A stretch of DNA of 27,186 bases. It comes from a virus (lineage: Duplodnaviria > Heunggongvirae > Uroviricota > Caudoviricetes). The notes beneath the pieces are model-generated. The model searched no databases, had not been told where the DNA came from, and saw nothing but the letters and a program-made list of their open reading frames with translations. Location of the stretch: the IMG/VR virus record IMGVR_UViG_2537561936_000020, positions 1 through 27,186 of that record; one strand, written 5' to 3'. Made by a program: the position numbers and the translations under genes. This document shows, one piece after another, positions 1 to 27,186 of the stretch; positions within the stretch are counted from its first letter, which is position 1; the number at the start of each line of letters is the position of its first letter.

Positions 1-630
1 AAGAAAATCGAAGACGCACAGCGTGCGGCCATTCTTCAGGACAAGGTTGCCTTGCTTCAGGGGGACCTGGCGAAAATCAATCCGCCGAAGCCTGTGGAAA
101 ATGGCAATGGCACCGGAGGTGATAAACCCAAAGACAACAAACCGCTCACAGACAGCAATACCGGTACACTACGCAGACTCAGCAAAATTGCTGATAACAC
201 AGGTAAGCTGGTTGATGAGACGAAAAAACGCATTGGCCCCGGCGATATTGTCTTTAAGAACCTGCCCCGCGCACTTGCTGTTCGTGGGGAGTGGCAGGAG
301 CGGAAGATTGCGCAGGTCGGTAAGCCTGCCCCCGCAATTAATATCACCCCCGTGGTCCCGGCTCCGCTGCCTCCGGCGCTGGTCCCTGTTGTTGCGGCCA
401 GCTCCCGCCCGGTGGCGGAGGCCATACGATCTCCAGTGGCATCAGTTCCTGTAACTTCCCGTAACCGGGAGCCTGTTGCCTCCGGATTTGGTGGTGAAAT
501 TCATGTTCATCTGCATAACGTTGTTACGCAGAATCCCCGCGAACTGGCGAAACTGGTCGGTGAAATGGTCAGGGCAGAAACGGAACGGCGCGCCCGTGCC
601 GGGCGTGGCAGTTTTTACGATAAAGATTGA
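1..630 (+). CDS. T: Tail tape measure protein, C-terminal part (5' end lies outside the window)
   Basis: Reading frame is open from base 1 and continuous with ORF 52..630. C-terminal sequence and its position directly upstream of a gpU homologue match P2 gpT from memory. Confidence 0.75.
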   Translation, partial: KKIEDAQRAAILQDKVALLQGDLAKINPPKPVENGNGTGGDKPKDNKPLTDSNTGTLRRLSKIADNTGKLVDETKKRIGPGDIVFKNLPRALAVRGEWQERKIAQVGKPAPAINITPVVPAPLPPALVPVVAASSRPVAEAIRSPVASVPVTSRNREPVASGFGGEIHVHLHNVVTQNPRELAKLVGEMVRAETERRARAGRGSFYDKD

Positions 631-636
631 GGAGTC

Positions 637-1131
637 ATGGCCATGATGATGATCTACGGCATGTTTGTTTTTGAGCTGCGCACACTGCCGCATCAGCAGT
701 TACAGCAAAACAAAAGCTGGCGGCATGTGAAAAATGAGCGCGTAAACCGCTCAGCAAGCTGGCAGTATATCGGTGCAGGTGATGATCGCATCGTGCTTTC
801 TGGCGTGCTTTATCCTGAAATTACAGGTGGCGAAGTGTCGCTTTCGCTGCTGACCACGCAGGCATATACAGGACGCCCCTGGCCTCTGATTGATGGTGTC
901 GGGCAGATTTACGGCATGTATGTACTGACTGAAACGAATACGACCCGCTCCGAGTTTGATCGCTACGGTAAGGCGAAAAAGATAGAATTTTCACTGACTC
1001 TTGAACGCTGTGATGAGGATTTGCGGGAGCGCCTGCAATCCTCATCGTTCAGTGATATGCTGTCCGGCTTCAAAGATAAGGTCACATCATCCCTTAACAG
1101 CGCGGCCAGCTCCGTTAAAGGGCTGTTTTGA
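637..1131 (+). CDS. U: Tail protein U (P2 gpU family)
   Basis: 164 aa. N-terminus (MMIYGMFVFELRTLPHQQLQ...WRH...GVLYPEITGG...WPLIDG) aligns with P2 gpU as recalled. Sits 6 bp after T. Confidence 0.85.
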   Translation: MAMMMIYGMFVFELRTLPHQQLQQNKSWRHVKNERVNRSASWQYIGAGDDRIVLSGVLYPEITGGEVSLSLLTTQAYTGRPWPLIDGVGQIYGMYVLTETNTTRSEFDRYGKAKKIEFSLTLERCDEDLRERLQSSSFSDMLSGFKDKVTSSLNSAASSVKGLF

Positions 1132-1138
1132 TTAACGC

Positions 1139-1168
1139 AAAACCGCTAATGGTCAGATTAGCGGTTTT
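1139..1168. terminator. Bidirectional hairpin between convergent U and invertase genes
   Basis: Perfect 12-bp inverted repeat AAAACCGCTAAT / ATTAGCGGTTTT with a 6-nt loop, followed by TTTTCATTTTCC on the + strand. It overlaps the invertase stop codon. Confidence 0.55.
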
Positions 1169-1757
1169 CATTTTCCTGAGTCTGCCTGGTTGTTTCTTCA
1201 GCCTGTATATCGCCTACAGGGTGATAACGATAAATCGTCGATATGCCGATGTCGTAAATGATCGCCAGTTGTTTCCTGTCATGACCGTTTTTAATCAGCC
1301 TCGCTATTTGCTCGTGTTGTTCTTTTGTCAACTTCGGGCGACGTCCGCCAATGCGTCCTTGTGCGCGTGCTGCTGCCAGCCCGGCCAGTGTACGCTCTAC
1401 AATTAATTCACGTTCCATTTCGGCTAAAGCCCCCATGACGTGAAAAAAGAAACGCCCCATGGGTGTTGATGTGTCAATGCTGTCCGTCAGACTACGGAAA
1501 TTAACACCTTTTTTCCGCAATTCCTCAATAAGCGTGATCAGGTGTTTCATACTTCTGCCCAGTCTGTCCAGCTTCCAGACAACCAGCGTATCTCCTTCTG
1601 ATAGCGTTCTGAGCAGTTTTTTCAATCCCGGTCTGGCTGATTTCGTTCCGCTGATTTTATCTTCAAAAATCAGTTCACATCCTGCGCAGTTCAGTGCATT
1701 GCGTTGTAAATCCGTGTTCTGGTCATTTGTTGACACACGAATATAGCCAATTTGCAT
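1158..1757 (-). CDS. Serine recombinase, DNA invertase of the Hin/Gin/Cin/Pin/Min family
   Basis: From internal Met: MQIGYIRVSTNDQNTDLQRNAL...LVVWKLDRLGRS...GRFFFHVMGALAEMERELIVERTLAGLAAARAQGR...IIYDIGISTIYR. Catalytic Ser in RVS and C-terminal HTH present. ORF-track start 1952 is an upstream extension; ATG at 1755-1757 checked in the DNA. Confidence 0.92.
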   Translation of the reverse strand: MQIGYIRVSTNDQNTDLQRNALNCAGCELIFEDKISGTKSARPGLKKLLRTLSEGDTLVVWKLDRLGRSMKHLITLIEELRKKGVNFRSLTDSIDTSTPMGRFFFHVMGALAEMERELIVERTLAGLAAARAQGRIGGRRPKLTKEQHEQIARLIKNGHDRKQLAIIYDIGISTIYRYHPVGDIQAEETTRQTQENENR

Positions 1758-1811
1758 AAAAAACATCCTTTTTGTTTCGTGAAAAATACATAGTTGGTAT
1801 AGGTAGGGATA

Positions 1812-1837
1812 AAGACGAAAACGTTGGTTTGGGGGAA
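1812..1837 (+). other. Candidate crossover site D (hix/gix-like, 12-2-12)
   Basis: AAGACGAAAACG-TT-GGTTTGGGGGAA. AAAAC(G/C)..GGTTT halves around a 2-bp core as in Hin-family sites. Lies exactly at the start of cassette 4. Confidence 0.6.
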
Positions 1838-2296
1838 GGCTCTGCGCTGCCCGTTGGTGTGCCCGTTCCATGGCCCTCAGCCACGCTGCCAACGGGGTGG
1901 CTGAAATGTAACGGCGCAGCATTTTCTTCTGAAATGTACCCCAATCTGGCAAAGGCCTACCCCACCAATAAATTACCGGATTTACGGGGCGAATTTATTC
2001 GCGGCTGGGATGACGGACGGGGCGTTGATAATGGGCGCAACCTACTGTCTGCACAGTCTGACGCTATTCAGAATATAGTTGGCACTTTTGGGCGTACTCA
2101 GCTTTTTAAAGATGCGCTTAATTCAGGACCATTTAGTCAAACTGACTCTATATTATCAGTAGGCTTACAACCAACTGAGATCATTGAAGGATATGGTGCT
2201 TCTGTATGGACATTCGACGCCTCTCGCTCAGTTCGCACAGCATCTGAAACACGCCCCCATAACATTGCGTTTAATTACATCGTAAGGGCAGCATGA
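1826..2296 (+). CDS. Silent alternative tail-fibre C-terminal cassette 4 (tail-collar-type domain)
   Basis: Shares the conserved start GEGSALPVGVPVPWP..GWLKCNGAAFSSEMYP..LPDLRGEFIRGWDDGRGVD and conserved end ETRPHNIAFNYIVRAA with the H C-terminus; central part is unique. No start codon of its own; ORF-track ATG at 1772 is probably fortuitous. Confidence 0.7.
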   Translation, partial: GLGEGSALPVGVPVPWPSATLPTGWLKCNGAAFSSEMYPNLAKAYPTNKLPDLRGEFIRGWDDGRGVDNGRNLLSAQSDAIQNIVGTFGRTQLFKDALNSGPFSQTDSILSVGLQPTEIIEGYGASVWTFDASRSVRTASETRPHNIAFNYIVRAA

Positions 2297-2315
2297 AAAC
2301 GTTGGTTTAGGAGAA
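2290..2315 (+). other. Candidate crossover site C (hix/gix-like)
   Basis: AGCATGAAAACG-TT-GGTTTAGGAGAA. Spans the stop of cassette 4 and the start of cassette 3. Confidence 0.6.
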
Positions 2316-2783
2316 GGCTCTGCACTGCCCGTTGGTGTGCCCGTTCCGTGGCCCTTAGCAACACCACCAACGGGCTGGCTGAAATGTAACGGTGCAGCAT
2401 TTTCTTCTGAAATGTACCCCAATCTGGCAAAAGCCTACCCCACCAATAAATTACCGGATTTACGGGGCGAATTTATTCGTGGCTGGGATGATGGGCGAGG
2501 AATTGATGCAGCACGCGCTTTATTGAGCATTCAAACCGGGATGTTGGAAAAACACCGCCATATTGTTGTAGCTAACGATGGATATGACACAAAGGATGAA
2601 TGGGAGTTGGCCACGATTTTCAAAAAAACATATACACAAGGCAGGGGGCTTGATGCCACAAATACAGGAGGGAGTTTGATTCCATCACCAACGCTTCATT
2701 CACGAGGAAGTATTGGTAACACAGGTGGTAGTGAAACCCGCCCCCGCAATATTGCATTTAACTATATCGTGAGGGCGGCTTAG
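2304..2783 (+). CDS. Silent alternative tail-fibre C-terminal cassette 3
   Basis: Same conserved N- and C-terminal blocks (…ETRPRNIAFNYIVRAA*) with a unique middle. Begins at the crossover core with no start codon of its own. Confidence 0.7.
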   Translation, partial: GLGEGSALPVGVPVPWPLATPPTGWLKCNGAAFSSEMYPNLAKAYPTNKLPDLRGEFIRGWDDGRGIDAARALLSIQTGMLEKHRHIVVANDGYDTKDEWELATIFKKTYTQGRGLDATNTGGSLIPSPTLHSRGSIGNTGGSETRPRNIAFNYIVRAA

Positions 2784-2789
2784 TTATAT

Positions 2790-3401
2790 TCAACTGGCTG
2801 ATGCCAGTGGTATTCCCGGCAAGTTGATATCTGGTGCCATGTTTATATCCATTGCGTTCAGCGCGTCTATATAATCCAGCACGGCATTAAGCCGGGTGGT
2901 TTCTGCCTGCGTCAACTTCCGCCCGGCCCGCAACTTCAACTGAATCAGACTTATGGAATCCATTGCCGCATCAGCCAGTGACTGGCGCTTGGTTTCTGCC
3001 GCTTCTACTGCGGCACTATGTTGTGCCTCAGTATCTGTCACCCATTTTTCACCATCCCATTTATCGTATGGTGTTGACGGGGAGATAGTGGTTGTATTTT
3101 TCGGGTAGTCACCTAGCGTCGTGATTTCTTCGGTGTTTCCCGTGTCAGTGTTATAGACGGTTTCACCACGATGATCTGGCGTATACTCCCATGAATTTAA
3201 ATTCTCCGAACGGCGGATAGCATAGCCCGCTTTATGTGCGCCCGGGGCATCTAAACAGGAATTTGCCGGAATACCGACACCCGCAGCAAGATATTCAGTT
3301 GATTCGGAAATATATTCCCGTGTCTCACCATCATAGTTATAAACGACGATGTTTCCTGCCTGTACGGCAATAAGGTCATCATTTAATATCGCGTTATTCA
3401 T
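2790..3401 (-). CDS. tfa: Tail fibre assembly chaperone (Tfa / P2 gpG-like)
   Basis: 203 aa. GVGIPANS...EYTPDHRGETVYNTDTG...YDKWDGEKWVTDTEAQ and a C-terminal helical region typical of lambda Tfa / P2 G family. ATG overlaps the TAA of cassette 2 (TAATG). Confidence 0.8.
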   Translation of the reverse strand: MNNAILNDDLIAVQAGNIVVYNYDGETREYISESTEYLAAGVGIPANSCLDAPGAHKAGYAIRRSENLNSWEYTPDHRGETVYNTDTGNTEEITTLGDYPKNTTTISPSTPYDKWDGEKWVTDTEAQHSAAVEAAETKRQSLADAAMDSISLIQLKLRAGRKLTQAETTRLNAVLDYIDALNAMDINMAPDINLPGIPLASAS

Positions 3402-3859
3402 TATGCGGTTCTCACAATATAATTGAAGGCAATATTGCGTGGGCGGGTTTCATTCCCCTCTGAGGATTCCGTTCTGTATTGACTGGTAAATCTACCGTTA
3501 ATTGCACCTTGCCGGACGGCGTTATCTGTCGACAACAGACTATCCCCGCCTTTGTCATTTGGCACCAGTACCGTGTTATCCCACGCATCCCATGACCGAA
3601 TATTATGATAATGACTTCCTGTTAACCACCCCTGCATGCTTAAGATGACCCTTCCGGCATCCACCCCGCGCCCATCATCCCAGCCACGGATAAATTCACC
3701 GCGTAAGTCTGGTAATTTATTGGTGGGGTAAGCCATTGCCAGTCTGGGATACATTTCAGAAGAAAATGCTGCGCCGTTACATTTCAGCCACCCCGTTGGC
3801 GGCGTGGCTGAGGGCCATGGAACAGGTACACCAACGGGCAGTGCAGAGCCTTCCCCCAA
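3401..3859 (-). CDS. Silent alternative tail-fibre C-terminal cassette 2
   Basis: Conserved N and C blocks (…NIAFNYIVRTA*). The ORF-track start is TTG within the crossover site; translationally coupled to tfa. Confidence 0.7.
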   Translation of the reverse strand: MGEGSALPVGVPVPWPSATPPTGWLKCNGAAFSSEMYPRLAMAYPTNKLPDLRGEFIRGWDDGRGVDAGRVILSMQGWLTGSHYHNIRSWDAWDNTVLVPNDKGGDSLLSTDNAVRQGAINGRFTSQYRTESSEGNETRPRNIAFNYIVRTA

Positions 3860-3876
3860 ACCAACGTTTTCATGCT
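3851..3876 (-). other. Candidate crossover site B (hix/gix-like)
   Basis: On the - strand AGCATGAAAACG-TT-GGTTTGGGGGAA, matching site D in its right half and site C in its left half. Overlaps the H stop codon. Confidence 0.6.
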
Positions 3877-5513
3877 GCTCTTACGATGTAATTAAACGCA
3901 ATGTTGCGTGGGCGGTTTTCGTTTGCAGTTGGAACAATTCTTGAAGCATCAAGGCCAATCACTTTTGGGTAAACAGTGCCATCTGTTCTTTCAGTCACCA
4001 TACTTCTGATTAAGGAGAAATAACTATTGTTCGTTGAGGGACTCAAAGGCACCACTGCCCCCTTAAATGAGTCTACTGATTCCCATATTGAATAATTTTC
4101 GGTGTTTACAGTCTTGAACTCACCATAGATATTACGTATGGCATCACCTTGAGCGGATAATATTGTTCTCCCCGCATCCACACCACGTCCGTCATCCCAA
4201 CCACGGATAAATTCACCGCGTAAATCCGGTAATTTATTGGTGGGATAAGCCTTTGCCAGTTTTGGGTACTTTTCAGAAGAAAATGCTGCTCCGTTGCATT
4301 TCAGCCATCCCGTTGGCGGTGTTTCTAAGGGCCACGGAACGGGTACACCAACGGGCAGTGCAGAGCCTTCCCCCAAACCAAGGTAATCAAGAACTCCCTG
4401 AGTGCTGGTTTTGCCAAGAATGGCACGTCCAACACTTGTCAACGCGGTTAACGCGGCACGATCTGCCCCTGTAAAATATGGGAGTTTATCTGCTGATGTA
4501 GCAAGCTCCGCCAGCGCCGTCAGGGTGGCATCCTTCGGTTGCTTACCCGCAAGCGCGTTAGTCATGGTGGTCGCAAAATTCGGGTCATTGCCCAGCGCCG
4601 CAGCCAGTTCGTTCAGCGTGTTCAGTGCATCAGGTGACGAGTCTACAAGTGCGGCAATCGCGGCCATAACGAAAGCCGTGCTTGCGATCTGGGTACTATT
4701 AGTCCCCTGTGCCGCTGTTGGTGTTGTTGGCGTTCCGGTCAGTGCCGGGCTGTTTAATGGTGCTTTCTTGTTCGTTTCATCCATTACCGCCTTAACAGCT
4801 TTTGGTGTCGCTGCCAGTGTTTCAGACGTGCTGTTCGTGGCGCTACTGAGCTGAACAATCCCTTTTTGTGTAGTGGTGGCGTTCTGGGCGGTATATTTCT
4901 CGTTAGCCAGGTCATATGCAGCCTTAACCGCTTTCGGTGTTGCGGCCAGTGTTTCTGATTCACTGTTAATTGCACTGCTTAACTGAGTAAAACCTTTTAC
5001 GGTCAGCGAGGCGTCTGGGTGACGTCGTGACTGTTCGTGCTCTGAGATTTTATCATCCACATATTTGCGGGTTGCCAGAACCACAGACGGGTCGATTTTC
5101 AGCGTGATGGCTTCGGTGTTCGTGACAACCAGAATCATGCGGATAGTCTGGGTGCGTCCACTGCCTTCCTGCAACTGCGGTTTGTACGTTTCCGGGCAGT
5201 TTGCCACCGCAATGAGTACACCTTCATCATCATAAAGACCAATCTCACGGATCCAGAATCCTCCCTCGTTTTCAGGGATGATTTGCTCCGCAATAATCTG
5301 GCTCTGATTGTTAGGGTCAACACTCAGAAGATTCAGCGGTGCAATGCGTTTCTGGTTAATCAGTTTTGTTTGTGCAGGGTCTGGTGTTGGTAACACACCA
5401 TTTGCATCACCAACGGCCATTTGCGTCAGATTCAGCTTACTGCCGAGCATCGTCGCGTTAGCCAGTCGTGCTGCGCCCTGATTAGTCAGAATGGCGTAGT
5501 ATTTCACTGTCAT
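3870..5513 (-). CDS. H: Tail fibre protein H: P2-like constant N-terminal region fused to invertible C-terminal cassette 1
   Basis: 547 aa. First ~390 aa match P2 gpH (…YVDDKISEHEQSRRHPDASLTVKGFTQLSSA…ATPKAVKAVMDETNKKAPLNSPALTGTPTTPTA…). C-terminal ~160 aa is the cassette-type domain ending NIAFNYIVRAA. Confidence 0.9.
   Translation of the reverse strand: MTVKYYAILTNQGAARLANATMLGSKLNLTQMAVGDANGVLPTPDPAQTKLINQKRIAPLNLLSVDPNNQSQIIAEQIIPENEGGFWIREIGLYDDEGVLIAVANCPETYKPQLQEGSGRTQTIRMILVVTNTEAITLKIDPSVVLATRKYVDDKISEHEQSRRHPDASLTVKGFTQLSSAINSESETLAATPKAVKAAYDLANEKYTAQNATTTQKGIVQLSSATNSTSETLAATPKAVKAVMDETNKKAPLNSPALTGTPTTPTAAQGTNSTQIASTAFVMAAIAALVDSSPDALNTLNELAAALGNDPNFATTMTNALAGKQPKDATLTALAELATSADKLPYFTGADRAALTALTSVGRAILGKTSTQGVLDYLGLGEGSALPVGVPVPWPLETPPTGWLKCNGAAFSSEKYPKLAKAYPTNKLPDLRGEFIRGWDDGRGVDAGRTILSAQGDAIRNIYGEFKTVNTENYSIWESVDSFKGAVVPLSPSTNNSYFSLIRSMVTERTDGTVYPKVIGLDASRIVPTANENRPRNIAFNYIVRAA
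4368..4393 (-). other. Candidate crossover site A inside H (constant/variable junction)
   Basis: On the - strand TTCTTGATTACC-TT-GGTTTGGGGGAA. Left half resembles hixL TTCTTGAAAACC; right half is identical to sites B and D. Confidence 0.6.
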
Positions 5514-6118
5514 GCGTTTACTCTCAGATTATCAATTAAATGAATGGCCGGGGCAGGGAAATAATCCCCTTCGACAATAATGGACTCCGGGGTGTAGGGA
5601 TAAACCGTCAGGGCATCGCCGTGATAGCATCCCGTACCAACGAAAATCTTTCCGTTCACACTCAGGCTGATCGCCAGCCCCGTCAGATGGCGACTTACTG
5701 GTTTTGCATCCGCAATAAGGCGCTCAAGTTCCTGATACATTTCATCGGTGATGCCCTGATCAAGTACTCCGACAACAATGCGAAATGTTCCTGGCTCCTC
5801 GTTGAGTTGCCACCACTCCTTTACTTCAATCAGGTAGCCGAGAGGCTCCACGGCTCTTCGCAGTGCGCTGATGGTCCCTTTGTGTCGGTGTATCAGCCAT
5901 GCATCACGAATTACCTGTCGCTTTGTCTCTTCCGGCCAGTTGCGATCCCAGCGGTCAACGGAAAACGCCCAGGCGAGATAAGGCAGCAGATGCACCGGGC
6001 AGGTGTCCGGCGACCACAGCGTGTTGAGGTCTACCGGAATGTCTGTAATGCGTGTTCCGACGGCTTCGGCACAACGCATGAAATTGCTGGCTGATGGTGG
6101 TAACAGTGAATTACTCAT
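5510..6118 (-). CDS. I: Baseplate assembly protein I
   Basis: From Met12 (MSNSLLPP…): LWSPDTCPVHLLPYLAWAFSVDRWD..W.E..KR.VIRDA matches P2 gpI. ATG at 6116-6118 checked. ORF-track start 6151 is an alternative. Confidence 0.85.
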   Translation of the reverse strand: MSNSLLPPSASNFMRCAEAVGTRITDIPVDLNTLWSPDTCPVHLLPYLAWAFSVDRWDRNWPEETKRQVIRDAWLIHRHKGTISALRRAVEPLGYLIEVKEWWQLNEEPGTFRIVVGVLDQGITDEMYQELERLIADAKPVSRHLTGLAISLSVNGKIFVGTGCYHGDALTVYPYTPESIIVEGDYFPAPAIHLIDNLRVNA

Positions 6119-7007
6119 TGCGTCCACCTTCGCTGATGGTGAATGACTCACAGCGCGCCGCCTGTATGTCGCTGATGGTCATATTCTGTGTGGGTTCGAT
6201 TATCTCCACGCGTTGCACACCGTGCACATGCAGTGCGGCAGCAATGGCGGACAACGCCACGTCCTGACCGATAAGCCCCTGCTCAGCCAGCCACTTCCTG
6301 AACGACGATTCAGCCGCGGCCAGAATAGGTTCGGATTCCGGGCCGGGGTAAAAGTACAGTTTTGCATTCAGCCGCCATGTCACGATTCTGGCGCTCTGTA
6401 CGGTCAGGCGGTCGGCCACCGGGCGGGTATCCTCTGCATTCAGAACGGCGCGAACGGTATTAAGCAACGCCTCCGTTGCTGTGCCGTCGCCTTCAGTGGA
6501 CAGAATGGAAACCGTCACATTTGCCGGAGACGGACTGATAGCCCGCGCATCACGCACCAGACCGCTGGCGCTGCGTGCAAAATACTCGTATGCACCTGAC
6601 GGGCCAGCAACACTCAGGCCGTCGTACGCCCGCTGCGCCCGCAGTCTCAGCGAGGTGTCGCTCTCCATCACCGCGTCGGTGGTATCCGTTGCCGGAGTGA
6701 TAACCAGGCGTTTTGTGTTCATATTGCCCGCGAGGTTGTCCAGGTCTGTCCCGGCGCTGTGGCTTAACATGCAGGCGCGTGCCCCCTCGTTAACCCGCTG
6801 GCGTAACAGCATTTCACGAAACGACATGGTTTGAGCGATAACGTTAAGGGGTTCCGATTCCAGCTCCAGCGCGGCGGAAACGGCTTCACGCTGTTCGGCG
6901 GGATAAGCCGCAATCATCATGGCCTTTGTGTCAGCCAGAATTGCCTCAAAGTCAGGCTCCGCGATGATGGCGGGTTCCGGTAACTGGGAAAGGTCAACGG
7001 CAGGCAT
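6111..7007 (-). CDS. J: Baseplate assembly protein J
   Basis: 298 aa. P2 gpJ-like sequence and position between W and I. Confidence 0.85.
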   Translation of the reverse strand: MPAVDLSQLPEPAIIAEPDFEAILADTKAMMIAAYPAEQREAVSAALELESEPLNVIAQTMSFREMLLRQRVNEGARACMLSHSAGTDLDNLAGNMNTKRLVITPATDTTDAVMESDTSLRLRAQRAYDGLSVAGPSGAYEYFARSASGLVRDARAISPSPANVTVSILSTEGDGTATEALLNTVRAVLNAEDTRPVADRLTVQSARIVTWRLNAKLYFYPGPESEPILAAAESSFRKWLAEQGLIGQDVALSAIAAALHVHGVQRVEIIEPTQNMTISDIQAARCESFTISEGGRNE

Positions 7008-7010
7008 GAT

Positions 7011-7361
7011 TTACTCCCTCAGCGTGATGGTTAATTCAACATTCTGCATGGTCTGCATGACAGTGCCCGACAGCGTCACCCCGGCGCGGCCTCCCGCTTT
7101 CCAGACAACGTCGATGGCATCCAGGGCAATGCGGGGTTCCCATCGTGTCAGCGCAATCACGGCAGCACTCATGCATTGCAGACGCGTGGTGTTATTCATG
7201 GGTTCGTCAATCAAATCAGGCACAAGGCTGCCATATTCCCGTCGCATAACCCGGCTTGCCAGTGGGGTGGTCAGGATGTCCCTGACTGACTGTTTCAGGT
7301 GCTCCATATCGTTCAGGTTTCCCGTCCCGTCCGGATTCATTCCTGTGTAGCGGGTTGTCAC
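7011..7361 (-). CDS. W: Baseplate protein W (gp25-like)
   Basis: 116 aa. …LKQSVRDILTTPLASRVMRREYGSLVPDLIDEP… matches the P2 gpW family. Confidence 0.85.
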   Translation of the reverse strand: MTTRYTGMNPDGTGNLNDMEHLKQSVRDILTTPLASRVMRREYGSLVPDLIDEPMNNTTRLQCMSAAVIALTRWEPRIALDAIDVVWKAGGRAGVTLSGTVMQTMQNVELTITLRE

Positions 7362-7939
7362 TGCGGGCCTCCTGTCGAATCGCTGCCGCCTTTCACGCCA
7401 CCGTGTTTATGCGTATGCACGGTAATGCCGTTTGAGGTGAAATCGCCGCCGCTGTGCGTGATATTGCCGCTCATCTTTCCTCCTTTTGTGACGTCAAGCG
7501 TCGCCGTTCTCAGAAGGTTTGTGCATTCCACGACGGGCGTGTCCAGTGTCACGCTGACGGATGCCTGTAAAGTGGCCGTTTTCATGCCGCTGGCGCTCAG
7601 TGCGCCTGCGTCCGCGTCGTAGCGGAACACCGCGCCGTCCGGCGCGCTGATCACGATTTCTTTCAGGCTTTTGCCGGGTGCCGGATTGGCATCACTCCAC
7701 AGGCTGCCAATTATCATGGCGGTTTCCGGGTTGCCGCCAATGCAGGCAATTACCACCTGTTCGCCTGGTGATGGCGGCAGCCACACATTGAAGGCTCCCG
7801 CGCGCGTGGTGTTCCAGCGCAACCAGCCTGTCTCCAGTTCGCCGCTGCGAACGCGCACGCGCCAGGACTTCTCATCAACTTCAGAGATGATCCCGGTGCG
7901 GATGATATTGCTCAGCAGTCGCATGAGTTCTGCGCTCAC
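7358..7939 (-). CDS. V: Baseplate spike protein V
   Basis: 193 aa. …IIGSLWSDANPAP…SGNITHSGGDFTSNGITVHTHKH… matches P2 gpV. Confidence 0.85.
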   Translation of the reverse strand: MSAELMRLLSNIIRTGIISEVDEKSWRVRVRSGELETGWLRWNTTRAGAFNVWLPPSPGEQVVIACIGGNPETAMIIGSLWSDANPAPGKSLKEIVISAPDGAVFRYDADAGALSASGMKTATLQASVSVTLDTPVVECTNLLRTATLDVTKGGKMSGNITHSGGDFTSNGITVHTHKHGGVKGGSDSTGGPQ

Positions 7940-8580
7940 CGTACAGCCTCCGCAATCCGGCCCAGCACCGTGTTATAAATCAGGCGCTCATCTGCCTGGC
8001 TGATACCCAACAGCTCACGTACCGGGTAATCGGTGAAAATGCCCGGCGCAACCTGATCGCGCTCACCGAACTGATGAACGCGGGCAATACGTGCGGCCAC
8101 GCCGCTGTAACCCACCGTCACACCGGAAGTATCCGCACGGGCTTTCAGGTAGCGGGCGGTGCGCAGTTTTACGAACATGGGGACGCGCTTTGTGCTGTCC
8201 TGGTTGATGCGCCGGGTGCGTATTTCCAGAAAGCGGTCGATGTCATCCCGGTAAAACGTGCGGATGTTGTTTTTATCCTCATCCCACCCGGTGATGGTTC
8301 GCCCGTATTTCCCCGTGTCGTGATGCCAGTTTTTCAGCGTGCGTGCTTCGTTATTCCAGATAAAGCGAATGCGTTCCTGTATCCGGGTTACGCGGCGTCT
8401 GCGTGGTGTCCATGCGGTCCCGTCCGGCGCTTTCTGTGACCGGATACGTGCCTGCTGGGCGCGACGTAAATCCTGTGCCAGCTTTCTGGCGATGTTATTG
8501 ATGGCCTGCTGATTCAGGCTGTCGCGGATGGACTCAAAGGTTTCATCCACGCGGGTGAATGCCTTATCCATCGCTTTCAC
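7936..8580 (-). CDS. S: Tail completion / virion morphogenesis protein (gpS-like)
   Basis: Position between R and V with overlapping stop/start codons; basic protein. Longer than P2 S, so the N-terminal boundary is uncertain. Confidence 0.6.
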   Translation of the reverse strand: MKAMDKAFTRVDETFESIRDSLNQQAINNIARKLAQDLRRAQQARIRSQKAPDGTAWTPRRRRVTRIQERIRFIWNNEARTLKNWHHDTGKYGRTITGWDEDKNNIRTFYRDDIDRFLEIRTRRINQDSTKRVPMFVKLRTARYLKARADTSGVTVGYSGVAARIARVHQFGERDQVAPGIFTDYPVRELLGISQADERLIYNTVLGRIAEAVR

Positions 8581-9031
8581 CCCACGTCACATCCTGGAAT
8601 ACATGCGACCAGTCGCCTTCGGAAGATGGCAGGCGGGGTTTTGGCTCCGGCAGGTGTTCTGCCTGCGGTGTGCCCTGACTGCTGCGCGTGATGCGAACGC
8701 GTTCCCGCAGGGGGAGCGTAAACAGGAGATCGGCGCTGTCATCGTCATTGATAACGGCGGAGAATTTGATGTCCTGATTACGCTCAGGGTTGAGCAACAA
8801 CTGTGGCTGATTTTCGGATAACCACGCCAGCAGCGGCAGCGTGAGGTCGTCCAGCTCCCCGGCGTAATCCATGACAAACATCACCATCTGATAGCGGTAA
8901 ACAAACGAGGGCGTTTCTCCGGTCGTTTCAATGTTGCCGCTCTCCACGAAAATGGTGAATTTTTCCGGGTTGGCCTGACACCATCGGCATGAACGGGTCA
9001 TGGCTTCACGCAGGGAATCAGTTTTCAGCAT
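8564..9031 (-). CDS. R: Tail completion protein R
   Basis: 155 aa, P2 gpR-like, located immediately after the lysis cassette. Confidence 0.7.
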   Translation of the reverse strand: MLKTDSLREAMTRSCRWCQANPEKFTIFVESGNIETTGETPSFVYRYQMVMFVMDYAGELDDLTLPLLAWLSENQPQLLLNPERNQDIKFSAVINDDDSADLLFTLPLRERVRITRSSQGTPQAEHLPEPKPRLPSSEGDWSHVFQDVTWGESDG

Positions 9032-9338
9032 GGTTGTTGTCCTCGTTGTTCAGTCGTTGCAGTCTGCGCTGTTCCAGTAATTCAATGGCCCGTTTATCCG
9101 CGTTACAGGTTTCCAGTGCATCCAGAAGGCGGTCGCCCCATATACCGAGATTTCCCCATGTGGGAGTATCAGGGAAGGGGGGAGGCATTACTGGTATGGT
9201 CAGCGTCTGCGGTATAAGCCGGACTGACGGCGCTGGCCGTGGCGCGTTCTGCGTGCCTGCGCAACCTGTCAGTAAAACGAGCGTCAGGCAAAGCGTGGGC
9301 GCATTCATCTTTTGCAATATCGTTGCGTAGCTGTTCAC
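9018..9338 (-). CDS. lysC: Outer-membrane lipoprotein spanin (o-spanin, LysC/Rz1-like)
   Basis: Signal peptide with lipobox LLTGC and a proline-rich mature part. Starts inside lysB in another frame and extends past it, as in P2 lysB/lysC. Alternative start at Met11. Confidence 0.7.
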   Translation of the reverse strand: MNSYATILQKMNAPTLCLTLVLLTGCAGTQNAPRPAPSVRLIPQTLTIPVMPPPFPDTPTWGNLGIWGDRLLDALETCNADKRAIELLEQRRLQRLNNEDNNHAEN

Positions 9339-9576
9339 GTCTGGCCTCTCCGTCCTGATTTCGCTGTTGATTTTCCACGCGGAGTTGCGCCAGCACCTGC
9401 TGCATATCCTGTACCCCGGTGCTGATGATATTCAGGGTGTCGACGGTACTTTTCAGGGCGCTGGCCTGCGCTTCGTTTCTGGCGTTCTCCCGGCCCAGCG
9501 ACCACGACAGACGCATGGATGTTCCCCATCCAGCAATCAGAAGGAAAGCGACGCCCAGCGTGGGCCAGAGCTTCAT
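9169..9576 (-). CDS. lysB: Inner-membrane spanin (i-spanin, LysB/Rz-like)
   Basis: Start taken at MKLWPTLGVAFLLIAGW (N-terminal TM), forming an ATGA overlap with the endolysin stop; coiled-coil-like remainder. ORF-track upstream extension rejected. Confidence 0.7.
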   Translation of the reverse strand: MKLWPTLGVAFLLIAGWGTSMRLSWSLGRENARNEAQASALKSTVDTLNIISTGVQDMQQVLAQLRVENQQRNQDGEARREQLRNDIAKDECAHALPDARFTDRLRRHAERATASAVSPAYTADADHTSNASPLP

Positions 9577-9965
9577 GCCGGATAGGCTCCGTGTGGTAAC
9601 TGAAAATGCGGTCCGTCTTTCAGGGTCTTCCAGTCGCCGCCCCATTCCACCGGAATATTCAGTTCCCGGCTGGCCTGTCTGAATGCTGCTGCGATTTTTT
9701 CGTACAGCGGCCATTCCCATGACACCTGGTTGCCGATATAAGCCACAACATCCACGGCATGTCCCGTAAGGTGGCGGCTGTTCATGGTCTGGCTCTTACC
9801 TGTGGCCACAAGTTGCTTCTGGCGGTAACGGCTGCGCAACCCTTCTGTGATACCAAAATCCACTTCCGAAATTTCCAGTGCCCGTCGGGTCACTTTCACC
9901 AGATCAGGATTTACGCTCTGCAAATTCTTTTCGCTCCGGCTGCTGAATTTAAATGTGTTGCTCAT
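9573..9965 (-). CDS. Endolysin, peptidase M15-type (L-alanyl-D-glutamate peptidase family)
   Basis: 130 aa. SRHLTGHAVDV … DGPHFQL metal-binding motifs typical of M15 endolysins. ATGA overlap with the holin stop. Confidence 0.8.
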   Translation of the reverse strand: MSNTFKFSSRSEKNLQSVNPDLVKVTRRALEISEVDFGITEGLRSRYRQKQLVATGKSQTMNSRHLTGHAVDVVAYIGNQVSWEWPLYEKIAAAFRQASRELNIPVEWGGDWKTLKDGPHFQLPHGAYPA

Positions 9966-10285
9966 TCGTCCTTCTCCTTCACCCTGCGATTAAAGGCCGC
10001 AATAACCTTGTCGCGTGCTTTCTCTGCACCCATAAAACCGATTGATGCGCCGATAAACGTCACGGCATCTTCAGGAAACCCGAAGAAGCGCAACGACCCG
10101 GCCACGGCCATGGCAAGAACGCCGCACGCCAGCGATCCCGTTACGGTCTGAACCAGTGTTCGTCCGTCATAAAGACTCATCAGCGCGGAAATGCTGACTG
10201 CCGCGCCTACTGCATACACCGTTGGCAGGTGGTCAAAGAGCCACGCAATAACCTGCTCTGTGATCCCTGTTTGAATGGTGCTCAC
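9962..10285 (-). CDS. Putative holin
   Basis: About 107 aa with two or three hydrophobic segments (VIAWLFDHLPTVYAVGAAVSISALMSL; LACGVLAMAVAGSLRFFGF) and a charged C-terminus. Candidate GTG start at 10283-10285 has GGGGGAG 5-11 nt upstream. The ORF-track start 10504 overlaps gene X and is rejected. Confidence 0.55.
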   Translation of the reverse strand: MSTIQTGITEQVIAWLFDHLPTVYAVGAAVSISALMSLYDGRTLVQTVTGSLACGVLAMAVAGSLRFFGFPEDAVTFIGASIGFMGAEKARDKVIAAFNRRVKEKDE

Positions 10286-10287
10286 TG

Positions 10288-10488
10288 CTACTCCCCCCAC
10301 AACTGAATCATTTCTCGTTTCTTCTTCTCCGGCTCCGGCATCTCCACCTCCTGCCCGGCGTCCAGAAATACCTGCTGACAGAGTCCGGGGTTGGCATCCA
10401 GCACCTTTTCGGTGACGCCCTGCGTCGTGCCGTAGTACCGGAAACAGAGCGAATCCACGGTGTCGCCTTCCAGTGCCTTCACTTTCAT
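10288..10488 (-). CDS. X: Tail protein X (LysM-like)
   Basis: From Met12: MKVKALEGDTVDSLCFRYYGTTQGVTEKVLDANPGL… resembles P2 gpX (MKTFALQGDTLDAICVRYYGRTEGVVETVLAANPGL). 67 aa. Confidence 0.85.
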   Translation of the reverse strand: MKVKALEGDTVDSLCFRYYGTTQGVTEKVLDANPGLCQQVFLDAGQEVEMPEPEKKKREMIQLWGE

Positions 10489-10991
10489 CAGCACAACTCC
10501 GCAAAGATTCGCGGGCGGCACAGAATGTCAGAGATGGCCCAGCTCACATCGCGCCACAAATCCGATGTCTGTATATCCAGTGCGTCCGCCCGGCGGTCGC
10601 CCTTATCCGTTGTATCCGCATCGCGGTAACGCTCCAGAATCAGGGCGCGTGTGGCGGTGTAAACCGCATTGCGCCAGTGCCAGAGATTGACGCTTTCTCC
10701 GTTAATTACGGGTGCCGGAACATCGGCCAGCGTCTGATGGCCAGCCGCCTGCTGTTCCTGCTGCCACGCTTCCAGCTCGCGGGTAACGTGTGCCACGGCC
10801 CCGGTGGCGGTATGCAGCAGGCGGGAGGTGGTCACGCGCCCCGGCAGTCGTACCGCCAGACGCAGCTCACGCAGCACAATATCCGGCCAGAATGCACCTG
10901 CTGAAATACGGGTATCACCATCATCGGTATCGGTGATGTCGTCCTCTGCGGGTCCGGGGTTGGTTCTGGCAACCATACTCATGGGGTTCAC
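10488..10991 (-). CDS. L: Head completion protein L
   Basis: 167 aa, P2 gpL-like, positioned between M and X. Confidence 0.75.
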   Translation of the reverse strand: MNPMSMVARTNPGPAEDDITDTDDGDTRISAGAFWPDIVLRELRLAVRLPGRVTTSRLLHTATGAVAHVTRELEAWQQEQQAAGHQTLADVPAPVINGESVNLWHWRNAVYTATRALILERYRDADTTDKGDRRADALDIQTSDLWRDVSWAISDILCRPRIFAELC

Positions 10992-11003
10992 TCCTGAAAA
11001 AAT

Positions 11004-11068
11004 CGGGCGGTGGGTGCGCGGTGTAAACGGTCACGGAGTCAAACCGGAACACCGCGCACGCCGCCCGC
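11004..11068. other. Long GC-rich imperfect hairpin in the M-L intergenic gap
   Basis: CGGGCGGTGGGTGCGCGGTGT … ACACCGCGCACGCCGCCCG, arms about 19 bp with a 25-nt loop. Confidence 0.4.
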
Positions 11069-11083
11069 TGACGGGGTCAGTCG

Positions 11084-11884
11084 TTAACCGCGCTTCGCCT
11101 TCTGCGTCGCGGTGGTTTTTCGTGTTGCAGGCTTCCGCGTTGTCTTTTTACTTTTGCTGCTTTCGTCCTGCGCCTGCGGTGTGCTGGCATCTTCTGGTGC
11201 GGCTGCGGAATCGGCTTTTTTCAGGGCGCGGGAAAGGGTTGCAATCTCGCGTTTCACACCTGCGTTCGGGTTCAGGTGCATTGCTTCGCGCAGCAGCTTC
11301 AGTGACAGTGCCATGCTGTCCGCATCGCTCAGGCCACGGCGGGCAAAGGCGCACGCCTTGCATAATTTGGCGCGCACTTCGTCCGGCATGTCCTGGTCGG
11401 TGACAATCTCCCGGAGGGTATCCAGTGGTTCGATAAAGGCGGACAAATCCGCGTCGGCATCCGTCCCGGCCTGCGTCAGTACCGGGTTGCAGATTTCTTC
11501 GGTCAGCACTGTGGCAGCAGTACGGCCAAAGTTATCCGGCATAATGAGGTTATGACGGACCACATACGCACCAATACGCAACGCCAGCGGAAGATCGCCG
11601 CAGTCAATTGCCCACACCATCAGCGTGGCAATCACTTCATCCTGCTGCCCGCCGTCAGCCTCCAGCGTTCCCTCAATCCAGCCGGAAAAGTCCGGCAACA
11701 ACTCTTTTTTGATGGCGGCTTTCGCGCTTCTGGCCTGTACGCCCTTAAGCCGGGCCTGTGCCAGACGCAGACGATACAGCACCTCTTCATGCGCGGTACG
11801 CGCGGCGTGGTCCACGCCTTCATTCGCCCGGCCTGCGCGCTGTGCCATCACGTTCTGCCAGTGTTGCTGTGCAGGAGTAATCAT
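11084..11884 (-). CDS. M: Terminase endonuclease (small) subunit M
   Basis: 266 aa. …DMPDEVRAKL…LNPNAGVKREI… and a basic lysine-rich tail match P2 gpM. Confidence 0.85.
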   Translation of the reverse strand: MITPAQQHWQNVMAQRAGRANEGVDHAARTAHEEVLYRLRLAQARLKGVQARSAKAAIKKELLPDFSGWIEGTLEADGGQQDEVIATLMVWAIDCGDLPLALRIGAYVVRHNLIMPDNFGRTAATVLTEEICNPVLTQAGTDADADLSAFIEPLDTLREIVTDQDMPDEVRAKLCKACAFARRGLSDADSMALSLKLLREAMHLNPNAGVKREIATLSRALKKADSAAAPEDASTPQAQDESSKSKKTTRKPATRKTTATQKAKRG

Positions 11885-11929
11885 TTTTTCTCTCCGTTAC
11901 AGGCGGGCATGATTCCCGCCGTGAGTTGA

Positions 11930-12982
11930 TTAGCTGTCGGCGAACTTCAGGCCAGTGACCATCGCGCACTTGCCATAGTCTTCAACGACATAAGCGTCAT
12001 TGATGGACTGGTAGGTGGCGATGCGGTTGTATTCCGGCTCGTCTTTCATCAGGCGACGCATTGAACCTTTCTGCCAGTAAATCGACAGGTTGTTGAACGA
12101 GGTGATCAGCATCGTTGCATCCGGGAAGAACGGCGCAAGGAACACGCCCAGCCCGCCAATGGTGCGCGATGACAGGATGAGCTGCCCGGCAAGTAATTCC
12201 GCATTGGGATTCTGGCCGCTGATGCTGTTCAGCACGGGCAGACGCAGCGAGTTAAACAGATTGCGCCCCATAATCACCACGAGGTCGTCAGCTTCCTTGT
12301 GCCATTCATCCAGCAGGGATGAACGCGCGTCCTGTACCAGTGCATCAGCGTTCGCATACTTACCCGCGTGCGCCACGGTGTTGTCCATGTTGCGGGAGGT
12401 CAGCGTCACGTCATTCATAACGCGTTCGCTGGCGTCGGTTCTGATGTGCTCCAGCCATCCCACGTTAACGTCCTGAAGCAGCTTGTTGGTGCTGAAGTTG
12501 GACTCATCCGCGTGTGACGTGCCGTTAAAGCCGATCATGATGCGGTCAAGCGCCACCTGTCGGGCAATCTGTGCGCTGATGCGGGTCTGAAAATCAGGGT
12601 GTGCCGACCAGGCATCAAGCTGCGGATACGAAATAAACGTGTCGTAGTTCACCTGTTCGCACTGGTATTTGCGGTTTTTCAGATCAACCACGTTATTCGG
12701 GTTACGGCGTTTTGTGCCGTCATAACTGGTATTCGTGCGTGCAATTGGCCCGGTGGTGTCCAGGAGGATTTTTTCGCCTTTCTGGTCGGTCACGCCGATC
12801 ACGTTAATTCTTTTTGTAAATTCGGTGCTTTCCTTTGAGGCGTTTTCAAAACGCTGCTGTACCGAGGGTTCCACGGTAAATCGCGATACCAGTGCGGAAA
12901 CCGGGATATTGTTAAGCGACGCCTGCTGCGCCATATAGCAACCCAGCTTGTTGCGGGCATTATCTGACATCACCAGATTCAT
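11930..12982 (-). CDS. N: Major capsid protein N
   Basis: 350 aa. FTVEPS…GFNG…DPDLVVIMGR…NLSIYWQ…VVEDY pattern of P2 gpN. Confidence 0.9.
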   Translation of the reverse strand: MNLVMSDNARNKLGCYMAQQASLNNIPVSALVSRFTVEPSVQQRFENASKESTEFTKRINVIGVTDQKGEKILLDTTGPIARTNTSYDGTKRRNPNNVVDLKNRKYQCEQVNYDTFISYPQLDAWSAHPDFQTRISAQIARQVALDRIMIGFNGTSHADESNFSTNKLLQDVNVGWLEHIRTDASERVMNDVTLTSRNMDNTVAHAGKYANADALVQDARSSLLDEWHKEADDLVVIMGRNLFNSLRLPVLNSISGQNPNAELLAGQLILSSRTIGGLGVFLAPFFPDATMLITSFNNLSIYWQKGSMRRLMKDEPEYNRIATYQSINDAYVVEDYGKCAMVTGLKFADS

Positions 12983-13005
12983 AAAAAATTTGCTCCTTTG
13001 TCTTA

Positions 13006-13837
13006 TCAGAAGTCAGCCAGCTGGTCGGAGGCTGCGCCCGTTGCGGTGAACCGGTTCTGCGGATCGCCGTCCTGCGTGCGCAGTTTTTCCTTCAGTGCTG
13101 TCAGCTCTGTGGTCAGCGAAGTGATTTTCTGGCTGTCCTGCTGATGGCGGGTTTCCAGTGCATTAAAACGGTCGATAATGTCGGCCTGTGATGTTGCGAC
13201 ACCTTCCAGCGCTTCCTGAATACGGGAGAAACTGGCGTCATCCGCTTTGCGGCCACGGCCAATAATCCCCATTACGCGGTTAAACCACTGGGTGCCTTCT
13301 TCCTGACGTTGTTCGGTGAGTTCGATAAGTTCTGACTCCATAGCGGCGGTAAACATCGCCACGTCTCCCTGCTGACAGTTGAATGTCATCAGCGCCTGAC
13401 GTTGCTGTGCCGTGAATTTCAGGCGCTCAGTGCCCAGGCTTGCCGGGGTGTCGGTCATCGCCAGCCCGACCAGATAGGCGCGCCCGTTAACGGAGAACTG
13501 CGGGTGCAGTTCGATACTGGAATAGATTTTCTTGCCATCGACAAGCAGCATCATGCGAGCGGTCGGCTCAATTTCGGCATACAGCGCAGTACGGCCGGCC
13601 AGCGGACCATCCGTAATGTCTTCCGTACTCAACCCCACAACATCGCCCATAGCGGAAAACTCGCTGCCGGGCATGGCGACAGATGTGCTCAATATTCACA
13701 CGTGCACCATAAACGGACGGGTTATAACTGGTGGCGGCAGCTTTCAGCATGTCGCCGTTGATTTCGCGCCCGTCTGCCGTCACACCGGAGACAGCCACGC
13801 GAAACTTTTTGCGGGATGTCTTTTTTTCATTAGTCAT
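13006..13837 (-). CDS. O: Capsid scaffold protein O, apparently frameshifted near 13667-13672
   Basis: N-terminal part (MTNEKK…PSVYGARVNIEH) is in the frame of ORF 13568..13870; the remainder (PGSEFSAMGDVVGL…YLVGLAMTDTPASLGTE) is in the frame of ORF 13006..13692. Both halves align to P2 gpO. Confidence 0.6.
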
Positions 13838-13991
13838 AGTTTTTGCCCCTCTGACTGGTTCTTCAGTCATGATGGCAAAGCGTAACAGGCTGATACAAAG
13901 GGCTTTTGTTGTAAGAAAACGGCCAGAACAGGGGGTTAAGGAGAACGGTTTCGCGCGCGGGTAATCTTCCTGTAATTACTCAGGGGGAGCA
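13838..13991. promoter_or_regulatory. Divergent late-promoter region between O and P
   Basis: 154-bp gap between divergently oriented O and P, as for the P2 late promoters. Contains the near-dyad ACAAAGGGCTTTTGT. No precise promoter assigned. Confidence 0.35.
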
Positions 13992-15743
13992 ATGATTCAG
14001 GACGCTTTTGTGCGCCAGCGTGCGCGGCAACTTTACTGGCAGGGTTATCCGCCCGCAGAAATATCACGTCTGATGGGAATAAACCCGAACACGATTTATG
14101 CGTGGAAAAAACGCGACCAGTGGGATGAAACACCACCCGTGCAGCGTGTCACGCAGTCCATCGATGCGCGCCTCATCCAGCTTACTGAAAAACAGAATAA
14201 AACAGGTGGTGACTTTAAGGAAATAGACCTGCTGACCCGGCAGCTTAAAAAACTGCATGATGGCCAGCCGGATGCGACGGTCACAGGAAAGAAAGGCCGG
14301 GCGAAAAAACTCAAAAATCATTTCACGCCGGAACAGATTGCCGCACTGCGGGAAAAAATCATCAGCAGGCTGGAGTGGCATCAGCGGGGCTGGTTTGACT
14401 CTCTGACCCTTTGCAGGGAAGCCGGGATACGTAACAGGATGATCCTGAAATCCCGACAGATTGGGGCGACCTGGTATTTTGCACAGGAAGCACTGCTGAT
14501 GGCACTGCGTGACGATGTGGCACAACCTTACCAGCGTAACCAGATTTTTTTGTCTGCGTCGCGTCGTCAGGCGTTCCAGTTTAAAAGCATTATTCAGAAG
14601 GCCGCGGCTGAAGTTGATGTGGAGCTGAAAGGGGGCGATAAAATCATCCTCTCCAACGGTGCAGAGCTGCATTTTCTTGGTACTTCTGCTGCGACGGCAC
14701 AGTCCTACACGGGCAATTTTTATTTTGATGAATTTTTCTGGGTCAGTCGCTTTGCTGAACTGCGCAAGGTGGCTGGCGCTATGGCAACCCTCAGCGGACT
14801 GCGGCGCACCTACTTCTCCACGCCATCCACCGAAACGCACGAGGCATACGCCTACTGGAACGGCGACCGCTGGAACGAGAAAAAGGCCTCGCATAAACGC
14901 CAGCGTTTTTCTGTGGACTGGAAAACGCTGCATAACGGACTTATCTGCCCTGACCGGACATGGCGGCAGATTGTCACGCTGGAAGATGTGGTTAATCACG
15001 GCTGGAAACACACCGATATTGACGAAATCCGCGATGAAAACACCGAAGACGAGTTCCGCAATCTCTATATGTGTGAGTTTGTCCGCGAAGGGGAATCGGC
15101 ATTTAACCTGAATATCCTGATTGGCTGCGGTGTTGACGGATACGACGACTGGAAAGACTGGAAACCTTTTGCTCCCCGCCCGATGGGAAATCGTCCGGTA
15201 TGGATTGGGTATGACGCAAACGGCAGCAGTGGCAACGGCGACAGCGGCGCTGTGTCCGTGGTGGTTCCTCCGGCTGTTCCTGGTGGCCGTTTTCGAACGG
15301 TGGAGACGCGACGCGTTCAGGGGCTGGAGTTTGAAGAACAGGCCAGAGTCATTGAAGAGTTCACGTGTCGCTACAACGTGGAACACATCGGCATTGATGT
15401 GACGGGCGGGAACGGGGAGGCTGTTTATCAGATAGTGAAGCGGTTTTTCCCTGCTGCTATTCCGTACACCTTCACGCTGTCATCCAAACGGTCGCTGGTA
15501 CTGAAAATGCTGCAAATAATGCGTGCCGGACGGTGGGAATACGATCGCGCCGAACGCGAGCTGGTCGCGGCCTTTAACGCCGTGCGTAAGGTGAAAACAC
15601 CGGGCGGCTTTATCACTTACGAAACGGACCGCGCGAGGGGGATCAGCCACGGTGACCTTGCGTGGGCAACCATGCTTGCTGTCATTAACGAACCGATTGG
15701 CGGCGAAGGAGAAAACGAGCGTTTCACGGTTATGGAGTTCTGA
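13992..15743 (+). CDS. P: Terminase ATPase (large) subunit P
   Basis: 583 aa, P2 gpP-like throughout. Confidence 0.9.
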   Translation: MIQDAFVRQRARQLYWQGYPPAEISRLMGINPNTIYAWKKRDQWDETPPVQRVTQSIDARLIQLTEKQNKTGGDFKEIDLLTRQLKKLHDGQPDATVTGKKGRAKKLKNHFTPEQIAALREKIISRLEWHQRGWFDSLTLCREAGIRNRMILKSRQIGATWYFAQEALLMALRDDVAQPYQRNQIFLSASRRQAFQFKSIIQKAAAEVDVELKGGDKIILSNGAELHFLGTSAATAQSYTGNFYFDEFFWVSRFAELRKVAGAMATLSGLRRTYFSTPSTETHEAYAYWNGDRWNEKKASHKRQRFSVDWKTLHNGLICPDRTWRQIVTLEDVVNHGWKHTDIDEIRDENTEDEFRNLYMCEFVREGESAFNLNILIGCGVDGYDDWKDWKPFAPRPMGNRPVWIGYDANGSSGNGDSGAVSVVVPPAVPGGRFRTVETRRVQGLEFEEQARVIEEFTCRYNVEHIGIDVTGGNGEAVYQIVKRFFPAAIPYTFTLSSKRSLVLKMLQIMRAGRWEYDRAERELVAAFNAVRKVKTPGGFITYETDRARGISHGDLAWATMLAVINEPIGGEGENERFTVMEF

Positions 15744-16789
15744 TGAGCAGAAAAAATAAAAAAGTGCGCATGAGTTCACGCATTGATCTCGCTGATGCGC
15801 TCAGGAAAGAATCATCGCTCAGTGCATTCACATTTGATGGTCCTTATCGCCTGACCGGGCATGACCTGCTGGACAATATGTACTGTGCTGATAACGGGCG
15901 GTGGTATGAAACCCCGGTGGACTGGTACGGTCTGGCAAGAGCTGCCCGGCAAACGTCCTGGCATCAGTCTGCGCTTTACTTTAAGCGCAATGTATTGCTC
16001 GGTTGCTACATCCCGCACCCGCTGCTTTCCCGGCAGGATTTCTCGGCGCTGGCGCTGGACTGGTTTGTGTTCGGTAACGCATTCCTTGAGCTTCGGAGCA
16101 ATATGCTCGGCGAACCGCTTAAATTACGGCACGCCCTGGCGAAATACATGCGACGCGGAAGCGATCTTGAATCATGGTGGTATGTGCAGGATGGCAAGGA
16201 CGCGTTCCAGTTTCGCCCTGGCAAAGTGTGCCACCTGATGAATCCGGATATTAACCAGGAAATCTACGGCATGCCGGAATATCTTGGCGCATTACTCTCG
16301 GCCAGCCTGTCTCATTCGGCGGACATGTTCAGAAAACTGTATTACGACAACGGATCCCACGCCGGGTGCATCATCTACATCGGTGCAGCGCAGGTAAACC
16401 GCGAAAGCATGGACTCCCTGAAAGAAACGTTACAGGGTGCGCGTGGTGGTGGTGCGTTTAAAAACGTGCTCATCCACGCGCCCAACGGGGGCAAAGAGGG
16501 GGTGCAAATTTTGCCGTTCCAGCAGATCACCGCAAAGGATGAGTTCATGAATGTTAAGGCGGCATCCCGTGATGATGTGCTGGCTGCGCACCGCGTTCCG
16601 CCGCAACTGATGGGGGCAATGCCGGGCGAAAAAAGTGCGTTTGGTGATGTGGAGAAGGCCGCGCGGGTTTACGCAATTAACGAGCTGATGCCCGTCATGG
16701 AGGCCATGAAGCACATCAATGACTGGCTTGGCGAAGAGGTGATCCGCTTTAACCCTTACGCACTGTTAGACACCCAGCCCACATCCTGA
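15743..16789 (+). CDS. Q: Portal (capsid portal) protein Q
   Basis: 348 aa, P2 gpQ-like. ATG overlaps the P stop (TGATG). Confidence 0.9.
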   Translation: MSRKNKKVRMSSRIDLADALRKESSLSAFTFDGPYRLTGHDLLDNMYCADNGRWYETPVDWYGLARAARQTSWHQSALYFKRNVLLGCYIPHPLLSRQDFSALALDWFVFGNAFLELRSNMLGEPLKLRHALAKYMRRGSDLESWWYVQDGKDAFQFRPGKVCHLMNPDINQEIYGMPEYLGALLSASLSHSADMFRKLYYDNGSHAGCIIYIGAAQVNRESMDSLKETLQGARGGGAFKNVLIHAPNGGKEGVQILPFQQITAKDEFMNVKAASRDDVLAAHRVPPQLMGAMPGEKSAFGDVEKAARVYAINELMPVMEAMKHINDWLGEEVIRFNPYALLDTQPTS

Positions 16790-16815
16790 CGCGCTTCGCT
16801 TGTCTGCTGCTTCGC

Positions 16816-16841
16816 CGGGGCATAAAAAATTTATGCCCCGA
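16816..16841. other. Perfect palindrome downstream of Q (possible terminator or part of the cos region)
   Basis: CGGGGCATAAA-AA-TTTATGCCCCG. No U-tract follows on the + strand. Confidence 0.35.
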
Positions 16842-17243
16842 CTCTCCAGCTCCTGTATCAATCAGATAATTTCACGACGCTTTCCTGCTGATTGCCATCA
16901 TCGACAGTCAGACTCTTACGCAATCCCACCGCGTTGACTGCATGTTCTCGCCGTCTCAGTGCGATTTTGACGGCCTTACCTTTCACCCCATCAAATCAAA
17001 AGCTCTCACGTCTTTTTCATGCTCAGCGTGAGAAATATGGCCATTCTGTTGTATCTCTGCGACATCGTTCAGGGAATGCTATTTACCCCCTGAAACGTGG
17101 GCTGTTCCCCCGTCACCTGCGCGCAGAAAAAACGCGTTTTTTTGTGCACGTACGGATCCTTGACGGATCCAGCCACCACGCGGGCCGGAAGTACAAAAAG
17201 TCGTTCAAAAAAATTGTGCAAACTTGTGCACTATCGTGCAAAC

Positions 17244-17266
17244 AAAAAAAGCGCCTTATCGGCGCT
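17244..17266 (-). terminator. Rho-independent terminator for ORF 17276..17545
   Basis: On the - strand: stem AGCGCC/GGCGCT with a 5-nt loop followed by T7, immediately after the stop codon. Confidence 0.65.
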
Positions 17267-17275
17267 TCAAAAGTA

Positions 17276-17545
17276 TCAATTGTTGCTGTTTATTAATCGC
17301 CAACCACGAACATATGCTTCATAGGCATCTCTGTGCCTTACAGTTCCAGCCTGGCTAAACGGAATGTTAGCTAAAACTAAATCATTCTGAGCCATAGCGC
17401 GTCCTTCAAGCGCATCTTTTATGCCTAGCTCAAAAGCACAGGCAGCGCATTTGTGCCGACCTTCTTGTCCTTGATATTCAGGGAGAGACAGAAATGTTGG
17501 ATTATAACGATGAGGGTTCTTGCAAATACCTGTTTTAGCCCGCAC
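17276..17545 (-). CDS. Hypothetical protein in the old/tin-equivalent cargo position
   Basis: 89 aa. GTG start with GAGGT 9 nt upstream; own terminator downstream. Contains a C…H…CxxC pattern; function not recognised. Confidence 0.5.
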   Translation of the reverse strand: MRAKTGICKNPHRYNPTFLSLPEYQGQEGRHKCAACAFELGIKDALEGRAMAQNDLVLANIPFSQAGTVRHRDAYEAYVRGWRLINSNN

Positions 17546-17682
17546 TTTATTTACCTCATAGGAAAAATATGCGTGCCTTTACAGAGGTGCGTGTAAGCAA
17601 TAAAATATACGACGCACATTTTGATTTACTTCGGAAGGCACGCATATCAGGTTAAGTGAGTCCGACCGAGTTTTACGCCCCA

Positions 17683-17715
17683 ATAGTTGCTGCTATTGGG
17701 GCGTTTTGCATGGAC
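17683..17715 (+). other. Stem-loop with short T-tract (candidate + strand terminator or sRNA 3' end)
   Basis: GCCCCAATAG-ttgctg-CTATTGGGGC followed by GTTTTG. Confidence 0.35.
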
Positions 17716-17909
17716 AATGCCGCGCAATTATCTTGTCGCTCACAATGCGAACGATCTTACAAAAAGGCACATTACTGTCAAGATAATTGATCGTTTTAAT
17801 CGATAGATAATAGACAATCTATTTGTTTAACAGATCGATTATTGAAGTAAGTGTGCCAAATGGAATGATACTGTCTCTATAAACGTGAGCATTTTTCGCG
17901 CAGATGCTT

Positions 17910-18221
17910 TTACTCAGGAAATAACGCCCGGATATTCCCAGCCATCTGGCTGGTTATCTTAGCCACTGGTGCAGACTGTGCTTCAAACTTTTTTGAGCTG
18001 ATTTGTGTCACAGGTAACATCTCATCATCAGCCCATGCGGCCAGTCGGTAAGCCTCTGCCGGATTCGTCTTCAGAAGTGCCAGCCCGGCCAGAAAAGCCA
18101 CGCGTTGGCCGCTTTTGCGGGCTTCTGGTGTAAGGCTGTCCAGCCAGGCGCATGCTTCTCCTTCGTTCTTGACGGCGGCGGGCTTCAGATAGAAACTTAT
18201 CCGTCTGGTTGGTGTCGTCAT
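17910..18221 (-). CDS. parR: ParR-like centromere-binding protein
   Basis: 103 aa from MTTPTRRISFYLKPAAV…AWLDSLTPEARKSGQRVAFLAGLAL, recalling the R1 ParR N-terminus. AAGGAG lies 8 nt upstream, inside the parM 3' end. ORF-track start 18356 rejected. Confidence 0.7.
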   Translation of the reverse strand: MTTPTRRISFYLKPAAVKNEGEACAWLDSLTPEARKSGQRVAFLAGLALLKTNPAEAYRLAAWADDEMLPVTQISSKKFEAQSAPVAKITSQMAGNIRALFPE

Positions 18222-18225
18222 TGGT

Positions 18226-19185
18226 TTACTCCTTGTCCATTGCGTACAGCCCATTAACCAGAGCAAACTGTGGCACCCCGTCCGCGATGAAAGTCGCATT
18301 AACTCCGCAGGCTTCGCGGATAGCGGGTGCCACAATCTCCGCCCCGCCACCGACAACCATCACCCGCCCGTAACCCGAAAAAACCGCCAGCGCGCGGATC
18401 ACGCGTTGTTTCAGTGTTTCTTCCTTTTCACGAATAACCGCCATCAGGCTGGCGTAATGCGCGTCATTGTGGATGTGCTGGCGCAGCCAGGCTTCATCAT
18501 GGCGATGTTCGATAATGGTATTGGCGATGTGGTGACTGGTGCGCATACCGTTAGTGGCCATCACCGACAGTACGGCATCGGCCATAAGAGAAACGCCTAC
18601 GTGTGGATCGCAAAACACCTGGCTGATACCTGCCAGTTGCCCCTGAACCTTTGCCACATCCAGCGTGGTTCCGCCCAAATCCACAATCAGCAGGGATTCA
18701 AACGGACTCATGTCAGCCAGTGCTTTAAAGCCAGCCGGAATGGATTCAGGCATAACCCGTACGTTACGGATAGTGAATGCTTCGCCGTTCTGGTACTCCA
18801 CCGGGCGCATGACGTTCGCTTTTTTGCGGTTGATGTTGGCCATGTCCGGCTGTGCGTTTGTGTCGAAATATTCGCTCAGTGGCAGGGTAACAACCACATC
18901 CACTTCCTGTGGCGTGATGTCTGATTTGACCAGCGCGTGATGAATGGCAATGACATTCACATCGCTGTACTGGTATTGCGTGTCGGTCGTCTGGACAAAG
19001 CGATCGCTGACCGGATCAAAACCATAGCGCACGCCATCAAGCATGTAGTTAGCAGGCTGCGAGCCACCGAACGGCGCAGACCATTCCGACTTGAAGCTGT
19101 TCGGGCTGATGGCGTTGCGGCGTTCGCCGTTCTCAGTCCATGCCAGCTTGATGTTGGTGGAGCCGTCGTCGATGTAAATTTTCAT
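18226..19185 (-). CDS. parM: ParM/StbA-like actin-type segregation ATPase
   Basis: 319 aa. MKIYIDDGSTNIKLAW…ISPNSFK…QYSDVNVIAIHHAL…EVDVVVTLPL…VVGGGAEI, closely following the R1 ParM pattern as recalled. Confidence 0.85.
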   Translation of the reverse strand: MKIYIDDGSTNIKLAWTENGERRNAISPNSFKSEWSAPFGGSQPANYMLDGVRYGFDPVSDRFVQTTDTQYQYSDVNVIAIHHALVKSDITPQEVDVVVTLPLSEYFDTNAQPDMANINRKKANVMRPVEYQNGEAFTIRNVRVMPESIPAGFKALADMSPFESLLIVDLGGTTLDVAKVQGQLAGISQVFCDPHVGVSLMADAVLSVMATNGMRTSHHIANTIIEHRHDEAWLRQHIHNDAHYASLMAVIREKEETLKQRVIRALAVFSGYGRVMVVGGGAEIVAPAIREACGVNATFIADGVPQFALVNGLYAMDKE

Positions 19186-19215
19186 GTCGGTTTTCCTTAT
19201 GTTGATTAATTAATC

Positions 19216-19328
19216 GTTTACGGGATTCTGAAATCCCGTTTTTGCCTGTTTTGTGCGCGCTTCATATATCGCTGCGCGTTTTTTGCTCATTTACGGGATT
19301 CGTGAGTCCCGTTTCTGTCTGTTTTTTG
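19216..19328. repeat. Candidate parC centromere/operator: two ~40-bp direct repeats each containing a 20-bp palindrome
   Basis: ACGGGATTCTGAAATCCCGT (19220-19239) and ACGGGATTCGTGAGTCCCGT (19293-19312), 73 bp apart, each followed by TTT(T/C)TG(C/T)CTGTTTT(G/T)TG. Lies directly upstream of parM. Confidence 0.6.
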
Positions 19329-22087
19329 TTTCCACTGGTCAGGCCACCCCGCAGCAGGTCTGCTTTGCGGCTGGCGCGTTCAGTGGTTTCACTGATTCTC
19401 TGTGCGTGCTCTGCGTCGCGGATGGCGCGCAGCATGTCAGAAAGCACGGTAACGGGTGTTTTCATGGTGTTCTGGTCCTGCTGAAGTGTGGATGCCAGGC
19501 GTGCGGCGGCTTCAGGGTCTGATGCCCCCAGCTGTGCCAGATAGCTGGCGACCGGGTTATGGCGGATCTCCGTGCTGCTTACGCCATGATTACGGCTCAG
19601 ACGCTGCCAGAGCTGCGTGATTCGGCTGTCCGGGCGGGTATCCGGTTTGCGTACAATTTCAAATCCCTGCGGTGCAATGATGCTGCCGTCAACGTACAGA
19701 CTGCCGCCCCGTAACAGGTGCTGCATCTGTTGTTCACCGATATGCAGGCCGAGAGATTCAGCAGACTCCCGCCATTCTTTAGCGAGTAACTCGTGGTTAT
19801 CAGGCAAAGGCCGCTGCTGTTTGCGGCTCTGTGTCCAGTTCTGCATTTCATCGCTGCTGTTTTTTGCCTGTTTGTCACGAAGCGAACGCATCAGCGCCCG
19901 GCGTTCGTGCCGTTTCAGTGAGCGCATCCATTCATTTACTTCAACGCCGTCAGGAAGCTGCGGCCACGGTGCTGGCCGTTCTTCCGGCTGTTCTGTCCCG
20001 TTGTTGCCTGTTTCCTGTACACGGGGACAGTTATTGCCACGAGTCCAAGGGGCGGCAGGGCCGCCCTGAAGGTCAAAACCATTTTCGCGGGCGCTGTCTT
20101 CCGCTTCCGGTTTACGTCTTACCAGCTTCCAGTTATCCGGATGCGTGCACACACGGGAGGATTCCCCGATGAATGGCGACCAGATCCCGTAAATCTGTAC
20201 ACTCTGTTCGCCGTAATCGTTCAGCTCATCTGCGAGGTCGTAGGCTGTGCGAATCAGGTAGTCCTTGCGCGGAACAAGTACGCCACCCTGTTTTTCAATG
20301 TAGGTGGCAAAACATCCGGCATCAGCGGCAGCGAGTACCGCATCCATTGCGTCATCCTTCAGCCGTTGCGGGCCTTCCGGGTTGCGTGCCATCTGGCTGG
20401 CAAGGCGGCGGAGTTCACGCCACACCTGACGGGAGGGGATGCCAAAGAACTGGAACTGGCGGACCCGGTGAAGGCGCGCCCAGCCGATGGCTCGCTCCAC
20501 GCTCTCGGCCATTGATTTACCTGTTTCGTGGTCAACGCGTGGCTTGCCCGTTTTCGGGTCGATGCCATCCACGGCGCGGCTGTCCAGGTTCTTTCCGATG
20601 TAGGTGGCGATGTAGCTGGTTGGCGTGCCTTTTGAGCCGTCGACGTACTCCGCCTTAAAGCGTGGGGTAATATCATCACCCAGCTCGTGACGATCTTCCT
20701 GAATGGCAATATCGCGGGTGTGGGACACAATGGTGTCGATTTCTTCCGGATGAGCAAAGACCATCATATGCCAGTGCACGGTGCCGTCATGGTGAGGCTC
20801 CACCGTGCGGATGCCATACCAGCGCAGGCCGTCGCGGTTCAGTTTCTTGCGGACCGCTGCAAAAAACGTGTTAACCAGGTAATCGCTGGAGTCGCGCATG
20901 GTGGCCCCGTTCCATTTGGGATTCGGATGACCGTTCTCTGTTGTGGCGTGGTATTTTGACGGGCAGGTGACAGTTAGAAACACCGCTTTGTCGCCACGGG
21001 CTTCGGCCAGAAGTTCCAGCCCCTTCATGGTGGCCATCATTTCTGCCTTACGGTGAACCGGGTTACTTACTCCCGCGTAATACACTGTCTCGAGATCAAT
21101 CGTGAAACCGTCTTCGTTTTCCAGTTCGAAGCTCTTCAGGAAGTCGCGGGTTTTCTCGCGCTGTGCGCGAAACTCGCTTAACGCGTCCTGGCTCAGATAG
21201 GGTGATGTTTTTCTGGAAACCAGACAGGCGGCGCGGAGTTGTTCTTCTCTCCACTCACAACGTAACAGCCACAGTTTGCGTTTCCACCAGTCCGCACAGG
21301 TCAGGCGAAGGATTGCGCCCGGCAGCAGTTCCGTATCCGGTTCGCTCTTGTTCAGGGCTTCGTAATGTGGCGGCATGATGTGCAGGCGTAATGCGATACG
21401 AGCCAGCATCCGGTAAGCCTTCAACATTACATCCATGGTCAGCTCGCCATCTCTGGCACCAAAGCCATCGCAGAGTGTTTCGAAGGTGCTGCTGAACATC
21501 GCCGCGGTCATGGTGGCCAGCGTCTGTATCTGGTGCTTGTTGAGCTGCGGCAGGTAAAGCAAATCGTCCAGGCGTTCGCGCCCGGCAAGGGAGCGATAAC
21601 CCGGTGTCAGCCAGCGTCCGTCAGTGCGATCCAGACGTTCGAATATTTTGCGCAGGGTTCCGCGTGCATAGCGTTCCGCCTGCCAGCTCTTTTTGCCTTT
21701 CTGGCGATCGGCTTCCTGTTTTTTGCGCAGGAAAGAGAGGTGGCGGCTCAGTGGTTCACGCAGATAAACAGGTAGTGCCTTTAGTGTGGCAAAGGCACGG
21801 GCTACTGGGTCTTGTTCTGTTGCCCGGCGCTTACTGATGATGCTCTGTGCCAGCTTTTCACGCTGTCCGGCTTCCTCAAGGGATGCCATGAGTTTTTTAC
21901 CCATGGCGGATTGTGCGAAAAAGGCTTCTTCCTTCGCTTCCTGTTCTTCCTGTGCCCTTTTGTCTGCCTCAAGGTAGTAACGGATGGCGCGTTGCAGGTC
22001 GGTTTCAGTTTCCTGCCTGCGCTCCGTAAACCTGGCCGGATCAATGGCTGGCCGTGGTTCATTCCAGCTCCATGCAAACTCGCTCAT
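19262..22087 (-). CDS. A: Replication initiation endonuclease A (rolling-circle Rep, P2 gpA-like)
   Basis: About 941 aa. HUH-type motif DGTVHWHMMVF and tyrosine pair TSYIATYIGK. Start chosen at Met10 (ATGA overlap with the upstream gene). Confidence 0.85.
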   Translation of the reverse strand: MSEFAWSWNEPRPAIDPARFTERRQETETDLQRAIRYYLEADKRAQEEQEAKEEAFFAQSAMGKKLMASLEEAGQREKLAQSIISKRRATEQDPVARAFATLKALPVYLREPLSRHLSFLRKKQEADRQKGKKSWQAERYARGTLRKIFERLDRTDGRWLTPGYRSLAGRERLDDLLYLPQLNKHQIQTLATMTAAMFSSTFETLCDGFGARDGELTMDVMLKAYRMLARIALRLHIMPPHYEALNKSEPDTELLPGAILRLTCADWWKRKLWLLRCEWREEQLRAACLVSRKTSPYLSQDALSEFRAQREKTRDFLKSFELENEDGFTIDLETVYYAGVSNPVHRKAEMMATMKGLELLAEARGDKAVFLTVTCPSKYHATTENGHPNPKWNGATMRDSSDYLVNTFFAAVRKKLNRDGLRWYGIRTVEPHHDGTVHWHMMVFAHPEEIDTIVSHTRDIAIQEDRHELGDDITPRFKAEYVDGSKGTPTSYIATYIGKNLDSRAVDGIDPKTGKPRVDHETGKSMAESVERAIGWARLHRVRQFQFFGIPSRQVWRELRRLASQMARNPEGPQRLKDDAMDAVLAAADAGCFATYIEKQGGVLVPRKDYLIRTAYDLADELNDYGEQSVQIYGIWSPFIGESSRVCTHPDNWKLVRRKPEAEDSARENGFDLQGGPAAPWTRGNNCPRVQETGNNGTEQPEERPAPWPQLPDGVEVNEWMRSLKRHERRALMRSLRDKQAKNSSDEMQNWTQSRKQQRPLPDNHELLAKEWRESAESLGLHIGEQQMQHLLRGGSLYVDGSIIAPQGFEIVRKPDTRPDSRITQLWQRLSRNHGVSSTEIRHNPVASYLAQLGASDPEAAARLASTLQQDQNTMKTPVTVLSDMLRAIRDAEHAQRISETTERASRKADLLRGGLTSGNKKQTETGLTNPVNEQKTRSDI

Positions 22088-22473
22088 GGCTGGTATCCCG
22101 TCACGCGCTGCCACTCCTGCGAGAAGATGGCGGAAAGGCGGTTAAATTCAGCGGTGTATTCACTCAGCGAGGCACACCCGCCAGCAGTGCGATGCGCCAG
22201 CATTGCCGCGAATACGGAGGCCGGGGAGTCGTAATACGCCAGCAGTGATTCGCCGTGTGGTGTCAGGCAGTGCAACGCCAGCCCGTGTGGTGTGAAGTCC
22301 ACGCGGTAGCAGTCGTCTACTGTGAAATAAAGGGTGTCCGCATTCTCCGGTTTTGTGGTGCGTGCTCTGTTGTCACGACCACGGATGTAGAGATCAAATA
22401 ATCCCTGAAGAATGGGAGCCAGACGGGTGTCCTGTGTGCGCACCCATCTTGTGAAGTCATGAGCGTCAATCAT
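22084..22473 (-). CDS. Hypothetical early protein
   Basis: 129 aa ORF, translationally coupled to A. No recognisable motif. Confidence 0.55.
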   Translation of the reverse strand: MIDAHDFTRWVRTQDTRLAPILQGLFDLYIRGRDNRARTTKPENADTLYFTVDDCYRVDFTPHGLALHCLTPHGESLLAYYDSPASVFAAMLAHRTAGGCASLSEYTAEFNRLSAIFSQEWQRVTGYQP

Positions 22474-22545
22474 GCTGCAATTCTCTTTACTACAGATGTG
22501 CGAAGGCCTCCCGCCGCAAGGTGCAGGAAAGGCCTGGAACAGGAA

Positions 22546-22776
22546 TTAATGGAGTTTGTTTTGCTGCTGAAAGAGCTGCTGAAGCTCGCGCAGATCATCC
22601 GCCAGATAGCTGAAAACAGCGGATGAATAGAGGTTTGAAAGTTCGCAGCTACGCTCATGCAGCATATTGATGTGCATGATTTTAGCGACGCGGAATGCGC
22701 GGGAAAGTCTGCGGTTGATTTCAGTCTGGATGTGACGACGCTCCGCGATAGCGCGGTGCTGTTTGCGGTTTGCCAT
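22546..22776 (-). CDS. Hypothetical small basic protein
   Basis: 76 aa, protein-like composition; GAAGAGG 9 nt upstream of the ATG. Overlaps the long ORF 22470..23402 in another frame. Confidence 0.45.
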   Translation of the reverse strand: MANRKQHRAIAERRHIQTEINRRLSRAFRVAKIMHINMLHERSCELSNLYSSAVFSYLADDLRELQQLFQQQNKLH

Positions 22777-22958
22777 GGTGTTTGGCCTCTTCGTTTGTGA
22801 GTTTTTGGATACTCACCAACCAGAGTTGAGAATCTCGGGGTGGCGAGACGTACGGGGTTCTCAACACCGGCAAACGAAGAAACCGGCCCGACCGAAGTCG
22901 GCCCCGTACGCCCCACCATAATTCGTGTGCGAAAAAGACGTGGCAATACAGTACGCAC

Positions 22959-22979
22959 AAAAAAACCGCTGGCGCGGTT
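22959..22979 (-). terminator. Rho-independent terminator inside the early operon
   Basis: On the - strand AACCGC-GCCA-GCGGTT followed by TTTTTTT. Confidence 0.55.
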
Positions 22980-23089
22980 GTGCGCTTCGTTTGTCAGCAG
23001 GTTGAGAATCCCGGCACCCGTTTTATGAGGTGCAGCAGAAATGTAACCTGACTGATTGCGGCATGGCAAGCGGTTTTTTTGTGTGTGCA

Positions 23090-23402
23090 TGCTCTGATTT
23101 CTTACTGGTTCAGAAAAAAAATCAAAAACCTTGTCAATGCGTTGCAACAGCTCTTGCTGTATTGCTTCCGGCGTTTCCGGTTCGCCTGGCGCCTCCAATG
23201 TCGCGCAGAAATCAGCGATTTCATGATGGAGCGTCAGGCGAATGGCAGGAGCCGTGGTTCTGGCGTGCTCCAGCTCATCCAGCAATGCCAGCACCGCAGA
23301 CGGCGAGAGCATTGCGCGAAATGCCAGTAATTTTTGAGGTGTTGCCATTCGTTGCAGGGCAAATGCCAGTTCGCGTAGCTTCTGGTGGTTGATGGTGCTC
23401 AT
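23090..23402 (-). CDS. Hypothetical early protein (3' boundary uncertain)
   Basis: ATGA overlap with the upstream gene. First ~100 aa look protein-like; the ORF stays open to 22470 through a hairpin-rich segment of atypical composition. Confidence 0.4.
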
Positions 23403-23665
23403 GTTCTGGCTTCCTTCAGTAGCTGGTTAAACATGTGAGTAAGTGGATTGCTACACCCGAACGGCATCGGGTTTACGTGGTAAGAAGCCTGGCCTCCAGT
23501 TTTGCGAGCGCGACCACCTGTGCTGCGGTTTGTTCTGATGACTAAGCCGCCGCGCCAAAGTTGGCGTAACTCAGCATTAATGGCTGTGGTTGGAGTATTC
23601 AGTGCTGCTGCGATTTCTCCGCCGCTACAACCCGGATGGGTAGCGATGTAGTCCAGAATGGTCAT
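23399..23665 (-). CDS. Hypothetical protein, possible winged-helix DNA-binding fold
   Basis: 88 aa; coupled to its neighbours by overlapping stop/start codons. Confidence 0.5.
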   Translation of the reverse strand: MTILDYIATHPGCSGGEIAAALNTPTTAINAELRQLWRGGLVIRTNRSTGGRARKTGGQASYHVNPMPFGCSNPLTHMFNQLLKEART

Positions 23666-23865
23666 CTGCGTGGCTCCTGTACCTGTCGGATAAGATTCAC
23701 CCGCGCCACGTTGGTGGCGCAGAAATAAGTGCCGTCAGTGAGGTAGATGTGGTGTGCATCCTTTTCCGAACGATGTTTGTCGATAGTGGTAATCAGTCGT
23801 TCGTCGACCTCGTATTCGCGCCCTCTGGAGGTAAAGCGAACGACGGGAAAATGCTTAATTGCCAT
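23662..23865 (-). CDS. Hypothetical protein
   Basis: 67 aa ORF in the operon, with an ATGA overlap to the next gene. Confidence 0.45.
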   Translation of the reverse strand: MAIKHFPVVRFTSRGREYEVDERLITTIDKHRSEKDAHHIYLTDGTYFCATNVARVNLIRQVQEPRR

Positions 23866-23888
23866 TGCGCCCCCTTTGTCCAGTAACC

Positions 23889-24299
23889 CTATGCGTTAAA
23901 TACGGTGTGTCGGGCGTCATCAATGAATGCAACTTGAGAGCGCTCTATCAGGCGGAGATTTGTCAGAATTTCTGATTCCCTTATGGGGTGAGGAGTGATC
24001 AGGTATTTATCCTGTAACCCGGCGATAATGGTGTATCGCTGTAGCTCCGAGCCAATTGTGTAAATAAGGCGTCCGGTGTTAGACAAATCCAGTCCGGTGA
24101 CTGGTTGTGTTCTGAGAACCGCCAGTTCAGCATCCTGTTTTGCGATAATTTCGGCTGCTTCTGCCGTGACTCTTGCGACTATCAGTGTGTGGGTTGCGAC
24201 GTCCATATGATTATTTGCTAGGGCTTTTTTCGCTACTTCGTTTTCTGTCTTTGAAATTTCTTTCAGTGCTCTGATGATACCTTCTTCTTTTGCGTGCAT
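23889..24299 (-). CDS. Hypothetical protein
   Basis: 136 aa ORF in the early operon. Confidence 0.5.
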   Translation of the reverse strand: MHAKEEGIIRALKEISKTENEVAKKALANNHMDVATHTLIVARVTAEAAEIIAKQDAELAVLRTQPVTGLDLSNTGRLIYTIGSELQRYTIIAGLQDKYLITPHPIRESEILTNLRLIERSQVAFIDDARHTVFNA

Positions 24300-24393
24300 T
24301 TTTGTATCTCCGTTATTTGCGTGTGCGAATACCTCCGTTAATACGGATGGTTTTCACGTTTTCTTATTTAATTTGATGTTTTATTTGTATCGT

Positions 24394-24506
24394 TATTCAC
24401 CAGTGAAAAAACGTTCAATCTTTTTTACTGAATGAATAATTCGCATAATTCCAATGGCGCAGGCCACCGAAATAATCAGAACAAGCCATGAGATAAATAT
24501 ACTCAT
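24394..24506 (-). CDS. Small hydrophobic peptide (37 aa, single predicted TM helix)
   Basis: MSIFISWLVLIISVACAIGIMRIIHSVKKIERFFTGE, translated by hand. Its ATG overlaps the TGA of the upstream 80-aa gene (ATGA). Below the ORF-track size cut-off. Confidence 0.45.
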
Positions 24507-24745
24507 GCGATATTGCCCAGCTTATACGGTTCAATATGTTCCCCGCATTCTGCGGCACAGATCAGCTCGGAAAGTTCGTTAAGTGCATCCAGATCATCAG
24601 CGTAAAAAGCGACGTCATACAAACTCCGGATTGCCCTGGTCAATGAGTCACGGGCTGCACGTTCAGCATGAGCGCCTGATGCACTTAAGCGAAAATAAAA
24701 TCGTTCAAGTGCTTTGTTAATGAGAGTTTTATATTCTTTGCCCAT
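24503..24745 (-). CDS. Hypothetical protein
   Basis: 80 aa ORF in the early operon. Confidence 0.5.
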   Translation of the reverse strand: MGKEYKTLINKALERFYFRLSASGAHAERAARDSLTRAIRSLYDVAFYADDLDALNELSELICAAECGEHIEPYKLGNIA

Positions 24746-24756
24746 CGCAACGCCCT

Positions 24757-25035
24757 TTAATCTGCTTTCTGAATTTCAGCTTCTGAATCCATACAAATAA
24801 TTTCGATATATGGTTCATCGCCATTAACCTGACGTGCCTTTTCAGCTTCGCTAATGATTTCTCGCACGGTCTGGTACGGAAGCTCCACAGTCAGGCGCGT
24901 ACCGTTCAGATAAACGTAAGTAGCTGCGTTTTTTTCGGATGGAACAACTCCGTCAATGGCTGATGCGCGTAATAACAGTTCACCGCGAAAATCAATAAAA
25001 CGGATAAATACACCTTGTGCATGCTCTTTGGTCAT
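24757..25035 (-). CDS. Hypothetical protein
   Basis: 92 aa from the Met preceded by AGGTG; the ORF-track upstream extension was rejected. Confidence 0.5.
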   Translation of the reverse strand: MTKEHAQGVFIRFIDFRGELLLRASAIDGVVPSEKNAATYVYLNGTRLTVELPYQTVREIISEAEKARQVNGDEPYIEIICMDSEAEIQKAD

Positions 25036-25045
25036 AAAGCACCTG

Positions 25046-25387
25046 TTATAAATCAGCCTGTTTAATAAAACTTTGCCCACGAAGCAGACGATCAACCGTG
25101 CGAAGTGCTTCGTATAATGTGAAATCCTGCCCGAATTGATTGTCGCCGCAGCTCAATGCAAAAATGCGGTTTCCGGTAAACGGATTGCGTGGGCATTTGT
25201 GGACCACGATTCCAGCTTTCTCAATCAGCCAGGCATGCTCGCCGATTTGTTTTACTGGGTAGCCATCCGGCGTTGCGTGTGTATCACTCAGGCTGTAGCG
25301 GATGTTGCTGCGTGATGCACTGGTAGCGAAACGGTTAGCGTGGCGTTCAGCACCATTACGAAAGCGTGAATTACGTTGCTGTTTCAT
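25046..25387 (-). CDS. Hypothetical protein
   Basis: 113 aa; second gene of the early operon after cox. Confidence 0.5.
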   Translation of the reverse strand: MKQQRNSRFRNGAERHANRFATSASRSNIRYSLSDTHATPDGYPVKQIGEHAWLIEKAGIVVHKCPRNPFTGNRIFALSCGDNQFGQDFTLYEALRTVDRLLRGQSFIKQADL

Positions 25388-25405
25388 ATCAAAACTCCCT
25401 GCATC

Positions 25406-25732
25406 TCATGCAGCAAAATTAAGAAAGCCTAATCCCAAATCTTCCGCCAGCTTCTTGGCTTTCTTAAGCCAGTGATTGCGCCAATCTTTACGCTCAGGAG
25501 GAAGCTGTTTCGTTGCGTCATAGACCATTTCGAGCCACTCATTCCAAAGGATGAGAAGACGGCGCGAACTCCCTTCCTCGCCTAAAACCTCGCGCTCAGT
25601 GGTTAGAGGGATGAGTCGACGCTCTACCAACTTTCTTACGGCTGATTCGGTCTTACCTGTGCGGCGGGAAAACTCATCGACGGTGATGGGGTCTGGGATC
25701 TTAAACAATGCCCTCAATAGTTCTTCATTCAT
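25406..25732 (-). CDS. cox: Cox-like regulatory protein / excisionase
   Basis: 108 aa from MNEELL…PDPITVDEFSRRTGKTESAVRKLVERRLIPL…, resembling P2 Cox (…IPYQEFAKLIGKSTGAVRRMIDKGKLPVI…). Divergent from C. Confidence 0.75.
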   Translation of the reverse strand: MNEELLRALFKIPDPITVDEFSRRTGKTESAVRKLVERRLIPLTTEREVLGEEGSSRRLLILWNEWLEMVYDATKQLPPERKDWRNHWLKKAKKLAEDLGLGFLNFAA

Positions 25733-25827
25733 GTGATAATCTCCCTGTTTGGGGTATTTCTTGCGACGGATGCCCCAAATCAAACTCATTTGTATAAACA
25801 TTAATACAGACGTTGGAGAATTGCAAC
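25733..25827. promoter_or_regulatory. Divergent C / cox promoter-operator region
   Basis: Imperfect inverted repeat TTTGGGGTA…TGCCCCAAA (25748-25779) and an extended -10-like TGTATAAA (25791-25798) ahead of C. Confidence 0.45.
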
Positions 25828-26130
25828 ATGCGTATGACTATTGGAGAGCGCATAAAAATCATGCGTGAAAGCGAGAGACTTACTAGCCTCCCGGATACAG
25901 CAAAAATGCTTGGTTTAAACCGTGATGCTCTGTGGAGATATGAAAGCGGTAAAACTATCCCTAATGCTGAAGTAATTGAGCAAATACTAAACAACCCCAG
26001 ATTTGAGAAATATGCGTTGTGGTTTATGACTGGGAAAATTGCGCCTGAATCCGGGCAGATAGCTCCGGCTCTCGCACACTATGGGCAAGAGCCAACGGAC
26101 TTACCCCCATCCGAAAGGAAAATTGGCTAA
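25828..26130 (+). CDS. C: Immunity repressor C (P2 C-like HTH)
   Basis: …LWFMTGKIAPESGQIAPALAHYGQ… is near-identical to the P2 C C-terminus as recalled. Start among ATGs at 25813, 25828 and 25834 is uncertain. Confidence 0.85.
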   Translation: MRMTIGERIKIMRESERLTSLPDTAKMLGLNRDALWRYESGKTIPNAEVIEQILNNPRFEKYALWFMTGKIAPESGQIAPALAHYGQEPTDLPPSERKIG

Positions 26131-26196
26131 CCCTTTATTATTCTTACGTTTTACAAACTGGAAATGTCTTTCCTCGTTTCACCGGAGGGCTTGCCA

Positions 26197-27186
26197 ATGG
26201 CAATTAAAGCGCTCGATGGTGGACGGTATAAAGTGGATGTTAGACCGCGTGGCCGAAGTGGACGTCGGATTCAGCGGATTTTTAAGAAAAAGGCAGATGC
26301 AGTGGCCTTTGAGCGTTATGTTCTCAGCCACATGCACGATAAGGAATGGCTTGAAAAGCCAACAGAGCAACGTCATCTCTCAGATCTGCTTCCGTTATGG
26401 TGGGAATTGGGTGGACGCAATAAGCCATATGCTAACGGCGTTCTAACCAGGTTGAAAAAAATCATCAAAGAAATGAATGATCCAAGGGTTAGCCAGATTA
26501 ATGCTCGTTTCATGGCCGCTTATCGAAGCTCCCGTTTATCCTTGGGAGTAAAAGAGTCTACTGTTCGGCGTGATGAGTCGGATCTCGGAGGAATGTTTAC
26601 ACTCCTGGCAAATGCCGGGGAATTTCACGGAGAAAATCCGCTCCGCGCCCTCCCCTCTTTGAAACGAAAATCACCCGAAATGACGTATCTCACCACGGAA
26701 GAAATCGCCAAATTACTGGATGCAGTAAGCGGTGATGCCCGGCGGATTACGCTACTTTGTCTCAGTACTGGGGCGAGATGGGGAGAAGCGAAAAATCTGC
26801 GCGCGGAACACATCATCAATAATCGCGTGACGTTTAACAAAACTAAAAACGGAAAAGTTCGAATTATTCCTGTCTCTGATGAAGTTGTTAGTGAGATCAA
26901 AACAAAGAAATCCGGCCTTTTGTTTGACGTCAATTATGAGGAATATCGCAAGGTGCTTCGCAGTGTTAAGCCAGACCTACCAAAAGGACAGGCTGTACAT
27001 GTTCTACGCCATACCTTTGCTGCTCACTTTATGATTAATGGAGGAAATATACTTACGCTCCAGCGAATTATGGGGCACGCCACGATCCAGCAAACTATGA
27101 CCTATGCGCACCTCGCTCCTGATTTCCTCCAGGATGCAATTTCACTTAATCCGTTAAAAGGAGGCATCCACATTTCATCCACATAA
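26197..27186 (+). CDS. int: Tyrosine integrase (P2 Int-like)
   Basis: MAIKALDGGRYKVD…LSTGARWGEA…HVLRHTFAAHFMINGG…AHLAP. GGAGGG sits 7-13 nt upstream. The stop codon is the last three bases of the window. Confidence 0.9.
   Translation: MAIKALDGGRYKVDVRPRGRSGRRIQRIFKKKADAVAFERYVLSHMHDKEWLEKPTEQRHLSDLLPLWWELGGRNKPYANGVLTRLKKIIKEMNDPRVSQINARFMAAYRSSRLSLGVKESTVRRDESDLGGMFTLLANAGEFHGENPLRALPSLKRKSPEMTYLTTEEIAKLLDAVSGDARRITLLCLSTGARWGEAKNLRAEHIINNRVTFNKTKNGKVRIIPVSDEVVSEIKTKKSGLLFDVNYEEYRKVLRSVKPDLPKGQAVHVLRHTFAAHFMINGGNILTLQRIMGHATIQQTMTYAHLAPDFLQDAISLNPLKGGIHISST

Follow-up and report, generated by a model that had tools for sequence, protein, structure and literature searches.

The inverted T-U tail genes of a P88-like prophage follow the standard gene order of their lineage

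Results

The window, i.e. the whole stretch of 27,186 nucleotides analysed in this work (IMG/VR virus record IMGVR_UViG_2537561936_000020), holds most of a P2-family prophage and represents the left part of a P88-like (Xuanwuvirus-type) element. It opens inside T, the last 209 codons of which occupy, together with the stop codon, positions 1-630 of the + strand (PHROG 17114/5431) and encode a C-terminus that in tblastn shows 98.6% protein identity with residues 727-935 of the P88 tape-measure protein. The tail gene U follows on the same strand at 637-1131 (PHROG 76, tail protein); its product matches the Pfam family Phage_P2_GpU (PF06995) with 133 bits and an E value of 5.5e-39 and is 99.4% identical to P88 U by tblastn. 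In RefSeq relatives the start of U is the ATG equivalent to window position 643.

As an earlier note on this DNA had pointed out, T and U lie on the strand opposite to H: Pfam and tblastn matches place H (3870-5513), I, J, W and V on the - strand, together with S, R, the lysis genes, X, L, M, N and O, so that T-U is not co-directional with V-W-J-I-H-G as in a P2-type F operon. In the right part of the window P and Q are on the + strand, followed by the replication gene A and early genes on the - strand, and the right end cuts through the integrase gene. Gene O (scaffold), with two 1-nt gaps at about 13675-13690, looks frameshifted, and given this appearance the prophage copy in the window may itself be defective. 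The note had also stated that no D homologue follows U, which is borne out by tblastn with all P88 proteins: D, FI, FII and E have no match anywhere in the 27-kb window, and each tail and baseplate gene is present in it as a single copy.

Instead of a same-strand D, the 3' neighbours of U are a hairpin and a convergent invertase gene. The hairpin, detected in a terminator scan, is a palindrome with a 12-bp stem at 1139-1168 (both strands) and sits between the stop of U (1131) and the stop codon of the invertase gene (1158-1160), which its right arm overlaps. It lies between an A-tract and a T-tract, and folding of 1139-1168 yields energies of -18.6 (+ strand) and -16.9 kcal/mol (- strand), with z of -2.2 and -3.0, respectively; the convergence of U and the invertase gene across a bidirectional hairpin, as originally described, thus holds. 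P88 has the same hairpin at 27555-27596. The element at 1139-1168 is likely to be a two-way terminator common to the U operon and the invertase gene.

The gene at 1158-1757 (- strand) encodes a Hin/Gin/Cin-type serine DNA invertase of 199 amino acids (PHROG 125, 'DNA invertase'), in which the N-terminal resolvase catalytic domain (Resolvase, PF00239, 174.6 bits) and the C-terminal HTH domain (HTH_7, PF02796, 47.9 bits) are both present. Its N-terminus, MQIGYIRVSTNDQ, contains the catalytic serine, with the motif YIRVSTNDQ at residues 5-13, and the P88 invertase shares 86% amino-acid identity with it. The gene occupies a variable cargo slot that has the fibre genes on one side and the F block on the other. 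On its fibre side lie, at 1772-2783 of the + strand, two promoterless alternative tail-fibre C-terminal cassettes in inverted orientation relative to H (Pfam Collar, PHROG 523/3100; about 1817-2296 and 2295-2783, with inverted repeats I3 and I4). They are followed on the - strand by a G-like tail-fibre assembly gene at 2790-3401 (Pfam Caudo_TAP, 108.9 bits; PHROG 105), by an extra C-terminal cassette in the orientation of H (3401-3859; Pfam, direct repeat D1) and by H itself, the Pfam matches of this region being the Phage_tail_fib N-terminus, the fibre repeat and Collar.

The hix-like core CAAACCAACGTTTTC is confined to these fibre cassettes, with four sites in the window. One, at 1814-1839 (- strand; TTCCCCCAAACCAACGTTTTCGTC, an exact pattern match), marks the 5' end of silent fibre cassette C; another, at 2292-2317 (- strand; 15-mer core with one mismatch at 2295-2309), lies at the 5' end of silent fibre cassette D, where it marks the start of a 213-nt repeat (2295-2507). 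The third, at 3851-3876 (+ strand), heads the second - strand fibre cassette, and the fourth, at 4367-4392 (+ strand; TTCCCCCAAACCAAGGTAATCAAGAA, read from the sequence), is located within H at the boundary of its constant and variable parts, where a 222-nt repeat (4168-4389) ends. Inverted 26-bp sites of the hix/gix type accordingly flank the fibre cassettes and not the FI-U block. The invertase is cargo in the slot that corresponds to Z/fun of P2, would act on the hix-like sites of the fibre cassettes and is unrelated to the orientation of the F block.

The flank to the left of window position 1 was deduced from relatives, the closest E. coli matches being 96-98% identical to the window (best matches 98.4% over window positions 1-3000, in APEC37, and 96% over 25 kb). 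In P88, H, G, G', H' and the invertase gene on the + strand are followed by U, T, E', E, FII and FI on the - strand and then by D and an unannotated ogr on the + strand and by hok. E. coli APEC37, O157:H7 ECP19-2498 and D72 have the same order as P88, adjoining attR, and the phages PhiR44_2 and Chuche show it too. A different modular architecture, one of the readings that the earlier note had offered, is therefore indeed what is seen in all readable close relatives, in the form H-G-(cargo)-|U-T-E'-E-FII-FI|-D-ogr. In APEC37, window position 1 corresponds to position 20001 of the locus (L002) and the homologous T to L002 17823-20630; T starts 2.2 kb and FI 4.4 kb upstream of window position 1, and D is divergent from FI across a spacer of 157 bp.

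The genes E, FII, FI, D and ogr, which the note had wanted to see in the flank, could thus be read in related prophages. FI-FII-E-E'-T-U, of which T-U is read in the window itself, forms one contiguous block in the readable relatives, co-oriented with T-U of the window, and D and ogr lie beyond FI in P2 orientation. Since the flanks of the relatives show D-ogr beyond FI, the order is that of P2 with FI-U inverted and D-ogr unchanged. The window covers the H-invertase-U-T part of this P88-lineage synteny, and the rest comes from relatives that are 90-98% identical across the junction. In the prophage of the window FI, FII, E and D would hence lie beyond position 1, with D on the far side of FI and not lost. 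A separate, ordered FI-FII-E-T-U-D block of another intact phage, which had been named beforehand as the observation that would speak against an inversion, was not found. D of the relatives is an intact open reading frame of 366-369 amino acids with ogr as the next gene. The PGAP annotation covers 801 bp of this intact 1.1-kb gene, and ogr is absent from the P88 RefSeq record.

Late promoters that depend on Ogr/Delta are characterised by a TGT-N12-ACA dyad whose centre precedes the start site by about 55 bp, a -10 element and a poor -35 element, and these sequence features are present in the FI-D spacers of the relatives, i.e. outside the window. The spacer measures about 125-165 bp in most loci with the inverted block, and in 25 out of the 29 spacers a perfect TGT-N12-ACA occurs exactly once, located 71-76 nt from the FI start codon. 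P88-type spacers have a degenerate half-site (TGT-N12-AGA), and both Providencia loci have another palindrome. With the dyad as anchor, position 53 is the start of a hexamer with A2 and T6, the two key -10 bases, in 24 of the 26 unique D-direction sequences and in 25 of the 26 FI-direction sequences, as compared to at most 9 at every other offset. The D side of the spacer in addition carries a conserved CGCGCG-rich element at positions 38-48. In two loci (L010 and L011) D was taken from its annotated start, preceded by a good Shine-Dalgarno sequence, and not from an upstream in-frame ATG; the predicted leader of D is only about 13 nt long.

In P2 the -10 element of pF (GAAAAT) starts at position 54 from the dyad, and in the P2 record pO and pP share one annotated site ('activator binding site; pO, pP promoters'), their start sites being separated by 111 bp. 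The divergent P/O spacer of the window itself carries a predicted late-promoter operator for both directions, one TGT-N12-AGA dyad at 13910-13927, with -10-like hexamers about 53 nt from the dyad on both sides, a geometry that agrees with that of the P2 pO/pP site. From the conservation of these motifs we infer promoter function for the FI-D spacer, namely that of a bidirectional Ogr-dependent late promoter, which would drive D.

The spread of the inverted order was determined by a survey with one genome per GTDB species, in which an alignment of D proteins served as the query and the best 80 loci were classified by tblastn. Among these, 29 species-representative loci encode a D with 61% identity or more to P88 D, and in all of them FI-FII-T-U lies upstream of D and on the other strand, whereas at 54% identity or below every locus in which both genes occur has U immediately before D in the same orientation. 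The loci with the inverted block come from Salmonella, Kluyvera, Kosakonia, Klebsiella, Enterobacter, Citrobacter, Providencia, Morganella, Xenorhabdus, Photorhabdus, Hafnia, Rouxiella, Dryocola, Pectobacterium and Yersinia. The inverted group is monophyletic in each of four neighbour-joining trees (D, FI, FII and U; midpoint-rooted and without bootstrap), and P88 groups with all inverted loci in all four. Deposited phages show the same gap in D identity to P88 D (at least 62% versus at most 52%); Reginaelenavirus 3LV2017, Senquatrovirus SEN5 and Novemvirus phiT5282H, which fall above it, carry the inverted block. P2, Fels-2, Peduovirus magyaro and Pseudomonas phage phiCTX have H-G-(cargo)-FI-FII-E-E'-T-U-D on one strand. 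K139, tried as an outgroup, proved uninformative, its organisation being HP1-like; phiCTX could be used instead.

Within E. coli, 1,356 of 5,426 complete genomes contain the intact D|FI junction. A synthetic junction in P2 order, consisting of P88-type U followed by D, was not covered in a single one of the 1,415 genomes in which both pieces occur.

Discussion

The closest known counterparts of the prophage are the Xuanwuvirus phages P88, P884B11, 500465-2, 503458, 520873 and Citrobacter PhiSM, which have the same order of T-U, hairpin, invertase gene, invertible fibre cassettes and H and are 90-92% identical to window positions 1-1751 at the nucleotide level. The structural proteins of the window share 96-100% identity with those of P88. 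For genera, the ICTV convention is about 70% nucleotide similarity over the genome; identity times coverage between P88 and the window is about 71.5%, a value that refers to the 27-kb window only, with about 9 kb of the prophage missing. Less similar to P88 are the integrase and the C repressor of the window, with identities of only 50% and 42%, respectively. The two elements also differ in their fibre genes, with four collar-type cassettes and one tfa in the window as opposed to H-G/G'-H' in P88, and in the cargo between Q and A.

The F operon of P2 (pF: FI-FII-E-E'-T-U-D, then ogr) consists of the same gene families in the same FI-to-U order, and its promoter has the same type of late-promoter operator with a dyad-to--10 spacing that is equal within 1 bp. 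However, the P2 operon is co-directional with H and includes D, whereas in P88-type phages FI-U is inverted and D forms a separate, divergent unit. The FI-D spacer of the inverted clade is as symmetric as the P2 pP/pO region, where one dyad lies midway between start sites that are about 55 bp away on each side, although the pP/pO layout is annotated in the P2 record and that of FI/D is deduced from sequence. In Fels-2 and Peduovirus magyaro the fibre genes are immediately followed, in the Z/fun slot, by a Hin-type invertase gene (about 79% nucleotide identity with that of the window) and an invertible fibre segment, but unlike in the window their FI-U-D genes follow the invertase gene in ordinary P2 orientation. 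Conversely, Reginaelenavirus (Klebsiella 3LV2017), Senquatrovirus (Salmonella SEN4/SEN5) and Novemvirus (Enterobacter phiT5282H) share the inverted FI-U block and the divergent D, with D proteins 62-76% identical to P88 D, yet they are other genera from other hosts and none has an invertase gene beside U. An inverted T-U pair without D after U is thus the standard synteny of P88 (Xuanwuvirus) and of at least three other Peduoviridae genera.

But how did the block come to lie in this orientation? We regard the co-linear order as ancestral because P2, Fels-2, Peduovirus magyaro and the distant phiCTX all have it. The invertase gene abuts U, the Hin-type family is able to use several sites, and there are four hix-like sites in the window, all of which could suggest that FI-U is a second large invertible segment flipped by the adjacent enzyme at secondary sites and that the window shows one of its two states. 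The earlier note had considered such a secondary-site inversion, which in the light of our results is very improbable. The hix-like sites of the window are found in the fibre region only, hix-like half-sites were looked for at the inferred breakpoints with none found, and in APEC37 both the U/invertase junction and the FI-D spacer are free of hix-like sites. The two breakpoints of P88 likewise lack significant inverted repeats, a search for a recombination scar there having returned repeats at chance level only, the best of which (26 nt at 77%) lies inside coding sequence. Moreover, an invertase gene stands beside U in only 3 of the 29 inverted loci and is missing from this place in the other 26, PhiR44_2 and Chuche have the inverted order without any invertase gene, and Fels-2 and Peduovirus magyaro retain the P2 order in spite of an invertase gene in the same slot. 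Since U-D junctions are absent from the 1,415 E. coli genomes, the breakpoints have no hix sites and the invertase is mostly absent, the orientation of FI-U is fixed and not switchable.

Seen from the window alone, the convergent orientation and the missing D could also be taken for two prophages or prophage remnants juxtaposed tail-to-tail, with T-U belonging to the neighbour, as the note had likewise proposed. We give this next to no credence. The window contains a single set of tail genes from which FI, FII, E and D are absent, and in the relatives the only FI-U block is located between the fibre genes and the D-ogr-attR end of the same element. The order is furthermore shared by free phage genomes of 34-37 kb (P88, PhiR44_2 and Chuche) and it is viable, as shown by P88, an inducible and lytic phage (PMC5285337), and by PhiSM, which is released spontaneously, forms plaques and lysogenises K-12 (PMC6456863). 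There remains the thought that a foreign FI-U module was gained by recombination and inserted in the opposite orientation by chance, with no inversion in place. P2-like phages are mosaic and the breakpoints keep no recombination scar, which would fit such an acquisition; nevertheless we consider it unlikely. The same two-group split is seen for D, which is not inverted, and for FI, FII and U, which are, with between-group identity medians of 51, 52, 47 and 48%, respectively, and splits this similar are predicted by co-inheritance and not by a foreign origin of the block. In addition, the geometry of the FI promoter, from dyad to -10 element, matches that of the phage's own P/O promoters.

The explanation that we hold to be highly probable is that of a P88-like prophage whose F operon, minus D, was inverted once in a common ancestor and has been fixed since, with D expressed from a bidirectional spacer and the invertase unrelated to the arrangement. 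The large FI-U inversion suggested by the earlier note is therefore upheld insofar as the block is inverted against P2 in the relatives, but it is an old, clade-wide and fixed event and not a local one. The synteny, its distribution and the monophyly of the inverted group speak for one old inversion that was passed on to at least four Peduoviridae genera, and it is from these that we infer the single-event history. FI-FII-E-E'-T-U would accordingly have been inverted once in the common ancestor of the lineage and kept ever since. In the prophage of the window the FI-U operon would be transcribed on the + strand from a late promoter about 4.5 kb to the left of position 1, and its transcription would end at the 1139-1168 hairpin, which would also be the end of the convergent invertase gene. 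D and ogr would keep their P2 orientation beyond FI, with FI and D divergent and a single activator dyad in the middle of their spacer, at an equal distance from a -10 element on each side. This layout would copy the divergent pP/pO arrangement of P2, such that D would stay co-regulated with the rest of the tail genes.

It follows a further proposal, towards which we incline with some reserve: D, cut off from pF by the inversion of FI-U, may have been rescued via the palindromic Ogr operator, which would serve as a second bidirectional late promoter of the P/O kind, with FI read leftward and D-ogr rightward.

Conclusions

The inverted feature is real but ordinary, as it is already contained in public phage genomes, even though within a full-text search the literature on P88, PhiSM, SEN4/5, kosakonicin, xenorhabdicin and a Dickeya tailocin leaves the inversion uncommented. 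The clade-wide mapping and the bidirectional-promoter reading are small additions and not a discovery. They nevertheless bear on how such elements are read. About a quarter of the complete E. coli genomes carry P88-type prophages, and for these P2 itself is the wrong model of synteny. A convergent U/invertase junction together with a "missing" D is normal in P88-type prophages and not a mark of decay or prophage fusion, and automatic annotation mishandles the rearranged region, as seen for D with PGAP and for ogr in the P88 RefSeq record.

P2-like tailocins have been described from Kosakonia, Xenorhabdus, Photorhabdus and Pectobacterium. If true, the bidirectional rescue of D would be an undescribed regulatory consequence of a genome rearrangement, and one that would have been kept over at least four Peduoviridae genera as well as in the Kosakonia, Xenorhabdus, Photorhabdus and Pectobacterium loci. 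The FI-D spacer would then offer a compact natural test case, in which one activator site serves two divergent late promoters.

Discussion

The fibre region of the window (1772-5513) reads as an inversion system with four sites and four fibre cassettes. The hix-like sites, which resemble invertase crossover sites, are located at 1814 and 2292 (both - strand) and at 3851 and 4367 (both + strand), and the region also holds repeats of about 215 nt. Its only tail-fibre assembly gene (2790-3401) sits between opposed hix-like sites, so that any inversion would make this gene antisense. The cassette at 3401-3859 follows a complete H in direct orientation, and no single inversion can fuse this cassette.

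PhiR44_2 (PV340564.1, L008) has no invertase. Because its match to the window nevertheless runs through 1216, and thus includes the hairpin as well as the final ~59 nt of the gene for the invertase (window 1158-1216), the comparison suggests that the ancestor of this phage carried an invertase which was lost by deletion.

The interval between D and ogr is a second variable cargo slot of the lineage, since APEC37 and the O157:H7 strain ECP19-2498 carry different genes in it: a low-GC gene for a 340-aa hypothetical protein in the former (13146-14168 of locus L002) and a gene of 201 aa at the same position in the latter. D itself is intact in P88-type prophages and about 1.1 kb long, of which RefSeq/PGAP calls only 801 bp, together with a spurious extra 93-bp 'incomplete' pseudogene on the opposite strand. 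Similarly, the RefSeq record of P88 lacks an ogr feature, yet an 86-aa ogr ORF is present after D. These D and ogr annotation cases are found at 14289-15398 of the APEC37 locus, 8663-9516 and 10620-11473 of two other P88-type loci (L006 and L007, respectively) and 34476-34736 of the P88 record (L001).

The late promoters of the inverted clade contain a CGCGCG-rich element directly upstream of the -10. In the window it is located on the P side of the P/O spacer (13950-13960). The FI-D spacers of loci L012-L037 nearly all have it on their D side, at positions 38-48 counted from the dyad, and that of P88 has it on its FI side.

Two related records call for comment. A P88-type tail region is present in the assembly of a Gram-positive organism, 'Vagococcus sp. 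WN89Y' (NZ_JBQPOM010000071.1, L010), with a D 99% identical to that of the E. coli phage; contamination or a mislabelled genome is most likely. Citrobacter phage Shae_phiSM (OR565851.1) has a P88-like P2-family genome with 91.6% identity to window 1-1751. The P2 family, to which PhiSM belongs by genome, encodes a contractile sheath and tube. Since electron microscopy assigned PhiSM a long, non-contractile tail (Siphoviridae) (PMC6456863), its morphology assignment looks inconsistent with a genome of a contractile-tail family.

Gene O (capsid scaffold/protease) shows an apparent frameshift in the window (13600-13870, - strand). P88 O matches in two frames by tblastn (residues 1-51 and 57-278), and DNA alignment with APEC37 places two 1-nt gaps near 13675-13690. 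This would reflect either a sequencing error or else a defective prophage copy.

Finally, genes for a ParM-like protein, 99% identical to P88 gp17, and a partition protein lie between Q and A (17910-19185, - strand). Partition genes are unexpected in an integrating prophage. Their presence might be a sign of a plasmid-like maintenance option.

Follow-up and report, generated by a model that had tools for sequence, protein, structure and literature searches.

A 27,186-nt stretch of DNA (hereafter the window) carries a region, between its invertase gene and the tail-fibre gene H, which very likely works as a multiple DNA-inversion switch of the Min type and thereby determines which receptor-binding tip the tail fibre of a P2-like (Peduoviridae) prophage of E. 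coli carries. Four crossover sites, three segments between them (D, C-tfa-B and A), 12 reachable isomers and four in-frame fusions were found, which is the composition of a multiple-inversion system of the Min type. A switch of this kind has already been described, and experiments published in 2014 had shown inversion at a version of this prophage locus with three sites (PMC4272514); a new four-site member leaves the knowledge of the mechanism unchanged. The locus is a clean four-tip example, the identical element of which is present in two isomeric states in public assemblies.

According to the proposed mechanism, the invertase would recombine any two of the four sites that lie in inverted orientation, cutting at the central TT/AA, and because s4 sits in frame inside H, the inversions that involve this site would swap the last ~170 codons of the gene. 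Permuting and flipping the D, C-tfa-B and A segments would generate the 12 isomers and, through them, four fibre proteins, H-A, H-B, H-C and H-D. These presumably differ in their receptor specificity, and a lysogen population would therefore release virions of several host ranges, a form of bet-hedging in which tip switching would change the host range. With multi-cassette fibre switches, one prophage hedges over several receptors, and such loci are also a natural source of exchangeable receptor-binding modules.

Crossover sites, tip cassettes and invertase

Features of the inversion locus in the window (site sequences are written 12-2-12 in the cassette orientation)
Feature	Position	Strand	Details
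Terminator-like hairpin	1139-1168		between the convergent U and invertase genes; 12-bp stem, then TTTTCATTTT on the + strand
Serine DNA invertase, Pin/Min/Gin (Din) family	1158-1757	-	199 aa, ORF intact
Putative recombinational enhancer	1673-1736	-	two G-N13-C 15-mers, 1722-1736 and 1673-1687, at the 5' end of the invertase gene
s1	1812-1837	+	AAGACGAAAACG TT GGTTTGGGGGAA; core 1824-1825; invertase-side flank / cassette D
Tip cassette D	1824-2296	+	core to stop codon; Collar domain; silent in the isomer of the window
s2	2290-2315	+	AGCATGAAAACG TT GGTTTAGGAGAA; core 2302-2303; D 3' end / cassette C
Tip cassette C	2302-2783	+	Collar domain; silent in the isomer of the window
tfa, tail-fibre assembly (chaperone) gene	2790-3401	-	203 aa; Pfam Caudo_TAP 2.6e-31; PHROG tail fiber assembly 2.7e-90
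Tip cassette B	3401-3864	-	Collar domain; silent here; co-oriented with H, tfa directly after
s3	3851-3876	-	AGCATGAAAACG TT GGTTTGGGGGAA; core 3863-3864; A 3' end / cassette B
Tip cassette A	3870-4381	-	currently fused to H, part of the 547-aa H ORF
s4	4368-4393	-	TTCTTGATTACC TT GGTTTGGGGGAA; core 4380-4381; constant/variable junction inside H
H, constant N-terminal part	4382-5513	-	P2-type tail fibre; Pfam Phage_tail_fib 1.6e-62 and Phage_fiber_2

Allowing at most two mismatches, four matches to TTGGTTTGGGGGAAGG were found against 0.31 expected, and at least four matches occurred in none of 100 shuffles. The original prediction, which had placed 26-bp sites of the 12-2-12 design with a TT/AA core at 1812, 2290, 3851 and 4368, was confirmed for all four, two on each strand, and the TT core is identical in all of them when read in the cassette orientation. 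Their left halves end in AAAC(G/C) and their right halves begin with GGTTT, a pattern also seen in the gix and e14 sites of the Mu and K-12 records. Although there is no homology between the left flank of s1 and that of s4, the half-site pattern is kept in both. The stop codons of D and of the H-A fusion fall in the left halves of s2 and s3, respectively. Because the homology of s4 to the other sites begins exactly at its core, s4 is the constant/variable junction of H, as had been proposed for the site inside this gene.

The Pfam Collar domain (PF07484) was found in all four cassettes with values from 9e-15 to 3e-14. Their alignment gave ~215-225 nt of common 5' homology (29-35 differences in 225 nt, 85-87% identity) and ~50 nt of a common 3' end (ETRPRNIAFNYIVRAA) around a centre that is unique to each, which agrees well with the ~200 bp of 5' homology and the conserved 3' end that had been anticipated. 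A variable insert lies between an N-terminal collar motif and a last strand that are both conserved, which is the organisation of collar tips. Residues 383-545 of H matched the short tail fibre in PDB 9cuy (E 7e-24) and the T4 gp37 tip (2xgf), and the predicted H-B, H-C and H-D fusions are all in frame. For annotation purposes, coding sequences labelled 'phage tail protein' beside such invertases are silent 3' cassettes.

The Hin-family invertase that had been recognised beside the cassettes proved to be an intact Pin/Min-type serine invertase, in which the Resolvase (1.7e-51) and HTH_7 (1.4e-12) domains of Pfam were found. An N-terminal catalytic domain with the active-site serine (Ser9, within IRVSTNDQ) is followed by a C-terminal helix-turn-helix, as in the small serine recombinases, and the Gin structures 4m6f and 3uj3 are full-length alignment partners (E 1e-90). 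The enzyme is 99% identical to that of E2348/69, 94% to the invertase of a Min-type array on a P1-like plasmid, 82% to PinE of e14 and 72% to Gin of Mu. A putative enhancer was identified by its positional homology to gin: two 15-mers, which correspond to nt 22-36 and 71-85 of the invertase gene, occupy positions equal to those of their Mu gin counterparts with one mismatch each. They are 49 bp apart, compared with the 48 bp of the usual enhancer spacing. Near-identical 15-mers occur at this place in pinE, P88 and the P1-like plasmid as well, where the coding sequence is conserved anyway. In Hin, the residues K47, R/K48, K/R51, Q151, R154 and L155 make the Fis/enhancer contacts and are specific to the invertases that depend on Fis and the enhancer (PMC3798978). 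The invertase of the window has K46/K47/R50 and Q150/R153/L154 (its numbering is that of Hin minus 1), and, as judged from these residues, it very probably requires Fis and an enhancer. Elsewhere in the window, a PADLOC scan of the unannotated ORFs gave no defence matches.

Natural isomers and the point of exchange

A breadth-first enumeration with four sites gave 12 reachable isomers, in which every one of the four tips can join H; a reference assembly records only one of these 12 states. The isomer formula yields four states for three sites, as published, and 240 for six sites, which are also the number of isomers and the number of sites of the p15B Min system. Each of the three alternative fusions was found uninterrupted in complete genomes of E. 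coli, with 97.5-100% identity: H-C in GF66.2 (889 of 889 nt, 100.0%), H-D in JNE082640 (99.8%) and H-B in KOr024, E2348/69 and D72 (97.5-97.7%). The flanking segments that were mapped in GF66.2 (U, the invertase, the constant part of H, and I) are each 100% identical to those of the window, and the left flank of s1 is joined there to the 5' end of cassette A. All of the mapped segments of L091 (GCA_040026805.1), including the invertase gene and the constant part of H, are also 100% identical to the window, in a different order, and two in-silico inversions at the cores reproduced L091 with 0 mismatches over positions 1-6491 of the window. Similarly, two assemblies of E2348/69 interconvert by one in-silico core inversion (5500 of 5500 nt identical). 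With 12 isomers enumerated, all fusions in frame and natural isomers at hand, the proposal that serial inversions could put any of the four tips on H holds well. The identical elements in other assemblies suggest that inversion also takes place in the source strain.

A rival reading is that the array in the source strain is a frozen relic, with the enzyme or enhancer inactive or the prophage defective, so that the switch no longer turns. Relative to the experimentally active enzyme of E2348/69, the invertase carries two residue changes (K82E and E197K), and residues that are otherwise invariant are replaced in cassette D (P to L, and R to H in RPRN), both of which would fit such a relic. However, GF66.2 and L091, both in other isomeric states, have an invertase gene 100% identical to that of the window, the reading frame of the enzyme is uninterrupted and encodes the catalytic Ser9 as well as the DNA-binding domain, the cores are identical in four of four sites and D-type tips are fused to H in several genomes, all of which makes a relic very improbable and argues for a switch that still turns.

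The junctions also bear on where the exchange occurs. Because the repeat arms differ (29-35 of 225 nt) and the first difference lies 6-39 nt past the core in the isomer comparisons, the crossovers are confined next to the core; thus, the comparison of assemblies alone places the exchange no farther than a few bases to a few tens of bases from the core dinucleotide. It had been considered that the 26-bp motifs might only be part of a longer duplication. This applies in so far as longer repeats include every right half-site and, for s2 and s3, the left half too, but the junctions place the exchange point at the core dinucleotide despite these repeats. Moreover, RecA-dependent recombination is strongly impeded at 13-15% divergence. 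Homologous recombination by RecA between the inverted heads of the cassettes (~215 bp), in place of the invertase acting at the 26-bp sites, is a very improbable source of the isomers across genomes: the sites are indeed embedded in inverted repeats of ~215-225 nt with 85-87% identity, and Goldberg et al. describe those of E2348/69 simply as 215-bp inverted repeats with 92% homology (PMC4272514), but a core-placed exchange gives the other isomer with 0 mismatches in three independent comparisons, a crossover elsewhere in arms with 17-35 differences would leave mismatches, so that only the 6-39 nt beside the core are allowed, and the left flanks of s1 and s4 share the half-site pattern with no homology between them.

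The single tfa gene and its orientation

No second copy of tfa was found within the window, and three of the four tips are without a tfa of their own. The start of the gene overlaps the stop codon of cassette B (TAATG), and no solved structures related to Tfa by sequence were found. The single tfa in the central segment presumably serves as a chaperone common to all of the tips, acting through their conserved C-terminal motif; the alignment of H with PDB 9cuy takes in such a motif, ENRPxNIA. In Salmonella phage MET_P1_103_31, an A-type tip is followed directly by tfa.

The enumeration showed that tfa is antisense to H in six of the 12 isomers, all H-C isomers among them. Of the E2348/69 cells, ~90% are in an isomer state with tfa antisense to H. 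A sigma-70 promoter scan of positions 500-5700 gave seven matches against 7.0 expected, none of which was suited to tfa or the silent cassettes. As a candidate for the flipped tfa, an Ogr/Delta-type late promoter (TGT-N12-ACA) at 1773-1790, in the gap between the invertase gene and s1, was considered and rejected: the window contains five such motifs against 6.6 expected, 111 against 125 expected when one mismatch is allowed, and the divergent O/P late-promoter region has one-mismatch copies only, with no perfect copy.

It is conceivable, if rather unlikely, that the switch governs more than the choice of tip, via the orientation of tfa within the invertible central segment. In the tfa-antisense isomers, folding of some collar tips may not need Tfa, in which case the array would mix chaperone-dependent and chaperone-independent tips. 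Alternatively, a promoter that escaped recognition, or transcription running on from the convergent T-U late operon, may supply tfa; such read-through, if true, would also produce RNA antisense to the invertase gene during lytic growth. If neither Tfa-free folding nor another supply of tfa applies, half of the isomers would be fibre-defective, and the array would be an ON/OFF switch of infectivity as well.

Relation to known inversion systems

A close relative is the three-site 'shufflon' of EPEC E2348/69, which Goldberg et al. described in a P2-like prophage of this strain (2014, Genome Med) and for which paired-end deep sequencing and PCR revealed four coexisting variants (NC_011601.1, 1891695/1892127-1893703; PMC4272514). 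The region of NC_011601.1 with the published variants is the ortholog of the window locus. Both have the gene order T, U and then, on the opposite strand, the invertase, cassettes, tfa, H, I and J; the site sequences are equal, and tfa, the C-type and B-type cassettes and the constant part of H are 97-99% identical. In contrast, E2348/69 has three sites, three cassettes and four variants compared with four, four and 12 isomers in the window, and it carries a cassette X where the window has A and D.

The Min multiple-inversion system of plasmid p15B was reportedly described by Iida in 1990 and by Sandmeier, Iida and Arber in 1992. A P1-like plasmid, pEH09-18-41_2, was used in our comparison with Min as a proxy for p15B (X62121). 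For a P1-like plasmid, an invertase 98.5% identical to Min is reported (PMC6906374). The array of pEH09-18-41_2, with the invertase that is 94% identical to that of the window, also consists of collar-type cassettes, with single cassettes flanking a central two-headed segment with one tfa, and its sites are equal to those of the window (AAAACG TT GGTTTxGGGGAA). The nucleotide identity to the window is ~87% from the invertase gene (1214) to the s4 core (4384), where the homology ends. Up to the crossover site, P2-like prophages therefore have their invertase-cassette-tfa module in common with P1-like plasmids. The plasmid array has nine sites in the stretch that was read, with a tenth inferred at the S junction, compared with four in the window, and it serves a P1-type S on a plasmid prophage, whereas the window has a P2-type H on an integrated prophage. 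Four sites, 12 isomers and this shared architecture bear out the earlier view that the locus resembles the p15B Min rather than a two-state Mu G segment.

The two-state switches (Mu G/Gin, P1 C/Cin, e14 P/Pin, P88 and those of other Peduoviridae) use the same enzyme family, with 72-86% identity, and a site that lies in frame at the constant/variable junction of the fibre gene. Their sites have the same 26-bp design, namely TTATCCAAAACC TC GGTTTACAGGAA for Mu gix and CTCTCGAAAACC TT GGTTTGGGAGAA and TTTTCATAAACG TT GGTTTGGGAGAA for e14. Unlike the locus of the window, they have two sites and two tips, each with its own tfa (S-U / U'-S'). A cross-species survey with the invertase suggests that most of the representative genomes are two-site and a few (L011, L026 and L038) three-site, the count being qualitative only, as it came from a loose regular expression one base out of register. 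The R64-type shufflons follow a similar logic, with multiple inversions that shuffle C-terminal cassettes onto one constant gene; they differ in their Rci tyrosine recombinase, their sfx sites and their target, the conjugative pilus adhesin (PilV tips), and the relation of the locus to them is one of analogy, not of membership.

Layout of sites, cassettes and invertase

The P2-like (Peduoviridae) prophage in the window carries a Min-type tail-fibre switch with four sites and 12 isomers, and the original prediction was correct in both its observation and its interpretation. This kind of switch is already known and experimentally validated, and the window element adds another member. The window opens contig APYJ01000168.1 (GCA_000357145.2) and covers its initial 27,186 nt; window positions 1-11,513 match the reverse complement of locus L092 exactly. 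The tail genes R, S, V, W, J, I and H lie on the minus strand, while the end of the tape-measure gene T, followed by U, lies on the plus strand and is convergent on H; the invertible region was placed between U and H. The start of the source contig falls within T.

Coordinates of the invertible region (site sequences in the orientation of the headed cassette)
Feature	Position	Strand	Remark
Serine recombinase	1158-1757	-	intact, 199 aa
s1	1812-1837	+	AAGACGAAAACG TT GGTTTGGGGGAA
Cassette D	1824-2296	+	collar-domain
s2	2290-2315	+	AGCATGAAAACG TT GGTTTAGGAGAA
Cassette C	2302-2783	+	collar-domain
tfa (tail-fibre assembly)	2790-3401	-	inside central invertible segment
Cassette B	3401-3864	-	collar-domain
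s3	3851-3876	-	AGCATGAAAACG TT GGTTTGGGGGAA
Cassette A	3870-4381	-	collar; present 3' end of H ORF
H ORF	3870-5513	-	547 aa
s4	4368-4393	-	TTCTTGATTACC TT GGTTTGGGGGAA

The four crossover sites were found at the predicted starts (1812, 2290, 3851 and 4368); a 16-mer derived from them occurs four times at ≤2 mismatches against 0.31 expected, and none of 100 shuffles reached four. The same design is seen in Mu gix (TTATCCAAAACC TC GGTTTACAGGAA, from the Mu record) and in the K-12 e14 sites (CTCTCGAAAACC TT GGTTTGGGAGAA and TTTTCATAAACG TT GGTTTGGGAGAA, from the e14 record). Because the D stop codon lies in the left half of s2 and the H-A stop codon in the left half of s3, each single cassette terminates inside the next site.

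Alignment of the four cassettes bore out the layout that had been claimed for them, i.e., shared 5' homology, a conserved 3' end and a unique centre. A stretch of about 215-225 nt downstream of the core is common to all four (29-35 differences per pair), as are about 50 nt at the 3' ends, which encode ETRP(R/H)NIAFNYIVR(A/T)A, while each centre is unique. This arrangement fits the Pfam Collar domain, which matches all of the cassettes, and the short tail fibre PDB 9cuy, which aligns with H residues 383-545 (E 7e-24) over both conserved ends with gaps in the centre. The variable centre is thus an insert within a conserved collar fold, where the receptor-binding surface would be expected. Cassette D has TLPTGW for TPPTGW and RPHN for RPRN at positions that are invariant in the other three; several genomes nevertheless carry D-type tips fused to H.

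The invertase is 99% identical to the enzyme of the E2348/69 prophage, 94% to that of the P1-like plasmid pEH09-18-41_2, 86% to that of P88, 82% to e14 PinE and 72% to Mu Gin, and Gin crystal structures align with it over its full length. Ser9 is present, as are the helix-B basic residues K46, K47 and R50 and the helix-1 residues Q150, R153 and L154, which, according to a study of Hin, are conserved only in Fis/enhancer-dependent invertases (PMC3798978). Nucleotides 22-36 and 71-85 of the gene are two G-N13-C 15-mers, and near-identical 15-mers occur at the corresponding place in gin, pinE and the genes of the P88 and P1-like enzymes; the pair is likely an enhancer, by homology rather than by demonstration. 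A hairpin at 1139-1168, with a 12-bp stem and T-runs on both strands, separates U from the invertase gene convergent with it; it is probably a bidirectional terminator that would limit T-U operon read-through into the invertible region.

Natural isomers and the number of states

Public assemblies answer the key question of whether the locus inverts. Each predicted junction was built from 400 nt of constant H sequence running through the left half of s4, then the core, then one of cassettes B, C and D. The three fusions all keep the reading frame, and complete E. coli genomes contain each of them in one uninterrupted piece: H-C in GF66.2 (100.0% over 889 nt) and, at 98-99.5%, in further genomes, H-D at 99.8% in JNE082640 and CH4793, and H-B at 97.5-97.7% in KOr024, E2348/69 and D72. 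In GF66.2, U, the invertase gene, the H constant part and I are each 100% identical to the window, while the locus is a different isomer with six sites. A second assembly (GCA_040026805.1), obtained by an exact-protein look-up of H, is 100% identical in every mapped segment but has the order H-A, D, B, tfa, C facing back, invertase. Two successive in-silico inversions with endpoints at the cores (1824..3864, then 1824..3386) turned the window into this arrangement with 0 mismatches over window 1-6491, whereas the unmodified window gave 1,315 mismatches in a comparison of 11,513 bases. Similarly, the E2348/69 assemblies CP059840.2 and NC_011601.1 are one inversion apart: after inversion at the cores 5,500/5,500 bases are identical, whereas without it the flanking alignments have 17 mismatches each, in the repeat arms.

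Isomers could also arise if the 215-nt repeats underwent general homologous recombination. However, the repeat arms differ at many positions, the first difference lying 6-39 nt past the core, and the isomers match with zero mismatches; crossovers are therefore confined to a short interval containing the core, which argues against this explanation.

In a P2-like prophage of EPEC E2348/69, Goldberg et al. (2014; PMC4272514) described a 'shufflon' that has three inverted repeats and of which four variants coexist; they confirmed it by PCR and quantified it by deep sequencing. Their Table S1 lists NC_011601.1 1891695-1893703 and 1892127-1893703 and a 215-bp repeat starting ACCTTGGTTTGGGGGAAGG. These coordinates correspond to the orthologous locus (H, cassettes, tfa, cassette, invertase WP_001165545.1, U, T), and the site spacings mapped here, 2,001 and 1,562 bp, agree with the published 2,008 and 1,576 (PMC4272514). 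In many draft genomes of other Enterobacterales, the contig breaks off no more than about 200 bp from the invertase gene start (L016, L017, L020-L023, L029, L033, L034, L037, L040, L041 and L044). Assemblies usually break in this way at invertible repeats, and the breaks are an indirect sign that orientations were mixed in those cultures.

The region was modelled as a central two-headed segment (C-tfa-B) plus two single cassettes. When inversions between sites of opposite orientation were enumerated breadth-first, 12 isomers were reached (H-A 4, H-D 4, H-B 2, H-C 2), so that serial inversions can fuse any of the four tips to H, as anticipated. For n single cassettes the count is 2 x (n+1)!, i.e., 4 for three sites, the number published for E2348/69, 12 for four and 240 for six, the last being also the number for the p15B Min system. 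Among near-identical E. coli prophages, the number of sites runs between two, in D72, and six, in GF66.2.

Related modules and the orientation of tfa

The classical two-state layout, with a separate tfa for each tip, is found in relatives such as P88, phage 500465-2, Mu and e14, whereas the window has four sites and one tfa; no second copy was found in the window. The P1-like plasmid pEH09-18-41_2 carries the same module expanded, in the order invertase gene, four cassettes, one tfa, five cassettes and the S gene across the record origin; like the window, it has a single tfa, among nine visible cassettes. Nine identical-type sites occur in the stretch read, with a tenth inferred at the S junction. 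Window 1214, inside the invertase gene, to 4384 is about 87% identical in nucleotides to plasmid positions 3501-9114, and the homology ends at the s4 core. The module is thus common to P2-like prophages and P1-like plasmids, with the crossover site as its boundary, which suggests that this site also bounds module exchange between unrelated phages.

The tfa gene is co-oriented with H in six of the 12 isomers and antisense in the other six, including every H-C isomer. GF66.2 and NC_011601.1 are in tfa-antisense states. The NC_011601.1 orientation is the 'forward' one of PMC4272514, hence tfa-antisense, and 'forward' accounts for about 90% of E2348/69 cells (Table S1, PMC4272514). In Salmonella phage MET_P1_103_31, an A-type tip (93% aa identity) is directly followed by tfa (75% identity), which indicates that these tips are normally partnered with this chaperone family; the C-terminal motif common to the tips could plausibly be a shared docking site for it. 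Flipped tfa is co-directional with the convergent T-U operon, but the terminator-like hairpin comes after U, and promoter searches, among them a sigma-70 scan of 500-5700, found none to serve it. A perfect TGT-N12-ACA, the dyad of Ogr-activated P2 late promoters, lies between the invertase start and s1 (1773-1790, +); it was set aside as evidence of a late promoter, because such matches are no commoner in the window than chance predicts and the divergent O/P late-promoter region holds no perfect one.

Other genes of the prophage

The genes identified in the window include the integrase (26164-27186), a Cox-like protein, replication protein gpA, a ParM/StbB pair, and portal, terminase, scaffold, major capsid and lysis genes. 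The gpA-type protein (19262-22114, -) has 950 aa, considerably longer than P2 gpA (about 760 aa), with the Phage_GPA domain at residues 194-513 and no Pfam match in its extra N- and C-terminal regions. Although the element otherwise resembles an integrating, integrase-bearing P2-like prophage, it encodes a ParM/StbA actin-like segregation ATPase (319 aa, Pfam E 1e-80) together with a StbB-like plasmid stability protein at 17910-19185 (-).

Follow-up and report, generated by a model that had tools for sequence, protein, structure and literature searches.

Organization of the tail fiber locus

The window analyzed here (the whole stretch of 27,186 nucleotides) contains a complete P2-like structural gene set, and its invertible region is a serine-invertase multiple-inversion tail fiber array in a P2-like E. 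coli prophage with a Peduoviridae backbone. On the plus strand, the late operon running from sheath and tube through the tape measure ends with a gpU-like tail gene (637–1131; Pfam Phage_P2_GpU, E = 5.5e-39) and converges on the invertible region, an arrangement also present in P88 and 500465-2. A bidirectional terminator-like hairpin (1139–1168), with a 12-bp stem and T runs on both strands, lies between gpU and a minus-strand gene (1158–1757) for a DNA invertase of the Gin/Cin/Pin/Min/Hin type, whose product has the N-terminal resolvase catalytic domain (Pfam Resolvase, E = 1.7e-51) and the C-terminal HTH (HTH_7, E = 1.4e-12) of a small serine recombinase. The region upstream of the invertase gene (1758–1811), which carries a TGT-N12-ACA motif at 1773–1790, was assigned to class 1 of the two sequence classes described below. 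Beyond it lie four tip cassettes, here denoted A to D and numbered 1 to 4 in the preliminary description. Cassettes D (1826–2296; Pfam Collar, E = 3.9e-14) and C (2304–2783; Pfam Collar, E = 2e-14) are on the plus strand and are headed by crossover sites at 1812–1837 (AAGACGAAAACG TT GGTTTGGGGGAA) and 2290–2315 (AGCATGAAAACG TT GGTTTAGGAGAA), respectively. Cassettes B (3401–3862; Pfam Collar), headed by a crossover site at 3851–3876, and A (3870–4379; Pfam Collar) are on the minus strand. In the window state, A is fused to the constant part of the tail fiber gene H (4380–5513, minus strand; Pfam Phage_tail_fib, E = 1.6e-62, and Phage_fiber_2, E = 2.3e-42), and the remaining minus-strand site lies inside H at the boundary between its constant and variable parts (4368–4393; TTCTTGATTACC TT GGTTTGGGGGAA). 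All four sites were assigned by the site consensus.

The tail fiber assembly (chaperone) gene tfa is located on the minus strand between C and B (2790–3401) and encodes a Caudo_TAP protein of 203 aa (PF02413 over residues 78–198, E = 2.6e-31). The preliminary description had proposed a single tfa, and this held both in the 27-kb window, where a family HMM able to pick up even distant Tfa types gave one match, and beyond its left end, where the near-identical prophage of E. coli D72 has no second copy. The junctions it had described were equally borne out: the tfa ATG (3401–3399) overlaps the TAA stop of cassette B (3403–3401) in a TAATG, and the tfa TGA (2792–2790) is separated by 6 bp (2784–2789) from the TAG of the converging cassette C, which ends at 2783. 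Stop/start overlaps of this kind were found in 124 of 151 unique cassette-tfa pairs. A 4-nt Shine-Dalgarno core was present in one of five unique tfa leaders from arrays versus 39 of 49 outside arrays, and efficient translation of array tfa genes may therefore need coupling to B. An alignment profile that included the highly Mu U-like Tfas of P88 matched the Mu Tfa protein U (PDB 5YVQ, E = 1.2e-60), and the window Tfa alone gave no match to 5YVQ. The roles of the conserved C-terminal and variable N-terminal domains of Caudo_TAP proteins are taken from North et al. 2019 as summarized in PMC9608196.

All four tips are Collar-domain cassettes (Pfam Collar, ~1e-14) with short heads of about 60–90 residues. 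After the collar, an HxH motif is found in B (HYH) and C (HRH), with DAIxNI in its place in A and D. Using phmmer, a cassette matched the T4 gp37 tip (PDB 2XGF) at residues 27–91 and 219–242 (NIAFNYIVRLA), with further matches to 9CUY (E = 7.9e-19) and gp12. The gp37 tip is a six-stranded antiparallel needle, so its chain would return to the collar at the C-terminus. On this likeness, the NIAFNYIVRAA end shared by the tips is more plausibly a structural strand within a T4 gp37-like collar fold.

Crossover sites and inversion isomers

Each 26-bp site comprises two 12-bp half-sites around a 2-bp core TT, with GGTTTRGGRGAA as the right half, and the site type is identical to that of the EC958 Phi2 sites listed in PMC4134206. 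The consensus matched the window at four positions (1817–1837 and 2295–2315 on the plus strand, 3851–3871 and 4368–4388 on the minus strand) against a chance expectation of 0.04, and none of the four lies between tfa and cassette C, as had been stated previously. Because no crossover site lies inside it, the central B-tfa-C segment is never split. Flipping of tfa alone through the 61-nt inverted repeats in the 3′ ends of B and C was considered and rejected, since the repeats are 79% identical with a longest perfect run of ~11 bp and no locus had tfa inverted relative to B.

Enumeration of the inversions possible with four sites and four cassettes gave 12 reachable isomers, with tfa co-oriented with H in six. 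In both H-B isomers tfa is always sense and in both H-C isomers always antisense, and the H-A and H-D fusions each have two sense and two antisense states. The earlier proposal that fusion of cassette 3 or 4 to H always places tfa antisense to H thus stands for cassette 3 (C) but not for cassette 4 (D). Two public assemblies contain natural isomers of the window's array, one identical segment by segment (L046, 100%) and in the H-C, tfa-antisense state, the other 99.6–100% identical (L047) and in the H-B state. In both, the segment boundaries coincide with the predicted crossover sites, and both correspond to enumerated states other than that of the window. Together with the experimentally shown inversions of enteropathogenic E. 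coli (EPEC) discussed below, these sequence comparisons indicate that inversion between inverted sites occurs in this type of array.

Pairing of Tfa with tip heads

To relate Tfas to the heads they accompany, we surveyed 207 related loci. The complete cassettes counted numbered 310, comprising 192 coupled to tfa, 82 placed before another cassette, 31 converging on tfa, 4 in another context, and 1 at a contig end. Tfas 97–99% identical to one another were coupled to different head types, and a cluster of 69 Tfas (90% N-domain identity) paired with 18 head types, A and C among them; the partners of head type C included Tfas only 53–78% identical to the window Tfa in the N-domain. In other phages, head types A, C, and D were themselves tfa-coupled through TAATG in 12, 26, and 2 cases, respectively, and no fixed amino-acid differences were found between coupled and uncoupled copies of heads A and C, which disfavors the suggestion that some tips need no chaperone. 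The preliminary description had also offered, as one option, that the shared NIAFNYIVRAA end lets one chaperone serve all tips; a generalist chaperone gains comparative support from this promiscuous pairing, but the end itself is better read as the collar strand described above.

Other figures from the survey run against a generalist reading. The array Tfa clade had a B-type head as partner in 15 of 16 unique pairs, as would follow from a B-specific partnership or from mere physical linkage. Two collar tips sharing one classical segment had Tfas only 54–57% identical to each other, and among Tfas 73–80% identical to the window Tfa, N-domain identity was 94% for the same head type versus 85.5% for different head types.

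The best explanation, which we rate as an even call on the sequence comparisons, is a multiple-inversion array with a head-agnostic Tfa that serves all four tips. The invertase and the four 26-bp sites would allow any of the four gp37-like collar tips to be fused to the constant H, with the single tfa kept whole in the central B-tfa-C segment. Tfas of the window family would not be head-specific, and their most likely target is the collar scaffold that stays invariant across the four tips, with the conserved N-terminal ~70 residues and the C-terminal strand ETRPRNIAFNYIVRAA as the probable docking surface, so that one gene could serve every tip. By this mechanism, tfa would be co-transcribed with H in 6 of the 12 isomers, translationally coupled only in the two H-B isomers, and necessarily antisense to H in the other six, namely both H-C isomers plus two each of H-A and H-D.

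A more doubtful possibility is that Tfa is the private partner of B, efficient only when B is fused to H and coupled through TAATG, and that A, C, and D fold without Tfa in arrays. B-type heads were tfa-coupled in all 32 of their occurrences, and such a partnership would also agree with the 15 of 16 pairs in the array clade, with the SD-poor array leaders (1/5 vs 39/49), and with the conservation of C even though H-C is always tfa-antisense. The B-tfa association may, however, merely reflect the absence of a recombination site between the two genes; moreover, A, C, and D each have a coupled tfa of their own in the 12, 26, and 2 other loci noted above and lack fixed differences from the array copies, and only 4 of the 310 cassettes stand in another context without an adjoining tfa or cassette.

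Transcription of tfa

The proposal that tfa has its own promoter received no support. A sigma-70 scan of 1000–5700 yielded 7 sites versus 6.7 expected, none of them upstream of tfa on the tfa strand, and relaxed scans inside B and on the invertase side gave only matches at 7–8 of 12 positions, no denser than background (2.3 per kb on each strand). The one Ogr-type candidate, a late-promoter copy with two mismatches in the 3′ end of B (3471–3492), has the right spacing to tfa and was rejected because both its dyad and its −10 change in sister arrays. No ogr-like zinc-finger gene was found in the window; one lies beyond its left end in E. coli D72. The two-tfa phages P88 and 500465-2 share the hairpin at 1139–1168 (MFE −18.6 and −16.9 kcal/mol, z −2.2 and −3.0), which is equally stable in the window and in these phages, and in the P1-like arrays no late operon converges from the invertase side. 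On these grounds, read-through into the array from the sheath-to-gpU operon was likewise rejected. The SD-poor leaders, the lack of a promoter found for the antisense isomers, a hairpin as strong as in two-tfa phages, and the P1-like arrays without a converging operon are observations that run against a generalist Tfa.

Two types of sequence were seen among the regions upstream of the invertase. One of them, class 1, carries a conserved TGT-N12-ACA together with TGGTATAGG and was found only beside single-tfa arrays, on P2-like and P1-like backbones alike; two-tfa segments carry the other class. As for the antisense isomers, either a transcript entering from the invertase side could supply Tfa, or no source may exist, and these states would then be chaperone-poor.

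The first of these options, in which an invertase-side promoter reads into the array and tfa is transcribed in every isomer, appears unlikely. The geometry allows it, as all six antisense isomers have every segment from that side up to tfa co-oriented with tfa, and both the restriction of class 1 to single-tfa arrays of two backbones and the purifying selection on the C tip would be in line with it. Yet the sigma-70-like sites on the plus strand from 1150 to 1860 match at most 7 of 12 positions, and such transcription would collide with the H operon. The perfect TGT-N12-ACA at 1773–1790 was rejected as an Ogr/Delta-type late promoter: five such sites occur in the window versus 6.6 expected, the dyad is not at −55, that is, 55 bp from any plausible −10, and the late promoters of the window's phage group look like GTTGT-N12-AGAAC.

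Spread and conservation of the one-tfa module

Of 5,426 complete E. coli genomes, 80 carried the exact C/tfa junction, as did none of 50,697 deposited phage genomes. The module, a cassette followed by tfa with a second cassette converging on it, was found in 30 fetched loci with 2–8 cassettes each, 29 of which had one tfa and one of which (L056) had two. A P1-like plasmid array reached 17 cassettes with one tfa, its invertase shared 96.7% amino-acid identity with that of the window, and P1-like phage-plasmids share head types and a same-lineage tfa with the window. The one-tfa layout is a widespread, already recognized kind of multi-inversion system.

All 31 convergent cassettes counted were complete with canonical ends. 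The 16 unique convergent copies of C were all intact, with head dN/dS values (0.11–0.14) as low as those of coupled copies; the heads overall had values of 0.11–0.24, and tfa had a value of 0.20 among array copies. By these sequence measures, the C tip, which is always tfa-antisense when fused to H, is intact and under purifying selection. C-type cassettes were also found at positions allowing expression with tfa sense. The profile of synonymous diversity across B, inspected for signs of an embedded signal, was uninformative. The low dN/dS of the convergent C copies could also reflect recombination with copies selected in other contexts.

These data bear on another reading, which we consider improbable, namely that the antisense isomers lack the chaperone and release hardly any infectious particles or none at all, a cost that the array would tolerate, with the convergent cassette being kept mainly for its crossover site and by recombination with functional copies elsewhere. 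No tfa promoter was found for the antisense states, tfa orientation among assemblies (as read from their architectures) was roughly 8 sense to 5 antisense, a mixture to be expected without selection on isomer state in lysogens, and C-type cassettes also occupy tfa-sense positions. A cassette that never yields a working fiber should decay, however, whereas all 31 convergent cassettes were complete and the heads of the 16 C copies showed the same constraint as coupled ones. Finally, it is very unlikely that the locus is a decayed remnant without working logic, a two-tfa segment of the Mu type that lost one tfa in a defective prophage, for although L148, L197, and L202 have two-tfa segments with a collar tip at either side, the junction is absent from the deposited phage genomes, and some relatives are visibly degraded (L001), the one-tfa module keeps its genes intact across the 80 E. 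coli genomes and two phage backbones that are unrelated to each other, tfa and the heads have the low dN/dS values given above, arrays have grown to 17 cassettes, and the window retains the full P2-like structural gene set.

Relation to known inversion systems

The Min multiple DNA inversion system of plasmid p15B from E. coli 15T−, reportedly characterized by Sandmeier, Iida, Arber, and co-workers in 1990–92, is said to occupy a 3.5-kb region with six cassettes. Going by that description, p15B and the window have in common a serine invertase, more than two crossover sites, and alternative 3′ cassettes for the constant 5′ part of a tail fiber gene, the window having four sites and four cassettes for one constant gene. 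The reported size of the Min region would approximate six ~480-bp cassettes plus one 0.6-kb tfa. The window differs in having four cassettes instead of six and a P2-like rather than P1-like backbone; its sequence link to P1-like arrays is the 96.7% invertase identity, measured against P1-like phage-plasmids. In Mu and P1, two sites flank a mirror-image segment in which each tip has its own tfa (Sv-U / U′-Sv′). The Mu G and P1 C segments (Gin/Cin) resemble the window in recombinase family, 26-bp site type, exchange of the fiber C-terminus, and a Tfa-family chaperone gene directly downstream, but the window has one tfa for four tips, one of which is never co-oriented with it. The close relatives P88 and 500465-2 retain the mirror-image two-tfa form.

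Within the Caudo_TAP group (lambda Tfa, Mu U, P2 G), the gene lies directly downstream of, and coupled to, the 3′ end of the fiber gene, and the TAATG junction of B and tfa fits this pattern. Lambda Tfa can replace T4 gp38 in the folding of gp37, and the T4 gp37/gp38 and lambda Stf/Tfa systems resemble the proposed situation in the window in that chaperones are interchangeable between tips with different receptor-binding inserts. The T4 gp37 tip is a long iron-studded needle, in contrast to the short heads of the window, where HxH is kept only in B and C; moreover, T4 and lambda have no inversion, and their chaperone gene is always downstream of its own fiber gene. In R64-type shufflons, the tyrosine recombinase Rci carries out multiple inversions that place alternative C-termini, the tips of the pilus adhesin PilV, on one constant gene. 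With a tyrosine recombinase, different sites, and no chaperone gene inside the array, this system is related to the window by analogy only.

An experimental counterpart is the P2-like prophage 'shufflon' of EPEC E2348/69, for which PCR and paired-end sequencing revealed two overlapping inversions and four variants (Goldberg et al. 2014, PMC4272514). Its tfa is 94% identical and its C-tfa-B segment 96.5% identical to those of the window, and its layout (H-X> C> <tfa <B inv) comprises a single tfa and three cassettes compared with four in the window. The short inversion equivalent to that between the B and C sites was reported to flip often but variably, at 49 ± 37%, with the fused tip ~90% constant (PMC4272514), and in the accessible text of that article we found no discussion of the chaperone gene or its orientation.

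Implications

When the B and C sites recombine with each other, the resulting short inversion turns around the B-tfa-C segment alone and leaves the fused tip, A or D, unchanged. It is conceivable, if quite unlikely, that tfa orientation acts as a second, independent switch, with the A or D tips occurring in Tfa-capped and uncapped forms and C obligately uncapped. Tfa remains on the finished fiber in Mu and Ur-lambda, and if it did so here, the same tip could be capped or uncapped with different receptor ranges, and four cassettes would give up to six fiber phenotypes.

Tail fiber chaperones are usually treated as cognate partners that travel with their own fiber, a view that shapes host-range engineering of phages and tailocins. 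The arrays described here offer natural evidence on this point, as one Tfa gene is kept beside up to 17 different gp37-like tips and Tfas that are almost identical have many different heads as partners. If all of these tips are indeed folded by a single Tfa through an invariant collar, heads would be swappable inside a fixed chassis of collar and Tfa. The C tip, always tfa-antisense when fused to H, would provide a clean genetic test of whether the chaperone is needed by such tips or whether its presence is itself switched.

Gene layout and tip architecture of the tail-fibre region

The left 5.5 kb of the window forms the tail-fibre end of a P2-like prophage, in which the baseplate genes V, W, J and I and then the fibre gene H (3870-5513) lie on the minus strand, while the tape-measure and gpU genes run towards the H side on the plus strand and end at 1131. 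A hairpin (1139-1168) is located between gpU and the serine invertase gene (1158-1757, minus strand). Four cassettes encode Collar-domain tips: A (3870-4379, minus strand), which is fused to H in the window state, B (3401-3862, minus strand), C (2304-2783, plus strand) and D (1826-2296, plus strand). The tail-fibre assembly gene tfa (2790-3401, minus strand; a 203-aa Caudo_TAP gene, Pfam E=2.6e-31) sits between B and C. The coordinates bear out the preliminary description of one tfa coupled to B and converging on C: the TAA stop of B overlaps the tfa ATG (TAATG), and 6 bp separate the TGA stop of tfa from the TAG stop of C.

The absence of a second tfa also held up. An HMM built from 121 relatives, which also picks up the distant Tfa types of phages P88 and 500465-2, matched a single gene in the window, and no tfa was found in the portion of the near-identical E. 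coli D72 prophage corresponding to the region beyond the window's left end, which contains tape-measure, E, tube, sheath, D, ogr/Delta, hok/gef and com/methylase genes. This end of the D72 prophage also carries a TM2-domain gene, and its com and DNA-methyltransferase pair resembles Mu com/mom. On the minus strand of the window, no terminator-like site was observed from the end of the H/tfa transcription unit to the invertase gene (1757-2790), so that late transcription continuing past the end of the H operon would cover the invertase in the sense direction as far as the hairpin at 1139-1168, and might increase inversion at that stage of infection.

Every cassette aligns with gp37, the tip of the T4 long tail fibre (PDB 2XGF), over collar residues 27-91 and the extreme C-terminus (NIAFNYIVRLA in gp37, NIAFNYIVRAA or NIAFNYIVRTA in the cassettes), with further matches to the short tail fibre 9CUY (E=7.9e-19) and T4 gp12. 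In gp37, the chains extend to the head and return, building an antiparallel needle of six strands; by analogy, the approximately 70 conserved N-terminal residues and the C-terminal strand of a cassette would form one collar scaffold, and the 60-90 variable residues between them the putative receptor-binding head. About 190 of 210 cassettes, drawn from several genera, had the shared end; this wide spread and the collar-fold match thus mark it first of all as a fold element, which also supplies homology for head swapping. B and C, together with types 4 and 5, have heads of an HxH class; those of A and D are of a DAIxNI class. In arrays, the two tfa-flanking positions were HxH (16/17 and 18/18 unique cassettes) and the distal positions mixed, a pattern that may reflect shared ancestry of the central module.

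Crossover sites and the orientation of tfa

Each cassette starts with a 26-bp crossover site consisting of a 12-bp left half, a TT core and the right half GGTTTRGGRGAA, of the same kind as the sites reported for prophage Phi2 of E. coli EC958. The consensus matched exactly four places in the window, against 0.04 expected by chance, and none between tfa and C, confirming the earlier reading on this point. At the cassette junctions 3870-3876 and 2290-2296, the stop of the preceding cassette overlaps an out-of-frame ATG (GCAGCATGAAAACG) within the left half of the next site; this ATG and its 29-codon ORF over the conserved collar region may be incidental.

Enumeration of every state reachable through inversion between inverted sites yielded 12 isomers, all with the B-tfa-C segment intact. 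Naming isomers by the cassette fused to the constant part of H, tfa was co-oriented with H in six (both H-B, two of four H-A and two of four H-D), and all antisense isomers had every segment from tfa to the invertase side oriented as tfa. The preliminary description had placed tfa antisense whenever C or D was fused to H; this stands for C, the only fusion in which it is antisense in every isomer, and fails for D. The antisense question is narrower than the preliminary description had it, and concerns H-C together with those H-A and H-D isomers in which tfa is antisense. Isomers of the window array are present in public assemblies: the IMG/VR contig L046, which matches each of the window's five segments at 100% identity, has the state H-C / tfa antisense / D / A, and L047 (99.6-100% identical) the state H-B, both with breakpoints at predicted sites.

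A possible single chaperone for several tips

A head-agnostic chaperone that works on the invariant collar would explain the data most economically, although our confidence in this reading is evenly balanced. In its favour, Tfas 97-99% identical over their full length were coupled to differing head types, and a single-linkage cluster of 69 Tfas (90% N-domain identity) spanned 18 head types, A and C among them; conversely, head C was coupled to Tfas whose N-domain is only 53-78% identical to that of the window Tfa. Among 310 complete cassettes, 192 were stop/start-coupled to tfa, 82 preceded another cassette, 31 converged on tfa, four had some other context and one lay at a contig end. Heads A, C and D were tfa-coupled in other loci (12, 26 and 2 cases, respectively), and coupled and uncoupled copies of C and A showed no fixed amino-acid differences. 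In T4, moreover, gp38 is replaceable by lambda Tfa in gp37 folding.

The alternative that Tfa is a private partner of B is one we consider doubtful. Several observations run against a generalist. The array Tfa clade was paired with a B head in 15 of 16 unique pairs, and among Tfas 73-80% identical to that of the window, N-domain identity was 94% with like heads versus 85.5% with unlike heads. In three mirror-image segments that carry a collar tip on either side (L148, L197 and L202), the two Tfas were only 54-57% identical, perhaps because they have specialised or because recombination between the inverted copies is thereby avoided.

Expression of tfa in antisense isomers

That an unmapped inward promoter expresses tfa in these isomers seems unlikely: sigma-70 scans returned matches at background only and no convincing tfa promoter. 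The motif GTTGT-N12-AGAAC, centred at -55, occurs at 13908-13929 of the window, at about 5788-5809 of L208 (the D72 locus) and at about 2531-2552 of the fetched locus L126, approximately 55 bp upstream of plausible -10 elements. It lies in the interval that separates the capsid-scaffold gene from the terminase gene and also ahead of the sheath gene (in D72, which carries ogr/Delta, and P88), and appears to be the late-promoter motif of this phage group, its version of the P2 activator site. A two-mismatch copy lying in B with suitable spacing to tfa was rejected for lack of conservation among sister arrays. Transcription entering from the convergent gpU operon was not favoured either: two-tfa phages have a hairpin of the same stability, and no operon of this kind is present in the P1-like arrays.

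The approximately 55 bp from the invertase start to the outermost crossover site fall into two sequence classes. The window's class, with a conserved TGT-N12-ACA, was found only beside single-tfa arrays, on P2-like and P1-like backbones; the perfect dyad (1773-1790 in the window, 661-678 in the phage-plasmid locus L210) occurs in all class-1 regions with varying inner bases, and is not present in the upstream class of two-tfa segments. As a -55 Ogr site it was discarded, since its location does not fit. Translation of tfa also looks state-dependent. B lacks a plausible start codon unless it is fused to H, which limits TAATG coupling to the H-B isomers, and a Shine-Dalgarno core was detected in one of five unique array tfa leaders versus 39 of 49 elsewhere.

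The always-antisense C tip

Antisense isomers might instead be chaperone-less dead ends, which we judge improbable. The 16 unique convergent C copies were all full-length, and their head dN/dS (0.11-0.14) was as low as that of C copies with their own tfa (0.11) and of B copies (0.18); array tfa has a dN/dS of 0.20. This argues that H-C yields a working fibre. This dN/dS signal could be blurred by recombination with copies selected elsewhere.

Single-tfa arrays among related loci

Two architectures were found among 207 loci fetched through similarity to Tfa and to cassette C. The commoner is a Mu-like mirror image (invertase, cassette>, tfa>, <tfa, <tip, H) with an own tfa for each tip, which P88 and 500465-2 carry on a backbone common to the window's prophage; the other comprises two to eight cassettes around one cassette>-tfa>-<cassette module. 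This module occurred in 30 fetched loci, 29 with a single tfa. The exception, L056 (IMG/VR UViG 2541047915_000010), is the sole fetched array with two tfa genes, in opposite orientations, and apparently contains two B-tfa-C modules. That the window array is what remains of a two-tfa segment after decay in a defective prophage is hardly credible.

Among 5,426 complete E. coli genomes, 80 contained the exact C/tfa junction, which was absent from all 50,697 phage genomes on deposit; arrays of this type are familiar almost exclusively from prophages and phage-plasmids. P1-like phage-plasmids carry the window's module too: pMTY9975 has 11 cassettes, one tfa and then five more cassettes ahead of the S gene, with the same head types and an invertase 96.7% identical to the window's. 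The largest array seen, L210 (P1-like phage-plasmid NZ_CP135665.1, 81386-94053), has 17 tail-fibre cassettes, several of them duplicated, around one tfa, and it is the 17-cassette array that adjoins the 96.7% identical invertase. The window's layout is presumably that of the p15B Min system, which reportedly holds six cassettes in 3.5 kb, the expected size of six cassettes plus one tfa. The junction-bearing genomes include EPEC E2348/69, in which Goldberg et al. 2014 described the locus (H-X> C> <tfa <B invertase) as a "shufflon" and demonstrated two overlapping inversions and four coexisting variants by sequencing and PCR. Collectively, the single tfa is a genuine and reproducible element of design in a system whose kind was already known.

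Follow-up and report, generated by a model that had tools for sequence, protein, structure and literature searches.

The gene for gpO, the capsid scaffold and maturation protease of a P2-like prophage, is broken by a compound lesion of three small deletions (-1, -1 and -3 nt), which lies inside a mosaic of two natural O alleles whose two junctions were found in no other sequence searched. A lesion that is compound and is placed in a unique mosaic leaves a real choice between two explanations, a recombination scar and a chimeric consensus. The first is favoured here, with a probability of roughly one half: judged from sequence, the lesion would be the scar of in-cell recombination between two diverged natural alleles, and O would be a pseudogene.

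The window, i.e., the whole stretch of DNA analysed (27,186 nt), corresponds to the first 27,186 nt of the draft contig APYJ01000168.1 (assembly GCA_000357145.2), as is shown by ENC31263.1, a protein encoded in gene O, which has identical coordinates on the contig and in the window. It holds a P2-like Escherichia coli prophage of the P88 type (Peduoviridae; Xuanwuvirus/Gemsvirus relatives). Many E. coli prophages share 95-98.6% identity with it over its whole length, and in the relatives examined the element adjoins pheL/pheA. The first gene of the window is that of the tape measure, T, truncated by the contig end so that only its C-terminal part (1-630) is left, and the last position, 27186, is that of the integrase stop. 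The genes of the sheath and tube, E/E', and the N-terminal part of T fall beyond the contig end; the break inside T suggests that a repeated, related prophage is present in the same genome. Gene O is located between the major capsid gene N (11930-12982, minus strand) and the divergent gene of the terminase large subunit, P (13992-15743, plus strand), as in P2-like phages. Among the 26 prophage genes tested, O is the sole broken one, and the remaining 25 are full length and in a single frame. This agrees with the first-pass annotation, made from the sequence letters, as far as the intactness of the other genes is concerned. The same annotation described an otherwise complete prophage, but completeness cannot be claimed for a window that starts inside T.

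Several other features of the prophage were observed. A plasmid-type partition module (17913-19185, minus strand) lies between the portal gene and the replication gene A and encodes a ParM/StbA protein of 319 aa and a Plasmid_stab_B/ParR-like protein of 103 aa; P88-like relatives share this arrangement. The minus-strand gene of a DNA invertase (1176-1757) adjoins several alternative cassettes for tail fibres and tail-fibre assembly, and the whole region, 1176-3859, looks like an invertible host-range segment; it is the part least conserved with respect to relatives (78-96% identity). The 310-aa ORF at 22470-23402 (minus strand), without a Pfam match, is one gene in the public record. In the matching stretch of NZ_CM151354.1, where all the 200-nt bins compared show 100% identity, the PGAP annotation instead has a "derepression protein" of 76 aa together with a pseudogene of the "ash family".

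The disrupted gene O (13006-13837, minus strand, with the start codon as annotated in homologues) has 832 nt, compared with the 837 nt of the intact gene; all intact homologues fetched are single 837-nt CDSs encoding 278 aa. When an intact 278-aa gpO was used as a tblastn query, two HSPs in different frames were obtained, one for residues 1-53 (13837-13679) and the other for residues 56-278 (13674-13009). The Pfam family PF05929 (Phage_GPO) matches the upstream ORF over profile positions 2-58 (60.9 bits) and the downstream ORF over positions 47-267 (220.7 bits), and the conceptually repaired protein matches positions 2-267 of 268 (E = 3.8e-87; 292.7 bits with a cut-off of 33.6), which places it in the family. 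The identification of the gene as gpO of a P2-like prophage, and the claim that its homologue is split across frames, are borne out by these data and by the comparison with homologues. The alignment with homologues, named in the first-pass annotation as a way of checking the split, did not restore a single frame, and since the split is seen in direct homologue comparison, chance is not at issue. In place of the single uninterrupted ORF of about 278-289 aa with protease and scaffold parts, there are two frames and a 13-nt stretch in the third.

Three-frame translation set against homologues shows that gene O traverses all three frames. The 5' part (13682-13837) is in the original frame and encodes M1 to I52 (...N-I-E-H-I). 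It is followed by 13 nt, TGTCGCCATGCCC (13669-13681), encoding (L)SPCP, where a match to homologues exists only in the third frame. The remainder, from 13668 to 13006, is read in another frame, denoted frame B, and encodes GSEFSAMGDVV...ADF and the stop; the public record annotates a 222-aa ORF here (MPGSEF...ADF, ENC31263.1, 13006-13674). The first 1-nt deletion is that of a C after 13682 and the second that of one C or G in the ccggg run at 13667-13671, giving a net shift of -2. The third deletion removes 3 nt, in frame, between 13549 and 13548. The three deletions fall within 135 nt, all of them where runs are just 1-3 bases long. One 2-nt deletion in place of the two 1-nt losses was also considered and was rejected, as the P88-derived 13-mer would then be out of register with both parents. 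The switch of frame had earlier been located in a C/G run at 13667-13672; one missing base does lie there, but the second is next to 13682. The earlier explanations, a single homopolymer sequencing error or a single inactivating mutation, both fail to accommodate a -1/-1/-3 lesion. By its reading frames, O as written is a pseudogene or a mis-assembled copy and not a functional member of the GPO family.

The origin of the individual segments became apparent when the gene was placed in codon register with two allele families, the GF66.2/38M23CPO005 type (GF-type) and the P88 type. Gene nt 1-156 (13682-13837) are identical to the GF66.2/38M23 allele at 156/156 positions. Gene nt 157-308 (13535-13681) form a fine-scale mosaic (133/147), in which the sequence changes at least 11 times between the states of the GF66.2 and P88 types, and this zone holds all three deletions. 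It is followed by a solid P88-type tract, gene nt 309-450 (13393-13534), in which 142/142 positions are P88-type compared with 102/142 for the GF66.2 type; all the informative sites of the tract (40/40) are P88-type, and it is 100% identical to the P88, RM12581, 1190, PV15-279, and 23CRST001 alleles. The sequence then returns to GF-type at gene nt 451-540 (13303-13392; 90/90) and 541-837 (13006-13302; 296/297), i.e., 386/387 over the 3' part of O (13006-13392), where the linker and the C-terminal scaffolding domain are encoded in a frame other than that of the start codon. Outside the P88-type tract the allele is of the GF66.2 type, and the mosaic zone of about 150 nt forms the left border of that tract. 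The right edge is a sharp one-step switch at 13393/13392, with no flanking identity. Apart from one register-ambiguous codon, no private substitutions are present in O.

In the affected zone the two parent alleles differ by about 20-30%, and their codons align free of gaps. The parents were also aligned with each other at the nucleotide level under four scoring schemes. At the site of the 3-nt deletion, a -3 followed by a +3 was opened under all four. At the shift site, three of the schemes give optimal or co-optimal alignments with four indels (+1, -1, -1, +1), and a blastn-like scheme opens two only (-1, +1). At 6/6 of the indel columns in these alignments, the window holds the short state. 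The coincidence of the compensating indels between the parents with the sites of the lesion, together with the short state throughout, argues that the frameshift consists of two alleles joined out of codon register. Recombination within O is itself normal, as natural in-frame recombinants between both allele families exist, e.g., P0002. In the neighbouring gene N, the 5' third, nt 30-393 (about 12590-12953), belongs to a third allele lineage (UMNF18/STLEFF_47/phage 503458-like) with small 38M23-type patches. When gpN was checked for a fine-scale patchwork of the kind seen in O, block-level mosaicism only was observed, with no private substitutions or indels, and this comparison was uninformative.

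The uniqueness of the arrangement was assessed with diagnostic strings, among them a 31-mer over the shift, GAGCACATCTGTCGCCATGCCCGGCAGCGAG, and the right junction, CAGCAACGTCAGGCGCTGATGACATTCAACTG; the parental strings are GAGCACATCCTGTCACCACTCCCCGGCAGCGAG (GF-type) and GAGCACTATCTCTCGCCATGCCCGTCAAGCGAA (P88-type). The exact 31-mer is absent from genomes representing species, from the viral contigs of IMG/VR, and from JGI metagenomes, and neither the string over the 3-nt deletion, nor a 30-mer from the patchwork, nor the right junction occurs in any collection in which it was sought. In a BLAST comparison with 5,426 complete E. coli genomes (gene O being present in about 1,080), the best identities were 94.7% for the shift region, 92.3% for the patch, and 90.6% for the right junction, and no sibling allele was seen among these genomes. 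Five conceptually repaired proteins (with I or Y at the first site, with the short or long N-terminus, and one with GF-type states at both deletion sites) and N-terminal fragments were looked up exactly among about 15 billion proteins, and none was found there. The best 120 protein cluster representatives are all uninterrupted gpO and display only two local states per site, YLSPCPS/ILSPLPG and ERMKQLVAD/ARMMSLLND. Among 153 billion gene positions, the 222-aa fragment occurs in one contig only, APYJ01000168.1, and the exact 350-aa gpN protein in the same one.

The position of the break matters for the function of the protein. Chang and colleagues reportedly described, in 2009, an Asp19/His48/Ser107 catalytic triad for P2 gpO. 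In the window, the codons GAC (13772-13774) and CAC (13685-13687), both on the minus strand, are those which we take to match Asp19 and His48. The codon corresponding to Ser107 is AGT in IYSSIE (13516-13518, minus strand), and the S107A substitution in P2 gpO abolishes proteolysis (PMC7552001). All three codons are present, with that of Ser in a frame different from that of Asp and His, and the break falls one codon past the putative catalytic His. In P2 gpO, residues 1-141 make up an N-terminal domain that acts as the maturation protease, and residues 195-284 are the scaffold required for procapsid assembly (PMC7552001). Translation from the O start would be expected to yield 52 native residues and a 37-residue out-of-frame tail; Asp and His would be separated from Ser, and the C-terminal scaffold domain would not be translated from the normal start. 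No Shine-Dalgarno-like sequence is present in the 26 nt upstream of the 222-aa ORF (TGTGAATATTGAGCACATCTGTCGCC). Since gpO is essential for viable P2 particles (PMC7552001), the prophage, if the sequence is right, presumably could not build or mature heads unless O were provided in trans.

How might such a gene arise? The compound lesion, the parentage of the segments, and the uniqueness of the two junctions are seen directly in the comparisons; what we infer beyond these is an event in the cell, a heteroduplex mechanism, and a loss of function. It is proposed that a GF66.2/38M23-type O allele acted as the recipient and that a P88-type allele, brought by a co-resident or co-infecting P2-like phage, was the donor. 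The donor would have fully replaced gene nt 309-450 and converted nt 162-308 only patchwise, as piecemeal heteroduplex repair would predict. The alleles pair best at the nucleotide level with small compensating loops at two places, and if every loop was resolved short, the outcome would be -1 and -1 (net -2) just past the catalytic His codon and -3 downstream. The full form of this proposal, in which two P2-like phages sharing a cell underwent homeologous gene conversion, with a heteroduplex of about 25% divergence mispaired out of codon register and the looped bases excised, is put forward tentatively, at somewhat less than even odds. The recombination scar is favoured for the following reasons. 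The assembly is otherwise clean. A solid block that is patchy at one edge and sharp at the other looks like a gene-conversion tract in which a heteroduplex was repaired. The divergence of the parents, 20-30% over the affected 300 nt, should be too high for ordinary mis-overlap or cross-mapping of reads, and switches 2-20 nt apart should not be producible by a de Bruijn assembler changing paths between informative sites. Other data weigh against it. If each indel column were a coin toss, six short states out of six would have a chance of about 1/64, with no known biological bias behind such an outcome, and the right junction is sharp without flanking identity. The contig break inside the same prophage, 13 kb away, suggests a related repeat that could confuse an assembler, and the occurrence of the 222-aa fragment and the exact gpN each in one contig only also counts against the scar.

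The best-surviving alternative is a chimera of assembly or consensus, a serious contender to which we give clearly less than an even chance. It assumes a genome with a pair of P2-like prophages whose O alleles are of the GF66.2 type and the P88 type, respectively, and an assembler or polisher that merged reads or unitigs of both across O; the real genome would then have two intact O genes. A column-by-column majority vote would produce a patchwork and drop one-allele bases at compensating gaps, giving spurious deletions; the short state at every indel column is the outcome of such a vote over two read populations. A chimera would also account for the lack of private substitutions and for both parents being extant with 100% identity in their tracts, and for the absence of both junctions and of an intact form of this allele everywhere else searched. 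About 10% of the E. coli genomes having O carry 2-3 copies of it, the record is a draft WGS of the 2013 era, and the end of the contig inside T hints at a second related prophage. However, the divergence of the parents exceeds the usual tolerance of read overlap or mapping, switches spaced 2-20 nt apart are not within reach of a de Bruijn assembler, the pure 142-nt P88 block and the one-step right junction are unlike a tied vote, and the remaining 22 kb contain no other such artefact.

That 22 kb also bears on the quality of the assembly in general. In comparison with a 98.55%-identical relative, it contains no net frame-breaking indels; the one cluster outside O is in the baseplate gene J, where compensating +1, +1, and -2 changes at 6824-6829 with respect to NZ_CM151354.1 leave the 298-aa product in frame. 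No indel falls on any of the 13 long homopolymers of the window (at least 7 A/T or at least 6 G/C), among which are T7 runs in O and in P. This comparison, the 25 full-length genes, and the clean homopolymers together exclude an assembly that is prone to indels in general. Independent sequencing errors, in the form of homopolymer under-calls in a normal natural recombinant allele, are accordingly considered very improbable. One missing base does lie in a CCC/GG run, and the RefSeq phage 500465-2 lacks a C in the corresponding run, though that record has many split genes. Yet three separate errors would be needed within 135 nt, at runs of 1-3 bases, in a sequence in which 13 much longer homopolymers are free of stray indels; the loss of 3 nt is not a homopolymer error, and the intact allele presumed to underlie the record is absent from the 15 billion proteins and the 5,426 complete genomes.

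Gradual decay, in which an in-frame recombinant allele later gained independent deletions in a cryptic prophage, appears just as improbable. Prophage genes do decay, and natural O recombinants exist, but 0/25 of the other genes are damaged, O lacks private substitutions, and the three deletions coincide with alignment-ambiguous spots of the mosaic rather than being scattered. Programmed ribosomal frameshifting, or a split O with separate protease and scaffold products, has a probability close to nil and was rejected: although the CCCG of TGC CCG G could in principle permit a -1 slip of tRNA-Pro and a 222-aa ORF with the scaffold domain exists, two shifts 13 nt apart would be required, inspection of the first site (CAC ATC TGT) shows no slippery heptamer there, the 222-aa ORF lacks a Shine-Dalgarno sequence, the best 120 cluster representatives are uninterrupted, and the arrangement is unique to one contig.

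If the lesion is real, the prophage cannot make heads alone and is to be counted either as defective or as reliant on a second P2-like phage as helper, and the lesion offers a tidy case of recombination between diverged phage alleles that yields a frameshift. If the homeologous gene conversion is true, the mosaic-making recombination that drives phage evolution has here killed an essential head gene, which would show how intact prophages become defective. If the lesion is an artefact, it is a warning that draft assemblies with two related prophages can hold chimeric, falsely frameshifted genes, with the result that too many "defective prophages" would be counted. Beyond annotation, the importance is little. 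Gene O is a homologue of a well-known family, GPO, in a well-known prophage type and no new kind of element, and either outcome, scar or chimera, is ordinary. The only mildly interesting point is mechanistic, i.e., that a frameshift can come from joining natural alleles out of codon register.

It is worth comparing this gene with known systems. In the records of phages 500465-2 (NC_049343, 331-1198) and 503458 (NC_049341, 331-1199), O is likewise present as two CDSs because of 1-nt losses, and in 500465-2 the missing C belongs to the same C-run as in the window. In these records, however, other genes are split as well, with the terminase in three pieces, and there is no mosaic tract, whereas the window is clean outside O; both records look generally indel-prone. 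With P2 gpO, a PF05929 capsid scaffolding protein that has a serine protease at its N-terminus, the window shares the match of both fragments to the family, the P/N gene order, and the positions of the triad, and it differs in that the reading frame is lost immediately past the His codon, leaving no full-length gpO by normal translation. Also close are the intact P88-like O genes, that of Xuanwuvirus P88 and the Gemsvirus-type allele of strains GF66.2 and 38M23CPO005, which are 837 nt long and in frame; in contrast to them, the gene in the window is a unique hybrid with -1, -1, and -3 at the left edge of its P88-type tract.

Follow-up and report, generated by a model that had tools for sequence, protein, structure and literature searches.

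A probable P2/186-like cos site beside an exchangeable cargo cassette with a predicted antisense RNA in a P88-like Escherichia coli prophage

The stretch of DNA analysed here (27,186 nt, the window) is an E. coli prophage of the Xuanwuvirus type (P88-like, P2-family Peduoviridae), in which the terminase (13992–15743) and portal (Q; 15743–16789) genes lie upstream of a gene-poor interval (16790–17909) and parMR and gpA lie beyond it, with the same order in the P2 and 186 records. The interval comprises a non-coding module with a candidate cos packaging site (16790–17246) and a low-GC cassette, placed as cargo in the cos-proximal hotspot of P2-like phages, with its transcription unit on the minus strand (17247–17909). 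GC content is 0.37–0.42 in the AT-rich stretch vs 0.52–0.59 in the flanks. All features listed in the initial annotation are present, some of them displaced by 1–8 bases. RefSeq genomes have no annotated gene in 16800–17246, and a 134-aa + strand ORF that spans cos (16892–17296) is interrupted by single-base, frameshifting indels among 65 haplotypes, so we do not consider it a convincing gene and agree that the interval holds only one. That it joins a conserved cos region to an unrelated, swappable hotspot cargo had been missed or blurred.

The non-coding module carries, 27 nt after the portal stop codon, a perfect palindrome (CGGGGCATAAA-AAA-TTTATGCCCCG, 16816–16840) whose 11-nt arms (16816–16826 and 16830–16840) are 100% complementary, as had been reported. 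This is the same position as that of the terminators tQ in P2 and tW in 186; a U-tract is absent from both strands and the palindrome was not flagged as terminator-like. No other non-coding stretch is as well conserved among the 65 haplotypes, the palindrome having 0.001 substitutions/site vs 0.034 in the portal 3′ end. It is followed by a non-coding portal-side arm of ~260 bp (16842–17098) with conserved islands at 16960–16979, which contains frameshifting 1-nt indels in the same haplotypes and is kept in all Xuanwuvirus records and not in the more distant phiT5282H. Alignment with P2 and 186 then identified a candidate cosN, the 19-nt cohesive end GGTGACGGGGGAACAGCCC (17099–17117, minus strand), which falls in the same MAFFT columns as the annotated cohesive ends of P2 (GGCGAGGCGGGGAAAGCAC) and 186 and is identical to P2 at 13/19 positions. 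The 19-mer is unchanged in phiT5282H, which shares only 17096–17246 with the window (75.6% identity) and has diverged flanks.

The core cos flank consists of the palindrome CTGCGCGCAG (17117–17126), an A6CGCGT7 palindrome (17127–17143, one base from where it had been placed) and a GTGCAC repeat (17144–17149), the fourth of its kind at the site. A GCAC-AAAAAA...GCGCGCA frame is retained here in all lineages, while the perfect A6CGCGT7 palindrome is restricted to the Xuanwuvirus lineage. Likewise, a direct repeat of ACGGATCC, with two copies 11 bp apart and a GATC in each (17152–17170), is kept in Xuanwuvirus-type loci. Three (T/C)GTGCA(A/C) repeats (17214–17241), previously described as TGTGCA(A/C), lie in exact 10-bp phase, with GTGCA at 17216, 17226 and 17236 on the + strand, where the background over the whole window is about one GTGCA per 600 nt. 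They correspond to three TGCAT repeats at an equal distance from cosN in P2 and 186, and TGCAY repeats are found in 107 of the 120 IMG/VR loci that have the cos 16-mer, with divergence on both flanks.

A 55-bp core was reportedly described by Ziermann and Calendar in 1990, with P2, 186 and P4 cos sites said to have 19-nt 5′ cohesive ends. As in the window, the cos sites of these phages adjoin the portal gene beyond a hairpin, with a short inverted repeat just before a G-rich 19-mer in matching columns, one TGCA(C/T) ~30 nt off and three more ~100–120 nt off on the cargo side. They differ in having no equivalent of the A6CGCGT7 palindrome, which is specific to the lineage of the window, and the portal-side arm is ~140 bp in P2 vs ~260 bp here. 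Furthermore, TGCGCGC and cosN are in the reverse arrangement to that in P2, with TGCGCGC on the other side, which makes a shifted alignment conceivable; however, the overhang would then become an AT-rich self-complementary palindrome. A 55-bp P2-family cos core has been published, as has the measured phiRSA1 end, which begins GGTGAGGCGGGG (PMC5694545). In the window, the G-rich 19-nt sequence homologous to GGCGAGGCGGGGAAAGCAC is in the conserved core and lies between the portal gene and the right-end accessory genes, and both the 19-mer and the TGCA(C/T) repeats align in the expected columns of P2 and 186. This supports the assignment of 17099–17246 as a P2/186-like cos site, in line with the earlier expectation from P2 synteny. 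The three phased repeats may be terminase recognition sites, and the four TGCAC repeats together would position terminase for staggered nicks at cosN, as in P2 and 186. The end sequence differs from those of P2 and P4, so exchange with either of these cos sites would probably fail.

Among database records and IMG/VR contigs, no end falls exactly at the proposed cosN, and we therefore infer the nick positions from alignment rather than from mapped cleavage. Such ends were considered as a map of cos and dropped, since none coincides with the site. One linear virion-derived record (P88_4B11) starts at window position 17195/17196, ~78 nt away, and lacks 5 bp where the 19-mer has its 3′ edge. An apparent junction exactly at cosN in another locus (L088) may be an IS1 end lying 2 nt upstream. 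Nothing was found in literature searches for the 16-mer at cos, for the hairpin or for the motif of the protein.

On its cos side the cassette is bounded by a minus-strand intrinsic terminator (17248–17268; 8-bp stem with 5 G-C pairs and a T-run), at which similarity to most relatives ends, and the diverged cassettes each carry a terminator of their own downstream of the stop codon. In related prophages cosN lies anywhere from 208 to 3841 bp from the parR stop and the cargos differ, and among 5426 complete E. coli genomes this cos type is present in 1133 and the cassette in 166. The gene content between gpA and gpQ is variable in similar prophages. The cassette is swappable, horizontally exchanged cargo, and the known hotspot beside cos that it occupies in P2-like phages is the P2 old/tin locus, which appears in Table S5 of Rousset et al. 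2022 (PMC9122126). Like old/tin, it has low GC, lies beside cos between gpA and gpQ, has its own promoter and terminator and varies greatly in content among close relatives, but a parMR operon stands between gpA and the cargo in the window. Phage copies of the cargo are found in P2-like prophages (beside cos) and in a lambdoid Providencia prophage (between Q and the lysis genes). None of the PADLOC models for known defence families recognises the cargo, and it is absent from the table of tested defence systems (PMC9122126).

The cargo is a single 89-aa gene with a GTG start (17276–17545, minus strand), preceded by a GAGG Shine-Dalgarno (SD) sequence 8 nt upstream (17557–17554) and followed by the terminator at 17268–17248; it is a real gene, as the initial annotation had held. 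The protein gave a full-length match to phrog_3941, a profile of unknown function (E = 9.1e-49; residues 4–89 against profile positions 1–86 of 86). A word-indexed search with the single protein found near-identical clusters only, so homologues were collected with a full HMMER scan and a profile, giving a family of 173 clusters at 50% identity and 1578 at 90%. The protein is hydrophilic, mildly basic and formed by internal duplication of a ~40-aa module with C-x3-H...RH-x-C-x2-C, and Cys8, His12, Arg30, His31, Cys33, Cys36, Gln65, Arg70 and His71 are invariant. AlphaFold gave a poor model from the single sequence (pLDDT 43), and the usable model, built from the alignment, has a confident soluble fold (pLDDT 89, pTM 0.82). 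No match was found in Pfam, NCBIfam, PADLOC, PDB or BFVD. Ribosome modulation factor, the top Foldseek match in the PDB (E = 1.1), was rejected, with a probability of 3% in profile comparison.

In other phyla, relatives of the protein are encoded beside a Dam-family methyltransferase and a type II restriction enzyme, or beside a DpnII cassette, and ~45 of 79 metagenome loci have a Dam-family/DpnII-type restriction-modification gene within 1.5 kb. Others are fused to HNH, NOV_C, DndB or WYL domains. The E. coli copies have no adjacent restriction-modification partner. The invariant residues and the fusions suggest that the protein probably binds zinc and may bind DNA, and the relatives inside Dam-family/DpnII-type cassettes or fused to HNH/NOV_C nucleases indicate that it most likely binds nucleic acid as a small accessory or regulatory module connected with GATC methylation systems. 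The controller (C) proteins of type II restriction-modification systems are likewise small and encoded inside such operons; however, these have an Xre-type helix-turn-helix, whereas the 89-aa protein matches neither this nor any other Pfam or NCBIfam domain and has no fold match in the PDB or BFVD. That the cargo protein belongs to a large family without characterised members, which elsewhere is associated with GATC-type restriction-modification, was missed or blurred in the initial annotation.

The predicted cargo promoter (17736–17781, minus strand) is of the sigma-70 type, with a −35 TTGACA (17781–17776), a 16-nt spacer and a −10 TAAGAT (17759–17754) that is overlapped by a GATC (17753–17756); the mRNA is predicted to start near 17747, followed by a 5′ hairpin (17750–17736). 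This promoter is kept as TTGACA-16-TAGGATC in a 57–63%-identical cassette (L111/L183), and other lineages have equivalent promoters with GATC nearby. Upstream is an AT-rich block (17785–17850) with the near-palindromes ATCTGTTAAACAAAT and ATAGAT-N8-ATCTAT and with GATC at 17789 and 17833. The low GC, the three GATC sites and AGATAAT repeats agree with the AT-rich stretch of GATC and GATAAT-type motifs described earlier. Two diverged cassettes have the upstream palindromes and GATC sites in common, and the block could be an operator or a Dam/SeqA-sensitive region; the operator array that had been suggested is plausible at most. For a scan of 27 kb, three GATC sites within 84 bp are only slightly out of the ordinary. 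No general GATC enrichment was found upstream of family members (3.4 per kb vs 3.0 background), where only the subfamily borne by enterobacterial phages shows it. An inverted repeat flanking the sense promoter (17725–17735 and 17779–17789) was given no weight, being absent from the L111-type cassette and, at 11 bp, near chance. The repeats at 17567–17850 had not previously been assigned to the regulatory leader of the cargo, to which they belong, rather than to cos or the partition cassette.

The leader of the cargo mRNA is ~200 nt long and contains three hairpins (fold z = −4.9). Hairpin 3 is formed by the 13-bp inverted repeat that had already been noticed, whose perfect arms lie 55 nt apart (17647–17635 and 17579–17567, minus strand) where, by our estimate, ~0.01 such pairs would be expected by chance in 1.3 kb, and every lineage has an equivalent that differs in sequence and in spacing. 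Adjoining it is an invariant TGTAAAG (17583–17577, minus strand), and the hairpin encloses the core of a predicted antisense promoter on the + strand. This comprises a −35 CTTTACA (17577–17583), a 17-nt spacer and a −10 TAAAAT (17601–17606). The corresponding RNA is predicted to start near 17613, to be ~95 nt long and to end at a terminator hairpin (17675–17704; 12-bp arms 17675–17686 and 17693–17704) followed by TTTTG. The hairpin is the + strand stem-loop with a T-tract of the initial annotation, which had positioned it slightly downstream, at 17683–17715.

The CTTTACA, 17-nt spacer and TAnnnT are kept in nine distinct, otherwise unalignable sequences (the window, L182/L111, L184, L186, L190, L191, L196, L140 and L176) from at least six diverged lineages, at 6–33 nt upstream of the called start codon. 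Pairs in the terminator hairpin were counted by script from the stem base because the MAFFT alignment lost the stem register, and 92 of 100 pair cells are kept vs 72.7 ± 2.7 in shuffles, with 2–4 pair types at five positions. Pairing on the sense strand is nearly equal (91 of 100 cells), so the strand is assigned from the tail and the promoter. Only on the antisense strand does a T/C-rich tail come after the hairpin, the sense side being A-rich; in the window this tail amounts to just 4 U, and the Providencia lineage has a weak one (TTCCCTAT). Given the invariant promoter and the covarying hairpin with its U-rich tail, we predict a cis-antisense RNA of ~95 nt from a unit at 17577–17708, and the small RNA that had been raised as a possibility is thus backed by a promoter and terminator conserved in diverged cassettes. 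The predicted RNAs have a 5′ region and then the terminator fold. In the window, the RNA would be fully complementary to the mid-leader, starting 68 nt upstream of the GTG and ending at the GC-rich hairpin of the leader, and would leave the SD and start codon uncovered; a weak SD-sequestering hairpin is common among the lineages. Rfam gave nothing at gathering score in 16790–17920, where the best sub-threshold scores covered the terminator hairpin only (ctRNA_pGA1, 22 bits vs 45; sar, 22 vs 43). These sequence comparisons suggest that a conserved small antisense RNA controls the 89-aa gene.

Taken as a whole, 16790–17909 is probably the phage genome-end junction as found in a prophage, with a cos module and an unrelated cargo cassette side by side. 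In the cassette, a sigma-70 promoter with a GATC over its −10 and two more upstream would direct transcription through the leader and the 89-aa gene to the intrinsic terminator, and antisense pairing, possibly along with Dam methylation of the promoter, would most likely keep the protein low in the lysogen. Such logic would resemble the control of IS10 transposase, which has a Dam-sensitive pIN promoter and an antisense RNA-OUT, or a type I toxin-antitoxin pair such as SymE/SymR, in which the toxin is soluble. Like both, the cassette is predicted to make a short cis-antisense RNA from the 5′ region of the mRNA, and like IS10 it has a GATC over the −10 of the sense promoter. It differs from both in that the RNA would cover the middle of a 200-nt leader and not the ribosome-binding site, and from IS10 in containing no transposase.

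Whether the repeats at 17546–17909 regulate the 89-aa gene at all can be questioned, as they lie directly downstream of parR, contain iterated motifs of the kind typical of centromeres and belong to a cassette with which the parR allele 100% identical to that of the window is always associated, all of which would fit a parC centromere/operator of the neighbouring parMR. We regard this as very improbable. The sequence is absent from most parMR-carrying Xuanwuvirus prophages, some of which have ~60 bp from parR to the cos repeats, so the region does not behave as a ParR-binding array travelling with parMR. Instead, the block accompanies the 89-aa gene even beside a 54%-identical parR (L111), and the lambdoid Providencia cassette has an equivalent GATC-rich promoter with no parMR. 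Better candidates for parC are two ACGGGA-N7-ATCCCGTAAA palindromes upstream of parM (~19215–19312). Another reading accepts the leader but not the RNA gene: the + strand elements would act within the sense mRNA, where the hairpins would affect stability or translation or serve as a barrier to read-through, and TGTAAAG would be a protein-bound leader motif. The near-equal pairing of the hairpin on the sense strand and the presence of three leader hairpins in all lineages, often with a weak SD-sequestering one, speak for it. We nevertheless think it unlikely, since it explains neither the exact 17-nt spacing to TAnnnT across nine sequences with unalignable spacers nor the T/C-rich run found after the hairpin on the antisense strand alone.

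If antisense control of the 89-aa gene is accepted, the purpose of the protein can be read in several ways. That the cassette is a type I toxin-antitoxin unit, with the 89-aa protein as toxin and the cis-antisense RNA as antitoxin, which stabilises a prophage also carrying plasmid-type parMR or acts in abortive infection, seems to us rather doubtful. The predicted RNA overlaps the mRNA leader and has a conserved promoter and covarying terminator, the unit is self-contained with tight multi-layer control, and its place is a defence hotspot next to the partition genes. With 89 aa and a hydrophilic character, the protein is not the small and usually hydrophobic peptide of such systems, but the soluble type I toxins SymE and RalR illustrate that a toxin of this class need not be a membrane peptide and could serve as precedents here. 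Also against this reading are the failure of the RNA to cover either the SD or the start codon and the occurrence of most relatives (at least 1500 clusters) in restriction-modification operons with no sign of an antisense unit. The protein could also serve in anti-restriction or counter-defence, as the phage version of an accessory protein of GATC-type systems that is briefly expressed on entry and interferes with such systems or with methylation-dependent nucleases. Homologues embedded in Dam-family/DpnII-type cassettes across phyla, nuclease fusions in which the module is likely a recognition element, and phage copies placed as morons in P2-like prophages and in a lambdoid Providencia prophage of unrelated type would all suit this, and a methylation-sensitive promoter with an antisense RNA could yield a burst when unmethylated or freshly replicated DNA enters. 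Against it, the hotspot cargo shown so far is defence and not counter-defence, and the DNA of E. coli phages is already Dam-methylated and hence resistant to DpnII-type enzymes, so we hold it to be improbable. As a speculation that we likewise put forward with low confidence, the family may be an unrecognised small zinc-finger module that reads GATC (Dam-type) state, serving as controller or targeting subunit in DpnII/Dam-type operons and HNH/NOV_C fusions, of which an orphan copy was captured by temperate enterobacterial phages as a moron, under a Dam-sensitive promoter and a dedicated cis-antisense small RNA, for phage exclusion or counter-restriction.

The probable packaging site is now located for a prophage type found in about one-fifth of complete E. 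coli genomes. The location of cos aids prophage boundary calls and the prediction of transduction and satellite compatibility, and it makes ORFs annotated across cos recognisable as spurious. The cargo is among the commoner ones of the P2 cos hotspot, being present in ~13% of this prophage type, and is often missed by annotation pipelines. It offers testable content in an unannotated family of more than 1500 clusters, a fold without a PDB match, a consistent link to GATC restriction-modification and a predicted antisense-RNA unit conserved in phages. If the protein does read or control adenine-methylation systems, it would be a new accessory component of well-studied restriction-modification families and an example of phages borrowing a restriction-modification component.

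Alignment of window positions 16700-18000 with complete P88-like phage genomes (genus Xuanwuvirus, Peduoviridae) gave 92-98% identity, and the gene order is that of P2 in reversed orientation, with the large terminase (13992-15743) and portal Q (15743-16789) genes on the plus strand, and parR (18221-17910), parM (19185-18226) and the gene for replication protein gpA (22114-19262) on the minus strand. The region studied here sits between portal Q and parR. The initial annotation had described it as gene-poor and structured; this observation was confirmed and its interpretation proved largely right. All the palindromes, repeats, hairpins and the AT-rich stretch it listed were found, although the A6CGCGT7 palindrome and the stem-loop are slightly displaced, at 17127-17143 and 17675-17704, respectively. 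Perfect inverted repeats of 13 and 12 bp are far above chance for 1.3 kb, and three plus-strand GTGCA motifs (17216, 17226 and 17236) are spaced exactly 10 bp apart, against a window background of ~1 plus-strand GTGCA per 600 nt. The view that there is a single gene also held, since the only long ORF across the region is broken by single-base indels (65 haplotypes, 16760-17260) and no gene is annotated in RefSeq within 16800-17246.

Most relatives (P88, Chuche, PhiR44_2, P88_4B11 and a Citrobacter phage) resemble the window from the portal gene as far as about 17240-17260, where the similarity ends, with 17240-17915 common to only three phage records, while the distant Enterobacter phage phiT5282H has 17096-17246 alone in common with the window. 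Judged by this boundary and the restricted phiT5282H match, there are two modules, a conserved phage element (16790-17246) and an exchangeable segment (17247-17909).

P2 synteny had led to the expectation of a cos site, and a P2/186-like 19-nt end with common flanking repeats was indeed found at 17099-17117. The two genome ends of P2 were joined, as were those of 186, and both were aligned with the window minus strand; GGTGACGGGGGAACAGCCC (17117->17099) occupied the very columns that hold the annotated cohesive ends of 19 nt. The P2 end, GGCGAGGCGGGGAAAGCAC, is identical to it at 13/19 positions, and the 186 end, GGCGTGGCGGGGAAAGCAT, fills the same columns. All three have one TGCA(C/T) ~30 nt ahead of the end, with a short inverted repeat in the interval, and three further TGCA(C/T) about 100-120 nt ahead of it. 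In the P2 and 186 records the cohesive ends adjoin the portal gene, beyond the terminator, with old and tin on the other side. The phiT5282H 19-mer is identical to that of the window, with diverged flanks, and counts as independent evidence because it was found by BLAST. The first 16 bases were also used to scan IMG/VR, where 120 loci were retrieved, 107 of them with upstream TGCAY repeats. Since these loci were selected on the 16-mer, its constancy among them carries no independent weight; several IMG/VR lineages that differ in both flanks have an unchanged GCGCGCA-GGTGACGGGGGAACAGCCC block. For Ralstonia phage RSA1 the end was measured experimentally and begins GGTGAGGCGGGG, and the P2 family has a conserved core of 55 bp (PMC5694545). 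Together, the column match, common flanks, phiT5282H identity and RSA1 end place the candidate cohesive-end sequence, cosN, at 17099-17117 (minus strand) with good confidence; the exact nick positions we infer, because no record or contig was found to end there. The TGCAC repeats may have a role in terminase recognition, because they are conserved in three diverged phages.

Several features around this site vary. The linear record of P88_4B11 (NC_049391.1; L003/L006) begins at window 17195/17196, about 78 nt from the site, and has lost 5 bp at the 3' margin of the candidate 19-nt end (GGTGACGGGGGGACAG-----GTTTCAG). The perfect A6CGCGT7 palindrome is confined to the lineage of the window, other lineages having AAAAAACGAAGCAAATGTCG. 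In the haplotype comparison no non-coding stretch is more conserved than the palindrome that follows the portal gene; this palindrome has the same position as the P2 and 186 terminators but no U-tract, and could be either a terminator or an element with some other role. In the L088 prophage (minus orientation, position about 49), an apparent IS1 terminal sequence ends 2 nt upstream of candidate cosN, and the cos of this prophage would then probably be inactive. Two CDS of 42 and 47 aa, both named "hypothetical protein", are annotated across the cos region of P88 (NC_026014.1; L002, 4159-4450) and are probably spurious.

The exchangeable module is a cargo cassette with a GC content of 0.37-0.46, compared with 0.52-0.59 in its surroundings, and encodes an 89-aa protein (p89; 17276-17545, minus strand, GTG start). 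Diverged cassettes of the enterobacterial phage-borne subfamily, with a protein identity of 50-64%, were compared from three sources: L111/L182/L183 occupy the same hotspot, L140, L176 and L177 belong to a lambdoid Providencia prophage, where the position is between Q and the lysis genes, and L184-L186, L190-L191 and L196-L197 come from metagenomes. Most of the upstream DNA cannot be aligned between them, yet the order of elements is unchanged: a sigma-70 promoter, usually with several GATC close by, is followed by two hairpins, first one at the 5' end and then a GC-rich one, and next by a long inverted repeat, TGTAAAG, the SD and gene, and an intrinsic terminator. In the window, L183 and L196 a GATC overlaps the -10, and in L140 it adjoins it. 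In the three Providencia loci the gene and an equivalent leader lie on the opposite strand, between late antiterminator Q-like and holin/endolysin genes, the classic moron slot of lambdoid phages.

The heptamer TGTAAAG is invariant and ends 6-33 nt before the called start codon; on the other strand it reads CTTTACA and is followed, after exactly 17 nt, by a -10-like hexamer (TAAAAT, TACGAT, TAGACT, TAGTCT or TAATCT) in 9/9 distinct sequences. The GC-rich hairpin lies 30-65 nt downstream of this antisense promoter. Its stem base, GCCC/GGGC, is constant, and the upper stem varies by lineage with complementarity kept: counted from the stem base, 92/100 pair cells are standard pairs compared with 72.7 +/- 2.7 when partners were shuffled among sequences (at least 92 in 0/2000 shuffles), and five positions show two to four pair types. 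On the antisense strand a U-rich stretch always precedes the hairpin and a T/C-rich run follows it (TTTTGCAT, TTTTCCTAT, CTTCTATAT, TTTCCCTTAT, TTTCCCTTTG); on the sense strand the same hairpin is followed by A-rich sequence. For the predicted antisense RNAs (74-100 nt), folding gave a terminator preceded by a 5' region, with z-scores of -1.4 to -6.7. On the window plus strand the -35 and -10 are at 17578-17583 and 17601-17606, the predicted start is near 17613, and the terminator hairpin at 17675-17704 is followed by TTTTG. The sense leader, of about 200 nt from a predicted start near 17747, has a fold z of -4.9, and the 13-bp inverted repeat reported initially is its third hairpin, inside which the antisense promoter lies. 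Neither the predicted antisense RNA nor the leader matched an Rfam family. We think it reasonably probable that a cis-antisense small RNA arises from the leader, where it could act by repression or activation, and this control unit of the cargo is apparently undescribed so far. Elsewhere in the window, 22836-23033 (minus strand) matches the Rfam C4 antisense RNA (79 bits) and isrK (62 bits) above gathering score, which suggests a P1/P7-type antisense-controlled antirepressor module within a P2-family prophage.

The p89 protein matches phrog_3941 (E = 9e-49), a PHROG of unknown function, with no match in Pfam, NCBIfam or PADLOC and only "hypothetical" database names. Relatives form 173 clusters at 50% identity (full HMMER scan) and 1578 clusters at 90% identity, mainly of 84-92 aa (profile search), with Cys8, His12, Arg30, His31, Cys33, Cys36, Gln65, Arg70 and His71 invariant. 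It is an internal duplication of a ~40-aa unit, LPxxQxGxxRH(K)CxxCAYxxG, whose second copy has lost the cysteines, and AlphaFold with a 59-sequence alignment gave a pLDDT of 89 and pTM of 0.82. The family may bind zinc and nucleic acid. A likeness to ribosome modulation factor was dropped after profile comparison. The cysteine-bearing unit also occurs as an N-terminal tandem pair in proteins with HNH or NOV_C (DUF3883) nuclease domains, and singly at the C-terminus of DndB/DGQHR and WYL proteins; in nine such fusions (P0053, P0065, P0067, P0069, P0076, P0047, P0099, P0107 and P0021) these terminal regions have no Pfam coverage. In 6/6 Bacteroidota-type contexts examined, the small gene is in or beside restriction-modification genes, which are either a DpnII-type cassette or a PADLOC type II restriction enzyme together with a Dam-family methyltransferase (TIGR00571). 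Likewise, about 45/79 metagenome loci, viewed over a 1.5 kb flank only, have a restriction-modification gene adjoining the p89 relative (for a methyltransferase, Dam-family or DpnA-like, or for a restriction enzyme, DpnII-type or related), in several gene orders and at GC of 0.26 to 0.62. Because of these neighbourhoods the family is most likely an accessory of GATC-type restriction-modification systems; a possible role of p89 in counter-restriction would also agree with these neighbourhoods.

A type I toxin-antitoxin identity fits the cassette in part, in that the RNA layout agrees, but the p89 protein and its wider family do not. The AT-rich repeats are unlikely to be the parC of parMR, as the AT-rich block is absent from most parMR-carrying relatives and moves with the 89-aa gene; sequences upstream of parM are better candidates. 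An ACGGGA-N7-ATCCCGTAAA palindrome occurs twice, about 72 bp apart (about 19215-19312), with one copy in the gpA-parM spacer and one in the gpA 3' end, and these are candidate ParR-binding (parC) sites. Across the whole window GATC is rarer than expected (63 sites compared with 96 +/- 8.5 in dinucleotide-preserving shuffles); the cargo promoter has three within 84 bp, and enterobacterial cassettes have 2-5 per 250-nt upstream region. Enrichment of GATC upstream of the genes was not found across the family at large. The clustering at enterobacterial cassette promoters and the link to Dam-type systems raise the tentative hypothesis, which we entertain rather than favour, of methylation-sensitive expression or autoregulation at GATC-containing sites. 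Of the small RNA and operator array suggested as possible in the initial annotation, the small RNA is supported, as a prediction, by the conserved antisense promoter and hairpin, and an operator array is plausible only.

The cargo position is the cos-adjacent hotspot between gpA and gpQ of Rousset et al., in which about a quarter of P2-like phages have a partition system; the cargo is absent from their table of tested systems (PMC9122126). The distance from the parR stop to cosN is 208 to 3841 bp across 113 related prophage loci, with two small genes as cargo in P88, a 196-aa protein in P88_4B11, and an S8 peptidase and AAA ATPase in phiT5282H. The cassette is present in 166/5426 complete E. 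coli genomes, always complete and always beside parR, and the cos type of the window is found in 1133 genomes of this set, about 13% of these prophages having the cassette. In E. coli RefSeq genomes PGAP often misses the 89-aa gene, even where the cassette is identical or near-identical. The parR genes of L020-L139 form three allelic classes, which are 100%, about 83% or about 54% identical to parR of the window, and exchange breakpoints seem to include parR, because the class identical to the window always has the cassette alongside. In L111 (cos at 9875; cassette about 8420-9260) the p89 homologue is separated from cos by a second cassette gene, which encodes 95 aa (MTDIKRSDLFYDDYSW...), and there is a clear terminator after parR. 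The cos site and hotspot are new members of well-known kinds, and the cargo protein belongs to an uncharacterised family that is consistently linked to GATC restriction-modification systems. These findings are moderately interesting and directly testable.

Follow-up and report, generated by a model that had tools for sequence, protein, structure and literature searches.

A P88-like (Xuanwuvirus) prophage of the P2 family in E. coli, an element described as very common, carries beside its replication gene a genuine actin-type ParM/ParR cassette with a two-palindrome centromere-like site, and this cassette is under selection. On balance, we lean towards the view that it is an intact type II (ParMRC-like) segregation module, part of the replication backbone in these temperate phages, that acts on the extrachromosomal circular phage genome. 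The cassette itself is not new: ParM or partition protein annotations already exist in P88, in thousands of genomes and in the PHROG "partition protein" families, and our parMR cassette is 95-100% identical to genes annotated in this way in P88, phiSM and other phages. A search of the literature found no experiment or expression study on the P88-like parMR cassette. The relevant features of the window, which is the whole 27,186-nucleotide stretch analysed, are the following.

13992-16789: portal and terminase genes.
16790..17909, no strand: variable cargo slot that separates parR from the portal/cos side; context, outside the partition cassette.
17910..18221, minus strand: parR, 103-aa adaptor of the ParR/StbB family (ATG at 18221, stop at 17910).
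18226..19185, minus strand: parM, encoding an actin-like ATPase for segregation of the ParM/StbA type (319 aa), with AGGA as ribosome-binding site.
18229-18234, minus strand: AAGGAG, Shine-Dalgarno of parR as read from the sequence, inside the last codons of parM and 7 nt before the ATG.
19202..19210, minus strand: ATTAATCAA motif, candidate -10 region (ATTAAT), between the proximal site and the parM ribosome-binding site.
19214-19255, no strand: proximal 42-nt repeat, putative ParR site 1, with a palindrome at 19220-19239 (ACGGGATTCTGAAATCCCGT); its core starts 53 nt upstream of the parM ATG.
19262..22114, minus strand: gene A, rolling-circle replication endonuclease (Pfam Phage_GPA, 435 bits), the immediate upstream neighbour of parM, in the same orientation.
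19287-19328, no strand: distal 42-nt repeat, putative ParR site 2, with a palindrome at 19293-19312 (ACGGGATTCGTGAGTCCCGT), at -126.
26164-27186: tyrosine integrase.

The parM and parR genes, the repeats, the palindromes and the integrase had all been named in the initial annotation, and each is present, with the cassette at the coordinates given there. It had also put the cassette between gene A and the portal/cos side, the interval that holds tin and old in P2, and the cassette indeed lies 3' of A on the side of the portal and terminase genes. Its identification of ParM and ParR and of a parC-parM-parR layout stands, whereas its description of the cassette as cargo and its suggestion of a plasmid-prophage do not.

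The 319-aa protein is a member of the ParM/StbA family. In a profile search both Pfam domains are matched at full length, StbA_N with 269.8 bits (residues 1-157) and the ParM C-terminal domain with 231.5 bits (residues 159-316), and phmmer aligns residues 1-316 to ParM of plasmid R1 (PDB 1mwk) with 313 bits. The nucleotide-binding motifs DDGSTNIK, DLGGTTLD and GGGA are conserved in the alignment with R1 ParM, and the protein is assigned to PHROG 691 ("partition protein"). The gene is intact in all 41 unique cassettes examined and is under strong purifying selection (pN/pS 0.06-0.10).

The downstream protein, which had been called ParR-like with a Shine-Dalgarno of its own, matches PF10784 (83.4 bits) and PHROG 2515, and its length agrees with the P88 annotation. 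When a phage-only ParR-type profile was compared to the PDB, the sole match was 2jd3 (pB171 ParR/StbB); this match is weak (E 0.0037) and covers the N-terminal DNA-binding domain, with query positions 8-76 aligned to chain residues 10-77. The N-terminal strand region of ParR (TRRISFYLKP) is conserved, as is a helix motif at the C terminus (N-I-x-x-L-F-P-E); the linker between them, at about aa 68-88, is hypervariable. An AlphaFold2 (AF2) model places helices at 20-29, 32-52, 54-61 and 87-100; a fold search with this model gave no match, and a ribbon-helix-helix fold was recovered neither by the monomer model nor by the fold search. ParR is intact in 40 of the 41 unique cassettes, and its pN/pS is 0.13 over aa 1-35, 0.21 over aa 36-70 and 0.51 over aa 71-104, with allelic diversification outside the predicted DNA-binding strand.

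The closest paradigm is the type II ParMRC system (StbA/StbB/parC) of R1/NR1 (IncFII), which has the same order of cis site, parM and parR. R1 ParM has the same length as the phage protein and matches it over its full length (about 46% identity to R1-type parM by tblastn). R1 ParR is in the same Pfam family as phage ParR, and the N-terminal strand and C-terminal KN..L motifs are common to both in the alignment; however, phage ParR is only 25% identical to R1-type ParR and lacks its middle helical segment. The R1 parC site, which is both operator and centromere, likewise borders parM on its upstream side and is divided into two blocks with cores of G/C triplets, and the GGG core of the phage sites resembles the CCCA cores of R1-type iterons. 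The replicons differ, R1 being a low-copy plasmid and ours an integrating phage, and phage ParMs form their own clade apart from plasmid ParMs. The cis sites differ in number as well: R1 parC contains two sets of five ParR-bound 11-bp direct iterons (PMC4949242), whereas the phage site has only two 20-bp palindromes in place of these ten. With two sites rather than an array of 4-10 iterons, a canonical ParR ring on parC cannot be taken for granted.

The initial annotation had described paired direct repeats around 20-bp palindromes 73 bp apart, upstream of parM as in type II systems, and both the repeats and the gene order agree with this. The two repeats are 81% identical with a start-to-start spacing of 73 bp; the proximal palindrome has 8+8 bp arms around a 4-nt centre, and 8 of 9 arm positions are complementary in the distal one. 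A degenerate form of the palindrome pattern is expected 0.07 times in the shuffled window and was found only at the two repeat sites, and a stricter core, YGGG-N10-CCCR, has exactly two matches in 27,186 bases, both in the repeats. The distal repeat overlaps the last 21 codons of the gene A ORF, an overlap absent from the initial annotation. These A codons have a pN/pS of 0.97 and tolerate two frameshifted variants, so that conservation at the distal repeat is not explained by protein coding. Pairs of YGGG-N10-CCCR sites are found at -126/-53 relative to parM in the E. coli types, at -129/-56 in Hafnia and at -132/-60 in Plesiomonas, with flanks that are unalignable; position and the 72-73 bp spacing are thus kept in three lineages. 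The sites track parM and not A, as a different ORF lies upstream of them in Hafnia. In the Serratia/Enterobacter branch the cis layout differs. The paired sites shared by the E. coli types, Hafnia and Plesiomonas lend real, if indirect, support to the repeats as the probable cognate cis site of ParMR.

Other roles for the repeats were considered. They could be an autoregulatory operator only, hairpins within the A-parM RNA, or intrinsic terminators on the plus strand that shield A from antisense transcripts arising in a convergent cargo slot; we regard this group of explanations as rather unlikely. In favour of these readings, T-rich runs follow both palindromes on the plus strand, where they were called terminator-like, and the folding energies of the two as RNA are -8.7 and -10.7 kcal/mol. 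In relatives of the ST131 type the cargo genes are convergent and read towards parR; moreover, the phage site has only two palindromes. However, the Hafnia and Plesiomonas sites have arms of just 4 bp around 10-nt centres, with folding energies of -4.1 to -4.9 kcal/mol and no conserved T-run. Half-site spacing, pair spacing and distance to parM are kept all the same, a pattern that fits a protein-binding DNA site. Additionally, operator and centromere roles are not exclusive, as R1 parC illustrates.

In addition to its position, the cassette shares its direction of transcription with gene A, whose product is 31% identical to P2 A. A terminator scan found no minus-strand terminator-like site between the A stop and parM, and this arrangement suggests early-operon rather than lysogenic expression. 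The ATTAATCAA motif is conserved in E. coli, Hafnia and Plesiomonas despite the unalignable flanks and may act as a promoter element; in a promoter scan it scored below threshold, and no sigma-70 promoter near parM reached threshold.

The distribution of parMR indicates that it is a conserved backbone module and not variable cargo. It is present in 1304 of 5426 complete E. coli genomes (1278 at a coverage of at least 80%); the gene-A type of this phage occurs in 1320 E. coli genomes, and about 97% of the genomes with it also have the cassette. Prophages of Hafnia, Plesiomonas, Serratia and Enterobacter carry homologues at 54-62% identity, again between A and the portal gene, and the cassette is syntenic in prophages of five other genera. 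In a phylogenetic tree the phage-linked ParMs are monophyletic, forming one clade apart from plasmid ParMs. P2 old and tin, to which the cassette had been likened as cargo, share its map interval from gene A to cos but converge on A, are transcribed from a promoter of their own and represent variable cargo. It is instead the slot from parR to cos that varies: window positions 17600-17909 are absent from P88, and the contents beyond parR differ among P88, ST131, O157, Serratia and Enterobacter relatives.

A second possibility, to which we likewise give only a small share of our confidence, is that parMR is expressed from the prophage and functions in the lysogen to the advantage of host or prophage, either through incompatibility, by excluding or destabilising incoming replicons whose parC is compatible, or as a repurposed cytoskeletal element. 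The cassette position corresponds to the P2 lysogenic-conversion slot, and ParR alleles have diversified in the way described above. A defective O157:H7 remnant without the portal side keeps parM and parR intact, which could point to a lysogen role. Moreover, two reports (PMC12270681; bioRxiv 10.1101/2025.06.27.661541) describe chromosomal ParMR turned to non-segregation roles in some bacteria. Conversely, PADLOC returned no defence match for parMR, and plasmid ParMs reach at most about 52% identity, while the parC sequences of the R1 and pOXA-48 types are unrelated to the phage site, making cross-reaction with plasmids unlikely. The tight linkage to the replication gene across genera and the layout suggestive of early-operon expression also argue against this explanation.

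The initial annotation had further suggested a plasmid-prophage. In this reading the phage would persist as a stable low-copy extrachromosomal replicon, partitioned by ParMRC at cell division as in P1, N15 or D6. The 91-kb P1-like phage D6 is such an extrachromosomal plasmid-prophage and uses a StbA-type ParM (47.5% identity), the only other phage with a detectable ParM homologue in a collection of 50,697 records; tailed coliphages can therefore use ParM-type partition. However, P88-like phages integrate, and D6 ParM is no closer to their ParM than plasmid ParMs are. Of 1452 copies in complete E. coli genomes, 1450 are chromosomal. Integrase, C and Cox are retained, the integrase, already noted in the initial annotation, being kept in E. 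coli and in Plesiomonas, and no plasmid-type replicon was seen apart from A. A 34,461-bp circular "plasmid" record (NZ_CP148288.1) is a complete copy of such a phage, but the same phage is integrated, 100% identical, in a sister strain. The large PLSDB "plasmid" match that was inspected carries fliC, yecA, araFGH and otsBA, marking it as a mislabelled chromosome fragment, and "Phage 520873" is a cut-out prophage that still includes the host gene yecA. A Plesiomonas relative is a phage-sized 32-kb contig, but it ends 141 bp past the integrase gene, the expected att end, which fits an excising prophage better than a plasmid. We consider a plasmid-prophage improbable.

The two remaining explanations are very improbable. 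About one fifth of database entries are truncated ParM products, clusters P0006, P0009 and P0017 contain truncated ParM, and parM is broken into four pieces in the record of phage 503458; the system is therefore dispensable for prophage maintenance, but a decaying, functionless relic of past plasmid recombination is effectively refuted by the selection on intact genes, the synteny across genera and the monophyly of the phage clade. The repeats could also be a nick site or accessory element of the gene A replication origin, given that the distal repeat is inside the A ORF and that the P2 ori is within A, but the P2 nick-site sequence aligns to window positions 20027-20056, the likely ori nick region and about 720 bp away from the repeats, and the sites keep their distance to parM, not to A, and in Hafnia follow a different ORF.

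Returning to segregation of the phage genome, the best functional analogy is AlpAC of the Corynebacterium glutamicum prophage CGP3. Like the P88-like phages, CGP3 is an integrated prophage that encodes an actin-like protein able to form filaments, together with a DNA-binding adaptor on the same transcript. Its AlpA/AlpC/alpS system works on phage DNA that has been excised as a circle, and efficient replication requires it (PMC4446434). However, its host is from an unrelated phylum, its actin-like family is distant from ParM, and alpAC encodes the adaptor first, opposite to the parM-parR order.

We propose that ParR dimers would bind the two YGGG-N10-CCCR palindromes via the invariant N-terminal strand, the 73-bp spacing placing the sites about seven helical turns apart just ahead of parM. 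ParM filament ends would be captured by the conserved helix at the ParR C terminus, ATP-driven ParM polymerisation would push ParR-bound DNA molecules apart, and the proximal site probably doubles as an operator for ParR autoregulation. Because these phages integrate and are hardly ever recorded as plasmids, the system most likely acts on the phage genome while this is an extrachromosomal circle, and moving or segregating this genome is its most likely role. After infection and before integration, it would help both daughter cells to inherit a phage copy; after induction, it may spread or position the monomeric circles produced by A-dependent rolling-circle replication, as AlpAC does for CGP3.

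The candidate partition cassette lies between the rolling-circle replication gene A and the portal and terminase genes, the interval that carries tin and old in P2, just as the initial annotation described. Its features and the neighboring genes used in this analysis are listed here.

Principal features of the cassette and its surroundings (window positions)
17910-18221, minus strand: parR, ATG at 18221 and end at 17910, 103 aa, with its own AAGGAG at 18229-18234
18226-19185, minus strand: parM, an ORF of 319 aa with an AGGA ribosome-binding site
19214-19255 and 19287-19328: direct repeats of 42 nt each, 81% identical, 73 bp from start to start
19220-19239 and 19293-19312: 20-bp palindromes, one in each repeat
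19262-22114: gene A (Phage_GPA, 435 bits)
25406-27186: tyrosine integrase, C-like repressor and Cox-like gene

The 319-aa protein falls inside the ParM/StbA family, as had been predicted. In a Pfam profile search it matches the N-terminal domain PF06406 (269.8 bits; cut-off 24.6) and the C-terminal domain PF21523 (231.5 bits; cut-off 27.4), which together cover residues 1-316 of 319, and phmmer aligns the same residues collinearly with residues 1-318 of R1 ParM (1mwk_A; 313 bits). The actin-fold nucleotide-binding motifs DDGSTNIKL, DLGGTTLD and GGGAE, phosphate-binding and adenosine motifs among them, are kept in this alignment. PHROGs places both ParM and ParR in the category "partition protein", and an NCBIfam search gave only sub-threshold matches for ParM and no match for ParR.

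The start codon of parR is 4 nt past the parM stop. Residues 7-72 of ParR match PF10784 at 83.4 bits (cut-off 25), which together with the Shine-Dalgarno sequence bears out the prediction of a separately initiated ParR-like protein downstream of parM. The only PDB chain matched by a profile of phage ParRs is ParR/StbB of pB171 (2jd3; E = 0.0037); with plasmid ParRs added to the profile this match reaches E = 8e-15, and a single-sequence phmmer search of ParR against the PDB gave no match. The AF2 monomer model of ParR (pLDDT 66) has helices at residues 20-29, 32-52, 54-61 and 87-100, an unstructured N-terminus and a disordered stretch at 62-86, and Foldseek found nothing significant for it in the PDB. 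Given this model and the empty Foldseek search, we take the ribbon-helix-helix fold of ParR as putative. Judged from sequence, the cassette is real and its family-level identification is correct. That identification is already known and adds nothing to current annotation: the cassette DNA is 94-98% identical to Escherichia phage P88, Xuanwuvirus P884B11, Citrobacter phage phiSM and others, these records already annotate the genes as ParM and partition protein, and at the protein level the cassette is 100% identical to many IMG/VR contigs.

Phage and R1-type ParR, at 25% identity, share an N-terminal R..F.L.P strand region, an R....R.A..AG.AL helix and a C-terminal KN..L motif; a middle segment present in other ParRs of the R1-type alignment is absent from the E. 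coli phage protein. The C-terminal motif aligns with ..KKNAMKLIN of R1-type ParR. Across the 29 E. coli-type ParRs in the alignment, residues N96, F101 and P102 do not vary, and the same residues (N97, F102 and P103, offset by one) are invariant among 16 sequences that include other genera. The tail QITSQMAGNIRALFPE is almost invariant and follows a hypervariable linker. E. coli ParR alleles can be as little as 48-62% identical, with the TRRISFYLKP strand and the tail kept, and in the Escherichia albertii NBRC 107761 locus (L093; contig positions 44086-57042) a divergent ParR allele adjoins the same palindromes. Along 17910-18167 (about codons 19-103), parR is allelic and mosaic in related E. 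coli prophages, such that in ST131, O157:H7 and many other genomes the cassette match begins only at position 18167 and runs upward. In genomes with the 48-62% identical variants ParM is still at least 97% identical; the ParR adaptor diversifies while the ParM motor and the DNA sites stay constant.

We next considered the DNA upstream of parM, where two repeats built around 20-bp palindromes and spaced 73 bp apart had been proposed and are indeed present. The degenerate palindrome pattern occurs at these two places only in the window (0.07 expected in dinucleotide shuffles). Its YGGG-N10-CCCR core likewise has exactly two matches in the 27-kb window, at -126 and -53 relative to the parM start. 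One prophage each of Hafnia (-129/-56) and Plesiomonas (-132/-60) has a pair of such cores as well; the DNA around these sites does not align, and the ParMs there are just 62% identical. In the 41 distinct E. coli-type cassettes compared, the CGGGA/TCCCG arms hardly vary, unlike the palindrome centers. In the Hafnia prophage the ORF upstream of the sites is a different one, not gene A, so the sites go with parM. The element ATTAATCAA (19202-19210), 12-17 nt past the proximal site and ahead of the ribosome-binding site, is kept in three lineages; a promoter scan near parM found no site that reaches 9/12. The Serratia/Enterobacter branch differs in layout, with inverted arms of 14-20 nt that are 26-28 nt apart and a CCGTTTAAACGG palindrome.

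The arrangement differs from that of R1, where parC consists of 2 x 5 iterons of 11 bp. The R1-type parC that we retrieved has its CCCA cores in an A/C-rich array made up of two 46-nt blocks, whereas a search of 400 bp of the phage cassette found two sites only, even with 6-nt seeds. ParR of R1 is reported to bind two sets, each of five iterons, with two iterons being enough for binding (PMC4949242).

Three other readings of the repeats were compared with these data. A role as transcription terminators or RNA hairpins draws on the E. coli copies, in which plus-strand T-runs make the palindromes terminator-like and the predicted RNA folds are moderately stable (-8.7 and -10.7 kcal/mol). In Hafnia and Plesiomonas the T-runs are not conserved and the folds are weak (-4.1 to -4.9 kcal/mol, with 10-nt loops), and on this comparison we reject termination or hairpin formation as the main role. 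Nor does coding constraint explain the distal element, which overlaps the end of gene A, given that the last 21 gene A codons (19265-19327) have a pN/pS of 0.97 and tolerate frameshifts. This neutrally evolving stretch is the C-terminal tail of a 950-aa protein that is about 190 aa longer than P2 A, and two gene A variants carry frameshifts in an A-run at about 19320. A role as the gene A origin is also rejected: the P2 nick sequence has no match in an exact search or with 3 mismatches allowed, and a protein-guided alignment places the segment homologous to the P2 ori nick at 20027-20056, about 720 bp from the repeats. What is conserved is the spacing of the half-sites, the spacing of the pair and the distance to parM, a pattern characteristic of protein-binding sites. 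Neither the two-palindrome site nor its conservation appears in the public annotations that we inspected, to which they are a modest addition.

The cassette is under strong purifying selection. The pN/pS of parM is 0.06-0.10, and that of ParR rises along the protein, from 0.13 (residues 1-35) through 0.21 (36-70) to 0.51 (71-104), in the best 80 IMG/VR matches, a set biased towards intact copies. Truncated ParMs also form sizeable clusters in the protein database, and parM is fragmented in one phage record.

To determine how the cassette is distributed, we compared genomes, plasmids and phages. The cassette is present in 1304 of 5426 complete E. coli genomes. At a coverage of at least 80%, 1320 genomes have this type of gene A and 1278 have parMR, and the two nearly always occur together. 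In the plasmid database, the prophage itself accounts for the six records at 95-99% identity, and all remaining ParMs are less than 60% identical (the closest about 52%); in the phage database, ParM homologs are confined to P88-like phages and the P1-like phage-plasmid D6 (47.5%). ParMs from Hafnia, Plesiomonas, Serratia and Enterobacter are 54-62% identical; their genes all lie in the interval from gene A to the portal gene and precede one for a PF10784 protein. When 40 loci were classified by tblastn, every ParM at least 54% identical adjoined P2-type genes and no ParM at or below 52% did so, and the phage-linked ParMs form one clade in a neighbor-joining tree. A scan of genome contigs with only two N-terminal peptide patterns gave 32 loci, which sets a lower bound on the taxonomic breadth. 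The existence of a P2-family ParM clade tied to gene A, absent from the public annotations inspected, is again a modest addition.

Individual loci illustrate how the module behaves. In L093, ParM is 99%, A 92% and ParR 54% identical to the window, against only 30-35% for the portal and terminase. Given this mosaicism, A and parMR move as a module, and P2-family phages that differ in their head genes exchange the A-parM module by recombination. A defective P2-like remnant in the chromosome of E. coli O157:H7 F8092B (L125; 2184612-2188785) has lost the cos/portal/terminase side and has an IS3 element and a tail-fiber assembly gene directly after parR, with parM (319 aa) and parR (104 aa) still annotated as intact. 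Two loci with unexpected labels, a 226-kb contig assigned to the Firmicute Vagococcus sp. WN89Y (L094; NZ_JBQPOM010000071.1) that contains this E. coli-type prophage at 97-99% protein identity and a metagenome-assembled genome assigned to Lachnospiraceae (L118) with an enterobacterial-type ParM on its contig, probably reflect contamination or mis-binning in public assemblies.

These results change the reading of the cassette as cargo comparable to old and tin. The near equality of parMR and gene A counts, the synteny across genera and the absence of a PADLOC match for ParM, ParR or the neighboring 89-aa ORF, on which a defense-system reading is also rejected, lead us to conclude that the cassette is not cargo. 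In addition, no terminator-like site is found on the coding strand from A to parM, which fits co-expression with the early replication operon. The truly variable slot is between parR and cos, and different genes occupy it in P88, ST131, O157, Serratia (HicAB) and Enterobacter (KAP NTPase); the P2 cos sequence itself has no match in the window when up to 3 mismatches are allowed.

The slot and the early region hold further features. The 89-aa ORF (17276-17545, minus strand), between cos and parR, has no Pfam or NCBIfam match; it matches PHROG 3941 (165 bits; function unknown) and is annotated as a hypothetical protein in SCU-105 and phage 520873. A promoter-like TTTACA-17-TAAAAT on the plus strand (17578-17606) precedes a GC hairpin and its T-run at about 17678-17710. 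This plus-strand region (17578-17710) could encode a small transcript of roughly 100 nt, and it matches no Rfam family at the gathering threshold; positions 17600-17909 are missing from P88. Upstream of gene A, a 310-aa ORF with no Pfam match (22470-23402) contains Rfam gathering-level matches on the minus strand to C4 antisense RNA (RF01695; 22836-22923; 79 bits) and the Hfq-binding RNA isrK (RF01394; 22959-23033; 62 bits). The region 22836-23033 resembles a c4/ant immunity module of the P1/P7 type, here within a phage of the P2 family.

A partition system could also indicate a plasmid-prophage, as the initial annotation suggested. The element has an integrase, a C-like repressor and Cox, and 1450 of 1452 copies in E. 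coli are chromosomal; in the closest genome, the prophage is integrated beside yecA. The apparent episomes have other explanations. The 438-kb "plasmid" pNJS001-2 in PLSDB is a chromosome fragment that carries fliC, yecA, ara and ots genes; "Escherichia phage 520873" is a linear cut-out prophage with host yecA and frameshifts; and a 32-kb Plesiomonas contig ends just past the integrase, at the integrase/att end. One circular record of 34.4 kb is a complete phage, for which the simplest reading is an assembled excised form, since a sister strain carries an identical copy in its integrated state. The cassette is therefore not evidence for a plasmid-prophage.

In the literature searched, partition genes of P88-like and P2-like prophages have annotation-level mentions only, such as the listing of phiSM ORF35 as a "fitness" factor (PMC6456863). 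We found no published experimental or expression results on this cassette, and the supplementary data examined from an O157 proteome paper gave no usable expression evidence for it. The best-supported reading of the sequence is that the cassette would constitute an intact ParMRC-type machine, for which we infer all of the functional steps. ParR would bind the two palindromes, its C-terminal helix would dock the ends of ParM filaments, and it would probably autoregulate parMR. The substrate of the machine would be the phage genome in its circular, extrachromosomal form, following infection or induction, for which AlpAC of prophage CGP3 (PMC4446434) provides an analog. More broadly, we propose tentatively, and with more doubt than confidence, that P88-like and related P2-family phages use a phage-specific ParMRC in the gene A module, with a minimal two-palindrome centromere, to position the monomeric circles of rolling-circle replication and the unintegrated circle that follows infection. 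No system of this kind would have been shown before in an integrating phage of Enterobacteria; it would be the Gram-negative equivalent of CGP3 AlpAC, and roughly one in four sequenced E. coli carries it.

About 24% of complete E. coli genomes, O157:H7 and ST131 lineages among them, carry the cassette, and strong purifying selection keeps it inside an integrating phage, an unexpected setting for a plasmid-partition machine. If the cassette is only an annotated but idle module, nothing changes. If excised or replicating circles are indeed positioned or segregated by it, phage cytoskeletons such as AlpAC and PhuZ would extend to ordinary temperate coliphages, and the cassette would offer a minimal two-site centromere for the study of how ParR-DNA complexes capture ParM filaments.

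Follow-up and report, generated by a model that had tools for sequence, protein, structure and literature searches.

An antisense-RNA cassette, very probably of the P4/P1 immunity type, in the early operon of a P88-like, P2-type prophage

On the − strand of the early operon of this prophage, a segment rich in inverted repeats (22777..23030) lies within a long open reading frame (ORF) that reads straight through it. Does this DNA make structured RNA, protein or both? The preliminary description of the window (the whole stretch of DNA analysed, 27,186 nt) proposed a structured leader or an independent non-coding RNA, and the two turn out to be present at once, as a terminated leader small RNA (isrK) followed by a structured antisense RNA (C4). 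We conclude that the segment is very probably a P4/P1-type antisense-RNA immunity cassette inside the early operon, which runs from Cox to gpA, of a P88-like, P2-type prophage, for which a scheme in the lysogen and on induction is set out below.

Two RNA families in tandem within a P2-type early operon

At curated thresholds, an Rfam scan of the whole window gave exactly two matches, both on the − strand and both covering the full length of the model: isrK (62 bits against a cut-off of 50, model positions 1-77 of 77) and C4 antisense RNA (79.2 bits against a cut-off of 45, model positions 1-87 of 87). A rescan of the segment at permissive thresholds gave no further Rfam families. With the same models, the isrK and C4 tandem is also found in P4 (isrK at 8615-8692, 60.8 bits; C4 at 8420-8507), phage P88 and PhiR44_2. 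The RNA block starts at 23033, 3 nt upstream of the end first assigned to the hairpin-rich segment, and the features listed in the preliminary description exist on the − strand at their coordinates. The RNA elements are as follows.

23040..23069, − strand: promoter-like site for IsrK (consensus scan; predicted function)
22959..23033, − strand: IsrK, a seqA-type leader small RNA (Rfam RF01394)
23014..23001, − strand: target a1, seqA-like, in the loop of IsrK hairpin 2 (co-varies with C4)
22994..22985, − strand: target b1, in the IsrK linker (co-varies with C4)
22979..22964 plus U7 at 22965..22959, − strand: intrinsic terminator AACCGC-GCCA-GCGGTT with a 6-bp stem, analogue of P4 t1
22836..22923, − strand: C4, a CI-type antisense immunity RNA (Rfam RF01695)
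22825..22838, − strand: target a2, seqC-like, CCGAGATTCTCAAC, directly 3′ of C4 (complementary to the C4 segment a′; co-varies across loci)
22785..22798, − strand: target b2, ACAAACGAAGAGGC, which includes the Shine-Dalgarno sequence AAGAGG of the 76-aa gene (complementary to the C4 loop b′)

IsrK consists of hairpin 1, hairpin 2 with target a1, a single-stranded linker with target b1, and the intrinsic terminator. The last of these had been read from the letters as a strong terminator, AACCGC-GCCA-GCGGTT with T7, and this is borne out: it is the terminator of IsrK and the counterpart of P4 t1. Covariation supports both RNAs; in IsrK, hairpin 1 has six pairs with compensatory changes. By folding energy alone the first 75 nt, corresponding to IsrK, are not exceptional (z = −1.5), yet they score above the curated covariance-model cut-off. 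Ending 7 nt before the IsrK 5′ end is a putative promoter with a 9/12 consensus match (−35 TTGCCA at 23069..23064, an 18-nt spacer and −10 TACATT at 23045..23040), in a block that is nearly invariant in 14 P88-like loci. Transcription from it would begin near 23033, where the isrK match has its 5′ end.

In C4, a 17-bp outer stem (including CGTACGGGG...CCCCGTACG) surrounds two hairpins: GCCGAC-UUCG-GUCGG, capped by UUCG, and one that presents b′ (22882..22871) as a 12-nt loop. Of the a′ segment (22865..22853), the 5′ part, GUUGAGAA, forms an unpaired internal bulge, and the five bases at the 3′ end, CCCCG, belong to the outer stem. The minimum free energy (MFE) of the 88-nt element is −48.6 kcal/mol (z = −4.67; 0 of 200 dinucleotide shuffles as stable), and the MFE fold is the consensus fold. 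Among 39 distinct sequences, 13 of the 27 consensus pairs show compensatory double changes and none is broken. The 3′ tail of C4, CACCACC, is conserved and would be the one sign here of the maturation typical of C4 RNAs, with an RNase P cut at the 5′ end and trimming at the 3′ end, which in this family goes with repression in trans.

This structure divides the nested repeats that first drew attention to the segment. CGTACGGGG/CCCCGTACG and GCCGAC-TTCG-GTCGG are indeed stems of C4, whereas GTTGAGAA/TTCTCAAC are not a hairpin of the mature RNA. They are an antisense–target pair, in which GTTGAGAA (22865..22858), in the a′ segment, is complementary to TTCTCAAC (22832..22825), in the downstream target.

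The element that carries these RNAs is a P2-type prophage. The best DNA matches of the window are P88-group (Xuanwuvirus, P2-type) phages, including P88 and PhiR44_2, at 86-94% identity. Integrase and a C-type HTH repressor lie on one strand, divergent from Cox; the other strand carries, in turn, Cox, DUF4761, DUF4754, a MarR-type gene of 88 aa, an Ead-like gene, the RNA cassette, the 76-aa and 129-aa genes and gpA. Pfam matches in the early region are Int, HTH, Cox, DUF4761, DUF4754 and GPA. A P4 satellite as the host element was ruled out by the P2-type gpA, by the P88-group DNA matches and by a likeness to P4 that is confined to the RNA cassette and epsilon. Two small ORFs over the RNAs, 22721..22960 (−) and 22840..23028 (+), have no family matches and were treated as spurious. 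Downstream of the cassette lie three genes.

22546..22776, − strand: 76-aa gene, homologue of P4 epsilon (helper derepression/antirepressor; Pfam PF25738, BLASTP)
22084..22473, − strand: 129-aa gene (PHROG 3237), which shares an ATGA (its start, the read-through stop) with the read-through frame and whose own stop overlaps the gpA start
19262..22087, − strand: P2-type replication gene A, gpA (Pfam Phage_GPA, 435 bits)

The segment ends, as had been proposed, at the Shine-Dalgarno sequence and ATG (22776) of the 76-aa gene. Its product matches Pfam PF25738 Derepression at 29.3 bits (cut-off 27; P4 epsilon itself scores 170 bits) and is 29% identical to P4 epsilon (E 1e-8, BLASTP). Variable sites in this gene fall on codon positions 1, 2 and 3 as 24/24/46, a third-position excess, and we therefore regard the gene as real. 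By analogy with the known systems, it would be the first gene under C4 control, and expression of gpA, further downstream, would be gated by the cassette.

C4 loops and their targets vary in concert

Both exposed segments of C4 have complements on either side of it. The a′ segment pairs with CCGGGATTCTCAAC in IsrK hairpin 2 (a1) at 12 of 13 positions (−18.5 kcal/mol) and with a2 at 11 of 13. For b′, there is a 9-nt complement at b1 in the IsrK linker and a perfect 10-nt complement, CAAACGAAGA (22797..22788), that runs into the AAGAGG Shine-Dalgarno sequence; the b′–b2 duplex has an energy of −14.4 kcal/mol, and 1 of 500 shuffles was as good.

These complements were followed across relatives collected by a pattern scan of viral contigs, which gave 120 loci; 68 stretches matched the C4 profile. 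Loop–target complements sit at fixed offsets on both sides of C4 in 50+ loci. The sample contains 26 variants of b′ and 15 of a′, in 34 loop combinations, and loops and targets co-vary, b2 following b′ across loci. Compared with foreign targets, own targets have longer median contiguous complements (8 versus 5 nt for b1, 9 versus 4 nt for b2, 7 versus 5 nt for a1 and 7 versus 4 nt for a2), and only 0.4-3.9% of foreign loop–target pairs reach the median of own pairs. When 15 P88-like loci are aligned, six short patches vary in concert, including mosaic combinations of a and b, while the rest of the block is almost invariant. Judged by sequence comparison, such concerted patches are the signature of an antisense RNA that sets immunity specificity, and the many loop specificities suggest that this specificity has diversified.

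The same co-variation bears on a rival reading of the segment, as a plain attenuator that acts in cis alone and is made up of an intrinsic terminator and a structured 5′ UTR within an operon. Such an attenuator would have a terminator and stable local structure, both of which are present, but the co-variation of a′ and b′ with upstream and downstream targets over the 34 loop combinations, mosaics included, is that of a specificity antisense RNA, and the families found here have type members that act in trans. We regard plain attenuation as very improbable.

An open frame across the RNA genes

The antisense-RNA cassette has to be reconciled with the reading frame that crosses it. Three features are needed here.

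22470..23090, − strand: conserved read-through open frame, eta/orf45-like (open-frame conservation)
23102..23402, − strand: upstream early gene, Ead/Ea22-like (PHROG 4144, 201 bits)
23114..23121, − strand: T8 homopolymer, T7 in near-identical genomes and in eight related viral loci

The long ORF, 22470..23402, is open as claimed in the preliminary description, though its length rests on one extra T in a homopolymer. The 310-aa ORF is a composite: with T8 in place of T7, a gene of 99 aa is joined to the read-through frame. Compared with E. coli TUM1880, this T is the only difference in 1051 nt; T8 occurs in two of six close E. coli genomes and in none of the eight related viral loci. In T7 relatives the Ead-like gene encodes 99 aa and ends at TAA 23104..23102, and the intact protein is annotated in TUM1880 as WP_000104296.1. 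This gene starts in an ATGA overlap with the end of the 88-aa MarR-type gene. The U7/U8 run at its end sits exactly where the read-through frame opens and has the form of a slippery heptamer, U_UUU_UUU.

For PGAP the T8 allele is a pseudogene, and in an identical strain PGAP flags gpA as frameshifted too. Both flags would fit a decaying remnant, in which T8 marks pseudogenisation and the RNAs of this prophage are out of use. Yet IsrK, C4 and the four targets are intact and their complementarity is matched, and gpA in the window is an intact ORF of 941 aa. T8 itself leaves the RNAs untouched; it may be a real mutation, in which case its effect would be limited to sending more ribosomes along the read-through frame, or equally a homopolymer sequencing error. 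Decay is, in our judgement, improbable. No homopolymer indel pointing to sequencing error was found in gpA, whose last 900 nt are free of indels when compared with TUM1880 and which, relative to PhiR44_2, has only an in-frame 15-nt deletion.

Without the upstream gene, the read-through frame has its ATG at 23090..23088, 57 nt before the 5′ end of IsrK. It crosses the putative promoter, IsrK, C4 and the leader and then overlaps the 76-aa gene, which lies out of frame with it, in frame +2, before it ends in the ATGA overlap with the 129-aa gene. Its length is about 205-206 codons from ATG 23090 and 149 codons from an AUG at 22919, at the C4 5′ end, which lies in the conserved frame and corresponds to the AUG from which orf45 starts in Gifsy-1. 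ATG 23090 is within a conserved block that follows four different upstream gene contexts, and it is out of register in one of 14 P88-like loci (L041); the ATGA ending is present in 11 of the 14.

Over a 288-nt span, 46 of 52 distinct loci are stop-free in the read-through frame, against 2 and 1 in the other frames, and stops total 24, 136 and 226 by frame over the 52 loci, counts that overstate independence in that the loci are related to one another. Within the variable b′ loops, stop triplets by frame number 0, 9 and 10 (shuffle probability of zero, ~0.016). Over the epsilon-like gene the frame is open in 11 of 11 alleles, for which the probability expected from the epsilon protein and local codon usage is 0.01-0.27.

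If the long ORF were conserved as protein across the segment, its homologues would carry a synonymous-site pattern there. We looked for this pattern by codon-position counts in 15 aligned relatives, and found no protein-coding signal in the long ORF: variable sites in the read-through frame fall on codon positions 1, 2 and 3 as 5/7/6 in isrK, 7/8/6 in C4 and 8/10/9 in the leader, and over the epsilon-like gene they pile up on the second position (24/46/24). Because homologues lack a synonymous-site pattern in the frame of the long ORF, the RNA reading is favoured. As far as aligned sequences tell, the frame is kept open but is free of protein-level constraint.

These counts also weigh on the view that a functional protein of the Ash/Bro type is the product of the long ORF, or of the 205-206-codon frame that begins at ATG 23090, and that the hairpins merely happen to lie in its mRNA. 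In favour of this view, 310 codons are open, PHROG families labelled ‘transcriptional repressor’ match the frame, PGAP labels it ‘ash family protein’, a name that comes from Pfam PF10554 Phage_ASH, and over isrK–C4 it has a weak match to this Pfam family (cut-off 26), sub-threshold in the window ORF (18.8 bits) and in the TUM1880 frame (20.2 bits) and at 26.5 bits in the relative PhiR44_2. Against such a protein, variable sites are even over the codon positions of the RNA genes and pile up on the second position over the epsilon-like gene, whereas RNA pairing and loop–target co-variation account for the variation. The N-terminal third of the long ORF is a different gene, joined by the one extra T. 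In addition, the Phage_ASH profile, which scores 82.2 bits on the P4 ORF, aligns to that ORF exactly over its isrK–C4 DNA, and the ‘protein families’ therefore largely reflect conserved RNA genes. A functional Ash/Bro-type protein is accordingly a most unlikely product of this frame. The paradox of a long ORF through structured RNA is instead explained by the homopolymer fusion together with a frame of a known type, translated but not conserved as protein. The likeness to P4 eta and Gifsy-1 orf45 matches a role, proposed by analogy with these two, in which the act of translation would matter and not the protein.

A proposed switch and its known relatives

In a lysogen, as modelled on P4, P1 and Gifsy-1, the promoter inside the operon (~23069-23040) would start transcription at ~23033. 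Most transcripts would end at the intrinsic terminator, giving a ~75-nt IsrK/seqA RNA, and those that read through would be processed to a ~88-nt C4/CI RNA. The a′ and b′ segments of C4 would pair with a1 and b1 in the IsrK leader, favouring termination; in P4, the equivalent pairing enhances termination at t1 and autoregulates CI (PMC4825925, PMC10111431). They would also pair with a2 and b2 downstream, where b2 covers the Shine-Dalgarno sequence of the epsilon-like 76-aa gene. This gene would hence stay untranslated, and its untranslated RNA would be prone to termination, perhaps with Rho involvement, before the 129-aa gene and gpA. The expected result is that the epsilon-like antirepressor homologue, the 129-aa gene and gpA stay off.

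On induction or infection, transcripts from the early promoter would carry ATG 23090, which would be missing from transcripts of the internal promoter. Ribosomes could then cross IsrK, C4 and the leader in the stop-free frame and reach the ATGA-coupled gene chain, and their passage would bypass the RNA block, as for P4 eta and, in part, Gifsy-1 orf45. In P4, eta translation prevents termination, and the Rfam C4 and isrK models detect CI and seqA relatives (PMC10111431). IsrK has been described as a structural homologue of the P4 seqA RNA, and the gene after orf45 depends on orf45 being translated (PMC4825925).

Among the closest known systems is the P4 immunity region (PLE – seqA – t1 – CI RNA – seqC in the eta/kil ORF, then epsilon), which has the same two Rfam families in the same order. 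Shared with P4 are the intrinsic terminator between the promoter, putative here, and the antisense RNA, the antisense loops with targets on both sides, an ORF that begins upstream of the internal promoter and crosses both RNAs (in the same frame as the P4 214-aa ORF), an epsilon-family gene next and an 88-aa DNA-binding gene upstream. Unlike P4, which is a satellite with an alpha primase, the host element here is a P2-type phage with gpA, and the a1/b1 targets are spaced at −85/−70 rather than −162/−146. No kil homologue nested in frame at the 3′ end of the read-through frame was found. Instead, C4 is followed directly by the epsilon-like gene, whose own Shine-Dalgarno sequence is the one that is covered and which is out of frame with the read-through ORF. 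A regulated gene outside the read-through frame distinguishes this locus from lambdoid loci as well as from P4, and because of this, and of the missing kil, the P4 model transfers only by analogy.

The geometry of a1b1, a′b′ and a2b2 is that of P1 c4, just as it is that of seqA, seqB and seqC in P4. With P1/P7 immI, where c4 controls icd-ant, the cassette has in common the C4 family and two loop segments with a1/b1 and a2/b2 targets. In P1, the downstream target overlaps the ribosome-binding site of a small first gene that precedes the antirepressor function, and loop changes give heteroimmunity. The downstream genes here, epsilon-like and 129-aa, are unrelated to icd/ant.

Gifsy-1 (isrK-orf45-anrP-isrJ) offers a different logic for similar parts. 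There too an IsrK member is followed by a processed RNA that overlaps an ORF with its AUG at the C4-like 5′ end. Nucleotides are conserved where amino acids are not, and the ORF is coupled through ATGA to the gene that follows it. Applied to this locus, Gifsy-1-type control would mean a closed cis fold of a1/b1 with a′/b′, opened by IsrK acting in trans, with translation from AUG 22919 reaching the 129-aa gene via ATGA. Consistent with this, the 264-nt leader folds strongly (z = −5.41) and its MFE structure pairs the middle part of IsrK with the C4 region in cis, resembling ‘structure A’ of Gifsy-1 (PMC4825925); AUG 22919 is in the conserved frame, and this frame closes with the ATGA overlap. 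However, b2 covers the Shine-Dalgarno sequence of a separate, out-of-frame epsilon-like gene, which is the P1/P4 repressor geometry. In Gifsy-1, moreover, the ORF has 45 codons and is followed by an antirepressor, whereas here it has 149 or 206 codons and overlaps the separate epsilon-like gene. The short IsrK RNA acts as an activator in Gifsy-1 (PMC4825925), the only system for which that role is demonstrated, and the sign of an IsrK trans effect here is uncertain on that account. We hold it possible but rather unlikely that Gifsy-1-type activation dominates at this locus; it and P1/P4-type repression are not mutually exclusive.

The P4/P1-type antisense cassette is an ordinary member of a known system, a textbook-type element for which an Rfam-aware annotation would label both RNAs. 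In the RefSeq annotations examined, however, two curated RNA genes that would, by analogy, control an antirepressor and a replication gene are missing, and their DNA carries other labels, namely ‘ash family protein’, hypothetical proteins or a coding sequence on the opposite strand. A match to the region of this prophage type occurs in 1422 of 5426 complete E. coli genomes, roughly one in four. A literature search found nothing specific on the cassette in P88 or Xuanwuvirus phages. A P4/P1-type RNA immunity switch with an epsilon-type antirepressor thus also sits inside P2-type, helper-like phages. Such phages already have a C/Cox switch, and the biological role of the cassette as a second immunity layer is therefore only putative. 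The value of the locus lies mostly in annotation hygiene and as a worked example, and the current understanding of the mechanism is unchanged.

Less ordinary are three points: the stop-free conduit over an out-of-frame gene, a complement to the terminator 3′ arm upstream of the internal promoter, and the slippery-looking U-run. The complement, a 12-21-nt sequence at 23086..23066, can pair with the terminator 3′ arm and U-tract, and only early-promoter transcripts would contain it. More ribosomes could enter the conduit through slippage at the U-run or through variation between T7 and T8. Speculatively, and with little expectation that it holds, P88-type P2-like phages might use a variant of the bypass, a ‘ribosome conduit’ of ~205 codons that is stop-free across the out-of-frame epsilon-like gene to the ATGA, which the 23086..23066 complement and the U-run might assist.

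Coding annotation over the RNA genes

In the RefSeq records examined, namely phage P88 (NC_026014) and two E. coli records (one from strain TUM1880), both isrK, the gene of the terminated leader RNA, and the gene of the C4 antisense RNA are unannotated. In P88, at 4914-5102, an opposite-strand coding sequence, gp13 ('hypothetical protein'), covers isrK-C4. PGAP names the sense-strand frame 'ash family protein'. In phage P4, Phage_ASH (PF10554) aligns at full length, at 8330-8704, to the isrK and C4 part of the read-through ORF, and several PHROG 'transcriptional repressor/regulator' families match this segment as well. To a large extent, then, it is conserved RNA-gene DNA that these protein families follow.

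Opening and course of the read-through frame

The end of the 99-aa upstream gene carries a T-run that marks the exact point at which the read-through frame opens:

23114-23121, - strand: T-run, directly preceded by a TGA in the read-through frame

Alleles with seven T residues read GAU UUU UUU CUG, which contains the heptamer U_UUU_UUU, and the -1 frame of this heptamer is the read-through frame. The 99-aa gene and the read-through ORF would be joined into one by slippage or by variation between T7 and T8, as in the window.

In two loci, L038 and L055, a kil-like 64-aa gene lies outside the C4 frame, as does the epsilon-like gene of the window. The C4 frame is still open there for 167-180 codons, with an ATGA end in L055, and these loci may represent a second, independent instance of an open frame that passes through the RNA genes and runs out of frame over the gene that follows.

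Paired cassettes and loop specificity

Some viral contigs hold two isrK-C4 cassettes in near proximity, with unlike loop sequences.

Viral contigs with two isrK-C4 cassettes (contig, first cassette, second cassette)
L027: 4574-4760; 5233-5421
L028: 3562-3748; 4319-4403
L110: 7740-7926; 8494-8578
L069: 7248; 9879

The differing loops suggest that these double cassettes are stacked immunity specificities. In an alignment of the P88-like loci, a specificities and b specificities assort independently of each other: L119, for instance, combines the a' bulge found in L002 with the b' loop found in L091 (a' and b' being the target-pairing segments of C4), and the targets fit in each case. Such independent assortment suggests recombination inside the cassette.

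Sequences flanking the cassette

Just 5' of the IsrK -35 element lies a 21-nt sequence, ACACACAAAAAAACCGCTTGC, that is 90% complementary to the IsrK terminator:

23066-23086, - strand: ACACACAAAAAAACCGCTTGC
22953-22973, - strand: its partner, the terminator 3' arm and U-tract

The 12-nt core, AAAAAAACCGCT, is at position -47 and unchanged across all P88-like loci. Among the P4-like loci, some carry GACGCATG at -80, which matches CATGCGTC; among the lambdoid loci, some carry CCGCATGA at -106, which matches TCATGCGG. ACACACAAAAAAACCGCTTGC could be an antiterminator confined to transcripts from the upstream promoter, a UP-element A-tract or a recombination scar.

On the other side, the P2-type replication gene gpA is directly followed by a ParM-type plasmid segregation gene (TUM1880 annotation; L126 834-901), whose start context in TUM1880 is also found in the window from about 19190 downwards (- strand). 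Compared with phage PhiR44_2, gpA has an in-frame 15-nt deletion at 21352 (- strand), giving 941 aa versus 946 aa. E. coli PEC178 matches the window at 100% across the 1051 nt compared (22400-23450); PGAP labels its gpA 'frameshifted', and the gpA ORF of the window is uninterrupted.

Follow-up and report, generated by a model that had tools for sequence, protein, structure and literature searches.

The window (the whole 27,186-nucleotide stretch of viral DNA analysed here) carries on its minus strand, between positions 23399 and 25387, seven small reading frames of 113, 92, 80, 37, 136, 67 and 88 aa, numbered ORF1 to ORF7 from the cox gene onwards (Table 1). The lengths given for these frames in the original prediction, and the limits it gave for the block, agree exactly with the mechanical ORF list, and RefSeq annotates seven CDSs with identical ends on an identical chromosome. 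For ORF2 we took the ATG start (92 aa); the mechanical TTG start would yield 112 aa. The block follows cox, as had been claimed: ORF1 begins 18 nt after that gene and is followed after 10 nt by ORF2 and after a further 11 nt by ORF3, which is joined to ORF4 by an ATGA overlap. ORF4 and ORF5 are 93 nt apart, ORF5 and ORF6 23 nt, and ATGA overlaps again link ORF6 to ORF7 and ORF7 to an eighth frame, ORF8. These junctions bear out the description of the block as tightly packed. Its description as mostly translationally coupled holds for two of the six internal junctions, which are 4-nt overlaps, but not for the others, of which three are short gaps carrying a Shine-Dalgarno-like purine run and one is the 93-nt spacer. 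Similarly, the block does lie downstream of cox and upstream of the replication gene A, but it does not abut the latter, from which it is separated by the coupled ORF8, a pair of RNA genes, an epsilon-like gene and the gene for a 129-aa protein.

Table 1. Features of the early region, in order from the immunity repressor to the replication gene.
Feature	Position	Strand	Description
C-type immunity repressor	25813..26130	+	divergent from cox; 52% identity to P2 C, E 2e-32
cox, 108 aa	25406..25732	-	first early-operon gene; 28% identity to P2 Cox, E 1e-7
ORF1, 113 aa, DUF4761	25046..25387	-	basic disordered N-terminal tail plus five-strand/one-helix domain
ORF2, 92 aa	24757..25035	-	acidic, pI 4.7; N-terminal part beta-rich, plus helix; phrog_3800, E 8e-59
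ORF3, 80 aa, DUF4754	24503..24745	-	phrog_2549; stop overlaps ORF4 start (ATGA)
ORF4, 37 aa	24393..24506	-	hydrophobic helix at residues 3-22, basic C-terminal tail; G+C 34%
AT-rich spacer, 93 nt, 33% G+C	24300..24392	-	marks exchangeable cargo slot
ORF5, 136 aa	23889..24299	-	phrog_9338, E 1e-73; facultative cassette gene
ORF6, 67 aa	23662..23865	-	basic, pI 9.4; phrog_3459, E 1e-45; stop overlaps ORF7 start (ATGA)
ORF7, 88 aa	23399..23665	-	minimal winged helix-turn-helix (MarR_2-like), pI 10.0; stop overlaps ORF8 start
ORF8, Ead/Ea22-like, coupled to ORF7	23102..23402	-	99 aa in relatives (59 loci)
IsrK-like RNA (P4 seqA homologue)	22959..23033	-	Rfam RF01394, 62.0 bits (gathering 50), full length
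C4-like antisense RNA (P4 CI RNA homologue)	22836..22923	-	Rfam RF01695, 79.2 bits (gathering 45), full length
epsilon-like 'derepression protein', 76 aa	22546..22776	-	PF25738, 29.3 bits (cut-off 27)
129-aa protein	22084..22473	-	overlaps gene A start; phrog_3237, E 1e-59
replication endonuclease (gpA-like)	19262..22114	-	distal end of early operon; 'replication endonuclease' in annotated relatives

By its sequence, the element belongs with the P88-like (Xuanwuvirus, Peduoviridae) prophages of E. coli. The window is 95% identical at the nucleotide level to Escherichia phages vB_EcoM-569R5, vB_EcoM-705R2 and PV468777 and 90% identical to P88, and its genes stand in an identical order; the region thereby combines synteny with at least 90% nucleotide identity to the P88 group, the features by which a Xuanwuvirus (P88-like) early operon is recognised. 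Genes of the same families stand in the same order in P88 (NC_026014, gp04-gp09), the three phages just named and Xuanwuvirus P884B11, namely cox, DUF4761, a hypothetical gene, DUF4754, a 37-aa membrane protein, in some cases the 136-aa hypothetical protein, a 67-aa hypothetical protein and a winged helix-turn-helix (wHTH) protein. P88 itself differs in that it lacks ORF5 (its slot is empty), has an 81-aa allele of ORF7 and, ahead of its derepression gene, follows ORF7 with extra cargo (an Ead/Ea22-like protein, a membrane protein and a serine-protease lipoprotein); its C/cox immunity type is also unlike that of the window, with 37-40% identity between the C proteins. The integration site of the prophage adjoins pheL-pheA, and the order of int, C repressor, divergent cox and block, and then replication endonuclease A is the P2 layout. 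The cox product, which reaches 24.6 bits against Pfam Phage_Cox (under the 27.5 cut-off), also matches phrog_11919 and is named 'Cox family DNA-binding protein' in RefSeq, while gpA is unusually long here, at 950 aa. Two E. coli chromosomes are 100% identical to the block, and 1399 of 5426 complete E. coli genomes (26%) contain a match to it.

Our analysis establishes all seven ORFs, including the one of 37 aa, as real genes. Across 80 related viral contigs, median pairwise dN/dS was 0.07, 0.25, 0.06, 0.18, 0.41, 0.14 and 0.12 for ORF1 to ORF7 respectively, i.e. every one of them is under purifying selection, and six of the seven match a PHROG family at E 1e-32 to 1e-74. That some of these ORFs, and ORF4 above all, are chance reading frames could be argued from the very short length of ORF4 and from the lack of any match for it in Pfam, PHROGs, NCBIfam and PADLOC. 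We consider this extremely improbable, as ORF4 is conserved in both length and frame at 81 of the 82 related loci, shows a dN/dS of 0.18 over 28 alleles, and has both a clear transmembrane helix and the overlap with ORF3, while the remaining ORFs have dN/dS values of at most 0.41 and PHROG matches at E 1e-32 or better. The seven ORFs are conserved genes at the head of the early lytic operon in a prophage that is very common in E. coli, and the block very probably represents the promoter-proximal accessory part of a P88-like early lytic operon in a prophage beside pheL-pheA. Existing annotation already lists all seven as hypothetical or DUF proteins. The finding is an ordinary one; nothing unusual was found, and the current understanding of P2-family phages is unchanged by it. 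The block is among the most widespread uncharacterised prophage genes of E. coli, and any function assigned to it would annotate thousands of genomes.

The original prediction read the block as small uncharacterised genes in the early-operon position of a P2-family phage, a reading that gains support from the layout and from homology searches, which set the genes apart from those of P2 and 186. We compared the seven ORFs with orf78, B, orf80-83 and orf91 of P2 and with cII, fil, dhr, orf80-84, tum and orf97 of 186, and none of the seven proved related to the early proteins of either phage (hhalign probability <5%). For the 186 early proteins, all hhalign probabilities were below 3% and no BLASTP match fell below E 0.3. 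Clear homology of every ORF to P2 or 186 early proteins, the outcome that had been named as refuting this reading, was sought by BLASTP and profile-sequence hhalign and was not found. The best candidate, ORF3 as a diverged C-terminus of P2 gpB, was rejected (BLASTP E 0.007 in a 23-sequence database, hhalign probability 2%). The genes of the block do not represent diverged forms of the early genes of P2 or 186. The resemblance to P2 lies in the divergent C/cox pair, the small packed genes (orf78, B, orf80, orf81, orf82, orf83) and the rolling-circle initiator A, whereas the families that the P2 record names for orf82 (DksA-like zinc finger), orf80 (DUF2732) and orf83 (DUF5405) are not seen in the ORFs of the window. 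Phage 186 (apl, cII, fil, dhr, orf80-84, A) likewise has small early genes between a Cox-like excisionase and A, several of them annotated as non-essential or host-directed, with Fil blocking division and Dhr blocking host replication; its switch, however, is of the CI/CII/Tum kind and not a P2-type C repressor.

ORF1-4 and ORF6 are present in nearly all of the 82 related loci, irrespective of C/cox immunity type, and form a constant, lineage-specific backbone in the P88 lineage, where variation is confined to ORF5, which is either there or missing, and to ORF7, which has two alleles and is missing in some cases. The expectation that genes in this position vary between phages is thus true between genera, but not of these five genes within the lineage, and the analysis provides a clear division between the backbone (ORF1-4, ORF6) and an exchangeable cassette (ORF5). 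Two backbone proteins belong to named Pfam DUFs: ORF1 matches DUF4761 (PF15958) at 232.7 bits over model positions 1-105 of 105, and ORF3 matches DUF4754 (PF15946) at 181.7 bits over positions 1-80 of 80, both with a gathering threshold of 27. The tail of ORF1 comprises residues 1-35 (pI 11.9 over residues 1-40) and its domain about residues 38-105. A profile scan of genome contigs with the DUF4761 alignment recovered 3 loci only, which supports a narrow distribution. The globular part of ORF1 (residues 45-103) is kept in Enterobacter phage phiT5282H (Novemvirus), at 40% identity and an hhalign probability of 98.7%, in a short DUF4761 gene that, like ORF1, lies shortly after cox; a 40% tblastn match to the domain also occurs in Salmonella phages SEN4/SEN5. 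These short DUF4761 proteins of phiT5282H and SEN4/SEN5 are 68 aa long and lack the basic N-terminal tail, and the neighbouring genes in phiT5282H differ (a Fil-like protein, a Dam methylase and a P2-like A). The family of ORF2 is tiny: a search of 1.84 billion proteins yielded only 20 representatives at E <=1e-3, and ORF2 matched no Pfam or NCBIfam family and no PDB relative.

Structure models were of moderate quality (mean pLDDT 70-72) and fold searches with them gave nothing specific; in particular, structure searches returned no fold match for the small beta/alpha domain of ORF1, and profile searches of PDB sequences with the ORF1, ORF2 and ORF5 alignments returned nothing credible. The literature searched contains no mention of DUF4761, DUF4754 or the RefSeq accessions of the block proteins, and the block is not dealt with in papers on P88, on the diversity of P2-like phages or on hotspots of P2. 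The claim, made by eye, that none of the genes could be assigned a function stands for ORF1, ORF2, ORF3, ORF5 and ORF6, but generic roles can be put forward for ORF7, with its wHTH, and ORF4, a transmembrane peptide.

By its sequence, ORF4 is a single-pass membrane peptide; its Kyte-Doolittle 19-residue mean peaks at 2.68, at residue 3, and its P88 counterpart is annotated as 'membrane protein'. A type I toxin-like peptide (Hok, Ldr or TisB type) was considered and found no support, as such peptides are recognised by a cis- or trans-encoded antisense RNA regulator and a stand-alone locus: Rfam has no RNA family within 23399-25387 on either strand, and ORF4 is embedded in the operon through its overlap with ORF3. 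Homologues of ORF6 form 64 clusters, almost all from Escherichia. By eye, ORF2 and ORF6 have a common 'hxhRF..G....I....YL.G' pattern that is FlbD-like. Descent of ORF2 and ORF6 from one small beta domain was rejected, with a BLASTP E-value of 0.24, an hhalign probability of 0.2% and no Pfam family for either. The profile phrog_19053 spans both ORF6 and ORF7, but we did not accept these as halves of one protein: no fusion occurs among the 64 ORF6 clusters, and the gene upstream of the ORF7 homologue in Stx phages is unrelated to ORF6. We treat the span as a merged-annotation artefact, with ATGA coupling as the only link between the two genes.

ORF7 scores 29.1 bits (cut-off 27) against PF12802 (MarR_2), the level at which a wHTH is recognised by the MarR models, though over model positions 9-61 only; against PF01047 (MarR) it reaches 17.0 bits, under the 24.6 cut-off. 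It belongs to phrog_1687, 'MarR family transcription regulator'. Among solved sequences it comes closest to FeoC/YhgG and MarR-type regulators, but with E-values of just 0.1-0.9; the solved MarR proteins match at E 0.4-0.9 over about 40 residues. The full MarR architecture takes up about 140-150 aa, and in it the wHTH lies between N-terminal and C-terminal dimerisation helices. ORF7 does not have this architecture, because the match begins at residue 2 of a protein of 88 aa and leaves no room for N-terminal dimerisation helices, and on its sequence ORF7 is better called a minimal wHTH protein. An indel of 7 residues, placed in the presumed wing, separates the 88-aa from the 81-aa allele, and homologues with 42% identity are carried by Stx-converting lambdoid phages.

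ORF5 is an optional cassette, and the slot that it occupies is exchangeable. Among 78 related loci, the slot between ORF4 and ORF6 holds ORF5 in 37, is empty (61-86 nt) in 35 and contains other ORFs in 6. The ORF5 family comprises 85 clusters that are 55-97% identical, almost all from E. coli/Shigella plus one from Citrobacter. Its dN/dS is the highest of the block, at 0.41 overall and 0.54 in the hairpin, and no region exceeds 0.54, i.e. positive selection was not found. AlphaFold2 (AF2) modelled an N-terminal antiparallel helical hairpin (residues 3-64) with a pLDDT of about 95, followed by a poorly modelled C-terminal domain (44-66). Alternative cargo genes encode proteins of 105, 122 and 109 aa, and the 122-aa one has the same hairpin (hhalign probability 97.6%). 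Within the spacer, a conserved inverted repeat (TCCGT-ATTA-ACGGA, 24334-24347) is maintained through a compensatory T:A to C:G change, with TCCGT/ACGGA in 26 loci and TCCGC/GCGGA in 41. The spacer with this repeat, lying before ORF5, could be an internal regulatory point; a consensus promoter scan detected no separate promoter for the ORF5 cassette or the spacer.

These observations suggest how the block may work. Once the C repressor is derepressed, the seven genes would be transcribed as one unit from an early promoter facing C; this co-transcription is drawn by analogy with P2, because the consensus scan detected no early promoter. Translation would be chained through the three ATGA overlaps (ORF7/ORF8 included) and the gaps of 10-23 nt. 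The products, of 4-15 kDa and without an enzyme signature, are probably stoichiometric binding proteins and not catalysts; Pfam, NCBIfam and PADLOC revealed no enzyme or defence signature in the ORFs of the block, and the best E-values against PADLOC-DB defence models were 0.007-0.06 over short stretches, short of a significant match. By binding DNA, ORF7 may tune transcription of the phage or the host; ORF4 would be inserted in the inner membrane; and ORF1 (through its basic tail and small domain), ORF2, ORF3 and ORF6 may, early in lytic growth, attach to partners of phage or host origin, with ORF5 as a probable dispensable add-on whose hairpin would be a common scaffold for different C-terminal domains. 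Overall, the genes most likely encode small proteins that act by binding and serve accessory purposes, regulatory or host-directed, although each specific function is inferred, and the block would play a role like that of the mostly non-essential orf78-83 of P2 and fil, dhr and orf80-84 of 186, without kinship to them. Host takeover as the task of any of the seven ORFs is speculative, and the strong constraint on ORF1 and ORF3 (dN/dS 0.06-0.07) would suit genes more central than the word 'accessory' implies.

Several more specific functions can be weighed against this reading. One possible form of it, with which it overlaps, is a set of host-takeover toxins of the 186 Fil/Dhr type, in which ORF4, with or without ORF3, blocks division or membrane functions and ORF1, ORF2 or ORF6 blocks host replication or transcription. 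The block occupies a position equivalent to that of fil and dhr, the short DUF4761 gene of phiT5282H is directly followed by a Fil-like 'cell division inhibitor' (phrog_816), and ORF4, itself conserved and single-pass, is coupled to ORF3; no ORF, however, is homologous to Fil or Dhr (hhalign probability <2%), and we regard this form as doubtful, if tenable. The constraint on ORF1 and ORF3, which resembles that on core genes, would also suit a replication-accessory function, in which one or more of ORF1-4 is a functional analogue of P2 gpB (a helicase loader for the lagging strand) or another cofactor of gpA. In P2 the corresponding place, two genes beyond cox, is taken by B; the ORFs examined from cox to gene A yielded no homologue of B; and a second genus of Peduoviridae has the DUF4761 domain in the same slot. 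Yet the sole sequence hint, between ORF3 and the C-terminus of P2 B, fails on profile comparison, ORF1-4 show no ATPase, helicase-binding or DNA-binding signature, the 186 record marks orf80-84 as not essential, and no P2 B match exists among the 186 early proteins compared. Replication of 186 needs only A, and a helicase loader is therefore not obligatory in the family. We consider a replication-accessory function improbable.

A further candidate is a counter-defence or inter-phage conflict module, in which ORF5 (possibly with ORF1-3 and ORF6) would be made first on derepression and inhibit host or rival-phage immunity, with ORF7 acting as an Aca-like autoregulator. Small size, early expression and absence of homologues are typical of such inhibitors. 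The ORF5 slot has at least four states, ORF5 is the fastest-evolving gene of the block, its diversity of 55-97% lies within one species, and its hairpin scaffold bears alternative C-terminal domains. As in anti-CRISPR/aca operons, which we invoke as a functional analogy only, a small, variable, lineage-restricted gene (ORF5) is accompanied by a small HTH gene (ORF7, two genes downstream), with an inverted repeat upstream, here just before the slot. These features (variable cassette, HTH protein, inverted repeat) are circumstantial, and no promoter was detected at the spacer for the cassette. Unlike acr/aca operons, no homology to any Acr or Aca was found, and ORF7 is neither adjacent to ORF5 nor dependent on it, being present with or without it. 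Positive selection is also unsupported, as dN/dS in ORF5 is nowhere above 0.54, and the recognised variable hotspot of P2-like phages lies elsewhere, between gpA and gpQ (PMC9122126). A counter-defence module is accordingly rather unlikely in our view. We attach a similarly low likelihood to the broader proposal that the slot between ORF4 and ORF6 has not been described before, that the ORF5 family inhibits host defence or competing P2/P4-type elements, and that ORF1-4 form an unrecognised host-takeover module. If true, such a module would be present in about a quarter of E. coli genomes, and the ORF5 family would be a helical-hairpin scaffold with swappable C-terminal domains that yields early-expressed inhibitors.

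The stretch between the block and the replication gene contains a P4-type RNA immunity/derepression cassette. ORF8, which precedes it, is frameshifted three codons ahead of its stop by a T8 run at 23114-23121, where relatives have T7, and this produces a mechanical ORF of 310 aa; the match of ORF8 to PF13935 (E 1.5e-4) is below cut-off, and RefSeq treats it as a pseudogene. The IsrK-like RNA has its own intrinsic terminator at 22964-22979 in a terminator scan. P4 also has matches to RF01394, upstream of its CI RNA, and to RF01695, and the epsilon-like protein is 29% identical to P4 epsilon (E 1e-8). An IsrK/C4/epsilon cassette thus precedes A in this phage, while none is annotated in the P2 record. 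The 129-aa gene that follows is carried by only 20 of the 82 related loci.

The right end of the window runs from integrase through the C-type repressor, cox and the seven-ORF block to the replication endonuclease, which is the layout of the P2 early region. The seven minus-strand ORFs appear in our ORF list exactly as described in the original prediction, and RefSeq annotates the same seven CDSs in an identical chromosome. The junctions are gaps or ATGA overlaps (cox-18 nt-ORF1-10 nt-ORF2-11 nt-ORF3-ATGA overlap-ORF4-93 nt-ORF5-23 nt-ORF6-ATGA overlap-ORF7), so the block is tightly packed, as had been claimed, while the coupling said to link most of the ORFs is reduced to strict overlap at 2 of the 6 internal junctions. 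A further ATGA overlap joins ORF7 to the start of ORF8, an eighth ORF past the block.

Features of the early region (positions in the window)
Feature	Position	Strand	Evidence or remark
Integrase	26164 to window end	+	right end of the window
C-type repressor	25813-26130	+	52% identical to P2 C
cox	25406-25732	-	28% identical to P2 Cox
ORF1	25046-25387	-	113 aa
ORF2	24757-25035	-	92 aa counted from ATG
ORF3	24503-24745	-	80 aa
ORF4	24393-24506	-	37 aa
ORF5	23889-24299	-	136 aa
ORF6	23662-23865	-	67 aa
ORF7	23399-23665	-	88 aa
Promoter-like hexamers TTGCCA-18-TACATT	23040-23069	-	just upstream of IsrK-like RNA
IsrK-like RNA	22959-23033	-	Rfam full length, 62.0 bits, above gathering score
Intrinsic terminator of IsrK-like RNA	22964-22979	-	terminator scan
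C4-like RNA	22836-22923	-	Rfam full length, 79.2 bits, above gathering score
Epsilon-like 'derepression protein'	22546-22776	-	76 aa; PF25738; 29% identical to P4 epsilon, E 1e-8
Replication endonuclease (gene A)	19262-22114		950 aa; beyond the seven ORFs

By megablast against deposited phage genomes, positions 22500-27186 are 95% identical to Escherichia phages vB_EcoM-569R5, vB_EcoM-705R2 and PV468777 and about 90% identical to Citrobacter phage Shae_phiSM, Xuanwuvirus P884B11 and phage P88; all are myoviruses of the P2 family that belong to the genus Xuanwuvirus or stand close to it. Two E. coli chromosomes carry the block at 100% identity, and in one of them the prophage adjoins pheL-pheA; among 5426 complete E. 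coli genomes, 1399 have a match to it, with at least 80% of its length covered in 831 of these. It is an ordinary block that deposited phage and E. coli genomes already carry under the same annotation; what makes it of interest is its prevalence and a clean split between backbone and cassette, rather than anything unexpected. Our literature search found no paper treating its protein families.

Among 80 related viral contigs retrieved with ORF1 as query, median pairwise Nei-Gojobori dN/dS values for ORF1 to ORF7 were 0.07, 0.25, 0.06, 0.18, 0.41, 0.14 and 0.12, which indicates that all seven are protein-coding genes under purifying selection; neither the frame nor the length of ORF4 changes in 81 of the 82 related loci. 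That the ORFs are non-coding artefacts can be ruled out for practical purposes. In Pfam, ORF1 matches DUF4761 (232.7 bits) and ORF3 matches DUF4754 (181.7 bits), both over the full length, and no family was matched by ORF2, ORF4, ORF5 or ORF6. PHROGs assigned six ORFs, ORF7 to phrog_1687 ('MarR family transcription regulator') and the others to families of unknown function (phrog_2492, 3800, 2549, 9338 and 3459), with no match for ORF4. The latter is a single-pass membrane peptide by its Kyte-Doolittle profile, in which one strongly hydrophobic helix (mean of 2.68 over the 19 residues from residue 3) is followed by a basic tail. Two suggestions made by eye failed when tested: ORF2 and ORF6 did not prove to be paralogues, and no ORF6-ORF7 fusion turned up, although the phrog_19053 profile covers both.

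The families are narrow, with the ORF1 domain and ORF7 reaching further. DUF4761 forms 153 clusters, nearly all from Enterobacteriaceae, at 64% identity or above, and its alignment found three loci when searched against one genome per species; ORF6 forms 64 clusters, almost all Escherichia, and for ORF2, phmmer run exhaustively against 1.84 billion representatives returned only 20 proteins at E <= 1e-3. The globular part of ORF1 (residues 45-103) corresponds to a 68-aa protein of Salmonella phages SEN4/SEN5 and Enterobacter phage phiT5282H (Novemvirus). AlphaFold2 models, built from shallow alignments and of moderate quality, give ORF1 a disordered basic tail (residues 1-35) and a five-strand, one-helix domain (pLDDT 80-88); no credible match came from PDB sequences searched with the ORF1, ORF2 and ORF5 profiles. 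An 84%-identical DUF4761 gene, of the type typical of enterobacterial P88-like prophages, was also seen on a 226-kb contig (NZ_JBQPOM010000071.1) labelled as the Firmicute Vagococcus sp. WN89Y, and ORF6 at 90% identity in an Enterococcus faecalis record; both probably reflect contamination or mislabelled assemblies.

ORF7 only just passes the MarR_2 cut-off (29.1 bits against 27), and its match is confined to the wHTH portion of the model. It has a pI of 10.0 and an H1-H2-H3-wing pattern, and its two natural alleles, of 88 and 81 aa, are set apart by a 7-residue indel that falls in the presumed wing. Among solved sequences, FeoC/YhgG and MarR proteins come closest, at E values of only 0.1-0.9. 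Because ORF7 is this short (88 aa) and its match begins at residue 2, it has no room for the dimerisation helices of true MarR proteins, and 'minimal winged-helix DNA-binding protein' is the safer name. Homologues with 42% identity occur in Stx-converting lambdoid phages, in the small-gene region between repressor and excisionase/integrase, and more distant ones in Klebsiella, Serratia and Pseudomonas phages.

Across the 82 related loci, ORF1-4 and ORF6 keep 74-100% aa identity whatever the immunity type. The ORF4|ORF6 junction was compared in 78 loci: 35 have nothing there (61-86 nt), 37 have ORF5 (136 or 138 aa), 4 have an unrelated ORF of 105 aa and 2 have a pair of ORFs of 122 and 109 aa. 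The 122-aa protein has an N-terminal helical hairpin in common with ORF5 and a different C-terminus (hhalign probability 97.6%). The 85 ORF5 clusters, at 55-97% identity, come almost entirely from E. coli/Shigella, with a single one from Citrobacter. No other ORF of the block has a dN/dS as high as that of ORF5 (0.41 for the whole gene, 0.54 for the hairpin), and no region of it rises above 1. At 33-34%, the G+C content of ORF4 and the adjoining spacer (24300-24506) is lower than that of the block (46.8%) and of the window (52.9%). Within the spacer (24300-24392) lies an inverted repeat with 5-bp arms, TCCGT-ATTA-ACGGA (24334-24347), a type found in 26 loci; another 41 carry TCCGC-ATTC-GCGGA, in which one pair is altered on both sides by a compensatory T:A to C:G change. 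The repeat is kept with the slot empty or filled, and may form a hairpin in RNA or serve as a binding site for a protein. Read on the plus strand, it has a T-rich run after it and receives a terminator-like score. ORF5 is thus dispensable cargo occupying a defined slot, and this slot is not the gpA-gpQ hotspot that has been reported for P2-like phages (PMC9122126). On the other side of the backbone, C identity ranges from 33 to 99% across the related loci (L001-L084) and cox is often swapped for an unrelated type; this mosaic immunity region beside steady ORF1-4 (at least 74% aa identity, ORF1 at least 91%) points to recombination breakpoints between cox and ORF1.

All P2 and 186 early proteins were compared with the window ORFs by BLASTP and then by hhalign with alignments of each ORF family. 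Only C and Cox matched; every ORF of the block remained below 5% hhalign probability against P2 orf78, B, orf80-83 and orf91 and against 186 cII, fil, dhr, orf80-84, tum and orf97. No ORF of the block thus proved homologous to a known P2 or 186 early protein, and the cautious reading of the block as uncharacterised small early genes of a P2-family phage is supported. The block replaces the P2/186 early genes in a lineage-specific way and is no diverged copy of them. A gpB-like replication cofactor among ORF1-4 is improbable; the sole hint, a likeness of ORF3 to the C-terminus of gpB (the P2 B protein), fails at 2% hhalign probability.

All seven ORFs are genuine genes, and they occupy the part of the early operon nearest its promoter. 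They include one wHTH protein, one membrane peptide and one facultative cassette, with no identifiable enzyme or defence protein among them; NCBIfam and PADLOC searches added nothing for the seven. We are largely confident of a general picture in which they are co-transcribed, translated in a chain and encode small stoichiometric binders. Following the P2/186 paradigm, inactivation of C would probably let the early promoter transcribe the genes together, chain translation would probably follow, and the products would probably bind their partners early in lytic growth. ORF7 would target DNA, ORF4 would work in the membrane, and the remaining ORFs would have phage or host partners. Host takeover of the Fil/Dhr kind, a special case of this model, is a minority possibility: in phiT5282H the 68-aa DUF4761-type protein occupies the same slot soon after cox, ahead of a Fil-like 'cell division inhibitor', and 186 fil and dhr found no counterpart in the block. 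Slightly more doubtful is a counter-defence cassette in which the winged-helix ORF7 would be Aca-like.

Between the block and gene A, the IsrK-like and C4-like RNAs and the epsilon-like gene follow the order of satellite phage P4, where the same two Rfam matches stand upstream of epsilon; IsrK and C4 have been equated with P4 seqA and CI RNA (PMC3632133). The window thus has a P4-type RNA immunity/derepression cassette (22546-23069, minus strand) within a P2-family prophage, and this cassette could gate expression of the antirepressor and gene A. We found no description of such a cassette for P88-like phages. ORF8 (region 23102-23402) is an Ead/Ea22-like protein, 99 aa long in 59 related loci. 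In the window, a T8 run (23114-23121; T7 in PV468777), which may be a true mutation or a homopolymer artefact of sequencing, shifts its frame three codons before the stop and creates a mechanical 310-aa ORF across both RNA genes and, in another frame, the epsilon-like gene; RefSeq flags the frameshifted ORF8 as a pseudogene labelled 'ash family protein'. Pfam Phage_ASH weakly matches the translated IsrK/C4 RNA region (20.3 bits, below the cut-off of 26; about 22780-23090, minus strand), which raises the possibility that what is annotated as 'Ash' protein is in part translated from RNA genes. The frame across this region is open (205-206 aa) in 58 related loci.

A second variable slot lies between ORF7/ORF8 and the derepression genes in related loci (L005-L084). 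From ORF8 to the IsrK-like RNA, some relatives carry a 276-aa SPFH-type lipoprotein with small partners (27 loci), and others a multi-HTH protein of 186 aa or different ORFs. In P88 the slot is filled by a serine-protease lipoprotein and a membrane protein, whereas the slot of the window is empty. Just downstream of gene A, a 319-aa ORF (18226-19185, minus strand), whose counterpart in matching records is called 'plasmid segregation protein ParM', lies on the side of gene A where the P2-like gpA-gpQ defence/cargo hotspot has been described (PMC9122126).

Follow-up and report, generated by a model that had tools for sequence, protein, structure and literature searches.

A conserved 37-residue, predicted single-helix membrane peptide linked to DUF4754 in the putative early operon of P88-type Escherichia coli prophages

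Does a short reading frame that begins within the stop codon of an 80-residue gene in a P2-family prophage of Escherichia coli encode a genuine protein, and what might so small and hydrophobic a product do for the phage? The question arose from a preliminary description of 27,186 nucleotides of viral DNA (the window, to which all positions refer), in which a 37-residue membrane peptide coupled to an early gene had been noticed. On the minus strand, positions 24393..24506 hold a frame of 37 codons followed by a TAA stop (coding part 24396..24506; ATG AGT ATA TTT ... GGT GAA TAA). Its product, the putative single-helix membrane peptide MSIFISWLVLIISVACAIGIMRIIHSVKKIERFFTGE, is exactly the one that had been translated in the preliminary description. 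The coordinates given there, 24394-24506, were correct at their end and one or two bases off at their start, and the strand was missing. As had been stated, the frame starts in an ATGA overlap (24503..24506, minus strand), where the ATG of the peptide (24506-24504) shares bases with the TGA (24505-24503) of the preceding 80-residue DUF4754 gene (24503..24745, minus strand).

The peptide had been called unannotated, which does not hold. The identical sequence is present in RefSeq (WP_000021656.1, labelled 'hypothetical protein'), in the records of phages P88 (gp07, YP_009113050.1, 'membrane protein') and vB_EcoM-569R5 ('putative membrane protein') and in UniProt, where one family member is named 'Prophage membrane protein', and it is routinely called by PGAP. 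A search of the literature on DUF4754, Xuanwuvirus, P88, CP-933T and the peptide accessions found nothing on this gene. The exact peptide sequence occurs on at least 1000 contigs, and 1385 of 5426 complete E. coli genomes (~25%) match a 381-nt query comprising the DUF4754 gene and the ORF; in nearly all of 40 records among the matches listed the position of the peptide is annotated 'hypothetical protein'. Carriers of the two genes include O104:H4 and O157:H7 strains, the peptide of O157:H7 strain ATCC 43894 being WP_000021655.1. DUF4754 is restricted to Escherichia and a few records from Salmonella, Shigella, a Citrobacter phage and E. albertii. The peptide family likewise reaches no further than Escherichia and a few close relatives, which limits what comparison can show. 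The existence of the gene is already listed by databases and is not news. What is added here is a defined family under purifying selection without a profile in Pfam, PHROGs, NCBIfam or PADLOC, its lock to DUF4754 through a 4-nt overlap, and its carriage by about a quarter of complete E. coli genomes.

The genomic setting is that of a prophage. Over the 1.9 kb that surround the ORF, the window is 100% identical to the E. coli chromosome NZ_CM151354.1, and the matching region is a complete P2-family prophage inserted beside pheL/pheA. The nearest named phages are P88 and other members of Xuanwuvirus (Peduoviridae). According to the RefSeq annotation of the 100% identical record, a cox-family gene (25406..25732, minus strand) opens the same-strand early operon, and the C-type repressor (25828..26130, plus strand) and the integrase (26197..27186, plus strand) are oriented divergently from it. 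Read along the strand of the ORF, the cox-family gene is followed by DUF4761, a 92-aa gene, DUF4754, the 37-aa ORF and a gap of 93 nt. Beyond the gap lie genes for a 136-aa protein (23889..24299, minus strand; phrog_9338, unknown function), a 67-aa protein and a MarR-type protein, an ash-family pseudogene, and genes for a derepression protein, a 129-aa protein and the gpA replication endonuclease. The slot of the 136-aa gene is variable, with unrelated genes in its place in the distant loci L088-L097 and in P88.

This layout matches the Pe (early) operon of phage P2, which carries Orf78 and B at the comparable place. Because the layout is that of the Pe operon, we infer early-lytic, repressor-controlled expression; gene order makes this probable. 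The early-gene setting in a temperate phage that had been proposed agrees with this cox-to-gpA order. Searches for intrinsic terminators and promoters beside the ORF returned promoter-like matches at chance level and a single terminator match, which corresponds to a conserved hairpin on the opposite strand. An internal promoter could still exist for the peptide gene, as opposed to early-only expression.

Loss of the frame in homologous regions was the observation that the preliminary description had named as speaking against a gene; the comparison yields conservation instead. The ORF is intact in all 86 loci recovered via a near-identical DUF4754 gene, which comprise 38 distinct nucleotide versions with a length of 37 codons in 79 loci and 45 codons in seven. 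More distant loci retain the frame as well (L086, L088, L089, L092, L094 and L096); frameshifts are seen in only two distant records, L087 and L097, both of low quality. When 1.84 billion representative proteins were scanned exhaustively with phmmer, nine matched, all belonging to this family. A profile-based scan of viral loci recovered 80 contigs, the same as before and without new diversity. Distant variants of 41 aa share 68%, 57% and 54% identity with the peptide (P0066, P0067/P0116 and P0069, respectively) and end in the C-terminus FTG[ED]xxxK. Each of them directly follows, with the same overlap of 4 nt, a DUF4754-type gene of 80-81 aa, and the flanking genes differ. An apparent further variant of 57% identity in phage 503458 was discarded, as that record is full of frameshifts in both genes. 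Across the distant loci, identity to the window is 54-68% for the peptide versus 33-40% for the upstream protein.

The pattern of substitution is that of a coding sequence. Among 36 distinct sequences, 41 synonymous and 49 non-synonymous variants were counted against 25 and 86 available sites, giving an in-frame pN/pS of 0.35 (binomial p=1.2e-6); the other two forward frames yield 1.08 and 1.80. Pairwise Nei-Gojobori dN/dS ranges from 0.23 to 0.38, with synonymous differences of 0.77-0.85 per site, near saturation, versus 0.24-0.28 for non-synonymous ones. In nine representatives the frame of the ORF is always open, one antisense frame is free of stops in five, and the other four frames carry stops. 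An overlapping 47-aa ORF with a GTG start on the minus strand (24415..24558) and overlapping ORFs on the plus strand show no selection (pN/pS>=1) and contain stops in relatives, and were set aside as by-products. Since the frame is kept, occupies the same position in distant relatives, is under frame-specific selection and stays open, the ORF is almost certainly, judged on this comparative evidence, a real translated gene.

How the gene is translated is suggested by its start. Coupling to the preceding gene had been proposed from the window, and the ATGA overlap is indeed conserved in divergent relatives (10 of 10 representatives examined). The Shine-Dalgarno match in the window is weak (CUGGG, -4.6 kcal/mol), next to -4.8 kcal/mol for the DUF4754 gene and -3.8 kcal/mol for the 92-aa gene. 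Distant variants possess stronger matches of -6.9 to -8.5 kcal/mol, GAGGAG-like or GGGG-containing and properly spaced, which sit within the last codons of the upstream gene. Termination-reinitiation coupling is an established mechanism. Given the invariant ATGA and the Shine-Dalgarno matches at the end of the upstream gene, translation of the peptide most likely begins when ribosomes that terminate on DUF4754 reinitiate at this junction. In enterobacteria, co-directional small ORFs commonly overlap by 1-4 nt (PMC11188072).

The end of the gene is less constrained. A run of six T at codons 32-34 (24406..24411, minus strand) is shortened to T5 in seven of the 86 loci, in at least three sequence backgrounds; the resulting frameshift produces the 45-aa variant ending in ...ERFSLVNNDTNKTSN. 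P0064 reaches that same alternative frame by another route, the loss of one A from a run of six at codons 27-29 (A6 to A5). In phages PhiR44_2 and Chuche the alignment stops at residue 33, which fits a similarly altered C-terminus. Such frameshift alleles swap the last 4-9 residues, apparently also in isolated phages. Their persistence suggests that plaques can form without the exact C-terminus, and possibly without the gene.

The predicted product is simple. AlphaFold2, run on a family alignment of 15 sequences, models one continuous helix from residue 2 to residue 35 with a mean pLDDT of 89.4. The hydrophobic helix with a short basic tail that had been recognised in the preliminary description is recovered: the best 19-residue Kyte-Doolittle window (residues 3-21) has a mean of 2.68 (2.7-3.0 in the variants), which exceeds the threshold for a membrane span, positions 1-21 are devoid of charged residues, and the tail carries R22, K28, K29 and R32 versus E31 and E37, a net charge of +2. 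In all four variant types the net charge after the span is +1 to +3, and 64 of the 68 distinct full-length members of the family have a basic residue 22, R or K. The tail RIIHSVKKIERFFT is net positive with a hydrophobic moment of 0.72 (0.41-0.56 in the variants). On this model the peptide is very probably inserted in the membrane. By the positive-inside rule, the uncharged N-terminus and the positive tail predict an N-out/C-in topology, with residues 22-35 forming a cytoplasmic, membrane-proximal basic amphipathic helix.

Conservation was scored residue by residue across the 68 members. M1, S6, W7, L10, I23, I24, K28, I30 and F34 are invariant and I11, A17, G19, I20 and E31 nearly so; positions 5, 8, 9, 15, 25-27, 29, 32, 33 and 36 vary. 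Along the alignment, column entropy rises and falls with a periodicity of ~105 degrees per residue (permutation p=0.006), which indicates that one face is conserved along the whole helix. This face is composed of S6/W7, L10, S/A13, A17, G19/I20, I23/I24, K28, I30/E31 and F34, its membrane part bearing the small residues S6, S/A13, A17 and G19. Such a pattern is expected for helix-helix packing, either with a partner or of the peptide with itself.

Attempts to assign the peptide to a known class were negative. Searches with the peptide and 15 family members against Pfam, PHROGs, NCBIfam, PADLOC and PDB sequences gave chance-level matches only. For the profiles of Hok/Gef, Ldr and other type I toxins, Pfam and NCBIfam gave no match at E<=0.1 with 15 family members, and an Rfam scan of positions 23000-26200 detected no Sok-, Rdl-, Sib- or IstR-type RNA. 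The type I toxins (Hok/Gef, Ldr, TisB, Ibs, ShoB) are similar in being single hydrophobic inner-membrane helices of 19-50 aa, but each is transcribed from a promoter of its own, with a structured 5' UTR and an antisense RNA, whereas the peptide ORF appears translationally coupled within an operon. A type I organisation was rejected, as the ORF starts in the upstream stop codon, promoter-like signals are at chance level and positions 23000-26200 hold no match to an antisense RNA family. A holin was rejected as well, there being no Pfam or PHROGs match and the holin, endolysin and spanin genes of the prophage lying more than 10 kb away in the late region. TatA/TatE reached 12.4-13.5 bits in NCBIfam (E 0.05-0.11) against a cutoff of 104 bits. 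In both TatA/TatE and the peptide, a short membrane helix (N-out) leads directly into a basic amphipathic one, but TatA/TatE is L-shaped with a hinge at an FG motif, while the peptide model is one straight helix lacking this motif; the match reflects shared architecture, a span and then an amphipathic helix, and nothing more. The motif 'SVAC' suggested a lipoprotein or signal peptide. This identity was discarded on account of the absence of K or R before residue 22 and of the replacement of C16 by M, F, S or I and of A15 by V, L, I or T within the family. Finally, a resemblance between the C-terminus of 186 Fil (IIRIVHFVIKGV) and the peptide (IMRIIHSVKKIE) was put down to chance, BLASTP yielding no alignment at E<=100. 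The peptide is an uncharacterised, phage-encoded, predicted single-pass small membrane protein, ordinary but genuine.

What could such a protein do? Killing, division inhibition or exclusion had been suggested for it, which is a reasonable analogy with other phage early small proteins, although the known families searched lend it no support from sequence. Early-operon position, a membrane helix with one conserved face and a dispensable extreme C-terminus together best support a small inner-membrane effector. We give even chances to the explanation, taken as a whole, that the ORF is an early-lytic membrane effector gene of P88-type prophages. According to this explanation, it would be transcribed within the early lytic operon running from cox to the gpA replication endonuclease, would be silent in the repressed lysogen, and its product would be made early after infection or derepression. 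Reinitiation at the ATGA would be aided by the weak to moderate Shine-Dalgarno sequence in the last codons of DUF4754. The product would be a 37-residue bitopic inner-membrane peptide with one helix, its uncharged N-terminus in the periplasm, its span at residues 2-21 and its tail, residues 22-35, in the cytoplasm. The conserved face would pack against another transmembrane helix, and the peptide would thereby bind and modulate an inner-membrane protein of host or phage during early lytic development. That it acts by binding such a partner, whose existence is deduced from the conserved face, has slightly less than an even chance. That it is specifically an inhibitor of division or envelope synthesis, as analogy would have it, we consider unlikely.

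The closest analogues come from phages of Gram-positive hosts. Gp11 of Staphylococcus phage PhiNM1 is a small membrane protein made early that binds MurG and DivIC (PMC11237401), and gp56 of Bacillus phage SP01 is a membrane protein of 9.3 kDa that acts via DivIC/FtsL to block late divisome recruitment (bioRxiv 10.1101/2020.02.06.938217); the two block division and cell-wall synthesis (PMC11237401; bioRxiv 10.1101/2020.02.06.938217). Gp11 shares with the peptide the nature of a small membrane protein encoded by an early phage gene, and binding of a membrane-associated host protein is our working model; no sequence relation between the two is known, the host of Gp11 is Gram-positive, and its targets and phenotype were shown experimentally, those of the peptide being hypothetical. 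Like the peptide, SP01 gp56 is a small phage membrane protein acting during infection, and it works through contacts, of helices or of proteins, with bitopic membrane proteins. It differs in being about twice the size, in belonging to a lytic phage and in having no known sequence similarity, and its essential part is a C-terminal domain, whereas the tail of the peptide comprises only ~15 residues.

Two further comparisons concern coliphages, in which lambda Kil and 186 Fil are soluble counterparts. Coliphage 186 has Fil and Dhr in its early operon, after apl and cII and ahead of the terminator tR1; the annotation of Fil reads 'overexpression blocks cell division', and that of Dhr refers to a block of host replication. 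These genes also belong to a member of Peduoviridae, occupy a comparable place in the early operon, are small and mutually overlapping, and lie just ahead of a structured intergenic element. They differ in that Fil (75 aa) and Dhr (66 aa) have no membrane span, and in that tR1 is a terminator and the element after the peptide gene is not, on the operon strand. Lambda Kil (47 aa) inhibits FtsZ via ZipA (PMC3961180) and is a soluble helix-turn-helix peptide (PMC11762379). Kil resembles our peptide as a very small product of the early transcript of a temperate coliphage, itself dispensable and host-directed, but it is soluble rather than membrane-spanning and shows no similarity to the peptide.

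The constant neighbour suggests another reading, in which the soluble helical 80-aa DUF4754 protein and the membrane peptide act as a pair. The DUF4754 protein (Pfam PF15946, E=2.8e-54, full-length) is soluble and all-helical; its AF2 model (pLDDT 90.5) comprises helices 3-48 and 52-66 followed by an extended C-terminal tail. In such a pair, the peptide could serve as a membrane tether or docking site for DUF4754, or DUF4754 could restrain a membrane-damaging peptide. The ghoS-ghoT cassette has the antitoxin first and the toxin second, and the order of a soluble before a membrane protein with a 4-nt overlap matches many toxin-antitoxin cassettes. DUF4754 always immediately precedes the peptide gene in our data, the peptide is never found without an 80-aa DUF4754-type gene before it, and the two genes stay adjacent with their ATGA overlap while both flanks are mosaic. 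Their alleles nevertheless tell against a pair. The same peptide allele occurs with DUF4754 alleles that share only 39-42% identity (L088 versus L089, L092 versus L094), so that the two genes recombine apart; this shuffling weakens the case for a tightly co-evolving complex of peptide and DUF4754. Nor was a signal for an autonomous promoter found, and neither protein matches toxin-antitoxin models of PADLOC or Pfam. The fold of DUF4754 is without a functional match: searches of PDB and BFVD returned generic helical bundles only (E>0.4) and no functional lead. Searches for DUF4754 relatives with a single sequence yielded close relatives only; others gave two proteins with a divergent 80-aa member as query, 79 proteins, essentially all from Escherichia, with a profile, and two loci in a scan of genome contigs. 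We assign a low probability to action as a pair.

Superinfection exclusion has been considered as well: an inner-membrane peptide might block DNA entry of related or other phages. The early membrane proteins Imm and Sp of phage T4 block phage DNA entry. The predicted inner-membrane location would suit such a role, and a narrow lineage-specific distribution with mosaic surroundings is typical of accessory genes. A repressor-controlled early operon, however, would leave the peptide absent from the stable lysogen, and the known exclusion genes of P2, old and tin, lie elsewhere and are expressed in the lysogen. In PADLOC, the defence and exclusion models left the peptide unmatched and gave a chance-level match only for DUF4754. 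Exclusion is an improbable role.

The partner of the early-lytic effector need not belong to the host. As an anchor at the membrane, or as a factor in the assembly of some phage process, the peptide might tether replication or an early phage protein and not be host-directed at all. Its place in the early operon is replication-proximal, and the single conserved face, which suggests a protein partner, could meet one encoded by the phage. The surrounding early genes, though, are variable and leave DUF4754 as the only constant candidate phage partner, and P2 and 186 replicate without a homologue. We regard this role as distinctly unlikely.

The region after the peptide gene raises the question whether the passage of ribosomes matters rather than the product. 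Within the 93-nt gap lies a conserved element of ~45 nt (24315..24360, minus strand), whose core hairpin (24334..24347) reads UCCGU-AUUA-ACGGA and is followed by GG-UAUUCGCACACG. The element is present regardless of the following gene. Its variation consists of one compensatory change from a C-G to a U-A pair and three single changes, all of which form G.U wobbles on the operon strand; a U-run does not follow the hairpin on that strand, on which it is not a terminator. A conserved hairpin 45 nt downstream and tight coupling to the upstream gene would fit an ORF that serves, through ribosome transit, to prevent polarity or to control the hairpin and the next gene. Purifying selection, however, acts on the amino-acid sequence, and the hydrophobic span, the basic residue 22 and the amphipathic pattern persist at 54% identity, so that a purely translational role is very improbable. 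Could the ORF instead be an accident of an AT-rich stretch, or an artefact of annotation? The shortness of the ORF, the lack of a family model match, the weak Shine-Dalgarno sequence in the window and the ease with which hydrophobic short ORFs arise in AT-rich DNA, whose composition biases random ORFs towards hydrophobicity (PMC11188072), might lend some credit to this idea, but it is effectively refuted by the frame-specific synonymous excess and by the 54-68% identity that the peptide retains among diverged prophages. Both this and the translational role are effectively excluded by selection on the amino-acid sequence.

For the biology of these prophages, the early-lytic effector reading has a wider version, which we hold to be unlikely: the peptide, alone or with DUF4754, may found a new family of enterobacterial phage proteins for host takeover, docking by the small residues of its conserved face onto an essential inner-membrane machine and arresting it early in a P2-type infection. 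Candidate machines in that case would be the divisome (FtsB/L/Q/W) or lipid II synthesis and flipping (MraY/MurJ/MurG). If true, one E. coli genome in four would harbour a Gram-negative counterpart of PhiNM1 Gp11 and SP01 gp56. Time and again, small membrane proteins from early phage genes have proved to inhibit essential envelope machines with precision, and a 37-residue peptide with a conserved face is cheap to synthesise, mutate and screen. Should there be no host target, the peptide would be another accessory small protein; a host target, if any, could point to a druggable site.

Recombination appears to have acted between the peptide gene and its 5' neighbour, the DUF4754 gene. Among the distant relatives with 41-aa peptide forms, loci L088 and L089 carry the same peptide allele, as do L092 and L094, whereas within each pair the DUF4754 alleles are only ~40% identical. 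A mosaic recombination boundary is therefore placed at, or very near, the ATGA shared by the two genes.

The gap 3' of the peptide stop holds a conserved element of ~45 nt (24315..24360, minus strand) with a core hairpin at 24334..24347 (minus strand) and the layout GAAAAC-AUCCGY-loop-RCGGAGG-UAUUCGCACACG. It was present in all related loci examined, including the distant L088, L092 and L096, and was retained whatever the identity of the downstream gene. The stem of 5 bp shows one compensatory change (C-G to U-A) and three G.U wobbles, which pair only when read on the operon strand. An ordinary terminator was ruled out, since no U-run follows the hairpin on the operon strand. Its location is comparable to that of tR1 in phage 186 and of the putative terminator 3' of gene B in P2.

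Within its final third the peptide ORF, read on the minus strand, contains two homopolymer runs, a T6 run (24406..24411, codons 32-34) and an A6 run (24422..24427, codons 27-29). A T5 allele, one base shorter, occurs in several backgrounds (7 of the 86 closely related loci), and the corresponding A5 allele is found in RefSeq WP_249941610.1. Both enter one common alternative frame, giving 45-aa variants with a hydrophilic tail. In phages PhiR44_2 and Chuche the alignment to the peptide stops at residue 33, which would fit a frameshift variant of this 45-aa type. The shorter alleles may represent recurrent sequencing error or else real polymorphism.

Several database records call for caution. 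Many of the 'long DUF4754' proteins of 103-128 aa (P0001, P0004, P0016, P0017, P0022, P0033, P0040), mainly from raw-read assemblies, owe their length to frameshifts that carry the DUF4754 reading on into the peptide region, either in the peptide frame or in the alternative one; these are artefacts rather than natural fusions. The record of phage 503458 (NC_049341.1 / CP025874.1; L087, 100..800) has both DUF4754 and the peptide ORF frameshifted, and its RefSeq genome has a truncated replication gene annotation; it looks error-prone and is unfit for conservation arguments. The peptide gene also occurs, together with a DUF4754 of E. coli type (98% identical), at locus L085 (NZ_JBQPOM010000071.1), on a 226-kb contig from an assembly labelled as the Firmicute Vagococcus sp. 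WN89Y; the assembly is most likely contaminated or mislabelled.

Elsewhere in the early operon, Rfam matches above the gathering scores were obtained for C4 antisense RNA (22836..22923, minus strand; 79.2 bits, E=2.6e-15) and the adjoining isrK Hfq-binding RNA (22959..23033, minus strand; 62 bits, E=2.5e-12). As both fall inside its span, a 310-aa ORF (22470..23402, minus strand) is probably spurious. Located between an ash-family pseudogene and the derepression-protein gene, the C4 and isrK pair suggests that this P2-type prophage carries an RNA element of P1/P4 style for immunity or antirepressor control.
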